A stretch of 64,000 bases of DNA, from contig MU008186.1 of assembly GCA_010909165.1 (NCBI GenBank), forward strand, positions 186,001 to 250,000, read 5' to 3'. A model generated the notes under the pieces. That model saw only the letters and a list, made by a program, of their open reading frames with translations. It was not told the DNA's origin and made no database searches. Every line of letters starts with the position of its first letter. Position 1 is the first letter of the stretch. Positions 1 through 64,000 of this stretch are shown here, in pieces. Made by a program: the position numbers and the translations under genes. The stretch is from Anthoceros angustus. Its lineage: Eukaryota > Plantae > Anthocerotophyta.

Positions 1-265
1 CCGCAAAACTCTCGAACACTGATGACATCATACTCCCGTTAATTCTTGTATCCATTGGGCCTATATTGAAGCCCCTCGGCACATCCATCACGAAAGGGAG
101 TCTATGGCGTAATAGCCACGCATGTCCAGCTGCTGGGTCTCAATCTGATACTGAACTTGAGAGTCGACTGCTAGGACGTTGAAAACAAATAGCCCGTCTT
201 CCATATCTTTGTCGGCTAAGGCCCTCTGCTCAATTTCCAGCCCTTTCCAGTTGTTGACCTCAAAA
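1..265 (-). pseudogene. Beta-class amino (N6A/N4C) DNA methyltransferase, motif IV region (runs off the window)
   Basis: Minus strand reads ...DGLFVFNVLAVD...QLDMRGYY/(fs)RLPFVMDVPRGFNIGPMDTRINGSMMSSVFESFA. DVPRG (71-85) sits where D-x-P-Y-G is expected. DTRINGSMMSSVFESF aligns with DKRVDKQMMDSVLQSF (from 52308), which leads into clear MTase motifs X and I. Confidence 0.6.
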
Positions 266-359
266 ATGAAGTGCTGGAAATCTTAGAAGCCGGGGTTGTC
301 GATGTCTTTTAATTCTTTGCACAATAAAACCCAAAACGTAAGGACACATAAGGGCTTGC

Positions 360-880
360 TCGCCACATGTGGAGGCGCCGCCGCCGCCATCGGCGGACAC
401 ATCTGTGGGCGCCGGCCGACAAAACCCTTCATGCTCACACAAGGTGGAGGGCGGCCGCCTACACACACACCATGTCAGGCGGCCTCACATCAGCGTGTGG
501 AGGCGCCGGCGGCGGCGCGGCGGCGCCGCGCCGCGCCGGCGCCGCGGCGCCGCATCATGGCGTGTGGGCGCCGGCCGGCGCCGCATCATCAAGCGGGCCG
601 GCCGGCGCCGCCGCCATCCTGTGGAGGGCGCCGCCGCCATCGACGGACACATCCCGTGGAGGGCGCCGGCCGACAAAACCCTTCATGCTCACACAGGTGG
701 AGGGCGGCCGGCGGCGCGCCCGCCGGCGCCGCATCATGGCGTGTGGGCGCCGGCCGGCGCGCCGCATCATGGTGGCGGCCGGCGGCCGGCGCCGCATCCA
801 TCATCAACGCCGGCGGCGCCGCGGCGGCGCCGCGCCCGCCGCCATCTTCAGGGAGGGCGCGCGCCGCGCCCATCAATAGA
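360..880. repeat. Very GC-rich irregular tandem repeat interrupting the cargo gene
   Basis: Repeated blocks gccgacaaaacccttcatgctcacac and gccgcatcatggcgtgtgggcgccggccggcg; long low-complexity ORFs in several frames. Confidence 0.7.
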
Positions 881-899
881 TGGTAAAGGAAAAAATACG

Positions 900-2140
900 G
901 CCAAGGGGAAGATTTACCTTTCCGGCAAACTGTGTTTGAAACCGCGCGATCATAGCATCCGTTGAATGCTGTGGGTACTCTCTCCGGACTTCCTCAAACG
1001 ATGTGCAGTCAAGATGCTTCGCCATAGCAACTTGGCAGCTTCTTCCGCAAAGTGATGTCGTCCTCCATGCCTTTCAGGTCTATCAGACCAGCTAATACTT
1101 TTCCGTTCTTTGTAAGTAATATCATTGTCCACACTCACACTGCTATATACGAAAGCCTTCCATGGCTTTGCTAGCATGTCCTTGACTTCACATATCTGTG
1201 CAACCTTAGAATCTTCCCGACCTTCCGCTTTCCTTTGCCCTTCTTGCTTGTACTGTCGTGTCTTTTACATTCGCAACTCCCACCTCCCACTTTGTAAATA
1301 TTTTGTCAATATTCTCCCAAATTCTCCTTCTTGCTTTGCAATACAAAGTATATGAGTCCTGTTATCCACCTTGTTTTGCTTATAGCGTCGTCTTCTCTCC
1401 CTCGCCGTCAATGAGGCCCGGAACCTTGTACAAATTGAATTTCCATGCCATAGTCATATGCACCCCTTCACGCTTGGCAATAAGCGCTCATCACGGAGAT
1501 ACGACACCTCGATGAAAGACATTTTCTTCTCTTGTCAGGCATAATATTGTGTGCGTAGCTAGAACCCGCATCTCTCAAGTGTGAGACCTTACACGTGAGC
1601 CTCGACATCGGCGTTTTTCCACAGTGCCATATCCAAATGCTTCATCGCCGCAAAAGTGTGATTCCGCCACTCCCATGACATAAGTTTTGCCAAATCGTTG
1701 CCAATCCGATTGCTTCCATGTTGTCGCATTCACGGGTCTATCATACATGAGGCAATACGCCTTCCTCTATTCTCCCTTCGATATGACCGGGCCAAGTAAT
1801 TCGTCCATGCTTCGTCAACCTTCCGTATCTGCATCCGGAGTGATATGCGGCGGCCGGCCTTAGATTCTCCGACTTCAGACCGTCTCGAACAACTTTCTTT
1901 GCATCGATTCCCTTACGGGTTAAAGGGTCTTCATCTCTCACCGCTTCTAACCTCTCCTCATCCGTTGGGACATGAACGCCGCAATGGGTGCCACCGTCTA
2001 AGCTTCCAATCGTCTGGACTTTTCTTTTCTTGAGGACCACGATCGCGCTATGGGCCCTCTTTCGTGAAATCTGCGAAGTCCTTTTCCTTTTTCTACCATG
2101 CGGCATAGTCATCGGATTCCGCCATGTCCATGGCATCGGC
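900..2140 (-). pseudogene. ParB/sulfiredoxin-like domain and linker of the transposon cargo gene (frameshifted)
   Basis: Joining frames gives GGNHTFAAMKHL (about 1630-1669) ... GLTLEEMRVLAYAHNIMPDK.KKMSFIEV (about 1505-1588) ... WENIDKIFTKWEVG; this fits a ParB-like GxHR-type motif followed by LAxxHN. Confidence 0.55.
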
Positions 2141-2199
2141 CCCTCGCCTAGCTCCCTCCCTCACTTCCCACATGCTTCATGCTCCTCACGAGAGGTGCT

Positions 2200-2400
2200 T
2201 GTCTCCCGGCCGGCGCCTCCTCTGCATGGCCTCTCCCTGTTTGCCCACATGGGCGGAGGTGGAACCCCTCTGACACCTCGAAGGCGCCGGCGCCCTCCTC
2301 TCCTCCTGCATGGCCTCTCCCTATTTGCCCGACCAGGCCGGGAGGAACCCCCTGACACCTTGAAGGCGCCGGCCGGCGCCGCCCTCCCCTGCCTGCGGGC
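2200..2400. repeat. About 80-90 bp imperfect tandem repeat (2-3 copies)
   Basis: ctgcatggcctctccct[ga]tttgccc...ggaacccc(t)ctgacacct[ct]gaaggcgccggc repeated. Confidence 0.7.
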
Positions 2401-4249
2401 GAGCTTCCCGGCCCCTCGCCCGGCGCGGCCGGCGCCGCCCTCCTCCTCCCTTGCAAACCCTATGAACCGCTTAGGTCGGGCGTAACTCCCGGCGAGTCGA
2501 AGAGCGCGGCCGGCCCGGACCGCACCTCGAGGGCTCTGCACATCCATGGAATTTCCGGGGCCATATTCCATAAGCAGTTCGCATCTCCTCTTCACCTGTG
2601 CATCCGAATACACATCGTCATCATCCGAATGGCCTAACATGTCCGGATCGTCGCTCGTCTTCATCGGATGGACCAAGCTCGCTTTCCACCGATGTCTCAT
2701 CATCCCCTCCATTTCCTCTTTGCTATCCGAGAACTGCGAATAGACATAGCCCGCCTATGTGCTAAAAGCGCTTTGTGTCAGAGCGAGCAATGAAACTTTT
2801 GCCCATCCTCCGCTGCAAACCAACATGGATGGACAAGATAAGCCACACGGATGCACATTGATTAGCGAACCCAAGAACATGCCACCCAAATGCACTCACC
2901 GATGTCTCTTGCCGGTCTACGAATAACTCGATCAAGCGTGAAGGTGCACATTTCTTAAAGATCAACCGCAAATGTCACGTGGAACAATCATGAGCTGTGG
3001 GTTTGGATGCAATGTCGTGAAGTCTTGCGGCTTCCTCACCACAAGGAGTTGTGCTTGAGCCTTGGTCATGTCCAATGTTGCCCAAATCACCCACCACCCC
3101 GCTCGGCTGATTAGGCAAAGCATCTTTGTATCCCACCACCCACAACTTGAGCAGTGTCCAAACGCATCCTCGTCCTCCGGTTCCTCTTCCGCAAATCATC
3201 CAATTCTTCTCAACAACGCGAATACTCGCATACTTCTGCGACCTCACAATGCATAGTCTCCTCGTAGTTGAAGGCGATTGAATCGGGCGGCATCGGGCGT
3301 TTACGCACTTCTCTCGCTTCATCACCCCACCTCGCCTCGCGTGGTGCTTGCCTTTCCCGAGTTGTGGTGTGAGCCTCCCACCACTCGCCCCTCCGTGGAA
3401 TTCGCTCCGATTTGTGCGAGGTTGCTCATCACGCCGCCGGATGCACTCGCCTTGTGGCGCACTATACACCATCCTCTGTGCTCTGTCCGTTTCTTGCTTC
3501 CTCTCCTTCTTGCTTGGGCAAAGGGAGGTCCTGTTCGAGCTCAAAGGCATTCTTCTCCTTCACCTTTCGCCTCCCGGATGCCATCTCCATGATTCAGCGA
3601 TCGCTCACCGTCGCGCAAGCAGCAGTAGCGGGTTAAGGGAGGTGGCGGCGGTCGCCTCCCTTGCGATCACAGCGCACACACCTCGATCACAGGCGCACAC
3701 ACACGGAGGCGGGCGCAACTTCCGAGTGAACAAGTGGAAAGAATTGCGACTCAAGGGCCGGCCCCGCCGAGATTAAGTTGGCTCTCTTTTCGTATTAGGG
3801 CTTGCAGGTTTTATAGGCATAAGGGTGATATATGTGATATAAGGCATAGGTATATTTGTCCTGATTGGATATCCGGTGTATTTGCATCGGATCGTAAACC
3901 ACATCTGGGATTCCCTTTGCCATGTGCGATATTAAACACCGATGTCGGTGGCGGCGCCGCCCCCGGCGGGAAAGGGCTGCTGTCGACATTGCGGCGCCGC
4001 ACACAATCCCCGATTCTGTGTGCTCATACATCTTTGTTCTATAAGGCCGGACATTGGGGACCTCCAGTAGCTTTCTTCAACGCGGTCGCTATTGTTCCAT
4101 TGTCTGCGAGCGTTCTCCATAGCGCCTATTCCCCCCGAGTTGTAGCCCTTGATGTTACAGCGGCGCACACACCGAAGAGGTGCTGCTACGTGTCATTGAA
4201 ATGCACATGTGCAGGCCATTCAATCCATACACGCTAACGGTTGGGTGTT

Positions 4250-4640
4250 TGGGAGAGAAGAGCAGATGGCAGCAGAGGCTGCCCACCACAATCGGGAGGC
4301 GCACGCAGCTTCCATATATGGGCAGCGATCCAGACAACCCATCCAGCGGCCCGGCAATGTTGGTGGAATCGCACACCGCCCCACTGCTGGAGGTAAGGTT
4401 AGACGTTTGGGTTTCATTGGCATAGCTGTTTTCCCCAACTTTTCTCATCACTGTGTGGTGGGAACCATGCATGTAGGTAAAAGGAGTGGAGGTGGAATTC
4501 CACTTTTGAAGCCGGTGGTATCGCCAACTATCCCGCGTCGCCACCCCAGACCTTAACTTATATGCGGCAATTAGGAGAAGTCCTTCCCGTGGAAGATATG
4601 GGGAACAGCCATGTAGCAGACCCCGCGCTGACAATATGGC
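4250..4640 (+). pseudogene. ORF X remnant (unknown transposon-associated ORF upstream of the transposase)
   Basis: SHHCVVGT / PLLKPVVSP / YAAIRR(fs)VLP match SHFSLVTFG / PLATNLISP / YAAIARQVLP of the minus-strand ORF at 51696-52200. Confidence 0.45.
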
Positions 4641-4759
4641 GGAACCCAATCGGAGCCTAAGACGAGGATTGTTCCCTCTGCCGACGGGAGATCATGAGGC
4701 AGAAGCATTGCACCATGAAGATGAGGGCAGCGACGATGTCTTCCAGGGCGGACACGATC

Positions 4760-7440
4760 GTGGGGAATTCCCTCCTGCTATTACATTCCAAGCAAAACCT
4801 TTGAGCGATTCATTGCAGACTGAGAAATCGCGTGGGAGATGCATGCGAGGAGGAGGGCTTCCGGCGTGCCTTTGCGAAGAAGTGATGTGACTGCAATCGC
4901 TGGAGAGTTTCGGAAGCCATGCTGCAATCAAATGTGTGTTCAGAAATTGACAAAAGAAAAATTCCAAGAACATCGGTATAGGTTCCTACGCATGGGACGT
5001 CAAGAGCAAGAGACATACCTTGAGTCCCTCTTAAAGGTGGTAAGTGATGGCGGAGTTCACACAAAGGTTCAACCCCACCTTGTTGGTGCGACATCTTACA
5101 GATGTTGCCTACGAGCATTTAGGCGGGTTTTCTGTATTGGTCATAAGCGATATGAAGAGTTGGCGGTGCGTGCAACTCGCCGTGGGATAACCGAGACCAA
5201 ATCCATCACAACGGATCATCACGGGATGCACTTGCGTGGATGGACAACGTTTTCATGTCCATGGCGGAGCGGCTCCCCAGCGGTATACAATCTTCCGGAC
5301 ACGCATAGGCCGGAGCTATGGGCCCGACAAGCGACAATGTGAGCGGTCACAAACAAGGGCTATGACATATGCACGGTTTCTAAGGCTCGAAGGTGCACTT
5401 CCGGTGTTAAGATACCTAAGTCCAACAGTTTTCTACGTGCGATATGCGAGGTTAAAGGCAACCATTGAACACTTTTCAAAGGTGGATCAAGGTATGGCAT
5501 CCCTTCCCATCCATTCCCTTCCCTATTTGCGTTGGCTATGTGGCGGATGTCAAGATAGCCATAGTTGGGAGCGGCGCGCCTCCTCCCTATGGCTATCTTG
5601 ACATCCGAGTGTCTTGACGTACAAGGAATGGTTTAGGGGAGGAGGCGCCGGCGCCTCCTCCACCTCCGGAGATAGGAGAGAGGGTTTAGAGGAGGAGGCG
5701 GCCGGCCGGCGCCTCTTCTCTCCTTCGAAGTTGATTGTACCGGCATGGGCGGCTTGTAGATGCTAAAGAAACGTACATTGTTTGGTGCGGAGAAATATCA
5801 ACATGCGCTTGAGGCACATCGCGGATTATCGGCAGAGCGTGCCAAAATGGCCAACACCGGACGAAAAGCTACGTTGAGCCCCACAAGTACATGTTACTAC
5901 TATTGATGGGATGGACCAAAAGAAAACGGAGATCCCACATTTTTACGGTGGCCAAAGAATTTAAGTGAGGAGTGCGTAGCATACATGTGGTGGGGCTGCA
6001 TGGTTCATAACTATACATATAAAGCGGCGGCATATTTGCACTATGCAAACCTTGAACGATGCAAATCTGACGATATGCATCATCCAAGATGTTCTGCACA
6101 ATTATGAAGGGATATTGCCTAAAGTCTTGTACTTGCAGTTGGACAATACTTGTCGAGAGAACAAAAATCAACTTCTTTTGCATATCGAATATGTTAGTAG
6201 ACATGGGTACATTTCGGAAGGTGAAGGTGGGCTTTACGCTAGTGGGGCACACACGACGGATTGACGGATGTTTTCACGGTTTAAAGCACGAAACACGAGC
6301 GCACATTGCACGCGCTATCCGATATTCTCGGAAAAGCATACACACCAACTCCGGTGAAAATTCTCACCGAGGTCCGGACTTGGTCATATGTGGCCCATCG
6401 GAAGAGGAGATGGTCGGTACACATTACCACAGTGTCAGGCCCGAATAACCTTCGTTCCAACACCGCTTTAAGATAACACGGGAGGACAAGGCGGGCGAGG
6501 TCTAGTCACGGTTATTGAAGCAAGCAATATTCGACATCTCCGCTATGGGAGGCGAAGGAGGCTTGGAGTTCTTGAAGTTCGTCCGTCTAATGACATCACA
6601 TCACCTCTCCTAGCACGCGTCTAGGGACAAAAGGCTCACTTCCGGGTTAAAGGCAACGGTGTGGCCCATCTTAAAGAAGGGCTCTCGGCTTGCGTGCATA
6701 TATTGCCGCAGATGAACATTTGTGGTAGGAGGCCTTCTGGGAGGACCAGCATGAGATTGCGGTTATCGTGGAGAACAACATTGGCTGGCGCTCAAAAGCC
6801 ACGGAAATGGTTTTCTAGGTCGGACGTTGAAGATACTGATCTGACCTTTGCGCTTACCAAATGAAAGCCTTCGACGAAGCATTATTGAGGGAGCTTCGCG
6901 TGATATGTACTTGGGGCTTACCGGCAAGTGGCTCGGCATGACAAGAAATGGAGCGATCGAATGGCGATGTGGTGAGATTGGAAATGGAATGTTCATCGCA
7001 ATTCCATGCTTGACGGATCGCTGAGACCTTTTGGATCGGAAGAGTGGTGGAAGTGAAACATGATGCTTTCCGTCCGAGTCTAATGGTCCAGAGTACAGAC
7101 GGAACATCTTGGCGCTTTCGAAGGCGATATGTTGAGGAGTACATCGTCATGGACAAGGGCCCAAGCATCGGGGAGAAGTCATCAAGGCAAGGGTCAAAGA
7201 CCGTGTTCCCCAAAACATACAAGAGATTTACATCAATGATACAAGAATATTGTACTATGGTTTCAACCTTACTACGCGGAAGCATTTATACGCCAACGAC
7301 AAAAGGGCTATAAAGGAGAAGCTAAACGAGATCTGTGATTGAACCAGCCAGTGAAGATGTGTCAGACAATAGCGATGAGGAGGAGGCGGATATTGACAAC
7401 ATGGATGATGTTGACGTGTCTTGGAAGAACCCTAGGCGAA
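4760..7440 (+). pseudogene. Sola1-like DDD/E transposase, two exons (intron about 5492-5759), many frameshifts
   Basis: KPCCNQMCVQKLTKEKFQEHRYRFLRMG; CCLRAFRRVFCIGHKRYEEL; donor CAAG|GTATGG at 5492; catalytic-type motifs IDGMDQ, QLDNTCRENKN, GFTLVGHT; acidic C-terminal tail near 7350-7440. The superfamily assignment rests on motif pattern only. Confidence 0.75.
5544..5607. repeat. Perfect 21-bp inverted repeat (hairpin) inside the transposase intron
   Basis: cggatgtcaagatagccatag (5544-5564) and its exact reverse complement ctatggctatcttgacatccg (5587-5607). Confidence 0.9.
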
Positions 7441-8196
7441 CATGACTTGAGACATTGTCTTTGTTTATGGTTGTTCTAGAAGGGAATAATAAAAAACTAC
7501 ATCAGGCGGGGAGGCGTACTCCTTTCTTGTCTTTTCGTTTTCATATGGTACACCACACTAGTGGTCGATCATCATGTCGCAACAACACTAAACAAAAGGC
7601 TTGATAATTGTGTTTCTGATTGAAACCACGGTTGGAAGTTTGACAAGCGGCAAAGCGGCGCGAATCTCACCTTAATGCCGTGATTGCGACTATCAATCGT
7701 TGGGGTGGGTACAACGTCGCTTGCCCAGCGTAACGTGGCCGCCTACACCCGAGAATGCGCCCATAAAATGTGAAAGTTGCATATATAGGGATGATTTCTA
7801 CCACCCTTTCCGTGTCAGTTCATACCCTCTCAAGTTTCACAGGGTACGGCGGGACATGATGCATAGGGTTTGAGGCCCACCATGGTGTCAAATTCTAGAA
7901 TGACCAAGTCTTTGTTCGATTGACCGGCCTGACTGGGGAAGTTAATGGGCTCTATTTCGACACTTCCACAGGTGTCTGCCTTTCCTAATACCATGCACAC
8001 ACCCTGGCGGGTCCATGAAACCGATGCTTCGCTCGGGTGCACACCCTACTTTTCAGTGTGAAATTGTACAGTTTCCGTGGACCACTGATTCCCAACCCAT
8101 TGGAAACCCCCTTTGGTGTATATTGTACAGAAAACCCCCTTCCTGTATATTCACCCCCTTGCAACTATATCGTGTTATGTCCATTATGCTTAGTCT

Positions 8197-8460
8197 TTAC
8201 ATGTCTTCCCGACGAGATAAAGGAAGAATATCACGCCGGTAATTTGTTTGTAAAGTTGTCATGTTTATAGACTCTCGGAATGTTTCAGCATGATTACAGC
8301 CAGCCCCAACTACTTCACCAGAATTCAAATTGTCACCTTCCTCCGAGAGAATATCTGTCCATACATCACCTAGGTGGGCTAACATGTTATGAAGAACAAA
8401 ACAGGCTGCAACCCAACGATCTACATCCCGGGCCCGCATATTAAAGTGAACAAAGAACAC
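8197..8460 (-). mobile_element. PIF/Harbinger-type transposase C-terminal fragment
   Basis: HFNMRARDVDRWVAACFVLHNML followed by an acidic tail matches the DDE_Tnp_4 C-terminal ACxVLHN motif. Confidence 0.6.
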
Positions 8461-8489
8461 GAAGCAATTGAGATTGAATAATTTTTTTT

Positions 8490-9150
8490 TTGTTTACAAT
8501 GTAGGTGTATTCTTTGTGTTCTAGGATGTGCCTTTTAGAAAAGGTGCAATGGTCCAAGCGAGAACCCTAACTAGGATTAACTACCTAGGTTAGAACTAAC
8601 TACCTAGGTTAGAGCTAACTACCTAGGTTAGAGCTAACTATAATTAATCGTATTTACAAACCCCCTTAATCTTAGGAAGATGATCGTACTCAAGGTATTG
8701 AGGACAAGCCCAATATCTCGCAGCGATGCTCGAGTATAGGGCGCGACATGGGCTTCGTAAGAATATCTGCAACTTGTTCTGATGTCGAGACATAAGTTAG
8801 AAGTAGCTGTTGAGATTCCACCTTCTCTCATAAGTAATGATATCACAATTCGATGTGCTTAGAGCGATCATGAAATCGCTGATCTCGAGAAAGAGAGATG
8901 GTAGCCTGAGTATCACACTTAATTTCAACAGGCCCAGAGTGAGGATAACCGAGATCTTGTAGAAGTTGAACAAGCCAAACGGCTTCTTTGGCGGCAGCAG
9001 CTGCAACAATATACTCAGATTCTGCGAGCTTTGAGCAACACAAGCTTGCTTCTTGGACTTCCGACTGACAGCACTACCAGCAAGAGTGAAGACATAACCT
9101 GATTTTGACTTTTTGGAGTCCGGATCACCAGCTCAATATCACCAGCTCCT
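8490..9150 (-). mobile_element. Ty1/Copia 3' fragment: RNase H, polypurine tract and probable 3' LTR
   Basis: KSGYVFTLAGSAVS.KSKKQ..AESEYIVAAAAAKEAVWL...KCDTQATI...FHDRSKHIEL...EQVADILTK; PPT-like AAGGGGG followed by TGT at 8658 on the minus strand. Confidence 0.8.
8578..8640. repeat. 19-bp tandem repeat (about 3.3 copies) in the Copia LTR
   Basis: taactacctaggttaga[ag]c x3 plus taacta. Confidence 0.9.
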
Positions 9151-10392
9151 TTTGTTTTCTTATCTCCTCCCCCCCCAATTCACATGATAGATTGCTTAGA
9201 ATTTCAAGGTGATAGTATAGGGGTGCTTTTATATGAAGATATAGAGGTATTAAACAAGATGCTTATGTTTTGATCACTTTAAGTCAGAGGTGTTGGACGA
9301 GATGCTTATGTTTTGATCACTTTAAGTCTTTCGGGAGTCTCATTGTGTTTTCTTCCCCGAGCTTGCGTTATAGATTGCTTAGCATTTCTCCATCTCCACC
9401 CTTCCAAGACTTGGCATCTCCAATGCTTGTGTTATAGATTGCTTAGCATTTCTCCATCTCCTTTGGATGATATTATAGGGGTGCTTCCTGCTACGGGAAT
9501 GAAGACTTTATAAATATGCAGAGGTGAGAAGTCCATCTACACCAGGGCAATTTTCTACTATGAAGCTACTTCTGTTCCCAAGATGTCATAGTCAAGAACA
9601 AGAAAGGGCGTACTTACCACCGGGATGAAGATGCTCGTCTTGAAAATTATGTTGGCCAACAGCCCTCTGCAAGGTGATGAATAGTCGTTGCCCGATGCAA
9701 GATGATGGATACTCGTTGCCCGAAGAAAGCCGTCGTGCAAGATAGAGAGACCGACATTGTTCTTGCGGATGTGGTAGGCTTTCGCACGACCCTTAATTAA
9801 CCTCGATAAGTCCTTGCACATGACGCACTAAGTCTCTGGCCAGTGATAGTTTTAACATAACCCTTGATAAACCTCGAGAAATTCTTACTCATGTTCTACC
9901 TCGATAGTACATCCCTTTGCCCCAAGTGGAAGCCGAAGAGGTGACGATGGAACATGCACAATCGAAGATCACACCCTTCATGTGGCAACATAATATCAAC
10001 CAACAAATGATTTTCAAAACTCATACCGGAAAGCCAACCATATAAGTATATACATATTTGTGGTCGGAGGAGCCGGCTCGAGTTAGGGCGCTGAACAACC
10101 AAAAGCATTTCATGGATTGGTAGAATGCCTTCCCCTACGGGTGACCTTTATGTACATGGACGCAACACGTGCGGGCGCAGAATTCGGGGAATTGGTGAGG
10201 GGCACCACAGGCTGGCAGCTGAGCGCCAACCAGTACAGTGTGCACCACCTACTGTAGGGCCCCTTGGGCGAGCCCGCAAATGATTTTAGGGTCCCTCGAA
10301 CTCTGATTGACGCCGTCTATCTTGCCTGCAGAGCTGCCTCCCCTGAGACGCTGTCCGCAGGCTAGTGGGTCGCCATCTCAGCCTAGGGCTGT

Positions 10393-13300
10393 GTGGATGA
10401 GCCGCCGCCCGCGACCCAAGCATCGGGATGTTGCTCAAGTGCTGTGATGCAAGGCGCAGACGTGACGTCGGCGATGGAGGTGCAGCAGCCGTGGGCGGGC
10501 CTGCAGGATGCGCAGGCCGGGTTGCAGGACCTGGAGCGGGAAATCTGTGGCGGAGCAGACCTGAATTTCGACGTCTTCCTCTCGCGGTTGCAAGAGAGCG
10601 GGCAGAGGCAGTGCACCTCTGTGTGGACCAGGGGCACCATCGCCTACCGCTGCCGTTCCTGTCAAGTGAATGAATCCAGGTCGGGTGCTGCCGGAATCGT
10701 CTTGCCTGTCGGTCTGGTTGCTGCGTTTGCAATTGTGCTCATTCTTGCGCATGCTGCTGCTGCTGCAGTGCGATTTGCGTCAGCTGCTTCCAGGCCGGCG
10801 ATCATAAGGACCACGACTATGGTACGTACAGCACGGGCCTTTTTTCCGGAAGGATGCGCGCCGCATTGTAGTTGACACTGTTACTGCCCTGGCAGTCATG
10901 TACCGGAGTGAAGCTGGGGGATGTTGCGATTGCGGGGACGATGCCTCTTGGAAGGCGGAGGGGTAAATTTCAGTGACCCTATAGAGTTATGTTTACCTGG
11001 ATGGTGGGAGGTCGAATTGTGGTTCCTCGAATTGTGGGATGGGCGCCTAACTGTGTTCCTCTGGCAGTAACAGCTTCTGTGATATCCACCGTCGGTTTGT
11101 CCCTGATAAAGTCGCCTGTTTGCCTGTACAAGTGGCTGCTGCAGCTTCAGGAGCAGGTATTTTAATCAAATGTGATCGCATGTCTGACGTTATTCGGTCA
11201 CGAAGGCTGCTGATCCTTCTGAGCTTGGGGAATGCAGTGCGTCGTGTTTTGAAGGAGCTTATAATTTACGTCAAGGAAATCTACAGGATGCGGACAGAGG
11301 ACGGAGCACTTCCTTTGGAGATTGATATTTCGCAGACTGTTCTGTTGATTCGTTGGTCACAAAAGGCATGTTAACAAAGACACTGCAGCGTAACTTTTTA
11401 ATTTGATGAAATGAATGGCAGCATGTTGCAGGAAAATTCTGCCTTGTTGAAAAGGGTGTTCTTCTGCAGATTTGCTCAGTTGAACCTTTACGCGACATCC
11501 TATGTGCAGAGATGATGGTGAATTTACCAACTGAAGTTGCGGTATGTGGAAGTCGAAATGGATGCTTCACTTATACTGTACTTGGCGCCTTTGAGAACAA
11601 TCACAAAGGGATGGCTACATTTCGTATCCGATGAGACACAATTCTAAGTCCTTCGGCTGTTTTGAACGTTGGCAGTGTGCTTCCCTGAAAAAGCCTTTGG
11701 AAATTCTGCTATCTACATTCTCAAAGATGCCCGACCCTCTCATGGAAGGGGTATGATGCTGCCAGTGTGTCAGTATCTTATTTTTTATATTTAGTTCTCG
11801 GAGTCCTGCATGCTTTTTACATACTACGGTTCTTCAGTGACGAAAATAATGCATGCAGGAGACGACTTTGTTTTTGCAAATGCTGTACAATCCAGAGTTC
11901 AAGGTGTCGTTCTCTCATGAAGTTTTGCATCATTATTCAGATATGATACTCCCTTTTGTTTATGCTGCGCCATCTGCTGAAGCTGCCGGTGGGTTTAAGG
12001 CCCTTGACCAGAGTCTGGATAGAGGTAAAGACTAGCTTTTGGCTTCACAGCACACATAGTTTGCAGGCCCTGCATTGACATGGTGATGAATGTGCCACTG
12101 CTCACTTGAATCCTGTGCAGTAATGGTGCAGCTCTTCAATGTTCCTGAGACAACTCTTGCTTTTATTAAGCACAACGGGCTGCTGGAATGCTTCTTGTCC
12201 ACGTTGGTCTCTGTTATGAGTCACTGCGTCTACAGGTATACTTCCCACACTGGTCGGGTCATTCTACTGTGTGAGTCCAATCAAATATTTTGGCTGGTGT
12301 TCCTTGTACCCTGTACCTCGACTTGGGTACTGCTTTCTCTGCTATGTAACTTGAAATGGATGCCGCACTCAGGGATGTGGGGACAGTGAATGCAGAACAC
12401 AAAACCATTTCTGCTAAGGTTAGCATTTTTTGAGGTTAAGAACATGGAAACAAGAACTTGTTGCAGTACCTTGGTCTCTCAAACGTGACGTATTTACAAT
12501 TCTTCTCTGCAGATCTATGCACGTCCTCAAGGAGATTTAAGGCTGATGCTGTCACACCCTGCAGTTGCCTTGTATGTGCTGTCAGAGAGGGAGGATATTG
12601 TGAAACAGCTGCTGTCTCTATTGTCTCAGCTCCAGGTCCTTTCGTATCCACTTTCCTCTCTGTTCTTATCTGCATCTTGCATTGGGAACCATCAGCACTC
12701 CATGCTTCAGCCATGCATCTTTTTGCGATGCTCAGTTGTCATCACTTTCTGCAGTGGATGAATCCGTACAGTCAAAATCAGGATTTTGACTTTGAGGAAC
12801 AACACTCTTGGAAGAATGCAATACAGTTGGAGGTTAGATAATGTACCACCTTGAGATCTTCATTGTGCCCCTGTTGAAAGTATGGTCATGCTGTGGTTCA
12901 CAACTTTTGTTGATAGTGAGCTCAGTTGATGGTGATCTTTGCTGTGCTGAGTGTATGCCCTCAGTTGGATGAGGTCTTTTACTTGAAGAGTCCAATCTGG
13001 TTCGTGCCTGGTGTGACAACACTTTGCTCTGCGGTTTTATTTTGGATTTAATTTTGCATGTGCTTCGTTTTGTTTCGATTGCTGAATGGACATATCCATC
13101 AGGTAGGACTGCGGTTGTCAGTTAAACTGAGCTCCCTACCCTAAAGCATCTTTTTATATGGCACTTTGTTGTGAACGAAAAATGGTGGGTGCTTATATGC
13201 AGATGTAAAATGTTGTCCCTTCATTGGCACGTGGTAATGGCCAAATGCATTATCTTGTTTTGACTGCTTGAGGGAACATATCCTTTTGTTAGAATTGTGT

Positions 13301-16300
13301 TTGTCAGTAGAGCTAAGTTGCCTACCCGTCTGCATCTTTAGAAGGCACTTTGTTGTGAAAAGAAACACAGTGCACTGTGCTTATACGCGGATGCGAAATG
13401 CTGTCCCTTCATTGGCACGGGGTAGTGTTCTCATACATTATCTTGTTTTGACTGATGGAGGGGAAATGCAAAGGTAGAATTGTGCTTGTCAGAGAACTGA
13501 GGTCCCCACCCAAAAGCATCTTTTTAGAAGGCACTTTGTTGTGAAAAAGAAAAACGGTGCATTGTGCTTATACTCGGATGCAAAATGCTGTCCCTTCATT
13601 GGCACGGGTTAATGTGCACATGCGTTATCTCTTTTTGACTTCTGGAGGGAATATGTAAGAGTGTGTTCCTCCACCAAACTGCATCTCAACTCTACATGTA
13701 CAGTTGGTGGAAGCATGGTACAATATGTAGAGGTTTGATGAAAAATTGTCCAAGGAGTTATGCAGCGCCATTTTACTGATTACATTCTGTTGCCACAGTC
13801 TCAGTTGTGTATGAATCGGTGCAATATCTTTTGCAGGCATCGTGGCTCTGCAGTGTTTTCTTGCTACAGAGGTCTGGTGTCTGCTGAACATGCTTGGACT
13901 TAGATTGTTGAATGGCATTCATTCTGAGGCAGATTGTTAAAATCGCAATATGCCTATTCACAGAATGCGAAATAGCCACTGTGCCATCATTATGTTTTGA
14001 AGGACGTCATGTCGGAAGATTTTGACTCTTTTCACTGAGGATGGGACATTTCAAAGTTAGATTGTTGAATGGTAGTTCATTATGAGGCAGACTGTTAAAA
14101 CCGCAATATTCCTATTCACGAAATGCAAAATCCTTGTGTACTATCAATATGTTCTGCAGGACTTCGCCGTCAAAGGCACAGTCCTCTTCTGAGACTCTGC
14201 TCGGTGTTCCATGATTCTTGTTATAATCTTCTTGGTGGTATGATTTGGCAGATGGGTACGATGGCTATCGTATTTCAGCTTATTGGCCGCTGTTCTGCAC
14301 TTTCACAAAGCAATGAGGAGACTTGTCGCACGGCGCTCCTTCAGTTTGCTAGAGCAACCTTACAGGAGTTGTTGAATAACTTGTCTAAGGTGAATGATCT
14401 TCTCTTGGGTTTGGGATATGCAGGAATGGTTGTAAAAGAGGAACTTTGGGCTTCCTGTGGCACTTGCATTTGCTCTCCTTGTAGAGTTCTACTCTGATGC
14501 ATCGTCTTTTGCGCTCGCATGAGAGATACAGACACAGGAAGACAGTAGTGGGTACTACATTCTTGTGGCTCATGTGATCTATGCAGGTCAAATCTACTCG
14601 GGGACCATTTAACGGATTGTCCCTGCATATTCCTCTTCACAGGACTCTGAGTGCCATTGTCTCTAAACTTGTGCTTATGCAATGGGGGGAGGCAGACCAG
14701 GGTTTCATCAGTGAGTTGCAGGCTAATCTGTCAGAAGCCGAGGTACTCATTGGTTCACTGTTTTCAGTGAGGTATAATGCTGCTAGCAGGTATATTGAGC
14801 TCTTTGTTTTTGTTGTAGGTTCTTTCGCTGGTGGAGCATCCACTGAGGATATTAGCTTGGATGTCAGAGGTTTGTGTTACTTAAGCTTTGTTACAAGATC
14901 TTTAAGAATTACTGGTGAAACTGTGAACTTGATTGTGTTATGAAGCTATGGCATTTCTCCATCATTCTGAGAAGTAGTCCTGTGTTATTTTCTGCTTTAA
15001 AAAGGTTCGGGTTCGACAAGGGCATTTGAACCCTGAAAGTTTTGGCCGCCTTGAATTGATATATCGGGGAAGCTTCTGGCATGATCAGTATGTATTTATT
15101 CTGTCCTTTAGACTCTTTCGGAGAATTTAGGTTGTGGTTGTCGTGATTCATTTGAGTATGATGACGGGTGTTGATGGTTAGTATGAAGCTGATGACTCAC
15201 ATCGTCAAATGCTCTGCTGACTTATGTTTTTGTTTTACAGATCAATGGATATGGATGTGCTGATGTTACAGCTCTGCTGTGTGATTCGGGAACATATGGA
15301 GCAGACCATATTCCTGGCATTAGCTGAGCAGTTTGATGTGAGTTCAAGTCTTCTAGTGTGGTCCTGTTTTCTTATTCCTCACATTTTCTAAGGACTTGCC
15401 TATGTGCTTGACATCAGCTGCTCAGTATGGTGACACGCCCAGCATATGTGGAATGCCAGCCTACGAAGAAATTAACATCTGAGAAAATTGCTTTTCTTCA
15501 GGAGTTTATGCGTTTGATTTTGTTGGTATGGCCTTAGACAGTTTGGTGGTGCTGAGTTGGTTACCTACCTCTTATCTTCATAACCTAAGATCTATGTGCA
15601 ATTCAGGTGGTGCGAGATCGCCATAACACAGGGATGACTGAGGTACTTATTTGATGTTGGTAACTGGCTGGGATTCCTGTCCTGTACGGAGGTGGATATT
15701 AATGTCATTAGTTTCTGATCTATGTTTCCAACACAAAATTATGTTGTTTACAGAATGAAAGCTTGCGATACGATGTTATTCAATGGCTGTGTGCACGAGA
15801 CACGACCTTCTCCCAGGTGGGTGGGATGCCTATCCTCCTGTCTTCAATTGGACAGTTTCTTGCTGCAGCTTTGGCGCTCACATTTGGCTGATTGTGGTTG
15901 TAGTTATACAATTGTGTTAATGGATTTACCACTGATCATGCCAAGCTCAGTGTGATGCTGCAAGAGGTTGCTGTCTACATTGCTCCAAAGGTTCGACTTT
16001 TTGTGTTGGTGTTCTCTGCTCTGATAAGTGATTGTGGCTGGGTGGTTTCTGAAGTTTTGTTCTCTGGCTACAGCTGCAAGAACGAGGTTGTTATCAGTTG
16101 AAGCAAGAGTGCTGGGTGGAATTTGATCCTTTATTTGCCCAGTTCTACTCAAATGACCTGGAAGATGCGCAGGTGTGCCTGATGTAGTCTTTTATTTTCA
16201 GGATAGTCAGATGATGATAAGTTCTTGAGGATAATTATTGAGCTACAGGCAGCTGTCTCCAGGTGTTCAGGGTTTGTAGTTGTTCTGACACATTACACTA

Positions 16301-19300
16301 TCTGTTCTGAGTGCAGGAGAGAGCAGCTAGTATTGGGAAGCTGGAGCATTTCTGGAGACTTCCGCAACCACCACAAGCACGGCCACCCTTCCATCGTCTG
16401 ATAAATCTGCTACACACGCCGGTCTGTCCTTATTCTCGCCATGCTCATGCCCGCTGTGAGAAATGGGACAGATGATGTCCGCTGTGCTTTGTCTTGGTTC
16501 TTGCAGGATGAATCCATCTCCTGAAAACTGAACTCACTGTTTCTTCGTTGATTGTGCAGGCATGTTCCCAGCTTATATGGAATGTGCTGTACCACGTTAC
16601 AATTCTTGTCAAGGAAGAGTCAACTGCAACAGCTGCAGAAGCCCTCGGGGTTACTGCCCTGCAGATGTTGGCCATGGTTCTTGCTGATGCACGGTAAGTT
16701 TGCACAAGCGCGTCGTGACTTTGTGGCAGCATGCTCTTAAGCCGAATTGTTAAATTGGGATTCTTCTGGTGAAGGAGAACAATGTTCTTCGAACTTTGAT
16801 GCGGAAAGTGGTGGTGATATGGGACTGCACTGTTTGTAGCTGCAACTGTTAGTAAGTCTTGTGCGCCTTTGCTTCAGGGAAGGTTCTTCAAAACCGAGGA
16901 AAGTCTCACCATTATCGGGCACTCGCCATGCTGGAGCTCCCTCTGGCTCATCTTTGGACCATGTATATGACAACATTTATGGGCTGCCCTTTTTAAATCC
17001 TGATACTGGGGTTCTGGAATGGCGACGTGGAGAGTCAACAGCTCCAACAATACACAGGATGCTGTTGGGGTTGCAGAAAACCAAAGATTCAATTCGTAAG
17101 GATATTTCATCAGGCACATTTTGTTGACTGTGGAGAAGTTGGATTTGCCTGATCTTTTGTTGTTCTGTCTTACAGGTCTTGTGGACTCTATCATGCACGT
17201 TTTGTCGCTTCTGCCCTCCTATGATTCACGTACGGATGTTACAAGTATAAGTTATCCCCAGGTGAGATGCTGGTTGGTTTATTGAATCTTCCAAATCAAA
17301 TGTCTGTGTCTGATGTTTCTCATACTTTGGATGTTCTTAGATGGTTGACCTGTCTATGGAGGACGAGCGGCGAAAGTTGAAGAAGCAACGGCAAGAGGCT
17401 ATTTTAAAGGATTTTGCAGCCAGGTTAGAGTGGTTTTTATCTTTTGGGGTAGCGGATCTCCATAGGATCATCAATTACAGGTTGTTCATCCTTTTGCAGG
17501 CAAAAGGCATTTATAGAGCAACAGGATGGAGATCAAGTCTTAAGTAAAGAGGTGGCGGTTGAGCAGTCGGTCACTGAACTTGGTGATTGTGCCTCTCCGG
17601 TTCAGGCAGAATCATCTGCTGCTGATGATGCTGGAAGTATGCTGCCATCTACTGATCATAGCTACCACCCCCGTGAGTGTGCATTCTGCAGATGCTCGGT
17701 CAGTGCCTTTGGTGCCTTTTTTGAATCGCTTGTGTCTGTTACTGTAATGTTAGCTGTGTGACAAGATGACGTTGTGCTTCTCTGATGATGTCGCTGTCTG
17801 ATGAATCAGTGTGATGGCAAAGACTCTGGGTGGATAGCTTTGGTGCAAAGATACAATCTTGGAGATGTGATGGTCAGCAGGGCGAAGCTTGTGCATGATG
17901 TAGAAGAAGAGTTACTTAGTAGAGCAGGTAGTAGCCTTGTAGCTGTTGCGGCAAGTTTCAAAGGGGAGCCTGCTAAGTCTACAGCAATTGATGCCTATCC
18001 GGCTGAGCACGTGAGATGTTGTGGACACCAGGTATGCTCCTCGGAAAATGTGTTGCTTTCTTTGAGATCATATTTAGGTTGAGACCCCTGATCATGGTAA
18101 TGGCTTGCTACTTGCTAGTGTTTTTGACTTATTAGCTTTGGCCTAAGTTGAAGCTGCTCTGTAGATGCATCAAACATGTTTCCAGCGCTATGTGGATTCA
18201 CTGGTGAAACGCCACAATGCACGGTGTCCATATGAAGGTATTTAATTTCCTTGGATGTATCTTTTTTAACTTGTTATAGTATAATTCAGCTACGTCTATC
18301 CTATGATTGGTCTAGGTGCAGTCCTTGCCTTTCTTGCAATTCTGCTTTCTTATGCTATGTTGGAGATAAGCTGCTGATGAGTAAGTGGGTGCCCTCAATG
18401 GCAAGGCAGCCACAAGACTGCCGAACACGTAAATAAGCAGCATGCTCTTAATTGAATGGTGTTGGAATCTCATGGATACCTGTGTGTCTTCAGGGAGAGG
18501 CATTATAGATCTTAGCAGGATGGAATTTCTGTGTCCTATATGTCGCCGGTTGGCAAATGTTCTACTGCCAGACATCAATGCTTCACTAGCTTGGAATAGG
18601 GTGCAACAAGATCATGATGATGATGAACCAAGCACATCGGGTGGGAACACACAACAGTATGGACTGGATGGAGTTCCTGATGCCGATATATCTGTGGTGT
18701 TATATGGTGAAAAAGACGGGGCAGAGGAGTACTGGGCGGAGTTTTGGGAAGCCAATCAAAACTTGGCAGAAGTCATCAGCGTGTTTGCTTCACAGGTTTG
18801 TGTTTGACTCTGACAATCAATGCCTGTTGTGGTTTGTTGTTTTTCCTTACCAAAAACTTGGGTTTCTGTTGCAGTGCTTGAGGGTGCGAAAGAATTTTAG
18901 GATGGAGCCTCCAGAGTTGAAGGGCTTTATGCTTTGTCGAGTGAGTGCATATGCAAAGTCTTTAAAACGTGTGCTCCTGGGATATTCATGTTCACATGAC
19001 TTTTGGTACGTACTGGCTAATGTGGCTTTGGCAACTGGACTAATTGCATGTATGTCAATTATCTGCAGGTTCTATGGGAGGTTTTGGCAGCGAATATAGT
19101 ACACGCAGAGGTAGAGATGAGGAGTGAACTTTCTCGACCGTCAGGGCAGGAAGCATCTTCATCTACATCATTAGAAATCCGAGATGGGTACTTGTGCAGA
19201 GGAGATGGTGCCCATTGGCTGGCACTACAGCAACTTGGGAGGCTTGCTGTGCTGGCCAACACTTTACCAGCGGCTGGTGAGGTTTTAGCTTAAAATGCCA

Positions 19301-21607
19301 TTGTACGGTTACTTATTTTGCAATCTCTGTTGCAGTTTATTGGTTGTGGTATTGGTGTGTGCTTCATAGCAACTTGTGGATTTCTCTTCACCTTGATAAC
19401 GCCTAAGATGTCTTGTCTGTGCAGCTGGTGCAAAAGATCGGGAGGTTTTGAAGTTACAGGAATCATTTGGCATGTACAGTCGAAAACAGCAAGGGGCAAG
19501 TAAAAAGGGAAAGGGTTTGGTTGTAGAGGCCAGGCCTGACTCAAACTATATGAGCTCGTTTGCTTCTGCTGTTCCAAGAGATGATTCGCAGTCACAGTCT
19601 GGCTCGGATGATTCCGAGATGTTGGATGAGAGGACTGATGAGAGCGGGCCAACAGCCATTATCGAAGCCGTACAGGATGAGGTGGAGTGGAAGTGCTGTC
19701 ATCGAGGACAGTTCGGATATTCAACGGAGGAAGACTGGCTTTGGAACTTTTCCACCACAATAAGTGGAGGGGTTTTAGCAACAGACTCATTTGGACTTCT
19801 CATCACATTGCTGGTTGTAAGTATTTACCTGCTATGTCTGATGAAAGAGAAAAATCTGTCAATTTCGATCCTGTCTTAGTGTTGCTTGTTTGTGGCAGGC
19901 CATGAGGGGGTGCCCGTCATTGGGGCAACTACGAGCACTTGTTCACCTGGCTCATCTTGTGTGCTATACTCAAGGGCTTTTGGCCATCGGAGCTCTCACC
20001 AGGAGGCGTGGTGATTCCTCTGTCTGGAGTGTGGAGGATCTTAATCGAACGACTTGCACTCCGTTCTTACGCAGAGCGGCCCTTCTGGTATATTACAAAG
20101 GAGACTCTATCCAGTTTGATTGGTTGGTAAGCAAAATCGCTTGTGCTGATGTGACTGTGTGTTTGTCAGGTGGAAGTCCTTACTGGCAAGCAGATGACAG
20201 GCTGTGAAGGTTACCGAGGTACATGGTGTGTCCCAACTGTCAGTGAAACTGCAATTTTCTCAAAGTTATGCCATGAGGCTTGATTTGCTGGAATTATGCC
20301 TTGCAGACTTGGACTTTGTGTTCTTGGAGCGCTGGCTAAGATTGCGAAATCCTAAAAAAGTGCAGCACATCACCATCAATGGTGCGGTTTCACTTGGTCT
20401 ACTTGTGACTCATTTACTTAACTTGGTCAGGATACTTAGCCGTTACAGTTTGCATGTGTTTACTGTTCTCCAGGGGTTCAGATGGAAACAAACAGGCTGC
20501 AGCAAACTTGGCAAGGAAGACTCGTAAGTTTCCGACTGGCAACAGTTTCATCATTAGACTGTATAACAGTGTCCTGCGATGTACAGAAGCCGTGTCTGGT
20601 TTGAAACCATTGTCGTCAGCAGGAATAAGTGGAGTGTCGTGTGTGTGGTCCTTCTGCAGGACTCTTGGATGCTGGAGACTTTTCTGCTGAAGATTCCTCG
20701 GCTGATATCTTTTGTCAGCCTGCCTGAGGTCTTCCAGGTGTGGCTGCTACCTCGCAGTAAAGCAGTGTTCAAATATCCTGCAAGTCTTTTCCTTTGTAGC
20801 CCCTCGGAGTTCTGACTCGGAGGTTTAACGTTCTTGTAGGACCTCATGCTCCAACGGCTGAAGACTCCATGCAGTAACTGCAATGAGGTTCCCGGGTGAG
20901 TGTGCGGGTAGCTTTGTTGCTATAAGCTTAAGCTCCTGTGTTGCTTGCGCCACACTTACATCAAGACCCCTGCAGAGAGCCTGCAATCTGTCTAGCGTGT
21001 GGGAAGCTTTTCTGCTATGGCCGCGTGAAGGAAGGTTGTGGCGAATGCTACAACCATGCGGCTGAAGGTGGGGATAGTTTTTGCCATTGGCACAGGTTGT
21101 TCCCCAAAACCAGCATGGTGTGACCATTTTTGTGTGCAGGCGGTTGCAGTAGCGTAGGGATATTTCTTCTGCTTCATTCCACGCAGCTGCTGTTACTTCG
21201 GAGTGAGCGCGTCTGCGTGGCTCCGTCGCTCTACTTGGATCTCCATGGAGAGGTAGATCGTGCTCCCCCTTTCCAGAACTCATTGGGAGCAGTCTGTGCC
21301 TTTCCACCCGGGTGCTGGATGATGGTATCTGACATGGGTTTCTTTCGCAGGAGGATCTTGACGCTGGCTTGAAACGGGGACATCTGTTGCACCTGAGCCA
21401 TCTTCGGTTGAAAGAGGTACGCGGGTTATGTTGCATTTCCAACGTCGGCCAACTGATCCTAGCTGTTTGAGTATTGGGTACCACTCCTGCCTGCTCACTG
21501 GTCCTACTCCGTGCTCCATCCAGATTACCCGATTATGGGCGACGGCGTCTCTGGACTACGATACACACACCTTGCACACGTCGCAGCTACGTGGCAAGAT
21601 TTGCTGA
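10393..21607 (+). CDS. Multi-exon UBR-box/RING-H2 E3 ubiquitin ligase, PRT6/UBR1-2-3 family (N-degron pathway)
   Basis: UBR box CTSVWTRGTIAYRCRSC...AGGCCDCGDDASWK; RRKLKKQRQEAILKDF; RING with GIIDLSRMEFLCPICRRLANVLLP; C-terminal CLACG..SLYLDLHGEED...LKRG; last exon 21524-21607 ends in TGA; GT-AG introns. Internal exon boundaries not fully resolved; orthology to PRT6 uncertain. Confidence 0.9.
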
Positions 21608-24600
21608 GACGGAGAGACAAAATTGTGTTGCCAGTGTTTGCATTCCTGCAAGCAAGAGACTGAATGCTTCGCATACTTTGTACCGTATATGCTAGCAACC
21701 ATTTTTTTCACGAGAGTTCTCCAGCTGGCACCATTGTACAAAACCGACAGCTAGCCTCGAAGGATGGCAAATGTATGCAGCTGTTTTGCTGGCATTGCAG
21801 AGTGAATCGATGGCGTTAAATCCCACACACACTCCTGCTACAGTAACGTGTGGTGCATGCACAGGGAAATCGGTTCCACACACAGGAGTGCGCGTGTCTG
21901 TGCAGTGCAAGCTGCATCAGAAACGCCATCACATGTTCCAGACCTGGGCGCAGACAGGCAGAGGGTCGTAAAGCGAGCAGGGTCACGTGTGAGCGGAGAC
22001 GGTCGTGTAAAATAAGCGCCGGCTGCCAATAATGCGTCGCGCCCACTCCCGCTCCCAGCCTCCCACTCCCACTCCCGCTCCCGCTCCCGCCTGCACAAGA
22101 TTCTGTCAACGCAAGAGCAGGGCAGAGGAGAGCCTTCGTCCAAGCGAAGGGAAGGGAAGGGAAGAGACGAGAAGGGCAGGGCAGGAGGGAAGGGAAGGCA
22201 CGGGACGGAAACCGAGCCTGAAAATATCTCGTGGCTCCATGACTGGGCCGAGGCACAGCCCGAGGCAGAGGACCCGGCCCGGATGGTAGGCCTGGCGCCG
22301 GAGCACAAGTAGGCAGAATCTAGGTCATGAGGCGATAATAATGTAATCCCGCCGTAATGCGGACTTGAGCTCGCAAATGATGTTCATCAACTTCAATGCG
22401 GTGACCGACATGGAGGAGGCGCATTATGGCAGCATTGAAGTAGATCACCTGTATGAACGTCACACACGGAATCATATTATCATGCCATGGCAGAAAAAGC
22501 CGATGAACGCCAGGGCCAGGCTACTCCATGTCCTAAGTTGATCCTGCCGTTAAACCTATGGCAAGCATGTGCTCTTCCATGTAAGAGGTGCGTGGACAAA
22601 CTCTTGACTGTCAGATATTGCATACCGTAGCCTTAATCCCTGACTTGTGGTTGGCCAGCCTTGCAGTTTGCCCTTGCCTTGCCCTTGCCCTTGGCCTTGA
22701 TGCTGATTAATAAATTGGTTGCAAGTCACCAATATCAATGCTCACCAATTCCAAGCCCTCAATGCCCTGCCACAATAACGCTACAGTAATAGTATAGCAG
22801 TATAGCAATATAGCAGTATAGCAGTAGACAATGTAGTGAATAAGTGGAGGGGGGGAATGTATGTAGCTCAGCTGGCCAGGCAGCCAGGCAGCCAGGCAGC
22901 CAGTCAGAGCATGATCACAGCTTGCCTGCTGCCCTGCCCTGGGCCCTGGGCCCTGGCCTGCCCTGGCCTGCCCTGGCCTGCGCTGCCCTGCCCTGCAGGC
23001 TGCCACTGCCATCTCTTTCTTTCCCGCTGGAATGTGTTGTGTGTGTAGCGTACCTCGGCAAGATGATTGTGGCGGGCAGCAGGCACGCTCACCAATGGCT
23101 GGCCCAGGCCCAGCCTCAGAATAAACCCTTAATTAAAGAAGCCCGACTCCACCGTCTTTGTGAGTGCACAGGCCACAAGCGGCCACGCATTCCTCGAATC
23201 CCACCTCACCACCTTTACCCTTAACGCATTATGTTATTACCGCCACCCCCATTCTCAGCCCCGGATTACCCTCTCACGGTCTCCTCCAACACAAGCGCAT
23301 AATGCATTCCGTTCTTCCTTCCTTTGTGTGTCCCGGCCGGGCCCACGGAGGTGTCCTCGGACAGCACTCGCTGTTCCCGGACCTACCACACCCTTGACCA
23401 CAATCCCTTCGGCCCCCCGCCGGGTCCTCGGACTTCGGGACCCTGCCGTCCATGAACCACCGGCGTGAGCTTTTGCGTGTACCTAATAATAATATTATTG
23501 AAAAAAAAGGATTCAAATACAAACTACGTGCCGATATTGAGAGTGGATCTTGTATGTGGCATTGTATGGCACTCGTGGTGGATTCCTTGTGCGCCAAGGA
23601 AGGCAAGGGCGGAAGAGAACGGCAACGGGCATGTGACGTATGGTACTGGCGAACTACCCACCCAAGTCGGAAGAGGAAGAGGAAGAGGAAGACGGAGATA
23701 AGGAGGGGAATAGGAGACGAGAATTGGAGTTGAAGTCCGGTCCGACTCCAAACATGGAAGAAGAAGAGAGCTTCTACTGCCGCTGGTGCTGTTGCAGGAT
23801 TGCAGGTGGCATTTCAGGCGAATTGGCCGACTTCCCTGACTGCCATTTGGACCAATCGGGGATGCCGCCCAGGCCCGGCTTCTGCCTCGGCCTCGGCCTC
23901 GGCCCTGGCCCTGGCCGCTGGCTGGCTCTGATATTTGCGCTGCAGCTGCAGCTCTGCAGCTCTGCAGCGTGCACTGTTGCTCGCTCGCCACTGGCAGTGA
24001 GACTCGTGAGTTTTTTCTTGGCTGGAATATGCCTGTACGTCCCGGGACCCCGGGGCCCGGGCCCCGGGCCCGGCCCCGGCCCCGGCCCCGGCCCCCACTG
24101 CGAACCAACAACGGACACTCCCTCCCTCCCTCCTTTGCCCTTTGCCCTGTGCCCTTGGCCTTTACTTTGCCACCACCTCTTTTATATAATGCGCGCTCTG
24201 GAGACTTGGCTACCTCTGCTACAACTGCTGCCGCTTTGCTGCTACAATGCCCTCGTCATCGCTGGTGCGTAGCATAGGATCCCCTCGCTTTATTATCACT
24301 TGTTTGCTGTACCCTCCTGGCCTTGGCTGGCTTGCATAGGTTGTCACCCCGGTTTGCATCGGATGCACCCACACAATAGTACACCAGGAGTAAAGAAAGG
24401 GCTTAAGTGCACGCATTGTATTAAGGGTATGACTCCAAATCGTGTCACAAGTAATAATCCCTTGTGTAGTTGCAGGCAGGTCATTGGGTAGTCTTCCAAC
24501 GATGTTCCAACCACTTCCCCCAAATTGATCTCCTTTCAAAGTTCTCACTCCAAGGCACCTCCCTCTCTCAAGGGTTTTCAAGGGTAACAACATACATACT

Positions 24601-25160
24601 AAAAGAGATGTTGTGTCGCACGGTCTCACAAATGGACTTGCCTCTTGTGGGCAGGGATTGATATGGACGTGCCTCTAGAACAGACGCCCTTCTGATGAGC
24701 GGGAACCGATCTCGGTAGGGAAGCAGACGCCCCTTCGATGATCCGGACGTACCTTTGTCCAGAGCGGACAGAGTCAGACGGGCTAATTGTATATCAGATA
24801 ATGAAGGATAGGGAAACATCGGTTGAGACAACCCAAGTTCCTACATGGAAAAAATGACTTGCAGAAAGCTGAAGTAAGTTCCACAATCACAGGACATGAA
24901 GTTGCGTCCTAAAACCACCCACCGTACTTAAGATATTCAATAGTAAAAATTGAAGGGAGTATGTACCTCCATGTGATCCAAGTACACCTAGAAATACCTA
25001 CCGCACCTAATATGTCCGGAGCGTGTAGCTGGACACTAGCAGTACTACATACTTTCGGGAAGTGAAAAACAGCTTGGCTACAAAGAATAGTACGTTCCTG
25101 TTGGACTGTGCTCCATCGTGTGGAAGTGATTGATTGCCCAAGAGTTGTATGGCCCTCACT

Positions 25161-27752
25161 CTTCTCTTCTTCTTTCCACCTTCTTTTCTTCCTCGTATTA
25201 CTCACATATGTACTTACAAAGGATGTGATTCACGTAAGGGAAAACAGAGATGCCAATTTTTGCAAAGAGTATACTTACTTACCGGTCGAAGAAGATGGGA
25301 GTGAGAAAGTATTGAACACTTGGAAACTATAAACATTAGAATATCATGTTGATGGTCTTGCACTCAAGAACTCAATTGGTCCACATAGTGGGACAACAAT
25401 ATCACCTTCGGTGGGTGATGGAGTATAATCTTGCTTTCGTTTTCGTACCAGTATATTTTTTTAATTAGGCGTATTGTTTGCGAAGATTAAGGAGGCAAAA
25501 CGCGTGTTCCATCCAAAGCGTGTATGTACTACCTAACGAGGTGGATGGAGCACACTAGTTTGGCAGCAAGGCAAACGATGGAGGTGGCGACGACCAGACG
25601 ACCAGGCCATCGCTTTCTCCATGAAAAGCATAGAAAAATGGCAGGTGCGTAAGGTGGGGAAAGGGGGTGGTACTCGGAGGGCGAATGAGAGGCGGACACC
25701 AGCCCCAGCGGCCGCGCGGGGCAGACTGTGCAGTGTGTGGGCGACGTTGCCTTGGAAAGGCTTTGGGGCCTGCCACGCTCCCTTGGCTTCTTCCCTTCCC
25801 TTCCCTTTCCTTTCCTTTTTCCTTTCCCATTGCCTTCCCTTCCTTCCCTTCCCTTCCCTTCCCTTCCCTTTCCCTTCCTTTCCTTCCCTTCACCTTTCCC
25901 TTCCCCGCTTAAACACGGGCGAGCGGTCCTCGGGATTTGCGATTTGCGAGCCCCTCGCCTCCCCGCTAACCTCCCTCCTACAAGCCAACAAGCGTCCGGC
26001 CAGCAAGCATCACAAGTTGGCACACGGACGGGACCCCGTTCCCACCGCGCCCACGCCCCGCCTCGCTCAATCATTGCGGGACTGGTGGTGCTGCGACGCG
26101 CGGCGCCCGGAACCGCGCGCTCCGCCGTGCGGTTTGCCCGACCGCGCGGCGGTTTCCGCGCGGTTCCCCGCACGCTCCAGTCCCCTGCCCTTGCCAAGGG
26201 CAATGCGCGCTGGCCCAGGACGCGTCCAGCTGCGGCCAACTCCGGCCCATGTGCCAAGCTTCTCGCCCATTGATTGCCCCGCGGTACGGCGACGACGGCG
26301 GACGCCCCGACAAGCGGTACGTGGCCAACTGTGCGGCAGGCTCCAATGCCTTGCCGCCTACTCCGCGGTCGCAGTTAAGGCCTGTACTGCGCGGTCGTGA
26401 AGCCTGTGTGTGGCTATGGCGATGCCCTTGCCAAGGGCGTGCCCTTGCCAGGGTTTTCTTCTCTTCTTCTTTCCACCTTCTTTTCTTCCTCGTATTACTC
26501 ACATATGTACTTACAAAGGATGTGATTCACGTAAGGAAAACAGAGATGCCAATTTTGCAAAGAGTATACTTACTTACCGGTCGAAGAAGATGGGAGTGAG
26601 AAAGTATTGAACACTTGGAAACTATAAACATTAGAATATCATGTTGATGGTCTTGCACTCAAGAACTCAATTGGTCCACATAGTGGGACAACAATATCAC
26701 CTTCGGTGGGTGATGGAGTATAATCTTGCTTTCGTTTTCGTACCAGTATATTTTTTAATTAGGCGTATTGTTTGCGAAGATTAAGGAGGCAAAACGCGTG
26801 TTCCATCAAAGCGTGTATGTACTACCTAACGAGGTGGATGGAGCACACTAGTTTGGCAGCAAGGCAAACGATGGAGGTGGCGACGACCAGACGACCAGGC
26901 CATCGCTTTCTCCATGAAAAGCATAGAAAAATGGCAGGTGCGTAAGGTGGGGAAAGGGGTGGTACTCGGAGGGCGAATGAGGCGGACACCAGCCCCAGCG
27001 GCCGCGCGGGGCAGACTGTGCAGTGTGTGGGCGACGTTGCCTTGGAAAGGCTTTGGGGCCTGCCACGCTCCCTTGGCTTCTTCCCTTCCCTTCCCTTTCC
27101 TTTCCTTTTTCCTTTCCCATTGCCTTCCCCTTTCCCTTCCCCTTCCCCTTCCCCTTCCCCTTCCCCTTTCCCTTTCCCTTTCCCTTTCCCTTCCCCTTCA
27201 CCTTTCCCTTCCCCGCTTAAACACGGGCGAGCGGTCCTCGGGATTTGCGATTTGCGAGCCCCTCGCCTCCCGCTAACCTCCCTCCTACAAGCCAACAAGC
27301 GTCCGGCCAGCAAGCATCACAAGTTGGCACACGGACGGGACCCCGTTCCCACCGCGCCCACGCCCCGCCTCGCTCAATCATTGCGGGACTGGTGGTGCCG
27401 ACGCGCGGCGCCGGAACCGCGCGCTCCGCCGTGCGGTTTGCCCGACCGCGCGGCGGTTTCCGCGCGGTTCCCCACGCTCAGTCCCCTGCCCTTGCCAAGG
27501 GCAATGCGCGCTGGCCCAGGACGCGTCCAGCTGCGGCCAACTCCGGCCCATGTGCCAGCTTCTCGCCCATTGATTGCCCGCGGTACGGCGACGACGGCGG
27601 ACGCCCCGACAAGCGGTACGTGGCCAACTGTGCGGCAGGCTCAATGCCTTGCCCACCCGCGGTCGCAGTTAAGGCCTGTACTGCGCGGTCGTGAAGCCTG
27701 TGTGTGGCTATGGCGATGCCCTTGCCAAGGGCGTGCCCTTGCCAGGGGTTTT
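25161..27752. repeat. About 1.3-kb direct tandem duplication (25161-26457 and 26458-about 27752)
   Basis: Both copies begin cttctcttcttctttccaccttcttttcttcctcgtattactc and differ mainly by 1-nt indels and the length of a CCCTT microsatellite. Confidence 0.95.
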
Positions 27753-28170
27753 CTTCTTCTTCTTCTTCTTCTTCGTCTTCACTTTGTCGTCTTCAACACA
27801 CCACTGCGGCACACAGCGCAAGCAAGAGCGGCACACGGCGACGACGGAGGAAGCAGGCAGGCAGGCAGGCAGAAGAGAGAGCGCACAGCACAGCGCAGCG
27901 CGGCGCAGCACAGCATAGCACACCGCAGCCAGCAGCCAGGCGGCTCTCTCCACACAGAAACAGAGCAGAGCAGAGAGCAGAGCGCACACTCACACAACAG
28001 CAGCAGCAGCAGCAGCAGCAGCACAGCAAAGCAGCACCAGCACCAGCACCAGCACCAGCACCAGCACCGGCAGCAGCAGCAGCAGCAGCAGCATCGGCTG
28101 GAGGAGGAGGCTCTCTCTCTCTCTCTCACTCTCTCTCTCTAGAGCTCTCTCACCGTCCTGGCCTGGCCTG
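27750..28170. repeat. Microsatellite cluster (TTC, CAG, CACCAG, CT) upstream of the CCCH gene
   Basis: Directly visible simple repeats. Confidence 0.9.
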
Positions 28171-28627
28171 GCCTGCTCCGCTCCAGCCTCTGCTGTTCCT
28201 CCTGCTGTAGCGGCAGCGGCAGCGCCGTGACCAGCTTCCTCGGCTGCGAGAGCGGAGCGGGAGGAGCAAGGCAGCTGCTGTTCCTCTCTCTTTCCGTTCC
28301 TCCTTTGCTTCCTCCCTTCCTTCCCCTAGCCCAAGCGTGCCCCGGGCCGGGGCCAGGCCAGCTTCTCCGATCTCTTTCGGTGGCGGATCTGTGGCGGATC
28401 AGGGAGTAGGAATTGGGAGCAGCGATAGCGTCCAAATTGGGGTCGCTCCAAATTTGCCTCCGACTGCGGCTGCCGATGTCACAATTGCGTGCCGGGGAGG
28501 TGGAGGTTGAATCTGCCTAGGAGGAAGCGAGGGAGGCATTCCGGGAGCTGAAATTGTGCGTGCATTTCACGCCAGGAAGGAAGGAAGCTGGCAATTCCTG
28601 GAGCACGCAGCGACGCGGGCATGATTG

Positions 28628-31600
28628 ATGGAATATTATGCTCCAGCGCAAGGGACCTCCTCCTACGCGGGCCTTGACGCCTCCGTTGGTGACCCCGGGG
28701 CAGGTCCCTCGCTTCCGCACGAGGCCTGGGGTCTTAAACATGTTGCGCCTTCTCCTGCTGGCCCCAACGCAGACCCTGGCATTGACGGTGAGTCGTGTGT
28801 TTGCGTGCCTGACACTCCTTCTTCTCTTGCCTTCTTCTCTTCTTCTTCTTCTTCTTCTTCTGCCTGCTTCTTCCTTCGTCCTTCCTCCTGCTTCCTCTTG
28901 TTCATCCTCTTCTCCCGCTTCGTACCCTGCCTTGCAGCCTTGCCCGGGCCCCAGGCCCCGCCCTCCCCGGCTGCTGCCGCTGCTCACATGTCTCCTCAGG
29001 CTGCGCGAGGAAGTAGGCTGAGGTTGCAGGAATTCAAGTCCCCGCGTCCAATTTGATGGCTTCCCTGGCCTGGCCGGATCTGGTGTCCGCCCTCATTAGT
29101 TTGAGCCCCGGCCGGGGTCTAGGTCGTGCACCACTGCAGGCAGGCAAGTGCAGAATCAGCTTGATCTGCTCGCCTCTCCGCGGCTCGACCTCGCTCGTCA
29201 ATTCCTGTGCAAATTGCGACATGGTCAGTCGTGGAGCAGTGCAGGACAAGATCTCGGGGGGGCTGGGATAGGTGATTGCCGCGTGCGGGTCCGGTGGCGG
29301 GGTGCTTGTCAGATCGTTGCTTTTCGATGCTTCCTGATGGATGATTCCCGCATTGGAATTGAACGTGGAAAGCGATCCACCCGCATTTCCAGCTTCCCCG
29401 CCATCCTGTGGCACAGCACGGATCGTCCATCTGCTTTCATGTGAAAGGGCTTCGGTTTGGATCGATTCGGAATGGTTGTTCGTACAGGGCATGCCTTGGC
29501 ACAAGAAATGGGGTGCAGTGCTGTTGGCCAACAGCAGGATTCCAGCTACTTTTAAGGAGGTTGTTCGTATGCAACATGGCCTCCTCCATCAGGGAGCCGT
29601 CACCTGAGAAATCACCTTCGGCTTCTGAGTCATCTGCTCCTCCCCGTCTTGAGTCCCACGGGGCTCAAGGGTTGCTTTCCCATGCAGGTCATCTTGTCAC
29701 TCACAATGCAAGCCAGGTTGTTGTGGATTTTTCCACAAGGGTTGCCCGCATTTGCTTGGATTGTGCTGGCGTTGTAGATGTGAAGCTTGAATGCAGTTCC
29801 ATCACAAACTGCTGTTTGTCTAATGGCTAACTGGATCGGCATCTTGAATGGATGCCTTAACCAAAGCTGACATTGCCTGCTCTTCAAGAAGACTCATTCT
29901 TCGCTTAGGATTCAGGCCTGAGACGCAGAATTGCTCAGACTGAAGCTCGTTGCACTTTCAGATCTGGCCCATCCGGAAGTTGAGTGAGCACTTATCGTCT
30001 CTGCTGTGGTATTCTTCATGCAGACATGTGGCAGATGACTCCCGACGGCATGGATGGAGCCCCCGGTCTTTATCCCGAAAGACCTGGAGAGCAAGACTGC
30101 GCCTTCTACATGCGTACTGGCCTCTGCGGGTTTGGCATGAGCTGTCGCTTCAACCATCCTCCGAACCGCAAGCTGGTAAGGGTTGTGGGCTTTGTTTCCT
30201 CTTGCTATCTAGCACACTAGCATGGCCAATCTCTCAATGGAGGCACTCCATCTGAGCTGTGCTTGCTGCTTTCTTCATTCAGGCTGCAGCTGTTGCAAGA
30301 GGCAAAGGGGAGTATCCTGAGAGACCCGGGCAGCAAGAGTGCCAGGTACGGATTTCTCTGGCTCTTCTTAAACCCTAGGAGTAGGCACCCCATGGATGAA
30401 CCTAAACTCCTCAATTGGGCACCAATCTATATTTGGTGAGTCCACTAACAGTGCACTCCAGCCTTTTGAAAACATCAGCAGCATAGGTGCTTTCTCATGT
30501 ACGGACTAGCTTTGCCAAAACAAAACGTACCAGCCTTTCGTGAACAACCTGATTGACAATGTTTAGGCAAGGAAAGTCATTGGCCCAATGACGTATCTAA
30601 AGTGGATTCTGCTTGCGTAGATTCTTAGTGAAACTTTGGACGAATATGGAGGGGATGCCTACTAACCTTTCTCTGCCCGGCCCGTAACCTGCAGTACTAT
30701 CTGAAAACAGGAAACTGTAAATTTGGGGCAACGTGCAAGTACCATCACCCGAGAGACAAAGCAGGATCAACTGGGAGAGTACAATTGAATGTGTTGGGTC
30801 TACCTCTCCGCCCGGTCAGTGATGCCTACGAATGTGGATGTCAGGAGCTAGCTGATGGCAACTCATGTTTTGCTCTTGACTTTTGTCTGCACCGCTGATA
30901 ACCGGGACTCCTCTCTATTAAATGCGTCCTCATTCAACACATTCCTTGTTGCAGAATGAGAAGGAGTGTCCATACTACATGCGGACCAGCTCGTGCAAAT
31001 ACAGTGTCACCTGCAAGTTTCATCACCCACAGCCAGCAATGCTGAGCCCAACTACTATTTATCCAGGGGGGCCATCAGCACCTGCACCGGCCCACTACCA
31101 AGGAGGGCTTCCTTCGTGGCCAGGACTTGCAAGAGCACCTTATCTGACTCCTCGTCTGCAGTCCAGCTACACATCTGTCCTATTGCCGTCTCCACAAACC
31201 CTCGTCTCAGTGCCAACGTGGAGTACGTACCAAGTAAGGATCTTACTCTGATGACCCTGCAATCAAGAAGCCACTGTCATCTCCGGAAGTGTAGGTTATG
31301 CAACCTCCTCCGAAACCCATGAATGTAATTCCCTGTGTGAGGCTGCTAAAGTCAAAAGCTAGCTTGCTTGCGTTCCTTTCCTGACCTCCCATCCCCACTC
31401 CACCCATGTGCAGCCTCGTCCCAAATCCTGAATGTTATTCCCTATGTAAGGCTGCTAGTGCCTGAAGCTTGCCTGCGTCCCTTTCCTGTCCTTCCTTCCC
31501 AGCTGCACCCACCCGTCGATGTCCGATGCTAAATGTCCAGTCGAGCGCTGACGGCAGGCTGAGGTCTGAGAGGATAATTAAGTAGGTGGGCAGCGCTGAA

Positions 31601-32491
31601 TTAGATGCGTCTCTGAGGGGTTTTACGTTGATATGCCTGCCCTAAACCTAGACCTAATCATGGTAAGTTAGCTACGGACTAATATGACGCATGCACGTGC
31701 ACAGGGGCCACTCCAATCTCCAGATGCCCAACATGCTTTAGGAACAAGCTATGTTTATGGACCGGCTCCCCAAGCTGATCAGATCGGAGTACATGGCACC
31801 TTCTCACCGTACATTCAGACCTCTGCAGCCATGGGCCTGGCTGCTTTGCAACCGCAAGGTCTTGGGGTGCCAAAAGACACGAATTTTCCGGAAAGGCCCG
31901 GGCAACAAGAGTGTCAATATTATATGAAAACAGGTGACTGCAAATTCGGCATAACTTGCCGTTTCCATCATCCGAAAGATCGGGCCACACCCTCTCCGAC
32001 CTGCACATTGAGTCCCATGGGTTTACCTCTTCGGCCGGTGAGCCCAATTCAACCCAGCTTCCGAAACTGTTGCTGTCCTGCCTTGACTATGGTTGTCAGG
32101 GTTTGCTGATACTGAAACCTGCCACTGTGTTGTGTAGGGAGCTCAACCGTGTACTTTCTACATCAAGTATTGCATCTGCAAGTACGGGCCAACTTGCAAG
32201 TATGATCATCCTCTGAGTCCTCTAAGTTATAGCCCATCGGCATCGTCTCTTGCAGATGTGGCCGTGGCTCCTTATCCAATGGGCTCATCCTCGACAGCAC
32301 TTGCCCCCTCATCTTCTTCAACTGATCCTCATGTCCATGACTCAACGCTGTTTGTCATGAGCTCCTCCAAGGACTCTGTATCAGAGGCGTCGTCAAGTCA
32401 AAACAGAGAGACCTCCAGTGTCGTCATCTCGCCATCCCAGCCAGTGCAGCCACAATCTGCCAGTCAGGCGGACAGCTTGAGTGCGAGTTGA
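28628..32491 (+). CDS. CCCH tandem zinc-finger protein (C-x8-C-x5-C-x3-H; ZFN/C3H family), multi-exon, six fingers
   Basis: [30 protein letters not shown]; [11 protein letters not shown]|[19 protein letters not shown]; [22 protein letters not shown]; [22 protein letters not shown]; [22 protein letters not shown]; stop at 32491. The first exon (28628-about 28787) is inferred. Confidence 0.9.
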
Positions 32492-33449
32492 AGGCCACAC
32501 CAAGACTTGCCCAAATTGCATGGGATTCGATGTCACAGGGACCCATTGATTTATGTTCGGCACACTGTTTCCTTTTCCAAGGTGGCGTCTAATAACTGGG
32601 AGCCAGAAAGCTGGATGTATCAGATTCTTGGACAGCATCGTAGGTTAATCCTGCCACATATATCGCTACTTTGGGGATCATGTTAGCCGAGCCTGTTCAA
32701 GAGGGGGCACACTGTTGCATTCTTTCGTCTCTCTTGCTTTTCTGCCTCTCTTCTCATCCCTGCTGCTCCCCTTGACCTGGCCAATTTATGATTCTTATTT
32801 GAACTTTTGCCCGCAATTCTTGTTAGATACTTGAACTGCAAAGAGGATTGTCCTCAAAACATTGGTTACCTTTGGCAATGGACCGAAAATAAAGGTCCGA
32901 AAATAACACTGTTACCCCGCCGGCCGACGACGGGCCAACCTGAGACTTGTTGCCCACGTCGAAAGTGGTGAAACGGTTTTGACATCACCACAGAGTCTTG
33001 GTTATCAGGAACCTTGTCTCCGCTGTGGGTCCTGAGCGTGGGTGCCGTACTTAGGCTATCTCCGCTTCTGGAAACCGAAGCCGTTGGTAAGGTGAATTTG
33101 GCAATTATGCACCTACTGTACCTGTGTGATGCGGTACAAAGTACACAACCACACGAACAGGACTGAGAGGGAAGGACCAACTCCTGAAGGCAAGGCCCTG
33201 AGCGTGGAGGCTCTTGTGACGAGCATCACGTGTGCACATCCCACATAAAGTAGCTACCGCTGCTTTCACCTACTGTGGATCCAGTCTTGACAGCTAGCAA
33301 CGCGTCCGGAGGCCTGCAGAATTGCCCCATGTATTTAATTGAAGCGATCCAGAATTCCCCAGTCCTTCCAGGTGCCTAGGTAGAAAGGTGGTGGAAGAAT
33401 CTAAAGTCTGTTCCGGAATGCTTGACAGTTCTAGAATACGGTCCAGGAT

Positions 33450-35402
33450 TCAAGGCTTGGCCGTCACCGCTGCAACAGCAAGCTTCATGGTTATTGGGCA
33501 ATGGTCGCTCCCATAAAAGCCTGCACACAGCAACCTGGTACGTTGGAACAAACACAAGGGTTTACAATAATGATGGCGCGCATTGTAGCAGTGCTTGCAC
33601 ATCCACGAAAACATTATGTCACGCTTCTGCGCCATACAAAGTAAGATCGCCTACCCTCTTGCTCAATTCCATGACCCAAAATCTCGCTGCTCATGAGTTG
33701 GCCGACCAAGCTCTCTGATATGAGGAAGTAGTCTATCCTCATCCGTTTTCCCCGATATCTGGGCATTTACAGCCGTTAACCTCCCTCGCAGGAACAAACG
33801 ACGCAAACCCATTGCACCTGATCATTGCGCAGATGAGGAACAGATAAGGTACTTACTTTCCTGCTGGATTCCCTGACCAGGTGAAGCATCCGTCTTCTTG
33901 TTCTTCTTTGTGCAACCACCTGTAAGTATCCACCAACTTTCCCCTGCAAACATATGGATGTGAAGCGATCCGACACAACACACGGAGTTGGCATCCGCCT
34001 CACGTAAGACAAAACAACCATCTCACACTCACTGTGTCAGCATTGCAGAAAACCGTTTTCTTTCTCCTACTGTGAACCCAGGCTGCCCGCAATCCTGCAG
34101 TCACGAAAGAAGACAGTTTCAGGCTTTTGCAAACAGATCGATTGAAGCATCCAATCAGATGCCTGAGACTATGTAGCAGTCTTACGTCAGCATTAGGTGG
34201 AACATAACCAGCAAGCTTGGCATTCCTGAAAAACTCCGGGTGGCTCACATCCTCATCCTTGTGACTGCAGACGTTGTCAGGTAATATGTCCAGAACATGA
34301 GTGCTTCAGGCTACCCTTTTCCACCAATCCAGTATTCAAATGCTGCTGTTGATTACTCATCCCGTCCACAATCCTTCCACGGCAAGACTCAAGGCCGTGA
34401 CGCAGTTAAAGAGAACAAACCTGACGTTCAAATCCCCACACCAAATCAGTGGCTTTTTCGAGGGGCGTGAGACAAAGTCTAGCATTCTGCTGTCCCATTT
34501 CCTTCTCCTCGGAAATGCAGACTCTTCTTCCTTCCAGCCATTGTTGGGCACGTACGTGTTCAAAAAACGGAACGACTCAAATTCAGCTAGGATCACTCTG
34601 CCATCAGGGTCGTGTTTGCCTGCACATACTTGCACAAAGCTGTGTCAAAATTTCCACCATGCGACCTGGTGTCCACAACAACCCACATCACCTTGATGAC
34701 ATTAGACACTTGCCATTGGAAGTAACTGCCTAGATTTAAGACCTGCAGGGTTCTCCTCATCCAGTGAGAATCTCACAGAGAGTGGCTTCCATAAACGCTT
34801 GACGAAGAGCGCCGTCCCTCCGTATTTACTCTTCGACAGGGACCACCAAACCTTGTAATTTGCCAACGGCAAGACCGAAAGAGCCCGCATAATTGCCTGT
34901 AAGACACACCAATCAGGTCGCAAAGTCATTCAAGCATATGTCTTCTAAGAGTCTCGGCTAGACTGCCCCAGCCTAGCAAAATTACACTTTCTTCACACAC
35001 CTGCTTATCCTCTCGGGCGGCAGTCGTGTCATCCTTCAGCTCTCCCTGATTCTTGGTTTCGCCCTTCCTTCCAGCAGCTGGCATGCGCACTTCCTGCACA
35101 ATGGGACATCAGTAATTAGCCACCAACACACGCCCCTTCAACATAACCGTCCACAGTGCCTGGCAGCGGCGCACCTGAATGGCGATGACGTCCGGGTCAA
35201 GCCTCTGCAGAAGCTCTGTCAGCTCCTCAGCATTCTTCTTGAAACGCAAAAGCAGACTGTTTGCGTTCCATGAGAAAAAGGTTGCTGGCTCCTTCTTGTC
35301 CACCAAAGCTGAAACATCAGGTTTCTGGCCTTCGTCATCTTTCCCAGAAGCTTGTCTTTTGGACGACCCATCCCGCTCCATTGCTTGGAAAAACCGCTTC
35401 AT
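33450..35402 (-). CDS. APE1L: AP endonuclease of the ExoIII family, APE1L-like, multi-exon
   Basis: MKRFFQ...FFSWNANSLLLR; DPDVIAIQE; KYGGTALFVK; DPDGRVILAEF; NTYVPNNGWKEEES; KPLIWCGDLNV; GKRMRIDYFL; GFYGSDHCPI. Confidence 0.9.
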
Positions 35403-35821
35403 CTCCAATTATAAGGCGAATTGCTTCCTAATCCCACCCACCAATCCCAATTTCTCACTGGTATTTGAACATCTTGCACGCCTTGCTGAAGGTGGCTCTG
35501 CATGTGAGCTCTATCTCCCGCATTTACACGCCACGAGCAGCACAACAGAGCTATGGTTCTCCTTCCAATCATGGATATATTCCTGAGAACGCCCACATGC
35601 ATAAGAGCAGTCACGGATTGTCCCGTTCCGTGCGGAAATTTACTGGGGCTTCAGATACATGCTGGATGCCGTGACACTGAATTTGTGATAAAATAGAGGC
35701 TCGTCCATTTCATCCCTTTCCGTTACGTCATGTAAAACCCTAGACCCTTGCCACCCATTTCCTTTCATTATCCTTTCTGCGTTTTGACTGCCATTCCGCG
35801 GCCAAGGAACAGGAGGACGCG
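35403..35821. promoter_or_regulatory. Short divergent intergenic region (probable bidirectional promoter) between APE1L and RPL24
   Basis: The two start codons are head-to-head about 420 bp apart; aaaaccctag element at about 35734. Confidence 0.5.
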
Positions 35822-36795
35822 ATGGCGGCCGTCCTCAGCTTGCAATCGGCTATGGGAGCCCTGTCGATCGGGGGCTTCTCCTCCAGCTCCCTCATGGGAG
35901 TCGGCGCTCCTCAACCGCATTCCCTGTCTCTGGTGTGTGGCATTCTAAGCTCGTGGCAAAGCAAGTGGTCTCTGAATGATCTCCATTACAGCGACCTTGT
36001 CCATGCCGTTCACGGTAGCCGCTGGCATATCTGCATGGAGTCGTTCAGAATCAGCTAACATTGGCCTTTAATGGACAAAATCTGCAGGGGATTCCACCGA
36101 GGAGACCGTCTGTCATTACAATGGAGGTGAGTGAGTGATCAGAGAAGCTGCACAGCGCTGGATGACTAGCGCGCAGCGATTCTGTCAGTGAGCGGGGACT
36201 CAATGCTGCGTTGATTGTGTTGGTCCAGTGTTAAGGATCAGGTGACTGGACAAACAATGCTCTGCTGGTGCAGATTAAGCGCTGGGAAAGGAAGGAGGTG
36301 AAGCCTAACAGTTTGCCCGTTCTGAAGAAGTTACATGTCAAAGTGGGAGACACGGTGAAGATTATTGCCGGGGCAGATAAGGGCAAAATCGGTGAAATCA
36401 GTCGAGTTTTCCGGCATAACAGCAAGGTCCTAGTGAAGGATATCAACCTGAAGACGAAGCACGTGAAGCCAAAGGCTGAGGGGGAAACCGGACAGATTGT
36501 TCAGGTGCGCTGCAGATCAGAGTTTTTCTATCATTGCTCCAACTATCACAACTTCAACCTGCTGGGACAGGCGCGTCAGTTTGCTAATTTGCTTTCAAAC
36601 TCTCTACAGGTAGAAGCCCCAGTTCACAGCTCGAATGTGATGCTGTATTCGAAAACGGCTAAGGTAGCAAGCAGGGTTGGCCACAAATTGCTAGACAACG
36701 GTAAGCGGGTACGCTACCTCCTGAAGACGGGAGAAGTCATCGATAGCCCCGAGGAATGGAAGAAGGTCCACAAGTCACAGAAGAAGGAGAAGTAG
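35822..36795 (+). CDS. RPL24: Nuclear-encoded plastid 50S ribosomal protein L24 (uL24c), 4 exons
   Basis: Transit-peptide-like MAAVLSLQSAMGALS; IKRWERKEVKPNSLPVLKKLHVKVGDTVKIIAGADKGKIGE; EAPVHSSNVMLYSK; stop at 36795. Confidence 0.93.
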
Positions 36796-37115
36796 AGCAT
36801 TACTATCCAGCGCTTTTCTTTTCCTGGAAACAACTCTTCCTTTTTCTTGTAAAATATTGTGACCAAGACGACTTTCGATTGGAAGTCTGCCGTTGGATGT
36901 TGAGCACGATCCAGTGCTTACAGAGCATTTAGTCCCTGCTCACTAAACAACAGCATTGATAGGATGAAACAAGGAAATATTGCAATGATCTGTACAACAT
37001 TACTGCAATGGTAAGGGCCCGTCCACCTTGTCTCCCGCTTGATCTGGAGAACCACCGGGCAAGAGACTGCAGGGAGTAGGAACTAGGGCCCCATACAAAA
37101 AGAATGCACGTCTCC

Positions 37116-40100
37116 TCAAGTTTGAACAAAATTTTCCTTCATATTTACCACCCGTGATAGTGGATCGGACCTGTCAGTGTCAGATGTTTTACTGGATTTG
37201 GACGAGGCAGTGCAATCTTCCAAAGAATCATCCATGTCAACGTCAACAGTTGGGCACGCCTGTGCAGAGTGCAAACCGTCTGTTTCCTCCACAATTCGCA
37301 ACTCAACACGAAAGCCATCAAGAGAGTCGGAATTTCTATCCTGTAAACCATGCTTTGTCCCGTCAACATACTCCAAGTTGCTAGCCATTTTAGTAGTATT
37401 AGAAGGCAATTGATGCAACGGCTCAGGCACAGTAGCACTCGCAGCGTCTAGCTTTTCCAAATCAGTTGGGATTGCGTCATACTGACCATGTGTGGCTTCC
37501 ACCAGATTAGATAAGCCCCCCATTAACAGACGTGTTCCCCTAAAGCCTTCCTCGACACCGGTAGGCTGCGAGAACTCCATGTCTGGTAATTCCTCTGCGC
37601 AAGTGTAAATTCATTAGAACCCAGAACGACCACACAACTTTCATGGCTTGTACTCCTTGGAATTAAGACCACTACCTGCAATATCCAGGTTTTCATACTC
37701 GCCAGTGTCCATAACCCACAAATGTGACCCATCTAGTATGTTGACGTCTGCCAGTGTAGCAGATTCTTTTGTCAGCTCCTCTTTCCCAAAATGTAATCGT
37801 TGATTCTTTTTCGCAACCTTCTCACATAAAACAGGGACACAAACTCAGGACACCGTACCCAGCCGACCACCTCCAATCCAAACTGAGCATCACACTTTGC
37901 AGCCTCATTCCTCAGAACCGAAAACCAGATGGCTTACCGAAAGTGCTTCCCAGATTTGGAGCTTCAGTTGGTAGATGGTGGTCTCAGACGAAACAGTTAG
38001 AGAAACTCGCCCGCTGGTGCTTGCAGACCCACGCCTTGGACGCTTAGATGTCCGCCGATCTAATTCGGGCCCAGGACCTGATGCAGCAAGGACTGACGGT
38101 GGAGGTTCTTTCCCTCTCACAAGATCTACAGTTATGGTCCCATGTGAATAATTCAACTTGCTCATAAGCTCTCGGCTCTCAATATCTTCAGCGCACAACC
38201 TACAGACCTGTCAAATAGCCATGACCAGAACTCAGATTGCAACAACCGTAAAATATACCTGAAAAAATGCAGGTAGGAAACAAACCTCTGGATTGGTGAC
38301 CAAGATGGGGACAACTGGAGATTGCCGGTACTCCACATCATCGAGATCCATTTTTGCAGCACAGCTTTCTGGATCACCAATGGGAACCATTGTTTCAGAC
38401 TTGGTAGACTTGCTTCCATTTCGCTCGATGGACCCACTAGCATCTTCCTCCAACGGATTTGTTTCTAAAACAGTTGCCTTGATACCCCTATCAGGATCTA
38501 CAAACCACTCTTGTTGCAGATAATGCCAATCAGCCTCTGTTACAACAGTGAAGCTCTCCTCCTGTAGACAAGCAGGCACAGATTTTTAAGTGCATGGCCC
38601 AACAAAGAACGAGAGTTCCAGAATCAGGAAAGAAAATAACTGGTAACTAATGGAGACCACTCATACATTAGAAGTCCGCTGCACAAGTTCCCCTTTCCGT
38701 GTTCTACATAAGAGGGGTGGCTTGTGAATCAGACGGTCATGCTGCAAGACACACCAGAATAGAAATTAGCAATGAAGTACAAAACCTAATATCGAATGTG
38801 AGGACACTTAACAGCCAAAAAGAACATCACCATAGGGCATATGAGAGACAAAATCATGGCTTCTAGTCCATTCGGCTCATCAACTGTCAACACATTCTTG
38901 CCACTTGCTCCCAGATAGGTCCGCCACTGGAGTATCCAATTCGTTGGCACGAGATAATATGTCACACCAGGCACTAAAACTGGACTCTTTCCCATGTAGA
39001 GTGCATCATGCTTTTGCCTTTGCTCGAGTTTGTTTGCCCTGATAAGTTACAAGCGGACACAACCTTCAGAAGCAGACACAACCCAGCTACAACACCAGCA
39101 AGTACCAGCATAGACATGACCCAACTCTCCAGATGTGGACCCAACACCTGTGCACATACACACCTCAGGCCTTCCTGCTTCGAAGCCACCAGTTTTCTCT
39201 GTACGTCGCAGACAGGACAAGTGTCGGAATCTCTTTCAAATGCCTGATAGCCACAAGGATCTGCTCCTTCAACGAGTGCAGCAGTTTGACGAAAGTATTG
39301 CCAAAGAACCTCTGGCACCACCTGGCGCTTTGCACCTGGTGCATCTTCAGGTAACAGTTGGCCATGTTGACATCTCAGAGCAGCTGTAGGGGTGGCATCT
39401 GCCTCGATTGGGGCATCTGTCGGCTTACGTCGGTGCCACTGCAGAAACCTGCACCAGCACCCAGACTTGGTTATGACTGAAAGGACACAAGTAGAAAAGC
39501 CTTGTGTAGCAAAAACTATGTCACCCACCAAGGTCTTGAGACATAATACTGATCGCCATCACCCATATGGCCCCGACATACAGCATCTGCTAGTTCCCGC
39601 ATTGCAGCTCTTTGATCTCGAAAGCTATCTGCATACGCTGATAGTTTTGCTTCCTCAAATATACACGATGCACAGAAGTCTTTACTTGAAAGTGCAGGAC
39701 CTCCACCATACTGGGTAAAACAGCAAAAGACAACATTGAGAAACTAAACATGACAAGATTCACTGAGTTGAGTGGTCTATTGACAACTGCAAGGTTCAGA
39801 GGACTTTTTTCACATAGCATAAATCGTACGTTCAGTCTGGATCCACACTTCACTCCACCGAAACAAACAGCAGATGCAGCAGGCAAGCACATGAAGATTA
39901 TGCAGAAGTCCCTCTGTTGTTTTAGTCAAAGAAGCAACTCCTTCGAAAAGATCCATGGGCGACATACCCCCTGGTTCTGTTGGCAACTATTCGCAGAGTT
40001 CCTGACTCGATAAATGCATCATCTTCTGGATTGAAATCCAGTAAGGCAGTGAGAACTGAAGGCTTTACAAGGACCACAACTACAGCAGGCAAGAAGAACA

Positions 40101-42677
40101 TGATGTGAATCACACACCTTACTTTCTAAAAGCTTCCACGCCATCACAGAGAGACGCTTCATGAATGGCAGCTTCTTTGGCGGCACCTTCTCATGATGAC
40201 AAAGAAGTTGATGATTATCAATAGGGGATCTGCAACCATTTCCAGCAATTGCTTAAATCCAGAATCCTCACTGTTGTCAGGGTTCAAACGAATCTGACAA
40301 ATGTGTTGCATCTCTCAGCTTGACGCACAGCAACAAATAAAGACAATGCAAGTTGCACACCCTCAGAGTCCTAGATTTACAAGCACTGCACAAGTACAGC
40401 ATTCCCAACTGTCAGGGAGCAAGGTAGTATAGTAAAATCTCAGACAAGGGTCTGATTTCTCTACTTACGGTGGTTGCAAGTTGTCTGCCCAGTTCCGGAG
40501 CCAGTCAGCTGAAATCCAGTAAAACAGCATTTCTTGTTCTCTAACCTGCACCTCAGCAAGTGTGTCCCTCACTTCCCCCTTGCGCTTGGCGATTTCATGC
40601 ATAACATACTCCTTCTTCAGATTGTACTCCTCACAAGCTCTACAGAATTCTTCATTTATTTGATCCACTTCACGTTGTAACTGCTCTGGCAAGGATTCCA
40701 GAACTGCACCATGGCTGTTGCTCGCCTGATCTACACTACTGTACATAAGCATGTATGCATCAGCCGACGTGAGCACATCTTGATCCACTGAGGATGCATT
40801 CCCCTCCCCAGGGCCGTCCAAATTCCTTGATGACCTCTCTCCATCTTTCCCTTCCATGTCTCTTTTCCGAGCCATTCCAGTTGGCACCTCTCCAAGTGGG
40901 TGGTATCCCAGACTTGTGACGTCTTCGTCATCTAGCTGCCACCATTGTCCGGTGCACTCGTCTTTCACATGTGCAACATAGTGGCCACTGTTTGCCATAT
41001 TTCCCCTGTGCACCAGAATTGCAGACAGCGTGTAGAAAGACCGTCTTCTTCCAGCTCCATAGCCACCAAACCCCGAAGCACAGATTCGAGGTGCCATGTC
41101 TAAAGTCCTTGGAAAGCTGAACTTGGAAGTCACCTTCTTCTTTGTTGTCGTCTGCGACACAGTTCAGTTGCGACCCTGTCAGACTCAGGACACCATGATC
41201 TGAAACCCAGCACTGCGCCCACTGCAAGAGGAAGGCTTGATACAAAACCTTAGAGTTGAAAACAAATCTCTTCAGATGGAAATTTAGCACAGGTGGCAGA
41301 GACCGTAGTTGTGTGTAGTGAGTGGCATCAACACGGACTTTGCAAAGCTCACACACGTATTGATTTTCTCCTTGCAGCTTCTCCTCACTGAAATAATCCT
41401 CCATGCTCTCCTCCAAGCTAGAAAATCCCTTTACATTCAACTCCAGCTCATAGAAATCCACCAACTGCTTAGAGGCATCAGAGTCCTGTCGGCACCTTGC
41501 ACACCTGCAAGCACGACAGGCGCAGAGCGCAAGTCAGGGAACAATATTTCTTACCAGCTGAAAGCAATCTGGAGAACATATCAAGCAGCTTATGGAAGCC
41601 AACGGTGGCAGCCCGGCTCTGCTAGCAGCAGCAGCTTACTTGGTGACATATGAGAACGTCCCCCGAAATACATTTTGAACCACGTTCTGTGCATGTCGAC
41701 TTCTGGACTGGCTAAGAACTCTTTCCAGCAGGGAAAGCAGCAACTTCATGAACTCTTGGCCATCCTGTTGGATAGCATTGTCGAGCTCCAAGGTACTAGC
41801 AAATGCAGCAGAGTCCACGGCATTTCTCTTCCCACTGTGAAGCAGTGCAAAAAGCCGGCAAAGCTGATGCAACACAGGTTGCCGTTCAACCAGTTCAGCC
41901 TCAGCTGACAACACGCCATACCGAAATGCCCGGTTCATGTACAGACATTGCAAGACGCTATTCACATAACAGGTCGCTCCCAAATTTGTCAAACCCGAAG
42001 GAGAGTTACCATCCGGCCGCATCCTCTCACCGGGGTCAGGGCCAAGATCTGCCACCATCTCGCTAGCCTTTTGCCAAAGACCTTGCTTGCGCACGCCGCT
42101 GCTAGGGACTAACCCGCAGAAGCAATTTGGCGAGTCTTTCGAATTCGTCCTACAACCACTACAGTAAGGCTTGTCCAGATTGTACAGCTGGCAGATATCA
42201 TCCTGACCAATTTCCTTCGACCGATCGATCTTCCTGTTGCCAAGCACCCCAAAACAAAATCATCACCATCCAGCAGTCACCCGGGTTCTCCGGATTCAGC
42301 AAACAACCAGCTGGACTCTTCAGAAATACAGCATACTAACAGAAAAAAGCCCCTCCCATCCAAACCCACAGCCAAATTCCGGCATTCTAATGCCGAACCC
42401 CCCGCTTCCAAGCCACAGACCGTTCTTACACGCATTCCCACCCTCAATCTCTCCTCTGGTCTCAACAGCCCGGAACCCCATGCAGTCTGAGCCCGACTTA
42501 GGGTTGCCTGAAGGCCGTGACACCACTCCCCCAGTCCCCCGAGCAAGCAGCAGGCAGCACACCCACAGACCTGCAGACTTGCGTACACGGAGATTATCAC
42601 CTGAGGGTCTCCTGCACCGGATCGCACCGTTGTTTCTTCCCATTCTGCCGGGTATTGGGGCCGTCCGAGTACCTCAT
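37116..42677 (-). CDS. UBP26: Ubiquitin-specific protease 26 (USP48-like), multi-exon
   Basis: Exon 1 (42677-42601) [13 protein letters not shown]; PNCFCGLVP; Cys box [19 protein letters not shown]; QQDGQEF; His box [15 protein letters not shown]; DUSP-like [12 protein letters not shown]; C-terminal [13 protein letters not shown]. Confidence 0.92.
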
Positions 42678-43384
42678 GGCGGCCTGCTCATTCACAGGGC
42701 TCCACTTGCTCTCATGTCCAGCAGAACTCGCGTGCTGATGCGAGCAGCAGCAGCTATATCTGCTCCCCTTCACTTCACTCGACGCATCGCTTGCTGGAGC
42801 CTGAATTGAAGGACCATGGCGTCGCGCATGCCAAGTCCTCAGCCTACTACACCTTCAGCTCCTGCATACACTCTAGGCCTCCCGCAAAGACAGCTAGATG
42901 GGTTCTAAAACGATTCACACCTTCCCGTTACAAGAGTTCGTCTATATATAGAATTATAATATCCATCACATTTCTATTCGTCTCTAATACGGTATACCTA
43001 TCTTTTAAATATTATATAATGATCATCGAGCAGACTCTTTTTTCAAATATTCATCATGAAAATTCTTTTGAACTAAGTATTATAAGATAAAATTTTATAT
43101 TAAATAAATTATTTTACCATACACTTATATTATTTTTATTAATATTTAAATATTATGCTGTAATAATTGAGTAGTGTGCTCTACAGTCGCCCATTGCACC
43201 TGTCATGTCGAAACCTGGATATAGAAAGGCCGACCTACTAATGGATTATTAAAAAAATGTCACCACGAGAAAAAGATGAAAAACTATTTGTTTGAAACTT
43301 GCTATGTTGCACAACTTCGTAGGTGACTTTGGACATGAAACATAGCTACACCCTCTTACTTTGCACCCTCCTACTTTGATGTGG

Positions 43385-43660
43385 GAAGTCTTCCATAACC
43401 TATCCGGATGCAGATGCGGGTGCGGGTGCGGATGCGGGTGCGGGTGCGGATGCGGGTGCGGATGCGGATGCGGGTGCGGATGCGGGTGCGGATGCGGTGC
43501 GGTGCGGCGATGTGTGGTGCGGTGCGTGCGATATGCGGGTGCGTGCGATGTGGAGCGGCGGTGCGGTTTGCGGAGCGGTGCGATATGCGGAGCGGTGCAA
43601 TGTGGTGTGTGGAGCAGTGCGGTGCGGTTTGCGGAGCGGTGCGGTGCAGTGCGGTGTGCG
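43385..43660. repeat. GCGGAT/GCGGGT hexamer microsatellite decaying into GCGGT-rich repeats
   Basis: Directly visible. Confidence 0.9.
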
Positions 43661-43805
43661 ATGGGGCATGTGCCAGGATTCAGGGTTTGTTTTGTGGTGG
43701 CCTAGGTGGCTCTAGAGCATGGGGCGTTGGGGTTGATATTGCGGTGAGCATGGGGTGGAGGAGGTCGCGGTGAGGACATGATTTAGGGTTTTTGGTACGG
43801 CGGCT

Positions 43806-44455
43806 GTGGTGGGTGGTGTGGAGGAGGTCGCGGTTATTTTTATTTTTGAGGTCATGGCTTCTATTGTCGCTAGGTGTAAAACAGTGAAATATGTAGACAA
43901 CAAGGTATCAATATTGGAGACTAAATTACATGATATTGACGACAAATATGAAGACAGCAGGGTATCTATAATGGAGATTAGAGTAATATTGAGGCGAAGA
44001 ATATTTTCTTCAGGGAAAAATATGAGTCTCTTTTGGCTAAGCACCAATCTTTGGCATGGGACTCGGAAGACGAGGGGGGTGAGGAGGGCTAGGAGGATGA
44101 AGAAGATAAGTTCAATTCCGTAATGGATGATCTTATAGATAAGAGATTTAATAGTCATGATGTTATCATTAGAAAATTGCAACATGATCTTGAATCGGCA
44201 AGCTCATGGGCTAAAGATTTTGAGGCGTCTTTCCAGGTCAAGTTTGATTCATTGCTTTTGCAAGTCAATGCCTTGCAAACTCTTGTTCCTTGTGTAAGTT
44301 GCTTATCGAAGGCAGATCTGGTACCTAGTTTGGAAGCCTACAAGAAGATTATTCTCGAGCTTATTCATGCACAGAGGGAAGAAATGCACAGTTATATGGC
44401 CAAAAAGTTGCAAGATTTGGATGATTAGGTTGGAAGACTCTCGGAAACGTTGGTG
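43806..44455 (+). pseudogene. Degenerate coiled-coil ORF of unknown (probably TE) origin
   Basis: Two overlapping ORFs (KVSILETKLHDIDDKYEDSR; IRKLQHDLESASSWAKDFEASFQVKFDSLLLQVNALQ) with heptad character; no family recognised. Confidence 0.3.
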
Positions 44456-46355
44456 GAGCAAGGGTTATAAAATGAAGTTTTTTCACGGACCATGGTGGAG
44501 AAAGCCATAAATTTGGAAAATCATTTCACTTCAACGGAACAAGTTTACCTACATATTTGGAGAAGCTTACTGGTAAAAACCTCATGGAGATTAATGATCC
44601 CCCTGCTCCTTCTTGTTTTGGTGGCAACACAGTATCGAAAGTTGTTTCTGAAACATGCTATTTAGTGAAGGGGGTGATTATTCAGCATGAGGGTTTTCTA
44701 CTTTTTATCTGCAAAAGGGGGTTTTTGATGGGTGTTGAATCCGATGTTCACCGCTTATGTTCGAAAAGATGATCGAAAGTTGTTTCAAACATGCTATTTA
44801 GTGAAGGGGGTGATTATTCAGCATGAGGGTTTTCTACTTTTTATCTGCAAAAGGGGGTTTTTGATGGGTGTTGAATCCGATGTTCACCGCTTATGTTCGA
44901 AAAGATGGTCAGAAAGAAGGGTGAACAACTATACTAGACAGTGCTTGCCGGTGCGTGACATGTGGAGTGAGGTTTCTAGTTTACACCTATGCCGACTTTA
45001 GAGCCCATTTACAGCCCAAAATTGAGGGCCATGACTGCCGGTGAAGATGAGTACATTTGACGATGCCACCACAAACAATCAGAAAAACATGGTCCAACCA
45101 ATGTCATAAATCTCCTATTTCAAGTTTCCCCAGAGAACCCTTCCAAACATGGTGGTGGTATGGGTCATACCAATCCCATCGACATGGAATTCATGGAATT
45201 CGTGGTTTTGTTTTGTGGTGGTGCTATGGGTCATCTAACAAAACATCAATCCCGGAAAGTGGCATGTCATCTCCTATCCCTTGGTAGGTTGGAGGAATCG
45301 ATTTTGAGACAAGAGGGCTTGGATGTGTCACCAACCATCCGACATGATCTTGAATCGGCAAGCTCATGGGCTAAAGATTTTGAGGCGTCTTTCGGTCAAG
45401 TTTGATTCATTGCTTTTTGCAAGTCAATGCCTTGCAAACTCTTGTTCCTTGTGTAAGTTGCTTATCGAAGGATCGGTACCTAGTTTGGAAGCCTACAAGA
45501 AGATTATTCTCGAGCTTATTCATGCACGGAGGGAAGAAATGCAGTTATATGGCCAAAAAGTTGCAAGATTTGGATGATTAGGTTGGAAGACTCTCGGAAG
45601 CGTTGGTGGAGCAAGGGTTATAAAATGAAGTTTTTCACGGACCATGGTGGAGAAAGCCATAAATTTGGAAAATCATTTCACTTCAACGGAACAAGTTTAC
45701 CTACATATTTGGAGAAGCTTCTTGGTAAAACCTCATGGAGATTAATGATCCCCTCCTTCTTGTTTTGGTGGCAACACGATCGAAGTTGTTTAAAACATGC
45801 TATTTAGTGAAGGGGTGATTATTCAAGCATGAGGGTTTTCTACTTTTTATGCAAAGGGGTTTTGATGGGTGTTGAATCCTGTTCACCGCTTATGTTCGAA
45901 AAGATGGTCAGAAAGAAGGGTGAACAACTATACTAGACAGTGCTTGCCGGTGCGTGACATGTGGAGTGAGGTTTCTAGTTTACACCTATGCCGACTTTAG
46001 AGCCCATTTACAGCCCAAAATTGAGGGCCATGACTGCCGGTGAAGATGAGTACATTTGACGATGCCACCACAAACAATCAGAAAAACATGGTCCAACCAA
46101 TGTCATAAATCTCCTATTTCAAGTTTCCCCACAGAGAACCCTTCCAAACATGGTGGTGGTGCTATGGGTCATACCAATCCCATCTGCCAGACATGACATT
46201 CATGGAATTCGTGGTTTTGTTTTGTGGTGGCGGCCGGCGCCCTACATCACAATGCCGAGAAAGTGACATGTCATCTCCTATCCCTTGGTGGGTTGTAGGA
46301 ATCGATTTTTGAGACAAGAGGGCTGCTGGATGTGTGTCACCAACCCTCTGACATG
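44182..46355. repeat. About 1.0-1.16-kb tandem duplication with a nested about 140-bp duplication (about 44630-44900)
   Basis: acatgatcttgaatcggcaagctcatgggctaaag at 44182 and 45342; both copies end near ggatgtgtcaccaacc. Confidence 0.9.
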
Positions 46356-46712
46356 ATGCTATGTATAGTCATGTGACTAGCAGTGATCAAATACATGAAA
46401 GTGCTGGGTATGGATGCATTATTAGTGACTGGTATTGTGCAAGCCCTAAATGTGCACATGCTCTAAATGTGCAAATAGCGCGGCAAAAGGGTGTCCCCTG
46501 AACTGCGCTAGTGATTTAGTACTAAAACCGTTGAGTGTTTGGAGCAGGGGAGTTTCCAACGGCTAACATCTTGTAGAATATATGTCGTTTCAAACTTTCC
46601 CCATGGACAATGCACTACAATGAACGTATCGAATGTGTCTTGCGGGTTTTCCCTTCTCAAAACATAAAATGTGGCTACGGCCTATGCGCACTTTTAACAT
46701 TCGAAGTGCATT

Positions 46713-48390
46713 CTACTCTCCTTCTGAATTCACGCCGTCATCTTCGTTGGGTACGGCATCATCACCGTCATCTTCACTGTCCTCTGCGGCACTTTGACTT
46801 GCTGGTTGTATGAAGCCCCGCAATTCATTCAGCTTGTCCTTGATCACCTTCTTGTCTATCGCATATAGATGTTTCCGAGAATTCAAGGTGAAACCATAAT
46901 ATAAGATGATGGTTTTGTACATACTTCCGAATATTTTTAGGTTCAACCTTGACCCCTTTTCCGGTTTGTTGCTTGGTACGCATCCCCGAATTATATATTC
47001 TTCTACGCACCTACCCTCAAACGCATCTGTGTGCACTGTTCAGTACCAGTGAACAAGAAAGTGAGGCTGCGGGTCATCTAACAAAACATCAGTCACCTTC
47101 CCAATCCAAAATGGTCTGTTGTGCGTGTCCCTGTCGGCTGGAACTGCAAGGAACATGCCCTTCTTTATTTCCAAAACATCACCATTCAATCGTGTCATCC
47201 CCTCCTGTTGCCTTCCCAAGTTTTGGTATGGTCCCAAATATATATCTCGTTGTGGAAGGTCCCTCAACAACGCCTCCTGTAATAAAGATTCATCAGGAAG
47301 GCGCAGAGGTTGGACTGTTACTTCTACTTCGGACCTCGAATACCACTTCCAAGGTTGCTGAAGGACGAGCCCAATGTTGTTCTGAACAATAACAGCAATC
47401 TTGTCACATACGGCCTAAGGGCCGAAAGACCTTCCATCAAATGAGCCACACCATCGGTAGGTGATAAGCCTGCCAACTTTCCTTTTCTATCCCTTGACCG
47501 GAGGGCGGTCAATGGAGCTGCCGTTATCGTGTCCAAAGGCACGAATTTTAAAAACTCCAACCCGGCTTCTGTCTCCCAATGGGCTGATGTGGAATACTGC
47601 TTGCCTCTAATGACAGTATCAAACCCACGGTCACCTTTGGCTTCTCTCATAATTTTGAATTGGTGCTAGTAAGACAGGTTGTTTAATTTTTTGACCGCCG
47701 CCTTGTATGCGTGTCCACCCTGCCCTTGCCTGATTGGCCAAACATATGACCGGAAGTCCGGAACTTCAGTCAATATCTTCACCTCTGGCTGAGGAGTGTA
47801 CGCACTAATCAAAATCTCTGACAATGCAAGAAGAGTGTGAGCTTCCTTGTGTTTTAAGCTTTTTGAGTAGCATGAAAACATTTGGTCGATTTGATCATGT
47901 GTATGCCCCACCAACAAAAACCCCACTTTCACCTTTTCAAACGTCCCCATGTCCACGAGCATGTTGAGATAGGCAAAAAGCAGTTGATTCTTGTTCTCTC
48001 TGCAGGTGTTGTCCAATTGCAAATATAACACTTTCGGCAATACTCCTTCGTAGTTATGTATAACATCCTGGATGATGGTAATCGTAAGATTGGCATCATT
48101 CCGCAAGTTCGCATAATGCAAGTAAGCTCTTGCCTTAAAGGTGTAATTGTGGATCATGCACCCAACCACATGAACCTGAATACGACACTCCTCATCCAAG
48201 TTCTTTGGCCATCGAAGTAGATGAGGAATCTACATCTTCTTGGTCCATTCCATCGATTAAGAGTAGAAGGTACATATGTGGTTCTACATAACTCTTGCTC
48301 CTGTGTTTCGCCATCTTCAACCGCTCCTTGTGTAACCGCAAACGATGGGCATCTAAAGCCGCTTGATATTTTTCTCTGCTTTAAAACATG
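46713..48390 (-). pseudogene. Sola1-like DDD/E transposase exon 2 (catalytic domain and acidic tail)
   Basis: EKYQAALDAHRLRLHKERLKMAKHRSKS; LLIDGMDQ; 177-aa open stretch with LYLQLDNTCRENKNQLLF (48008-48019) and GFLLVGHTHDQIDQMFS (47879-47908); tail EDDGDDAVPNEDD. Clear homolog of 5760-7440. Confidence 0.85.
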
Positions 48391-49958
48391 CACACTCGTC
48401 AGTTACATATGAAGAGACATGCAATTACATATAAAGGATCCTCCTATGTTGGGACACTACATCTGCCAGCGTCCCGCCATAATACCAACGCAGAGGAACC
48501 TCAAGTTCCTCAGGCGCATTTTCGTGGCCGTGGCGATCTGCGTCCACCACAACCCATGCCTTTGGCTTTTGGTCTAGGAAGGCGCCGGGCCGGCGCCTAC
48601 CACATGGATAAATTGAAGGTGACCCCGGGTTCTTCGCCATGTGGGCGTTGGCCATTCTTTGTCCCCACGAAGGAACCTAAAGGTTCCGCCTGACTTGTTG
48701 TGGTGGTGGGGGCGGCGGCCCGGCCCCACCTCGGGGATCCTTAACGTTCTGTTATAGGGTTCTTGGCCTTGGGGGCGCTGGCCGTGGCGTCTCACCACAT
48801 GTTAGCCACAACATCTTGGGCATATTCCCGGACTAAGGCAACGCCGCAAGTCCGAACTTCACCAATATCTTCACCTCCGAGGAGGTACGACTAATCAAAA
48901 TCTCGACAATGCAAGAAGAGTGTGAGCTTCCTTGTGTTTTAAGCTTTTGAGTAGCATGAAAACATTTGGTCGATTTGATCATGTGTATGCCCCACCAACA
49001 AAACCCCACTTTCACCTTTTCAAACGTCCCCATGTCCACGAGCATGTTGAGATAGGCAAAAGCTTGATTCTTGTTCTCTCGCAGTGTTGTCCAATTGCAA
49101 ATATAACACTTTCGCAATACTCCTTCAGAAGTAACATCCTCGGATGATGGTAATCGTAAGATTGGCATCATTCCGCAAGTTCGCATAATGCAAGTAAGCT
49201 CTTGCCTTAAAGGTGTAATTGTGGATCATGCACCCAACCACATGAACCTGAATACGACACTCCTCATCCAAGTTCTTTGGCCATCGAAGTAGATGAGGAA
49301 TCTCTGTCTTCTTCTGGTCCATTCCATCGATTAAGAGTAGAAGGTACATATGTGGTTCTACATAACTCTTGCTCCTGTGTTTCGCCATCTTCAACCGCTC
49401 CTTGTGTAACCGCAAACGATGGGCATCTAAAGCCGCTTGATATTTTTCTGTTTCAGAAAACATGCACACTCGTCAGTTACATATGAAGAGACATGCAATT
49501 ACATATAAAGGATCCTCCTATGTTGGGACACTACACTGCCTGACCGACGTCCCGCCCCATACCAACGCAGGAGGAACCCTCAAGTTCCCTGTTTCGGGCC
49601 CGCTGGGCCCTCTGCGTCACCACAACCCATGCCTTTGGCTTTTGGTCTAGGAAGGGCGCCAGCCGGCCGGCGCCCTACCACATGGATAAATTGAAGGGTG
49701 ACCCCCGGGGTTCTTCGCCATGTGGGGCGTTGGCCATTTGCTGTCCCACAACAGAAGGAACCTAAAGGTTCCGCCCTTGACTTGTTGTGGTGGTGGGGCG
49801 CTGGCCGGCCGACGTCCCACCTCAGGGGGATCCTTAACGTTCTGTTATAGGGTTCTTGGCCTTGGGGGGCGCTGACCGGCCGGCGTCTCACCACATGTTA
49901 GCCACCGCCAACATCTTCCGGGCATATTCCCGGACTAAGGCAACGCTGTCGCAAGTCC
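47756..49958. repeat. About 1.1-kb tandem duplication covering part of transposase exon 2 and its intron
   Basis: gaacttca..aatatcttcacctc at about 47760 and about 48855; both copies end at ggactaaggcaacg; junction microhomology aagtcc. Confidence 0.9.
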
Positions 49959-50388
49959 AGACAGCATGGAAGATATCTAGGTGCCAGTCCTCCACTAGCT
50001 CCTCCGCCTCCTCCAGCCAAGGTCCGAAATCCGGATAGCGTTTCGTGACAATGTTCCGTTCCACCAAGCGCCAAGGTTCCCAAACCTCCGCCGCCTTCTT
50101 TGGCCCCATTGCTGTGCGCCTTGCTCTGCTGTTGGGGCTTGAGGCTGAGCAATTCTCCTTCCTCCCTTCGCCGCGTCGAATACTTTGCTCGGGGAGGTGA
50201 GCCTCTCGGAATTGCGCTCGGACGCTTGAAAAGACAGCGTCAGAGAGTAGGGTGTCTGAGCGCGAGAGACTGCGAAAACCGCCGCGACGTCGCTCAAGAG
50301 AATGACCTTGGCTCGGGGCTAGAGCGTCGGGAGTAACCGAAGCGTGGAAGGCGTCCCTTCGCTGCCCGTAACTGTCAGAGTCCTGCAT
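49560..50388 (-). other. Unidentified ORF remnant lying within the transposase intron
   Basis: MGPKKAAEVWEPWRLVERNIVTKRYPDFGPWLEEAEELVEDWHLDIFHAVWTCDSVALVREYARKML looks protein-like; absent from the copy 1 intron; family not recognised. Confidence 0.35.
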
Positions 50389-50609
50389 TGCTTACACTAG
50401 CTTTACGCTGCCGCCGCCGCTTGCGTACTCTAGCCTTACTCTATGCCAGAGCGTACCCGGAGCGTGGTTACCTGCCCATAACGGCCACTGGCAACCCTAC
50501 GGTCCTAGCCCGCTGCATGCCTGTCCGTCTCTCAGCACCGTCCACGTGGCGCCCCTTGCCAAAATACGCTCCCCGTTCCAAAGTTACCTTTCCTGGCGTA
50601 CTTATCGCA

Positions 50610-50755
50610 ACTTACTCCGGAGTGCAGTCCGGACTTACCACGGTTTCCTCCGAAGTGCGGTCCATATCCGCTCCAGAGTGCGGTCCGTAACCGCTCCGGA
50701 GTGCAGTCCGGAGTCTCTCTACCTACTCCGGAGTGCAGCCCGGAGTTACTCCGGC
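50610..50755. repeat. Short tandem subrepeats with core ctccggagtgc[ag]gtcc (about 5-6 copies)
   Basis: Directly visible upstream of the 49888-50388 ORF. Confidence 0.8.
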
Positions 50756-50825
50756 TTTAATTCTCCCTTTTCGCCTTATTTTCCACTCCACACTTACGAA
50801 AAAAGCATAACCTAGCTTATTACCT

Positions 50826-51584
50826 ACCCAAGGGAAGAGCCCACAGTCCACAAAGCCCCTGAGTGAGACTTTGACAGCGTCAAGGGAGGAAAGCATTGCA
50901 CCTCAACGGAGACGCGCAGCTGGTGTCACATTGAAGAAAAGTGAAGGAGAGGTAGTGACGGCGGATTTCCGAAAACCATGTTGCAATCAAATGTGCTTGC
51001 AGAAGCTAACAAAAGATAAGTTTCAGGAGCAGAGGTACCGATTCCTAAGGATGGGCAGGCCGGAGCAAGAGACATTTCTAGAGTCCTTGTTCAAGTGGAG
51101 GGAGGTGGATGTGACAGGGGTAAAGTAGTCACACATATATTGGGGTCCATTCCAATGCGCTGCTGCTTGAAGGCATTCAGAAGAGTATATTGCATAGGGC
51201 ACAACAGATATGAGGAACTGAAGAGTAGGGTCATTTCGAATGCCCCGTGGGATGGTTTCAGGCATAACCCCAAACCTCAGTCTTCTTATGTGCTTGGAGC
51301 CATATCGTGGATGGACAAGACATTTTTGTTTATGGCCGAGCGGCTGCCGAACGTGGAAGTCTTCAACCTTCCCGACACATACACAAGGTTGGAAATATGG
51401 AGTATGTACAAGCAGCAATGCGAAACCTCTGGGATCCGTTATGTGAAATATCCATGGTTCTTAAAGTTATGGAAAAGCAACTTCCCAAGAGTGAAAATAC
51501 CGAAATCAAATAGGTTTTCCACATGCTACCTCTGCGCAGGTCTGAAGAGCACTATTAGGAACACAATCCACAAAATTGATCAAG
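50826..51584 (+). pseudogene. Transposase exon 1, inverted relative to exon 2
   Basis: KPLSETL..RRRAAGV..DFRKPCCNQMCLQKLTKDKFQEQRYRFLRMG; CCLKAFRRVYCIGHNRYEEL; KIPKSNRFSTCYLC; donor CAAG|GTAAT at 51585, the same position as in copy 1. Confidence 0.85.
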
Positions 51585-51695
51585 GTAATTCTTACCACAT
51601 CGACGGGGCTAGTTGACATGCATGGGAACTTATGGAAATGGTTTTCTTGAGTGGGGAGTGGTTGTTTTGAACCCTGGGCCATATGGGCAAGAACC

Positions 51696-52200
51696 CTAGA
51701 ATCGAGTCTTACGGTTCTTGCTATGATGGAATGCGGTGGGACGCCAACCAACCGTCGTCCCACATATGCAAAACCCTCTAAGGAGGTTTGCTCCAAGAGT
51801 CTGAGGGAGGACCTGTCGCGCAATGGCCGCATAGCTGCATGCTGACCAGTTTTCAATCTGCAGAACCACTAGTCTGCAGCAACAAAATTTGTCCTTGGCC
51901 TTTGGCCGGAAGGACTGTAAAGTTCCTAGCCTTGGCCAAGGAATAAGGGCAAAGGGAGGCATAAATAGCCTCCGGCCGCGAACAGGTGAGATCAAGTTGG
52001 TTGCTAGAGGCTCCCACTTGATAGTGCGGTTCCCAAAAGTCACAAGAGAGAAATGAGACAAACTGTAGGGACGAAGTATGGCTGCCTTTCCATTCAGACA
52101 AACATCTACAATCCAAGAATCCATGGCTGGGTGCCCCACATATATAGGCAAAACCCCCAGGAACTCTCGATGAAGTGCCTGCTCGCTCTCGATGGTAGGC
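51696..52200 (-). pseudogene. ORF X (unknown), open for about 165 codons
   Basis: Long open frame homologous to 4250-4640. Confidence 0.5.
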
Positions 52201-52204
52201 ACTT

Positions 52205-53291
52205 TAGGTCTATTTATAATCCTACTTTCCTTGGCCTTTGAATAAACAATAATATTCAAGTGCTCAATCACCTATTCGCCCTTTTCCTTGATTTACGATT
52301 TTTGAAGGACAAGAGGGTGGATAAGCAAATGATGGATTCCGTCCTCCAAAGCTTTGTTGAGAAGACCACTAGCGATGAACTGAGGATGATTGTGATGCAT
52401 GGAGTGGAGGAGGCACATACAGTTAGAGAAGCAATGAGAAAATGGAGCAGGAAAGAGGGCTTGGTGTAGTGAAGACAAACATGAACAATGACAGGGGTGG
52501 ATTTGAGACTGTGGAATACATAACTATCGGTTGGGGTGTGAAGGATGGGAGCACAAAGGACAGAATTGCAATGCTACCAAATGCTATGCAGGGAACGTTC
52601 AACAATGGAAGGTCCGTCATTGCTCATGACACAATTATCAAAAAACAGGTTTACATGTCCCATGACAAGTTGGTGGTCTGCCCTTACCAGAGACCATTGG
52701 GGTTGATGATGAAACTCATTAAAACCTTCTCCAAAGAGGGAGATTGGGTTCTGGATGCATCCAGAACCCAATCCAATGCCGCTCCCAGAGCATGCATCCA
52801 CCCAAGCATGCTCTGGGACCGGCACAACTCTATTGGCAGCGTTACTTATAGGAAGGAATTGTATCGAGGCTGACTTGAGATGTGCAGGTTATATTTCACA
52901 AAGAATTCATGGATTTGAGATGCTCCCAGACGAAGTTGAAGAGTTGAATTTTGAAGCTCACCAGAGAGGACTAGCACAGTTCTGGGCAAAGGAGGTTTGT
53001 ATTAGCAAGAAGGACTCCTTGAAAGCACAAGTGGTTTCTTTGAGTGCCCGCCGGAATAAGACAAGGACTGGCAATTTGTTGGAGGCTGGCCATCAAACAC
53101 TGGATAACGTTTGGCAGCCTGTGGCGGATATTAATGATGAAGAAACAGATGGGGACGAGGACTCGAGCACTTTGGTTGAAATCGACAATTTCGATGAGGA
53201 AGATCTTGAGCGGATACAAAACTTGGCTATAGTTTATGATTCGGTGTCAGCACAAGCACCGGTTGAGTCACAAGTTAGCCCAGACGTGTAG
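52205..53291 (+). pseudogene. Beta-class amino (N6-adenine/N4-cytosine) DNA methyltransferase, 5'-truncated and frameshifted
   Basis: Motif X-I block VCPYQRPLGLMMKLIKTFSKEGDWVLDA|CSGTGTTLLAALLIGRNCIEAD matches the N6_N4_Mtase consensus HPTQKPxxLxxxLIxxxSxxGDxVLDPFxGSGTT...GRxxIGxE; degenerate motif IV region near 52275-52310; 49-bp insertion at 52761-52809. Confidence 0.85.
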
Positions 53292-53683
53292 AGGTTTGTA
53301 GATGTGAACTATTGTTTGTGCTAGTGGTCAATTTTGGCGGAACCTTAAACAGGGATGGTCTCCAACTTGCTTGTAGACGGCCGTACCCATACCTAGTTTG
53401 TGATTACTGGGCCTCTTGTCAGTGTGAAAATGGATCAACGTACAAAACGCACTTCCTATTACCACTAAAGGCGCCGGCCAGCCGGCGCCCTTAACCCTTT
53501 CTTCTGGTTTTCTTTTTTCACAAACTGCGCATTCAGCTCTAGGAAGCATTGTCCATGGTATGGGACACCTGGAAACCTGGAAAACCACAGTTTTTGGAAC
53601 CATGTGTTATTAGTGAAGGAGGTTTCGTTCAACCAAAAGGGGGTTCGGATATTCACCCCCTTCACTGAATAACATGTTCTGAG

Positions 53684-54088
53684 ATGGCAGACCGTGCTCC
53701 CCGTGCTTTGAACTTGAGAATTTCTGGTCTTGGTAATGACATTGTTGCACCACTTGTGGCTGCAAAGGAGTTTCTCAACAGGCTAGAGGTCTATGTGGTT
53801 GTTCCTGGAGCCTTCTGGCTTGAAAAGGATCCTAGTAGGGAGTGCATATTAATTATGACTTTTCACTCTATAGATGATCGCCTCCATGTTATAAAGGCTA
53901 GGTCTATGTTACGGACAACTCAATTATATATCAAAGAATATCTTACAACATTGCAATGGAAGACAAAGAAGGAGAAGTTACTCGCTTTTAGAGCTGCTCG
54001 TGCTGCATGTCAAGTGGCTTTCTTTCGTGGGGATGAATTGGTGGTGTTTAGCCCTCGTTCACGCATTTTCATTAACACTGTTGATTGA
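53684..54088 (+). CDS. LINE ORF1p-like (RRM-CTD type) short ORF, 134 aa
   Basis: NLRISGL...ILIMTFHSIDDRLHVIKARSMLRTTQLYIKEYLT...RAARAACQVAFFRGDELVV resembles the L1/L2/CR1 ORF1 pattern; no ORF2 follows. Confidence 0.55.
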   Translation: MADRAPRALNLRISGLGNDIVAPLVAAKEFLNRLEVYVVVPGAFWLEKDPSRECILIMTFHSIDDRLHVIKARSMLRTTQLYIKEYLTTLQWKTKKEKLLAFRAARAACQVAFFRGDELVVFSPRSRIFINTVD

Positions 54089-54951
54089 TTGAAGATTATT
54101 TGTCTTGTTTGAATTTTATCTTTACATTCGTCCAGACCATTTTACTGCAATCTATGTAGTTACCATATTTTAGTCCCATGACGGAAATCCGCTGATGAAA
54201 TAGTTTATTTTGGCCAAGACACCGTGAATTGAACACCATGAATACATGTTCTACACATTGGAGGACCAATCTCGGTGCTTGGAGCGTGGAGTGAGGGGCT
54301 GCACTTTTGCACATGCTTCATGATCGTACACCAAGTGGGTTTCTATTTTTTGAAACCACATGGGGATGTAGAACCAAGTGTGTTGGTATTTGTGGGTGCA
54401 AGAAGATAATCGATTTCTATTTTCCGAAACGAGTGTCAATTGCTCTTCAACGGGCCCTCTTTACGGCGATCATCCTCAAAGCAGCGATATAACGCATCCT
54501 CCTCTGGCTCCATAGATTGTTGGCCATTTTCTCTCACCGTGTACGACATCGTAGGTACAGTCGATAAATTCCGATATGCAGCTTTGTTGCTCCTTTTCAC
54601 CTCGACGATCAAGGTTCCCTTGGTTGTCCTATGGTGGATGGGCTTCTCCCGTAATTTTTTCCCCTCAATAAAATCTTTAGAGCTTATTCGAAACCACGTG
54701 GGAATGGAGAACCTAGTGTGTTGGTATATGAGGGTGCAAGAAGAGTGGCGAACGATTTTTGCGGAATTGATTATGGGGTTAACAAATGGGTTCTTCCAAA
54801 ACTTCGAGAAGTTTTCATTCTGGTGGCCAAAGAAAAACCGTTTGCACATCTTCAGGTGATATGGTCTTAAGCAGTTCACATGTATGTACTTGGCCATCCT
54901 GCCATACACTGTGTGTTGTTAGACTGGTCTTTCGACAGCGGTCCCTAAACG

Positions 54952-57900
54952 ATGGCCGCAGTATGGCAACCGGACCCGTTGTGCACGCAACAAAATGATG
55001 GTGTGTGTACAAGGATTCTAGCAAGAGCTCCCGCTCTCCTCACTTCAGGGAGTCAACCCCTGGCAAACAAGCAAGCCTCGAGGTGCAGCAGTGTGAGGAG
55101 CCCAGCACTTCCAATTCCGAGAAAATGTGTGCGTGGGGACGGAGTTTCCTTCGATGGTCGTCGCCAGGAGCAGGAGCACTTGTGGCAACAATTTTTTCTG
55201 GAGCCTACCATGTGGTGGGACAGCAGACGAGATAAGAAGAGCTCCCATGCGCCTGACTTCCGGCGTAAGGGGTCAGGCGAGGTCCTGTGGTTAAACAGCA
55301 TGCTCAAGCCAGCTTGGGTCGATGAGCAGCTCGTTTCCTTGGATATGCAGATGGGTCATGATGCCTCTCCTTCCAAGTCGAGCTCTGCGGACAAGCCTGA
55401 ACCTGGTAGGAGTGCAGGATCGGTGATGGGCGTCGTAACGGCTGGAACAGTGAGCATGTTATGTCAGCAGGGAAAGCTTTCTGAGGCTGTTGGAGCCCTG
55501 GAATATTTGGCGCAGACAGACTCTGCCATTTCTCCGTCTCAGTTTTCCACTGTGCTGAAACTGTGTACGGCTAAGAAGGATTTGGTTTTGGGGCGACGAG
55601 TTCATCATCTTATTGTCAAACTGGGGTACGATTCGAATGCATACTTGGGGAACCATATCTTGCGCATGTACGCATGTGGAGGTAGGCTAGAGGAGGCCAT
55701 GGATGTGTTCACCAGGGTGGGCAAACCAGACGCCTTCATGTGGTTTTCCATAATCTCTGCACATGCTAAGCAGGGGAAACCTAAGGAGGCCATACAACTG
55801 TACCATGAGATGCGCAGGTCAGGCGTGAAGGCGGATGCCCACGTCTTTGTAGCTGCCCTTCAAGCTTGTGCATTTGCCGACTTGGAATCTGGCAGAAAAG
55901 TGCACTGTGATGTGTTGCACAGTGGCATTCCTCTAACTTGTTTGTTGGCACCTGCCTGGTGGACATGTATGCAAAATGTGGTGAACTGAAAGATGCACGC
56001 CAGGTTTTTGACAGCATGGCCACAAAGGATGTGGTGACATGGACGGCCTGATTGCTGGGTATGCAGCAAGGGCTTGGCCAAGAGGCGCTTGTTGTATGGA
56101 CAAATGGAGCAGGAGGGCCTCATTTTGGCTGACCATGTTACTTTTGCTTGCCTTCTGAAGGCCTGTGCAAGCACTGGTGCCTTACAGAAGGGCAGGCAGC
56201 TGCACTCACAGATTGTGGAAAGAGGACTTTTAGATAACACACTGGTTGGGCAACCATATCTTGCGCATGTATGCATGTGGAGGTAGGCTAGAGGAGGCCA
56301 TGGATGTGTTCACCAGGGTGGGCAAACCAGACGCCTTCATGTGGTTTTCCATAATCTCTGCACATGCTAAGCAGGGGAAACCTAAGGAGGCCATACAACT
56401 GTACCATGAGATGCGCAGGTCAGGCGTGAAGGCGGATGCCCACGTCTTTGTAGCTGCCCTTCAAGCTTGTGCACTTTCCGCCGACTTGGAATCTGGTAGA
56501 AAAGTGCACTGGGATGTGTTGCACAGTGGCATTCCTCTGAACTTGTTTGTTGGCACCTGCCTGGTAGGCATGTATGCAAAATGTGGTGAACTGGGGGATG
56601 CGCGAAGGGTTTTTGACAGCTTGGCCACGAAAGATGTGGTGACATGGACGGCCTTGCTTGCTGGGTATGCAAAGCATGGGTTTGGCCAACAGGCACTTGT
56701 TCTGTATGGACAAATGGAGCTGGAGGGCCTCATCGTGGCTGATCATGTTACTTTTTCTTGCCTTCTGAAGGCATGTGCAAGCGCTGGTGACGTACAGAAG
56801 GGCAGACAGCTGCACTCACAGATTGTGAAAAGGGGGCAGCTGCACGACACTGTGTTAGGCAACTGCCTTGTGGACATGTATGTAAAATGTGGTGAACTGA
56901 AGGATGCGCACCAGGTTTTTGACAGCTTGGCCACAAAAGATGTGGTGACATGGACGACCCTGATTGCTGGGTATGGACAGCAAGGGCTTGGCCAAGAGGC
57001 GCTTGATCTGTATGGGGAAATGGAGCAGGAGGGCCTGATTGTGGCTGACCATGTCACTTTTTCTTGCCTTCTGAAGGCCTGTGCAAGCGCTGGTGCCTTA
57101 CAAAAGGGCGAGCAGCTATACTCACAGATTGTGGAAAGAGGACTTTTAGATAACACACTGGTTGGCAACTGCCTGGTGGACATGTATGCTAAATGTGGTG
57201 AACTGGAAGGTGCACGCCGGGTTTTTGACAGCTTGGCCACAAAGGATGTGGTGACATGGACCACCCTGATTGCTGGGTATGCACAGCAAGGACTTGGCCA
57301 AGAGGCGCTTGTCTGTATGGACAAATGGAGCAGGAGGGCCTGATTTTGGCTAACCATGTTACTTTTGCTTGCCTTCTGAAGGCCTGTGCAAGCACTGGTG
57401 CCTTACAGAAGGGCAGCTGCACTCACAGATTGTGGAAAGAGGACTGCTGGATAACACATGGTTGGGCAACTGCCTGGTGGACATGTATGCTAAATGTGGT
57501 GAACTGGAAGGTGCACGCCGGGTTTTTGACAGCTTGGCCACAAAGGATGTGGTGACATGGACCACCCTGATTGCTGGGTATGCAAATCATGGTCTCGGCC
57601 AAGAGGCAATGGTTCTGTCTGGACAGATGGAGCAGGAGGGCCTGATTGTGGCTGACCATGTTACTTTCGCTTGCCTTCTGAAGGCCTGTGCAAGCACTGG
57701 TGCCTTACAGAAGGGCAGGCAGCTGCACTCACAGATTGTGGAAAGAGAACTGCTAGATAACGTACTTGTGGGCAACTGCCTGGTGGACATGTATGCCAAA
57801 TGTGGTGAACTGGAAGATGCACGCCGGGTTTTTGACAGCTTGGCCACCAAAGACGTGGTGACTTGGACCGCCCTGATATCTGCGTATGGTACTTGTGACG

Positions 57901-58769
57901 ATGGTCACAGAGCACTAGCTTGTTTTGAGGAGATGTTACTTGCCGGCATTCAGCCTGATGGTGCTACTTTAACTTGCCTTCTAGCAGCCTGCAGTCATGA
58001 GGGACTTGTCCACGAGGGTCGCAAGCACTTTGATTCCATGGCTGAACAGCATGGCATCAAACCTGCTCTTGAGCATTACAGTTGCATGATTGATCTCCTT
58101 GGGCGTGCGGGCTATCTAGATGAGGCAGAGAACATGCTGTTATCATGTGAAAGCCAAAGCAATGTTGTGGGGTTGACATCTTTGTTGAACGCCTGCAGAA
58201 GTCACGGGGATATTGAGAGGGCGACACGGTGTTTTGAAAGTCTCCTTAAATTGGAGCCTCAGAGTGCATCCGCATATGTGCTCATGGCCAATGCCTATGC
58301 AGATGCAGGTAGGTGGAGCGATGTAGACAGGATTGAAACCCAGAGAATGGCAGCAGGAGCTAATAAGAAACCTGCAGTGGCAACCATTGAGGTGAATAAG
58401 CAAGTACATAGATTTCTGGTAGGAGAAAGACGAGAGGATATTGCGCTTAAGGTAGAGAGCACGAATGCACGTGTGAAGCAGGAAGGTGGCCACGCCCCTC
58501 ACACAAACTTGGTGTTGAAGCCAGTGTGTGAGAAGGAAAAGGAAGATGCGCTTTGTGGGCATGCTGAGAAGTTAGCTCTGGCGTTTGGTCTCTTGAACAC
58601 TCCGAGTGGGACACCTCTGGTGGTAACGAAGAATCTACGTATGTGCAGTGACTGCCACAGTTCCACGGAGATCATGTCAAGGCTTGAACAGAGAAACATT
58701 GTTGTGAGGGATGGGTACCGTGTGCATCGATTCGCAGATGGTTCTTGCAGTTGTAAGGGTAGACCCTAA
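54952..58769 (+). CDS. PLS-class PPR protein with N-terminal OSB-type PDF motif, E1/E2 and DYW:KP (GRP-ending) deaminase domain; candidate U-to-C RNA editing factor; frameshifts in the repeat array
   Basis: [37 protein letters not shown]; 306-nt P-L-S triplets; [10 protein letters not shown] in place of the PG box; HAEKLA, CSDC and SCSCKGRP-stop; intronless. Frameshifts at about 55870-56250 and about 57310-57420 may be assembly errors. Confidence 0.9.
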
Positions 58770-59802
58770 GGGTGAGAATAATCAAGAACTAGCCTCGCCT
58801 TCGGTGGCGGCCATGCATCTTTCGGTATATCCGCTCTGAAGCTGCATCATCTGTACGATCGAGTTGTTGTCAGCCACACGTGATATATTTCACTGGAAAC
58901 AGGAGGATGGAGGTGTTTCATGCAGCAGCAGGGACTGCTTGCGGGTCACAGGCATGAGCATTTTGGAAGAATTCTTCTCTGTCGAATTTCAAGCAGGTAT
59001 CCAGATGTTTGCAATTCGGCATCCAGCAAGGATTCGCATGTCCGGTGATGCCAGTGCTGCAAGCTGAATCTTCTTCAAAAGAGACGGATCCCGGCATGCC
59101 CAGAACCTTCTCTCCTTTTTTCGTTCATCAAGCCCTGTTCTTTTCAAGTGGCACTTAGGATTCCACAAGGTCGGGGTTGCACCTACAGGCACTGCGGTTT
59201 TCCTTGACAAGCCAGAACGTGCGAGGATTATTTTGTGTTGCACGGGCAGGATGTATCCTCAATGTCAAGAGCAGGCACTGGAATCGCCGTGAAGTGCATT
59301 AAGTGCCCAAGTCGCGACACGCTTTGTCTTGAAGTTGGATATTGGCTGAAGTACCGAAGTGAACGACATGCATTGTCTTAGAGGTGGATATTGGCATGTT
59401 GGACACGCTGGCTCTTCGGACGATCCACAGCTGGTGAGTACCTAGGTCTCCTTGTTGCTTACTGCGTGACGGCATCTAGCTTGCAGTGTAGCTTGCAGCA
59501 ACTCATTCGCTATACGGTAACTCGACATATCAAGTGCCCCCTTCACGTCATTCATAATCCCGTTGACTATTCAGTAACTTAACATAACAAGAGTCCCTAT
59601 AGCCCACTTGGAAGAACAAGAAGTCTATTATAGCCTACTTGCTCGGATTTTTCCTGTCATGGTACTTAACAACTTGTACCATGGTGTGCCTAAGCGCCGT
59701 TTCATGATCCCAATTAAGTTTTCTATTCGGTAATTGTAAATCATTAACTTGATTTGACATGCGCTCCTAGAGACATATTGGCATAATAACTCACCTAGCT
59801 AC

Positions 59803-59946
59803 ATCTTAACATGACAAGTTCTTGCAAGGTAACAGACAAGCCATTCATAAATCTTAACATGACAAGTTCTTGCAAGGTAATAGACAAACCATTCATAAAT
59901 CTTAACATGACAAGTTCTTGCAAGGTAATAGACAAGCCATTCATAA
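59803..59946. repeat. 48-bp tandem repeat, 3 copies
   Basis: atcttaacatgacaagttcttgcaaggtaa[ct]agacaa[ga]ccattcataa x3. Confidence 0.95.
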
Positions 59947-60379
59947 CTTACAACAGGCAAGTCATTCATAATCTCTAGCAAGTCACCATTATGTGACCAT
60001 TGATAAGTCATTCATAATTTATAGTTTATAAGTCATTCATAATTCGTAGCATGCAAATGTATATCTGAAAGATCTACCTAAACATCTTCTCTATTTTTAT
60101 TAAGGGAAAAAAATGATGGAAAAAGCTCATCTAGGAGGGGAAAACCAAGAAGGACCCCGAGGGTCAAGGTGAAAGGGAGCGACTAAGCTCCCTACCTATA
60201 GTCACCTACTGCTCCTACAATGTCATATGCGGAAGGACAAATAGTCTGCAAACCGTGGAGGAAGAGGAAAAAGCATCACCTGCGGTCGCCACCTTGTGGA
60301 GAATCGCTGTCGAGAGGGCCCTTTGAAGGGCATTGAGACTCGCTGGCTGAAGTATGGTGTGAAGTAGGAAAGACAGCTC

Positions 60380-61460
60380 CACGCCGTGCTTGCGGGGTGG
60401 TAAGCTTTGGTGCAAGACTTTGGAAATTTATTGAAGTCCTTGGCCATCGCCCCTTACGTTTCAAGTGCAAGCGGAATAAAGAGATGGCCTACTTGCACCC
60501 CATTATACTTTTTAACCTTGAGAGCCACTGCTCCGGCAGCAGCCCAACCTGGGCGGTTAGTGATGACCTAAACAAAGATGGTGTTGCGCATAGGGTAAGT
60601 TGCCACCATGTTCGCCACCGAAACCTAGTCGGCACAGACAAAGTACAAGTTAGCCCTGATTGAGCCACCTGTACGAAGAGTGTTGCCCCGCTTTCTCTAG
60701 GCCATGTAACCGCTTTCGCGAGATATGGCAAACAAGACATCGCGGATGGCGTCGTGGGTGGCGATGCGATGACCCCCCATGGGAACAATGAGCAAGGTGT
60801 ACCCTAGAGTCATCGAGGATAGAGCCACACTTGCAGGTAAGGAGGGAGGAAGCCACAAGCTAGAGCAGGCTAAGACGGAAACGCATTGCAGTCGTGAAGG
60901 TGGTTGGTACAATACGAAACCCCTTATTCATGGACGAGTCAGTAGCCAAGCGCCAGTGCCCTTCCCAAAACAAAAGCCAAGCCAAGCTCTAGTGGACCTG
61001 AGTGAAGCCGAGCTCTAGTGGCTCTGGTGGACCTGATGGAGGGGTCCAAGAGGACGGAGTGGAAAGCCTGGCCAAGCTACTTTTCAAGCAATGGCACCTG
61101 CAAACCCCTGAAATCATCAGTGATAAATGTCGAGAAAGGAGGGAATTCCCGCCGAGCATCCGCAGATAACATATCCCTGGCCCAACTTAAGGACATTTGG
61201 AAAGGGAAGGTTCCCTCCTCCACACAAAAAGCAAGATCCTCCCAAAAGGGCCTATCATGGAGGATAAAGCGAGAGGCAAAAGTAAGAGCAGATAGGGCCC
61301 AACTGCCCAAGAAAGCCACCGGGGAAGAAACCTCCAGTGAGAGTAGACCGGTGGCCCTGAATTGCACTGGCATGGACGCTTGCCAGCGGGTTAGATCGCC
61401 CGCAAGGCACTCAAAAGCCCCTAGGCTCATGATGTTCCCAATAGTATCCATGATTATTTT
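60380..61460 (-). mobile_element. Non-LTR retrotransposon 3' remnant with restriction-like endonuclease (CRE-like)
   Basis: Zn knuckle CKCGSILDDSRVHLAHCSHGG, then THDAIRDVL...R.NLYF...VA...K.KKY...FIPLALET.GRW; multiple stops and frameshifts. Confidence 0.7.
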
Positions 61461-61628
61461 TGGGGGTCCCCTTCGGTTCCCCTAATTTCATCTGGAGCTT
61501 CCAAGATTAGGCTCTCACGAATACTTTACATACTCCTAATAAATAGAGATAGGATGAACTCATCTATCATAGGATAGAAGAAGAAGAAGAGTTTTATTTA
61601 AGTCCACTAAGGATGGCACTCACCAACC

Positions 61629-62060
61629 TCACAACTCAAGAAAAAAAGCAACACAGGAAGGTAAAAAACTTGGCTCCTCCTTCACTTGCACCCAACTCCT
61701 CGTTCCAAGTGCGAGAGCTGTCGCCTCTACAACAACCTTCTTTCTCGTCAGTTGTTGCATGGACTCCCGGGCAGCTGCAAGATCACGGGAAGCTGAGAAC
61801 AACTCCTGGGACAAGGACAAGTCCCCGGGCTCTTCCTTGACCGCTTCTTGCTCTGCCATGTTTTGCCGGAGCTGGCGCACCCTGCTTCTCACCTTTAGGA
61901 ACTCCGCCTTTGCCATTCCTAAAGTCCTCTTCCAAATCCCTCGGCTTTGGCCTACCCCTTCCTCCTCCTTCCGGGAAGTCTAAAGGGCTAGAGCCTCCCT
62001 TCTTTCCCAGCACAGGCCTGCACTGCTAGAGACCCAAAGGGCCTCCAGTATAGTTCAGGA
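61629..62060 (-). mobile_element. L1-type LINE ORF2 fragment (endonuclease-RT linker)
   Basis: Helical linker ending GTRSWVQVKEEPSFL..FF resembles the RSRxxWxxxG(D/E)xxxxFF motif. Confidence 0.4.
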
Positions 62061-64000
62061 TGGTCGACTTGCACCCTTCTTCGCCTCCTCGCTCGCTTTG
62101 CTTCCACGTCCTCCCTTGTGACTCAGGGATGTGTAGCCACCCCTACGAGTCCTCATGCTGAATTTGCAAATAGAGGAGCTTGGATGGAGGAGAAATAAAG
62201 AGGATGAACGGCGGAGGAAGAAGGAAGGAAGGAAGGAGGGAGGAGGAAGAAGGGAGGTGGGAGATGGGCACAGACAGGAAGAAGGGTGGAGCAGCTTGGC
62301 AGAGAGAAGGAAGCAAGCAAGAGGCAGGGGGCAAGCAGGTAAAAGAAGGCAGAAGGCGGACAAGCAGTGCTAGCGGTGGAAGCAAGTAGGAGGCCGACAC
62401 TGGGTATACGCCCCCGTCTTTGTCCATTGGCCGAGTTCAAAATTGGGTGACGAGACGGCGAGCTTGAACTTGTACGCCCCATGTGTACCCCGTCCGCCTG
62501 AACTAGCCACCACCCATAGCCAGGAAATGCCGTCCCGTTCCACCTCCATGGCATCAACATGCCATCATGTTGCGCCCCCGGCCGCCCTGCACCTATTCCC
62601 CAGACATCTTGTAAACTGTGAGTTGTAGGAGACAACCGTTAATCAATGAATGAAATGCAAAGACATGCACAACTGGTAGAAAAAGAACAACATGTGCACA
62701 AGCTTTACTCTGACAGACCTTTGCCACTAAACATCCTGTGATCTTGGACATTCTTTGCGTACACAGCTGCCATAATACTAGCTCAAAACAAAGATCAGCA
62801 CCATGGTCAGCATTAAAGACTCGAAGCTTGCCACAAATAGCTGTTCAAAACCTTTAGGAAAAACAAAACATCAGGGCTCGGATTCACCAAGAAAGGTGGT
62901 TACTAAGAAGCTGCCTAGATGCACCGGGTAAAGCACACCCAGAGACTCACTACAAATAAAATGCTGCCGCAAACAAGCTGTGAAAACCTTTAACAAAAAA
63001 CAAAAAACTTCCCACTGATTCAAGCACGAGGGGACCTATTGTTCTTGTTACAAGGCACTGGAAAGTTGATAATATTAGTTGGCCAAGTGTCTGGCGTTAC
63101 TGGGACCGCCACCGGGAGGCGACTCTCAACAAGGCGCATGGTGACCTGCTTTTTGGTCCCATGATATATCTACACTACAAATTCCTTCCCTTCCGCCAAT
63201 CCTTTTTCAACAAAAAAACCCATTTCAGCTTGGCAGCCACAAGGCCGTGGCTTGCACCAGGTGAGTGGATTAGCTGTGCTAGCTTCACTCCATCCTCCAT
63301 TTCACTCAATCGCGTGCTCCGCTAGTGAGAGGCAATACGCCCGTGTGTGGATTCGCTGCTTCCGCTTTTGGAGGAATCGGGTAATGGCCAGGCATCTTCC
63401 CTACCTATGTGTAACGCCCAACTTATGTCAAGGCCTTGCCCAAACGCCACCGTTTCATTCATGGTGCCCGACCACTCAAGTAACCCGCGGCGCCCACGCC
63501 CGCGCTCCCTTGCAGTTTTGCAGGTGCCACTCTAGCGCGCGCGGGCCTGTCCCCGCTCCCGCCCTTCTTTCTCACCCTCCCACAATGTGGCCCTCCTCTA
63601 TGACATCTCGAGGGTCTCCAAATCAAAGAACGAAGAACCCCGGGAATCCGCATTCACCAGTCGAGGGTGACGCGCGTACGAGCCCTCTCCAAACTAGAGG
63701 TCCCCTGGAATCCGCCTTTCGCCCTTAGTGCTGTCCAAGGTGACACCAGCTACTAGTTAATTTTTTTGCCTCTTTTAATTTTTTTACCTTTTTATTTTGT
63801 CTTATCAATGGTTGTTACTATTATTTTGGATAAGATGATTGAACTGTAATCATTAGGTATTGAAAATTTTCTTTATTATTTTAGAGTTAAAAATAATACT
63901 TACCTAGGCAAGAGGTAAGCCTCTCTTTATATAAGGGGTGACATTAACTCTAAAAATTCATACCAAGTATTTTTGCTACGTTGGACGGAGGTGCATGGAG

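Follow-up and report, generated by a model that had tools for sequence, protein, structure and literature searches.

The segment at 44652–53678 of the window (the entire 64,000-nucleotide stretch that was analysed) is very probably one decayed, non-autonomous copy of a cut-and-paste DNA transposon of the Sola1 superfamily in a land-plant genome; in the intact family, two divergently transcribed genes lie between short terminal inverted repeats (TIRs) that start with AACA. One gene encodes a DDE transposase of ~890 aa and the other an accessory protein with a ParB-like part and a DNA methyltransferase (MTase) domain. A Sola1 element with an opposite-strand gene for ParB and an N4C/N6A MTase has already been described in the brown alga Ectocarpus (Genome Biol 2025, PMC12477816). 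Since this pairing was published before, we report a new host and no new type of element; novelty, which the original reading could not confirm, does not hold. The novelty lies in the land-plant host and in a conserved non-canonical motif, DIPYGF. Ginkgo, too, has multiple copies of the ParB-MTase protein family.

Termini and transposase gene

The element was originally placed at 46700–53300 but its real termini are at 44652 and 53678. The left, transposase-side TIR (44652–44681, plus strand, AACATGCTATTTAGTGAAGGGGGTGA...) is complementary at 27 of 30 positions to the right, MTase-side TIR (53649–53678, minus strand; repeat search, motif count and alignment with a second copy), giving the pattern AACATG...CATGTT. 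The sequence CTGA precedes the left TIR (44648–44651) and the same four bases follow the right one (53679–53682), forming a target site duplication (TSD). The terminal 26-mer is present three times in the window, where chance would give 0.00 occurrences, and an extra direct copy of the right-terminus motif is found at 53601–53625. Tandem duplications across the left junction (44182–46360; a 1.15-kb unit and a 136-bp unit, each present twice; repeat search and blastn) add terminus copies at 44788 and 45794, with 44182–44779 matching 45342–45915 at 94% (blastn). As the left terminus lies within these duplications, we can only infer which of its three copies marks the original junction. In the alignment of this copy (copy 1) with the second one at about 890–8176 (copy 2), homology starts exactly at the terminal AACA and the flanks are unrelated. 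A land-plant PPR-DYW gene, split into three ORFs, is located 1.3 kb from the element.

The transposase from its second exon onward is encoded on the minus strand at 46830–49457, corresponding to residues 313–837 of an intact 889-aa relative (tblastn with L005:1065–3734, Pfam and motifs), and its DDE core ORF at 47666–48199 (minus strand) matches Pfam DUF7869 with E 2.8e-49. The motifs IDGMDQ, QLDNTCRENKN and GHTHDQIDQMFS, which had been read from this DNA before, are present on the minus strand at 47666–49469. CCxxxC, DG(M/A)(D/N)Q, (L/V)DNTxxENKN and VGHTHxQIDQxFSC are common to this protein and the curated Sola1-1_Ec32 transposase of the Ectocarpus element. The putative Sola1-type identity, which agrees with the original prediction, is supported by the match to DUF7869 (a profile not labelled Sola1) and by these motifs, compared by eye with those of a single published sequence.

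The layout had been described as consisting of three parts, one of them a separate reading frame, ORF X. We found that ORF X (50871–51616, plus strand) aligns in tblastn to residues 104–306 of the intact 889-aa transposase. With these residues on the plus strand and residues 313–837 on the minus strand, ORF X is the inverted first exon of the transposase (50907–51585, plus strand; supported by tblastn and by tblastx to copy 2), and the layout comprises two genes. The exon carries the motifs CCNQMC and FPRVKIPKSNRFSTCYLC, matches positions 4848–5281 of copy 2 at 71% (tblastx), ends with GT after KIDQ and has a frameshift near 51085–51095, where two ORFs overlap in different frames. The inverted segment (49480–51640, with approximate ends inside the transposase intron; tblastn strands and junction sequences) includes this exon and the 5' intergenic region; apart from the inversion, the transposase is colinear with the intact relative (tblastn). 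Directly upstream of the transposase start are five tandem repeats of 23–33 bp with CTCCGGAG palindromes (50615–50751; repeat search), which contain 3 of the 4 CTCCGGAG sites in the window. The gene also harbours a 1.1-kb tandem duplication (47750–49958; blastn self-comparison, repeat search and tblastn), whose units, 47750–48853 and 48844–49958, are 90% identical and double residues ~315–487.

MTase remnant and the second copy

The accessory gene of copy 1 survives as fragments on the plus strand. A remnant of the N-terminal half of the MTase (52242–52466; colinear blastp match to residues 150–189 of P0012) is followed, in a different frame, by piece 1 with the target-recognition region and motif X (CPYQRPLGLMMKLIKTFSKEGDWVLDA; 52442–52759; Pfam, family HMM and phmmer), a 49-nt frame-shifting insert devoid of GT-AG ends (52760–52808 or, equivalently, 52757–52805, as read from the sequence), and piece 2 with motif I (CSGTGTT), GRNCIEADL, an acidic tail and a stop codon (52809–53291; family HMM and tblastn). 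The MTase motifs that were noted originally, CPYQRP...EGDWVLDA and CSGTGTT...GRNCI, are present at 52442–52925 of the plus strand. A match to the Pfam N6_N4_Mtase profile (cut-off, 26.7 bits) is obtained with the insert bridged but not for the separate pieces: the core joined with X at the break scored 45 bits against PF01555 (E 1.7e-11, profile positions 161–209 of 221), whereas piece 1 alone scored 19.8 bits and piece 2 alone had no Pfam match. The family HMM recognized both pieces (E 2.3e-16 for piece 1 and 9.4e-11 for piece 2); in addition, piece 1 matches P0001–P0004 (phmmer) and piece 2 matches Ginkgo and Logan relatives at 44–50% (tblastn). Assignment of the MTase-like gene to the beta class and its prokaryotic derivation are supported. 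At the position of motif IV, copy 1 has LDL--RF, as compared with ADIPYGF in the family alignment, and no (D/N/S)PP(Y/F/W/H) motif was found within or adjoining the remnant. The ParB part of the gene was undetectable in copy 1 with the family HMM.

Recurrence of the layout in a second copy, originally placed at 1–7450, was borne out in part. Copy 2 has a frameshifted Sola1 transposase (4848–7333, plus strand; blastn and tblastx), 70–74% identical in DNA to that of copy 1, and a transposase-side terminus (8087–8176, minus strand, AACACG... read from 8176; blastn and alignment), in which 8160–8087 matches 44668–44741 at 72% (blastn). Head-to-head with the transposase lies a piece of the ParB-MTase linker (VAMAKHLDCTSFEEVRREYPQH..., 890–1040, minus strand; tblastx, tblastn and Ginkgo placement). 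Its 42 aa (1031–906, minus strand) match L002:219–344 at 55% (E 7e-10, tblastx); the piece also matches residues 143–164 of Ginkgo P0008 (tblastn) and could be placed in Ginkgo proteins. The arrangement of copy 2 differs from the present one of copy 1, its whole transposase being colinear, and tblastn and the family HMM detected no MTase domain in copy 2. The remainder of the accessory gene would be in a GC-rich block or past the window start. Copy 2 is older than copy 1. As copy 1 is without ParB and copy 2 retains only the linker, we infer the two-domain gene in the window from its relatives.

Both Sola1 copies in the window are dead. Copy 1 has suffered a 2.1-kb inversion, two separate 1.1-kb tandem duplications and the loss of motif IV, with no ParB part found. 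Since its MTase lacks motif IV and an intact reading frame, nothing here is able to write 6mA/4mC.

Linkage, constraint and alternative explanations

That the transposon family carries the MTase as inherited cargo, as first suggested, is supported both in the window and in other public assemblies. The remnant is enclosed by the TIRs and the CTGA TSD, and in all 11 informative loci of other assemblies, those with at least 2.5 kb of upstream sequence, the transposase is head-to-head with, and on the strand opposite to, the ParB-MTase gene. Both genes are contained in L004 and L005/L006, and in L052 (7.6 kb, with a full-length 890-aa transposase ORF) they lie within a perfect 33-bp TIR starting with AACAC, with no matching TSD in the L052 flanks. 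The two genes are convergent in L004 and L055 and in tandem in L014, so the gene layout is not fixed. It could still be argued that a separate bacterial gene, acquired horizontally or present as a contaminant, came to lie beside the transposon by chance, given that the window shows a single MTase domain and that its pieces alone miss the Pfam cut-off. We regard this as extremely improbable, in view of the enclosing TIRs and TSD, the pairing in every informative locus and within the perfect TIRs of L052, and the accessory-gene piece head-to-head with the copy 2 transposase. Further, the MTase has its closest relatives among multi-copy genes of plants and other eukaryotes rather than among those of bacteria, and the land-plant PPR-DYW gene is very near. 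Nor do we favour the view that the true locus is more intact and that assembly errors produced the inversion, both 1.1-kb duplications, the 49-nt insert and the frameshifts. Two ~1.1-kb tandem duplications and an inversion inside 9 kb are unusual, and the adjoining PPR-DYW gene is likewise broken up, but the duplicated units are only 90–94% identical and therefore old, rather than collapsed or expanded reads. Motif IV was lost by substitution and deletion, the ParB part is wholly missing, and the two copies are 26–30% apart in DNA and therefore old elements, all of which makes such errors an improbable explanation.

In live copies of the inherited two-gene element, the ParB-like part would probably anchor the protein to repeats carried by the element itself, and the MTase part might then mark the element's DNA with 6mA/4mC, or merely bind it; such marking or binding could set the timing of transposition, license it or dampen silencing by the host. 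In a Foldseek search, the top 20 matches of a relative's ParB-part model (a low-confidence model, pLDDT 53.6) were all ParB, Noc, Spo0J or PadC (ParB-like). Alternatively, the accessory protein may be a pseudo-enzyme family-wide, its DIPYGF MTase fold being only a DNA- or SAM-binding module, such as a transposase partner or regulator; we consider this possible but doubtful. Elsewhere in the family motif IV reads DIPYGF, DIPHGY or DISQGY (DLPRGL in P0004), and its first proline is absent in all members seen, whereas the bacterial relatives P0013 and P0014 have DPPY in the same alignment column. METTL14 and the MTase-like domains of DIRS1 elements are described as inactive in a review (PMC4738411). 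On the other hand, ADIPYGF still has the Asp, the aromatic residue and one of the prolines; 44 of 51 loci preserve it, and conservation extends to NPYQKP and motif I (SGTG). The N-terminal half of the MTase has a dN/dS of 0.05 and ParB one of 0.03. The N6-adenine methyltransferases Erm and KsgA function with N(I/L)PY, so a single proline can suffice. Conservation alone is compatible with either reading.

Comparison with known systems

As described in PMC12477816, Sola1-1_Ec32 has AACCG termini, a 4-bp TSD biased to an A end and, opposite to the transposase strand, an accessory gene for a ParB-like domain and an N4C/N6A DNA MTase domain; its authors propose that the accessory protein binds and modifies its own element. 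To the extent of that description, the family studied here shares with Sola1-1_Ec32 the transposase signature motifs, AAC-starting termini, a 4-bp TSD ending in A and the opposite-strand ParB and MTase gene, the accessory proteins being likened by description. It differs in that the host is a land plant rather than a brown alga, copy 1 is dead, and the elements are smaller (~6.6 kb for copy 1 without the duplications and 7.6 kb for L052, with TIRs of ~30 bp, versus 21.5 kb and 282 bp).

The order of ParB followed by a beta-class MTase with motifs IV...X-I is also that of the ParB-fused beta-class N6_N4 methyltransferases of phages and plasmids (ParB-Tls locus MTases). The MTase domain aligns along its entire length with P0013 and P0014, the prokaryotic sequences nearest to it, and a relative's MTase-domain model matches the structural references CcrM, M.RsrI and M.PvuII (E 1e-11 to 1e-9). 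In contrast to the phage and plasmid genes, the family gene is eukaryotic, intron-bearing, multi-copy and linked to a eukaryotic DDE transposase, has DIPYGF for DPPY and shows 24–27% identity to its bacterial relatives. The accessory genes PAG2 and PAG3 of Plavaka in the red alga Bostrychia likewise represent DNA-modification genes of prokaryotic type in a DNA transposon; a ParB-like domain is among their products, and inverted-repeat arrays lie beside the gene. L004 has 22 GATACCGGTATC-type palindromes that may be compared with these arrays. Plavaka, however, belongs to another transposon superfamily, in which a 2OG-oxygenase is the fusion partner of ParB, and SET that of the adenine MTase. 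Finally, the domesticated 4mC writers bdelloid N4CMT (8s9o, rank 14 among the Foldseek matches of the relative's MTase model) and Marchantia DN4MT1 also represent a beta-class amino-MTase fold that came from bacteria and works in a eukaryote, but these are host genes with demonstrated activity and canonical catalytic motifs, whereas the MTase of copy 1 is transposon cargo and a pseudogene.

Boundaries and decay of the Sola1-type element

The limits of the transposon could be drawn to the base. A 30-nt inverted repeat links positions 44652–44681 to 53649–53678 (27/30 complementary), the window contains three occurrences of the terminal 26-mer (expected number, 0.00), and the tetranucleotide CTGA stands immediately outside both ends (44648–44651 and 53679–53682), forming a 4-bp target-site duplication (TSD) that rests on one copy and has a random-match chance of 1/256. 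The older, diverged copy at ∼ 890–8176 (copy 2) has the transposase-side end in the expected orientation (44668–44741 versus 8160–8087, 72%), and in the alignment of the two copies homology starts exactly at AACA(T/C)G, the flanks being unrelated. Thus, the terminal repeats, the CTGA flanks and the homology edge shared with copy 2 define the element (copy 1) as 44652–53678, a length of 9.0 kb, or ∼ 6.6 kb without its duplications. The left junction is tandemly duplicated (136-bp and 1.15-kb units), which has produced extra termini at 44788 and 45794. Two separate tandem duplications with units of ∼ 1.1 kb fall within a 6-kb stretch (44182–46360 and 47750–49958) and are adjoined by a 2.1-kb inversion; since the units are only 90–94% identical in sequence, they are probably old.

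The transposase motifs quoted in the original prediction were recovered on the minus strand (47666–49469), and the 177-aa open reading frame (ORF) at 47666–48199 matches DUF7869 in Pfam with an E-value of 2.8e-49. The signature motifs of copy 1 are CCNQMC, IDGMDQ, LDNTCRENKN and VGHTHDQIDQMFSC, those of the curated transposase of Sola1-1_Ec32, a published Ectocarpus element, being CCRLNC, MDGANQ, VDNTVAENKN and MVGHTHIQIDQIFSC; in the part of the supplement that provides these motifs, the best blastp match of the Sola1-1_Ec32 transposase is the Repbase entry Sola1-1_PPa (PMC12477816). On the strength of these motifs, which were compared by eye rather than in a profile test, the transposase of copy 1 is taken as a member of Sola1.

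The plus-strand reading frame 50871–51616, listed in the original prediction as a part of its own ('ORF X'), is not a separate gene. An intact 889-aa transposase from a related locus in another public assembly (L005:1065–3734) matches the window in three segments, with residues 104–306 at 50955–51559 on the plus strand and residues 313–587 and 667–837 at 49457–47537 and 47363–46830, respectively, on the minus strand; this alignment makes ORF X, which carries the CCxxxC and FP.V.IP....F..C..C motifs, the first exon of the transposase. In copy 2 the transposase parts, albeit frameshifted, are colinear on the plus strand (4848–7333), so their placement on opposite strands in copy 1 reflects an inversion of ∼ 2.1 kb, whose breakpoints fall within the intron that follows KIDQ|GT. 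With exon 1 inverted and frameshifted, and with a 1.1-kb tandem duplication inside the transposase (47750–48853 and 48844–49958, 90% identical), copy 1 is neither intact nor autonomous and is a dead element. The two copies are 70–74% identical in DNA and therefore both old.

The DNA of the window is that of a land plant, and one of the neighbouring genes bears on how much of this decay is real. The PPR-E-DYW editing-factor gene at 54952–58769 (plus strand), whose best named relatives come from a lycophyte (Diphasiastrum), Ginkgo and ferns (42–50%), is broken up into three ORFs in a row (345, 365 and 466 aa), the relatives being single proteins of 690–810 aa; either the gene is a pseudogene or its splitting points to indel errors in the assembly. 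The window also contains two ordinary host genes, a uL24-type ribosomal protein exon (KOW and ribosomal_L24 domains, 36268–36795, plus strand) and a ubiquitin C-terminal hydrolase (UCH, 40465–42247, minus strand).

The methyltransferase remnant

The accessory gene of copy 1 lies inside the element termini, 387 nt from the right end; its methyltransferase (MTase) part runs on the plus strand (52242–53291) and the body of the transposase on the minus strand, both within 44652–53678. The predicted motifs of an amino-MTase were confirmed at 52442–53291, where they are distributed over two pieces, 52442–52759 and 52809–53291. Assignment to the Pfam family N6_N4_Mtase (PF01555) held for the joined core, which with an X at the break scored 45 bits (E 1.7e-11), but not for the pieces taken singly, of which the first scored 19.8 bits against a cut-off of 26.7 and the second gave no match; sequence searches of PDB with each single piece likewise returned no MTase. 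The joined core covers positions 161–209 of the 221 in the profile and has motif X followed by motif I (the FxGxG SAM loop) at the C-terminal end of the MTase domain.

The break between the pieces is a frame-shifting insert of 49 nt (52760–52808) without intron ends. An intron was ruled out, as no register that keeps the motifs offers GT-AG and 49 nt is too short. In the relatives from the European Nucleotide Archive (ENA; L006:2762–3508 and many of the loci L009–L088) an intron splits motif I right after SGTG, where in-frame read-through is possible; the insert of the window lies four codons upstream of that site and is a different feature. Catalytic motif IV, (D/N/S)PP(Y/F/W), was not found in or beside the remnant, and its position in the alignment reads LDL--RF. 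The N-terminal half of the MTase persists only as a colinear remnant (52242–52466), separated from the first piece by a frameshift, and a family HMM run against the six-frame translation detected no ParB region in the window.

A tblastn search of the window with the MTase pieces did not reveal a further MTase domain in copy 2. What copy 2 does retain is a 42-aa piece (1031–906, minus strand) that matches the linker of the ParB-MTase gene in L002, another related locus, and in Ginkgo proteins, and stands head-to-head with the transposase. The MTase domain of copy 2 would be in a GC-rich block or before base 1 of the window. This low-complexity block (296–4800, 55–57% GC), which separates the genes of copy 2, contains 13 CGGCGCCG palindromes and can be read on either strand as long ORFs rich in Arg, Ala, Pro and Gly.

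A transposon-borne family of probable ParB-MTase genes

An exhaustive phmmer search with the first MTase piece matched only four proteins, one of which, Gb_37443 of Ginkgo, retrieved in turn another four paralogues from Ginkgo along with several proteins from ENA. The N-terminal ORF of the accessory gene has a conserved block, Y.VIGG.H.A(E/R)A, and the ParB-like N-terminal region of the relatives gives weak Pfam matches (HTH_ParB, E 0.038; DUF6551, E 0.019). In Foldseek searches with a low-confidence model of this region (pLDDT 53.6), of which only the consistency of the top matches was used, the top 20 PDB matches were all ParB, Noc, Spo0J or the ParB-like PadC. The MTase domain was modelled from a single relative, L004:2935–3720 (pTM 0.70); the model matches CcrM (E 1e-11) as well as M.PvuII, TTHA0409, M.RsrI, M1.HpyAVI and rotifer N4CMT, so that both N6A and N4C enzymes are represented, and on this prediction the domain is of the beta-class fold.

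When metagenome contigs were scanned for the ParB block, 162 stretches were obtained, from which 80 loci were kept, all belonging to a single set of ENA assemblies. An opposite-strand Sola1 transposase was present upstream in 11/11 loci having at least 2.5 kb 5′ of the ParB match, and MTase exons were present in nearly all loci with downstream room; in L008 the upstream sequence was too short to reveal a transposase. Most loci are head-to-head, as in the merged L005/L006 contig, where the 889-aa transposase ORF faces a 583-aa ORF followed by the MTase exons. The layout is nevertheless variable: the two genes converge in L055 and in L004, where the MTase is read from the plus strand and DUF7869 from the minus strand, and in L014 they stand in tandem, with the transposase as the downstream gene. 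As copies of related families from few related samples, the scanned loci show a stable architecture and not independent origins. A further candidate, L007, was discarded as a bacterial restriction-modification locus without relation to the family.

One relative, L052 (ENA ERZ1034427 contig, 180–7773), is a 7.6-kb element whose perfect 33-bp terminal inverted repeat (TIR), AACACCGGGTCATTTG... (AACACCGGGTCATTTGAAACAGGTAATATGTCG), starts with AACAC and encloses an 890-aa transposase ORF together with the ParB-MTase gene. Two other loci, L039 and L051, part from L052 exactly at its terminus. The four bases flanking the two ends of L052 differ and give no TSD match, which may be due to the contig being a repeat consensus. 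The merged L005/L006 contig, the left end of which is probably cut off, yielded no TIRs.

Comparison of diverged copies gives dN/dS values of 0.05 for the N-terminal half of the MTase and 0.03 for the ParB region; they come from stop-free, gap-free matches only, a choice that favours intact copies. Such low ratios indicate that the accessory gene matters to the element and do not reveal its role. The column that reads DPPY in bacterial relatives reads DIPYGF, DIPHGY, DISQGY or DLPRGL in the accessory family; ADIPYGF is kept in 44/51 loci, NPYQKP in 39/43 and DLFSGTG in 32/43. The domain might thus bind DNA without methylating it, a doubtful reading to which the non-canonical motif IV nonetheless lends a real chance.

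Possible role and comparison with known systems

The ParB-like part would tether the accessory protein to repeats within the element, if the analogy with phage ParB-MTases and with the proposal made by the authors of PMC12477816 holds. Candidate tether repeats are the palindromes of the GATACCGGTATC type in L004, the CTCCGGAG array at 50615–50751 and the subterminal AGTGAAGGGGGT motifs of copy 1. In L004:1–9404 (ENA ERZ27311014) the 12-bp palindrome GATACCGGTATC has 17 exact occurrences, or 22 when one mismatch is allowed (expected number, 0.01); they all fall outside the long ORFs of the Sola1/ParB-MTase element and form arrays at both ends. These palindromes may serve the ParB-like domain as parS-like sites or be targets of the MTase. 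The MTase part would then mark DNA near the tethered repeats. Dam controls IS10 and Tn5, and by analogy the mark might tie transposition to replication or interfere with host silencing. That land-plant Sola1 elements, in the present genome and with the accessory protein having multi-copy relatives in Ginkgo, encode an active DNA amino-MTase with DIPYGF, directed by its ParB-like domain to their own palindromic repeats, so that young copies bear a self-written 6mA or 4mC mark which controls transposition or resists host silencing, we consider improbable as a whole. Were this true, land plants would have a source of non-5mC DNA methylation that is carried by transposons. ParB-MTase genes that are multi-copy, borne by a transposon and under strong purifying selection in plant-like genomes would be a candidate source of 6mA or 4mC signals in such genomes, and also a natural case of a eukaryotic transposon possibly marking the DNA of which it consists.

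Few DNA amino-methyltransferases are thought to exist in land plants, and a land-plant clade of this sort is absent from a 2015 review of adenine MTases in eukaryotes (PMC4738411). Full-text literature searches found no paper that puts the Sola1/ParB-MTase pairing in land plants. A preprint on Bostrychia describes ParB and adenine-MTase domains in accessory genes of Plavaka elements, next to which lie inverted-repeat arrays. The closest system is the 21.5-kb Sola1-1_Ec32, in which a gene running opposite to the transposase encodes a protein of 1104 aa that combines a ParB-like domain with an N4C/N6A DNA MTase domain (Genome Biology, September 2025; PMC12477816); the part of its supplement dealing with this element gives the transposase and no accessory protein. 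The original prediction was right that the feature is real and broadly right about its nature, but what it had found is a dead copy of an already published kind, and copy 1 itself adds little. The window contributes the precise ends of one plant copy with its TSD and proves ORF X to be exon 1 of the transposase, and the relatives contribute the conserved DIPYGF, the low dN/dS and L052, which with its perfect TIRs and full-length transposase ORF is usable for experiments. Judged by the published description, an accessory gene on the strand opposite the transposase is common to copy 1 and Sola1-1_Ec32. The termini of copy 1 read AACATG, whereas those of Sola1-1_Ec32 read AACCG; the 4-bp TSD of the latter is biased to a final A, and that of copy 1 ends in A too. 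The architecture is already published for a brown alga, and the novelty lies in the host, a land plant, and in a non-canonical motif IV that is conserved.
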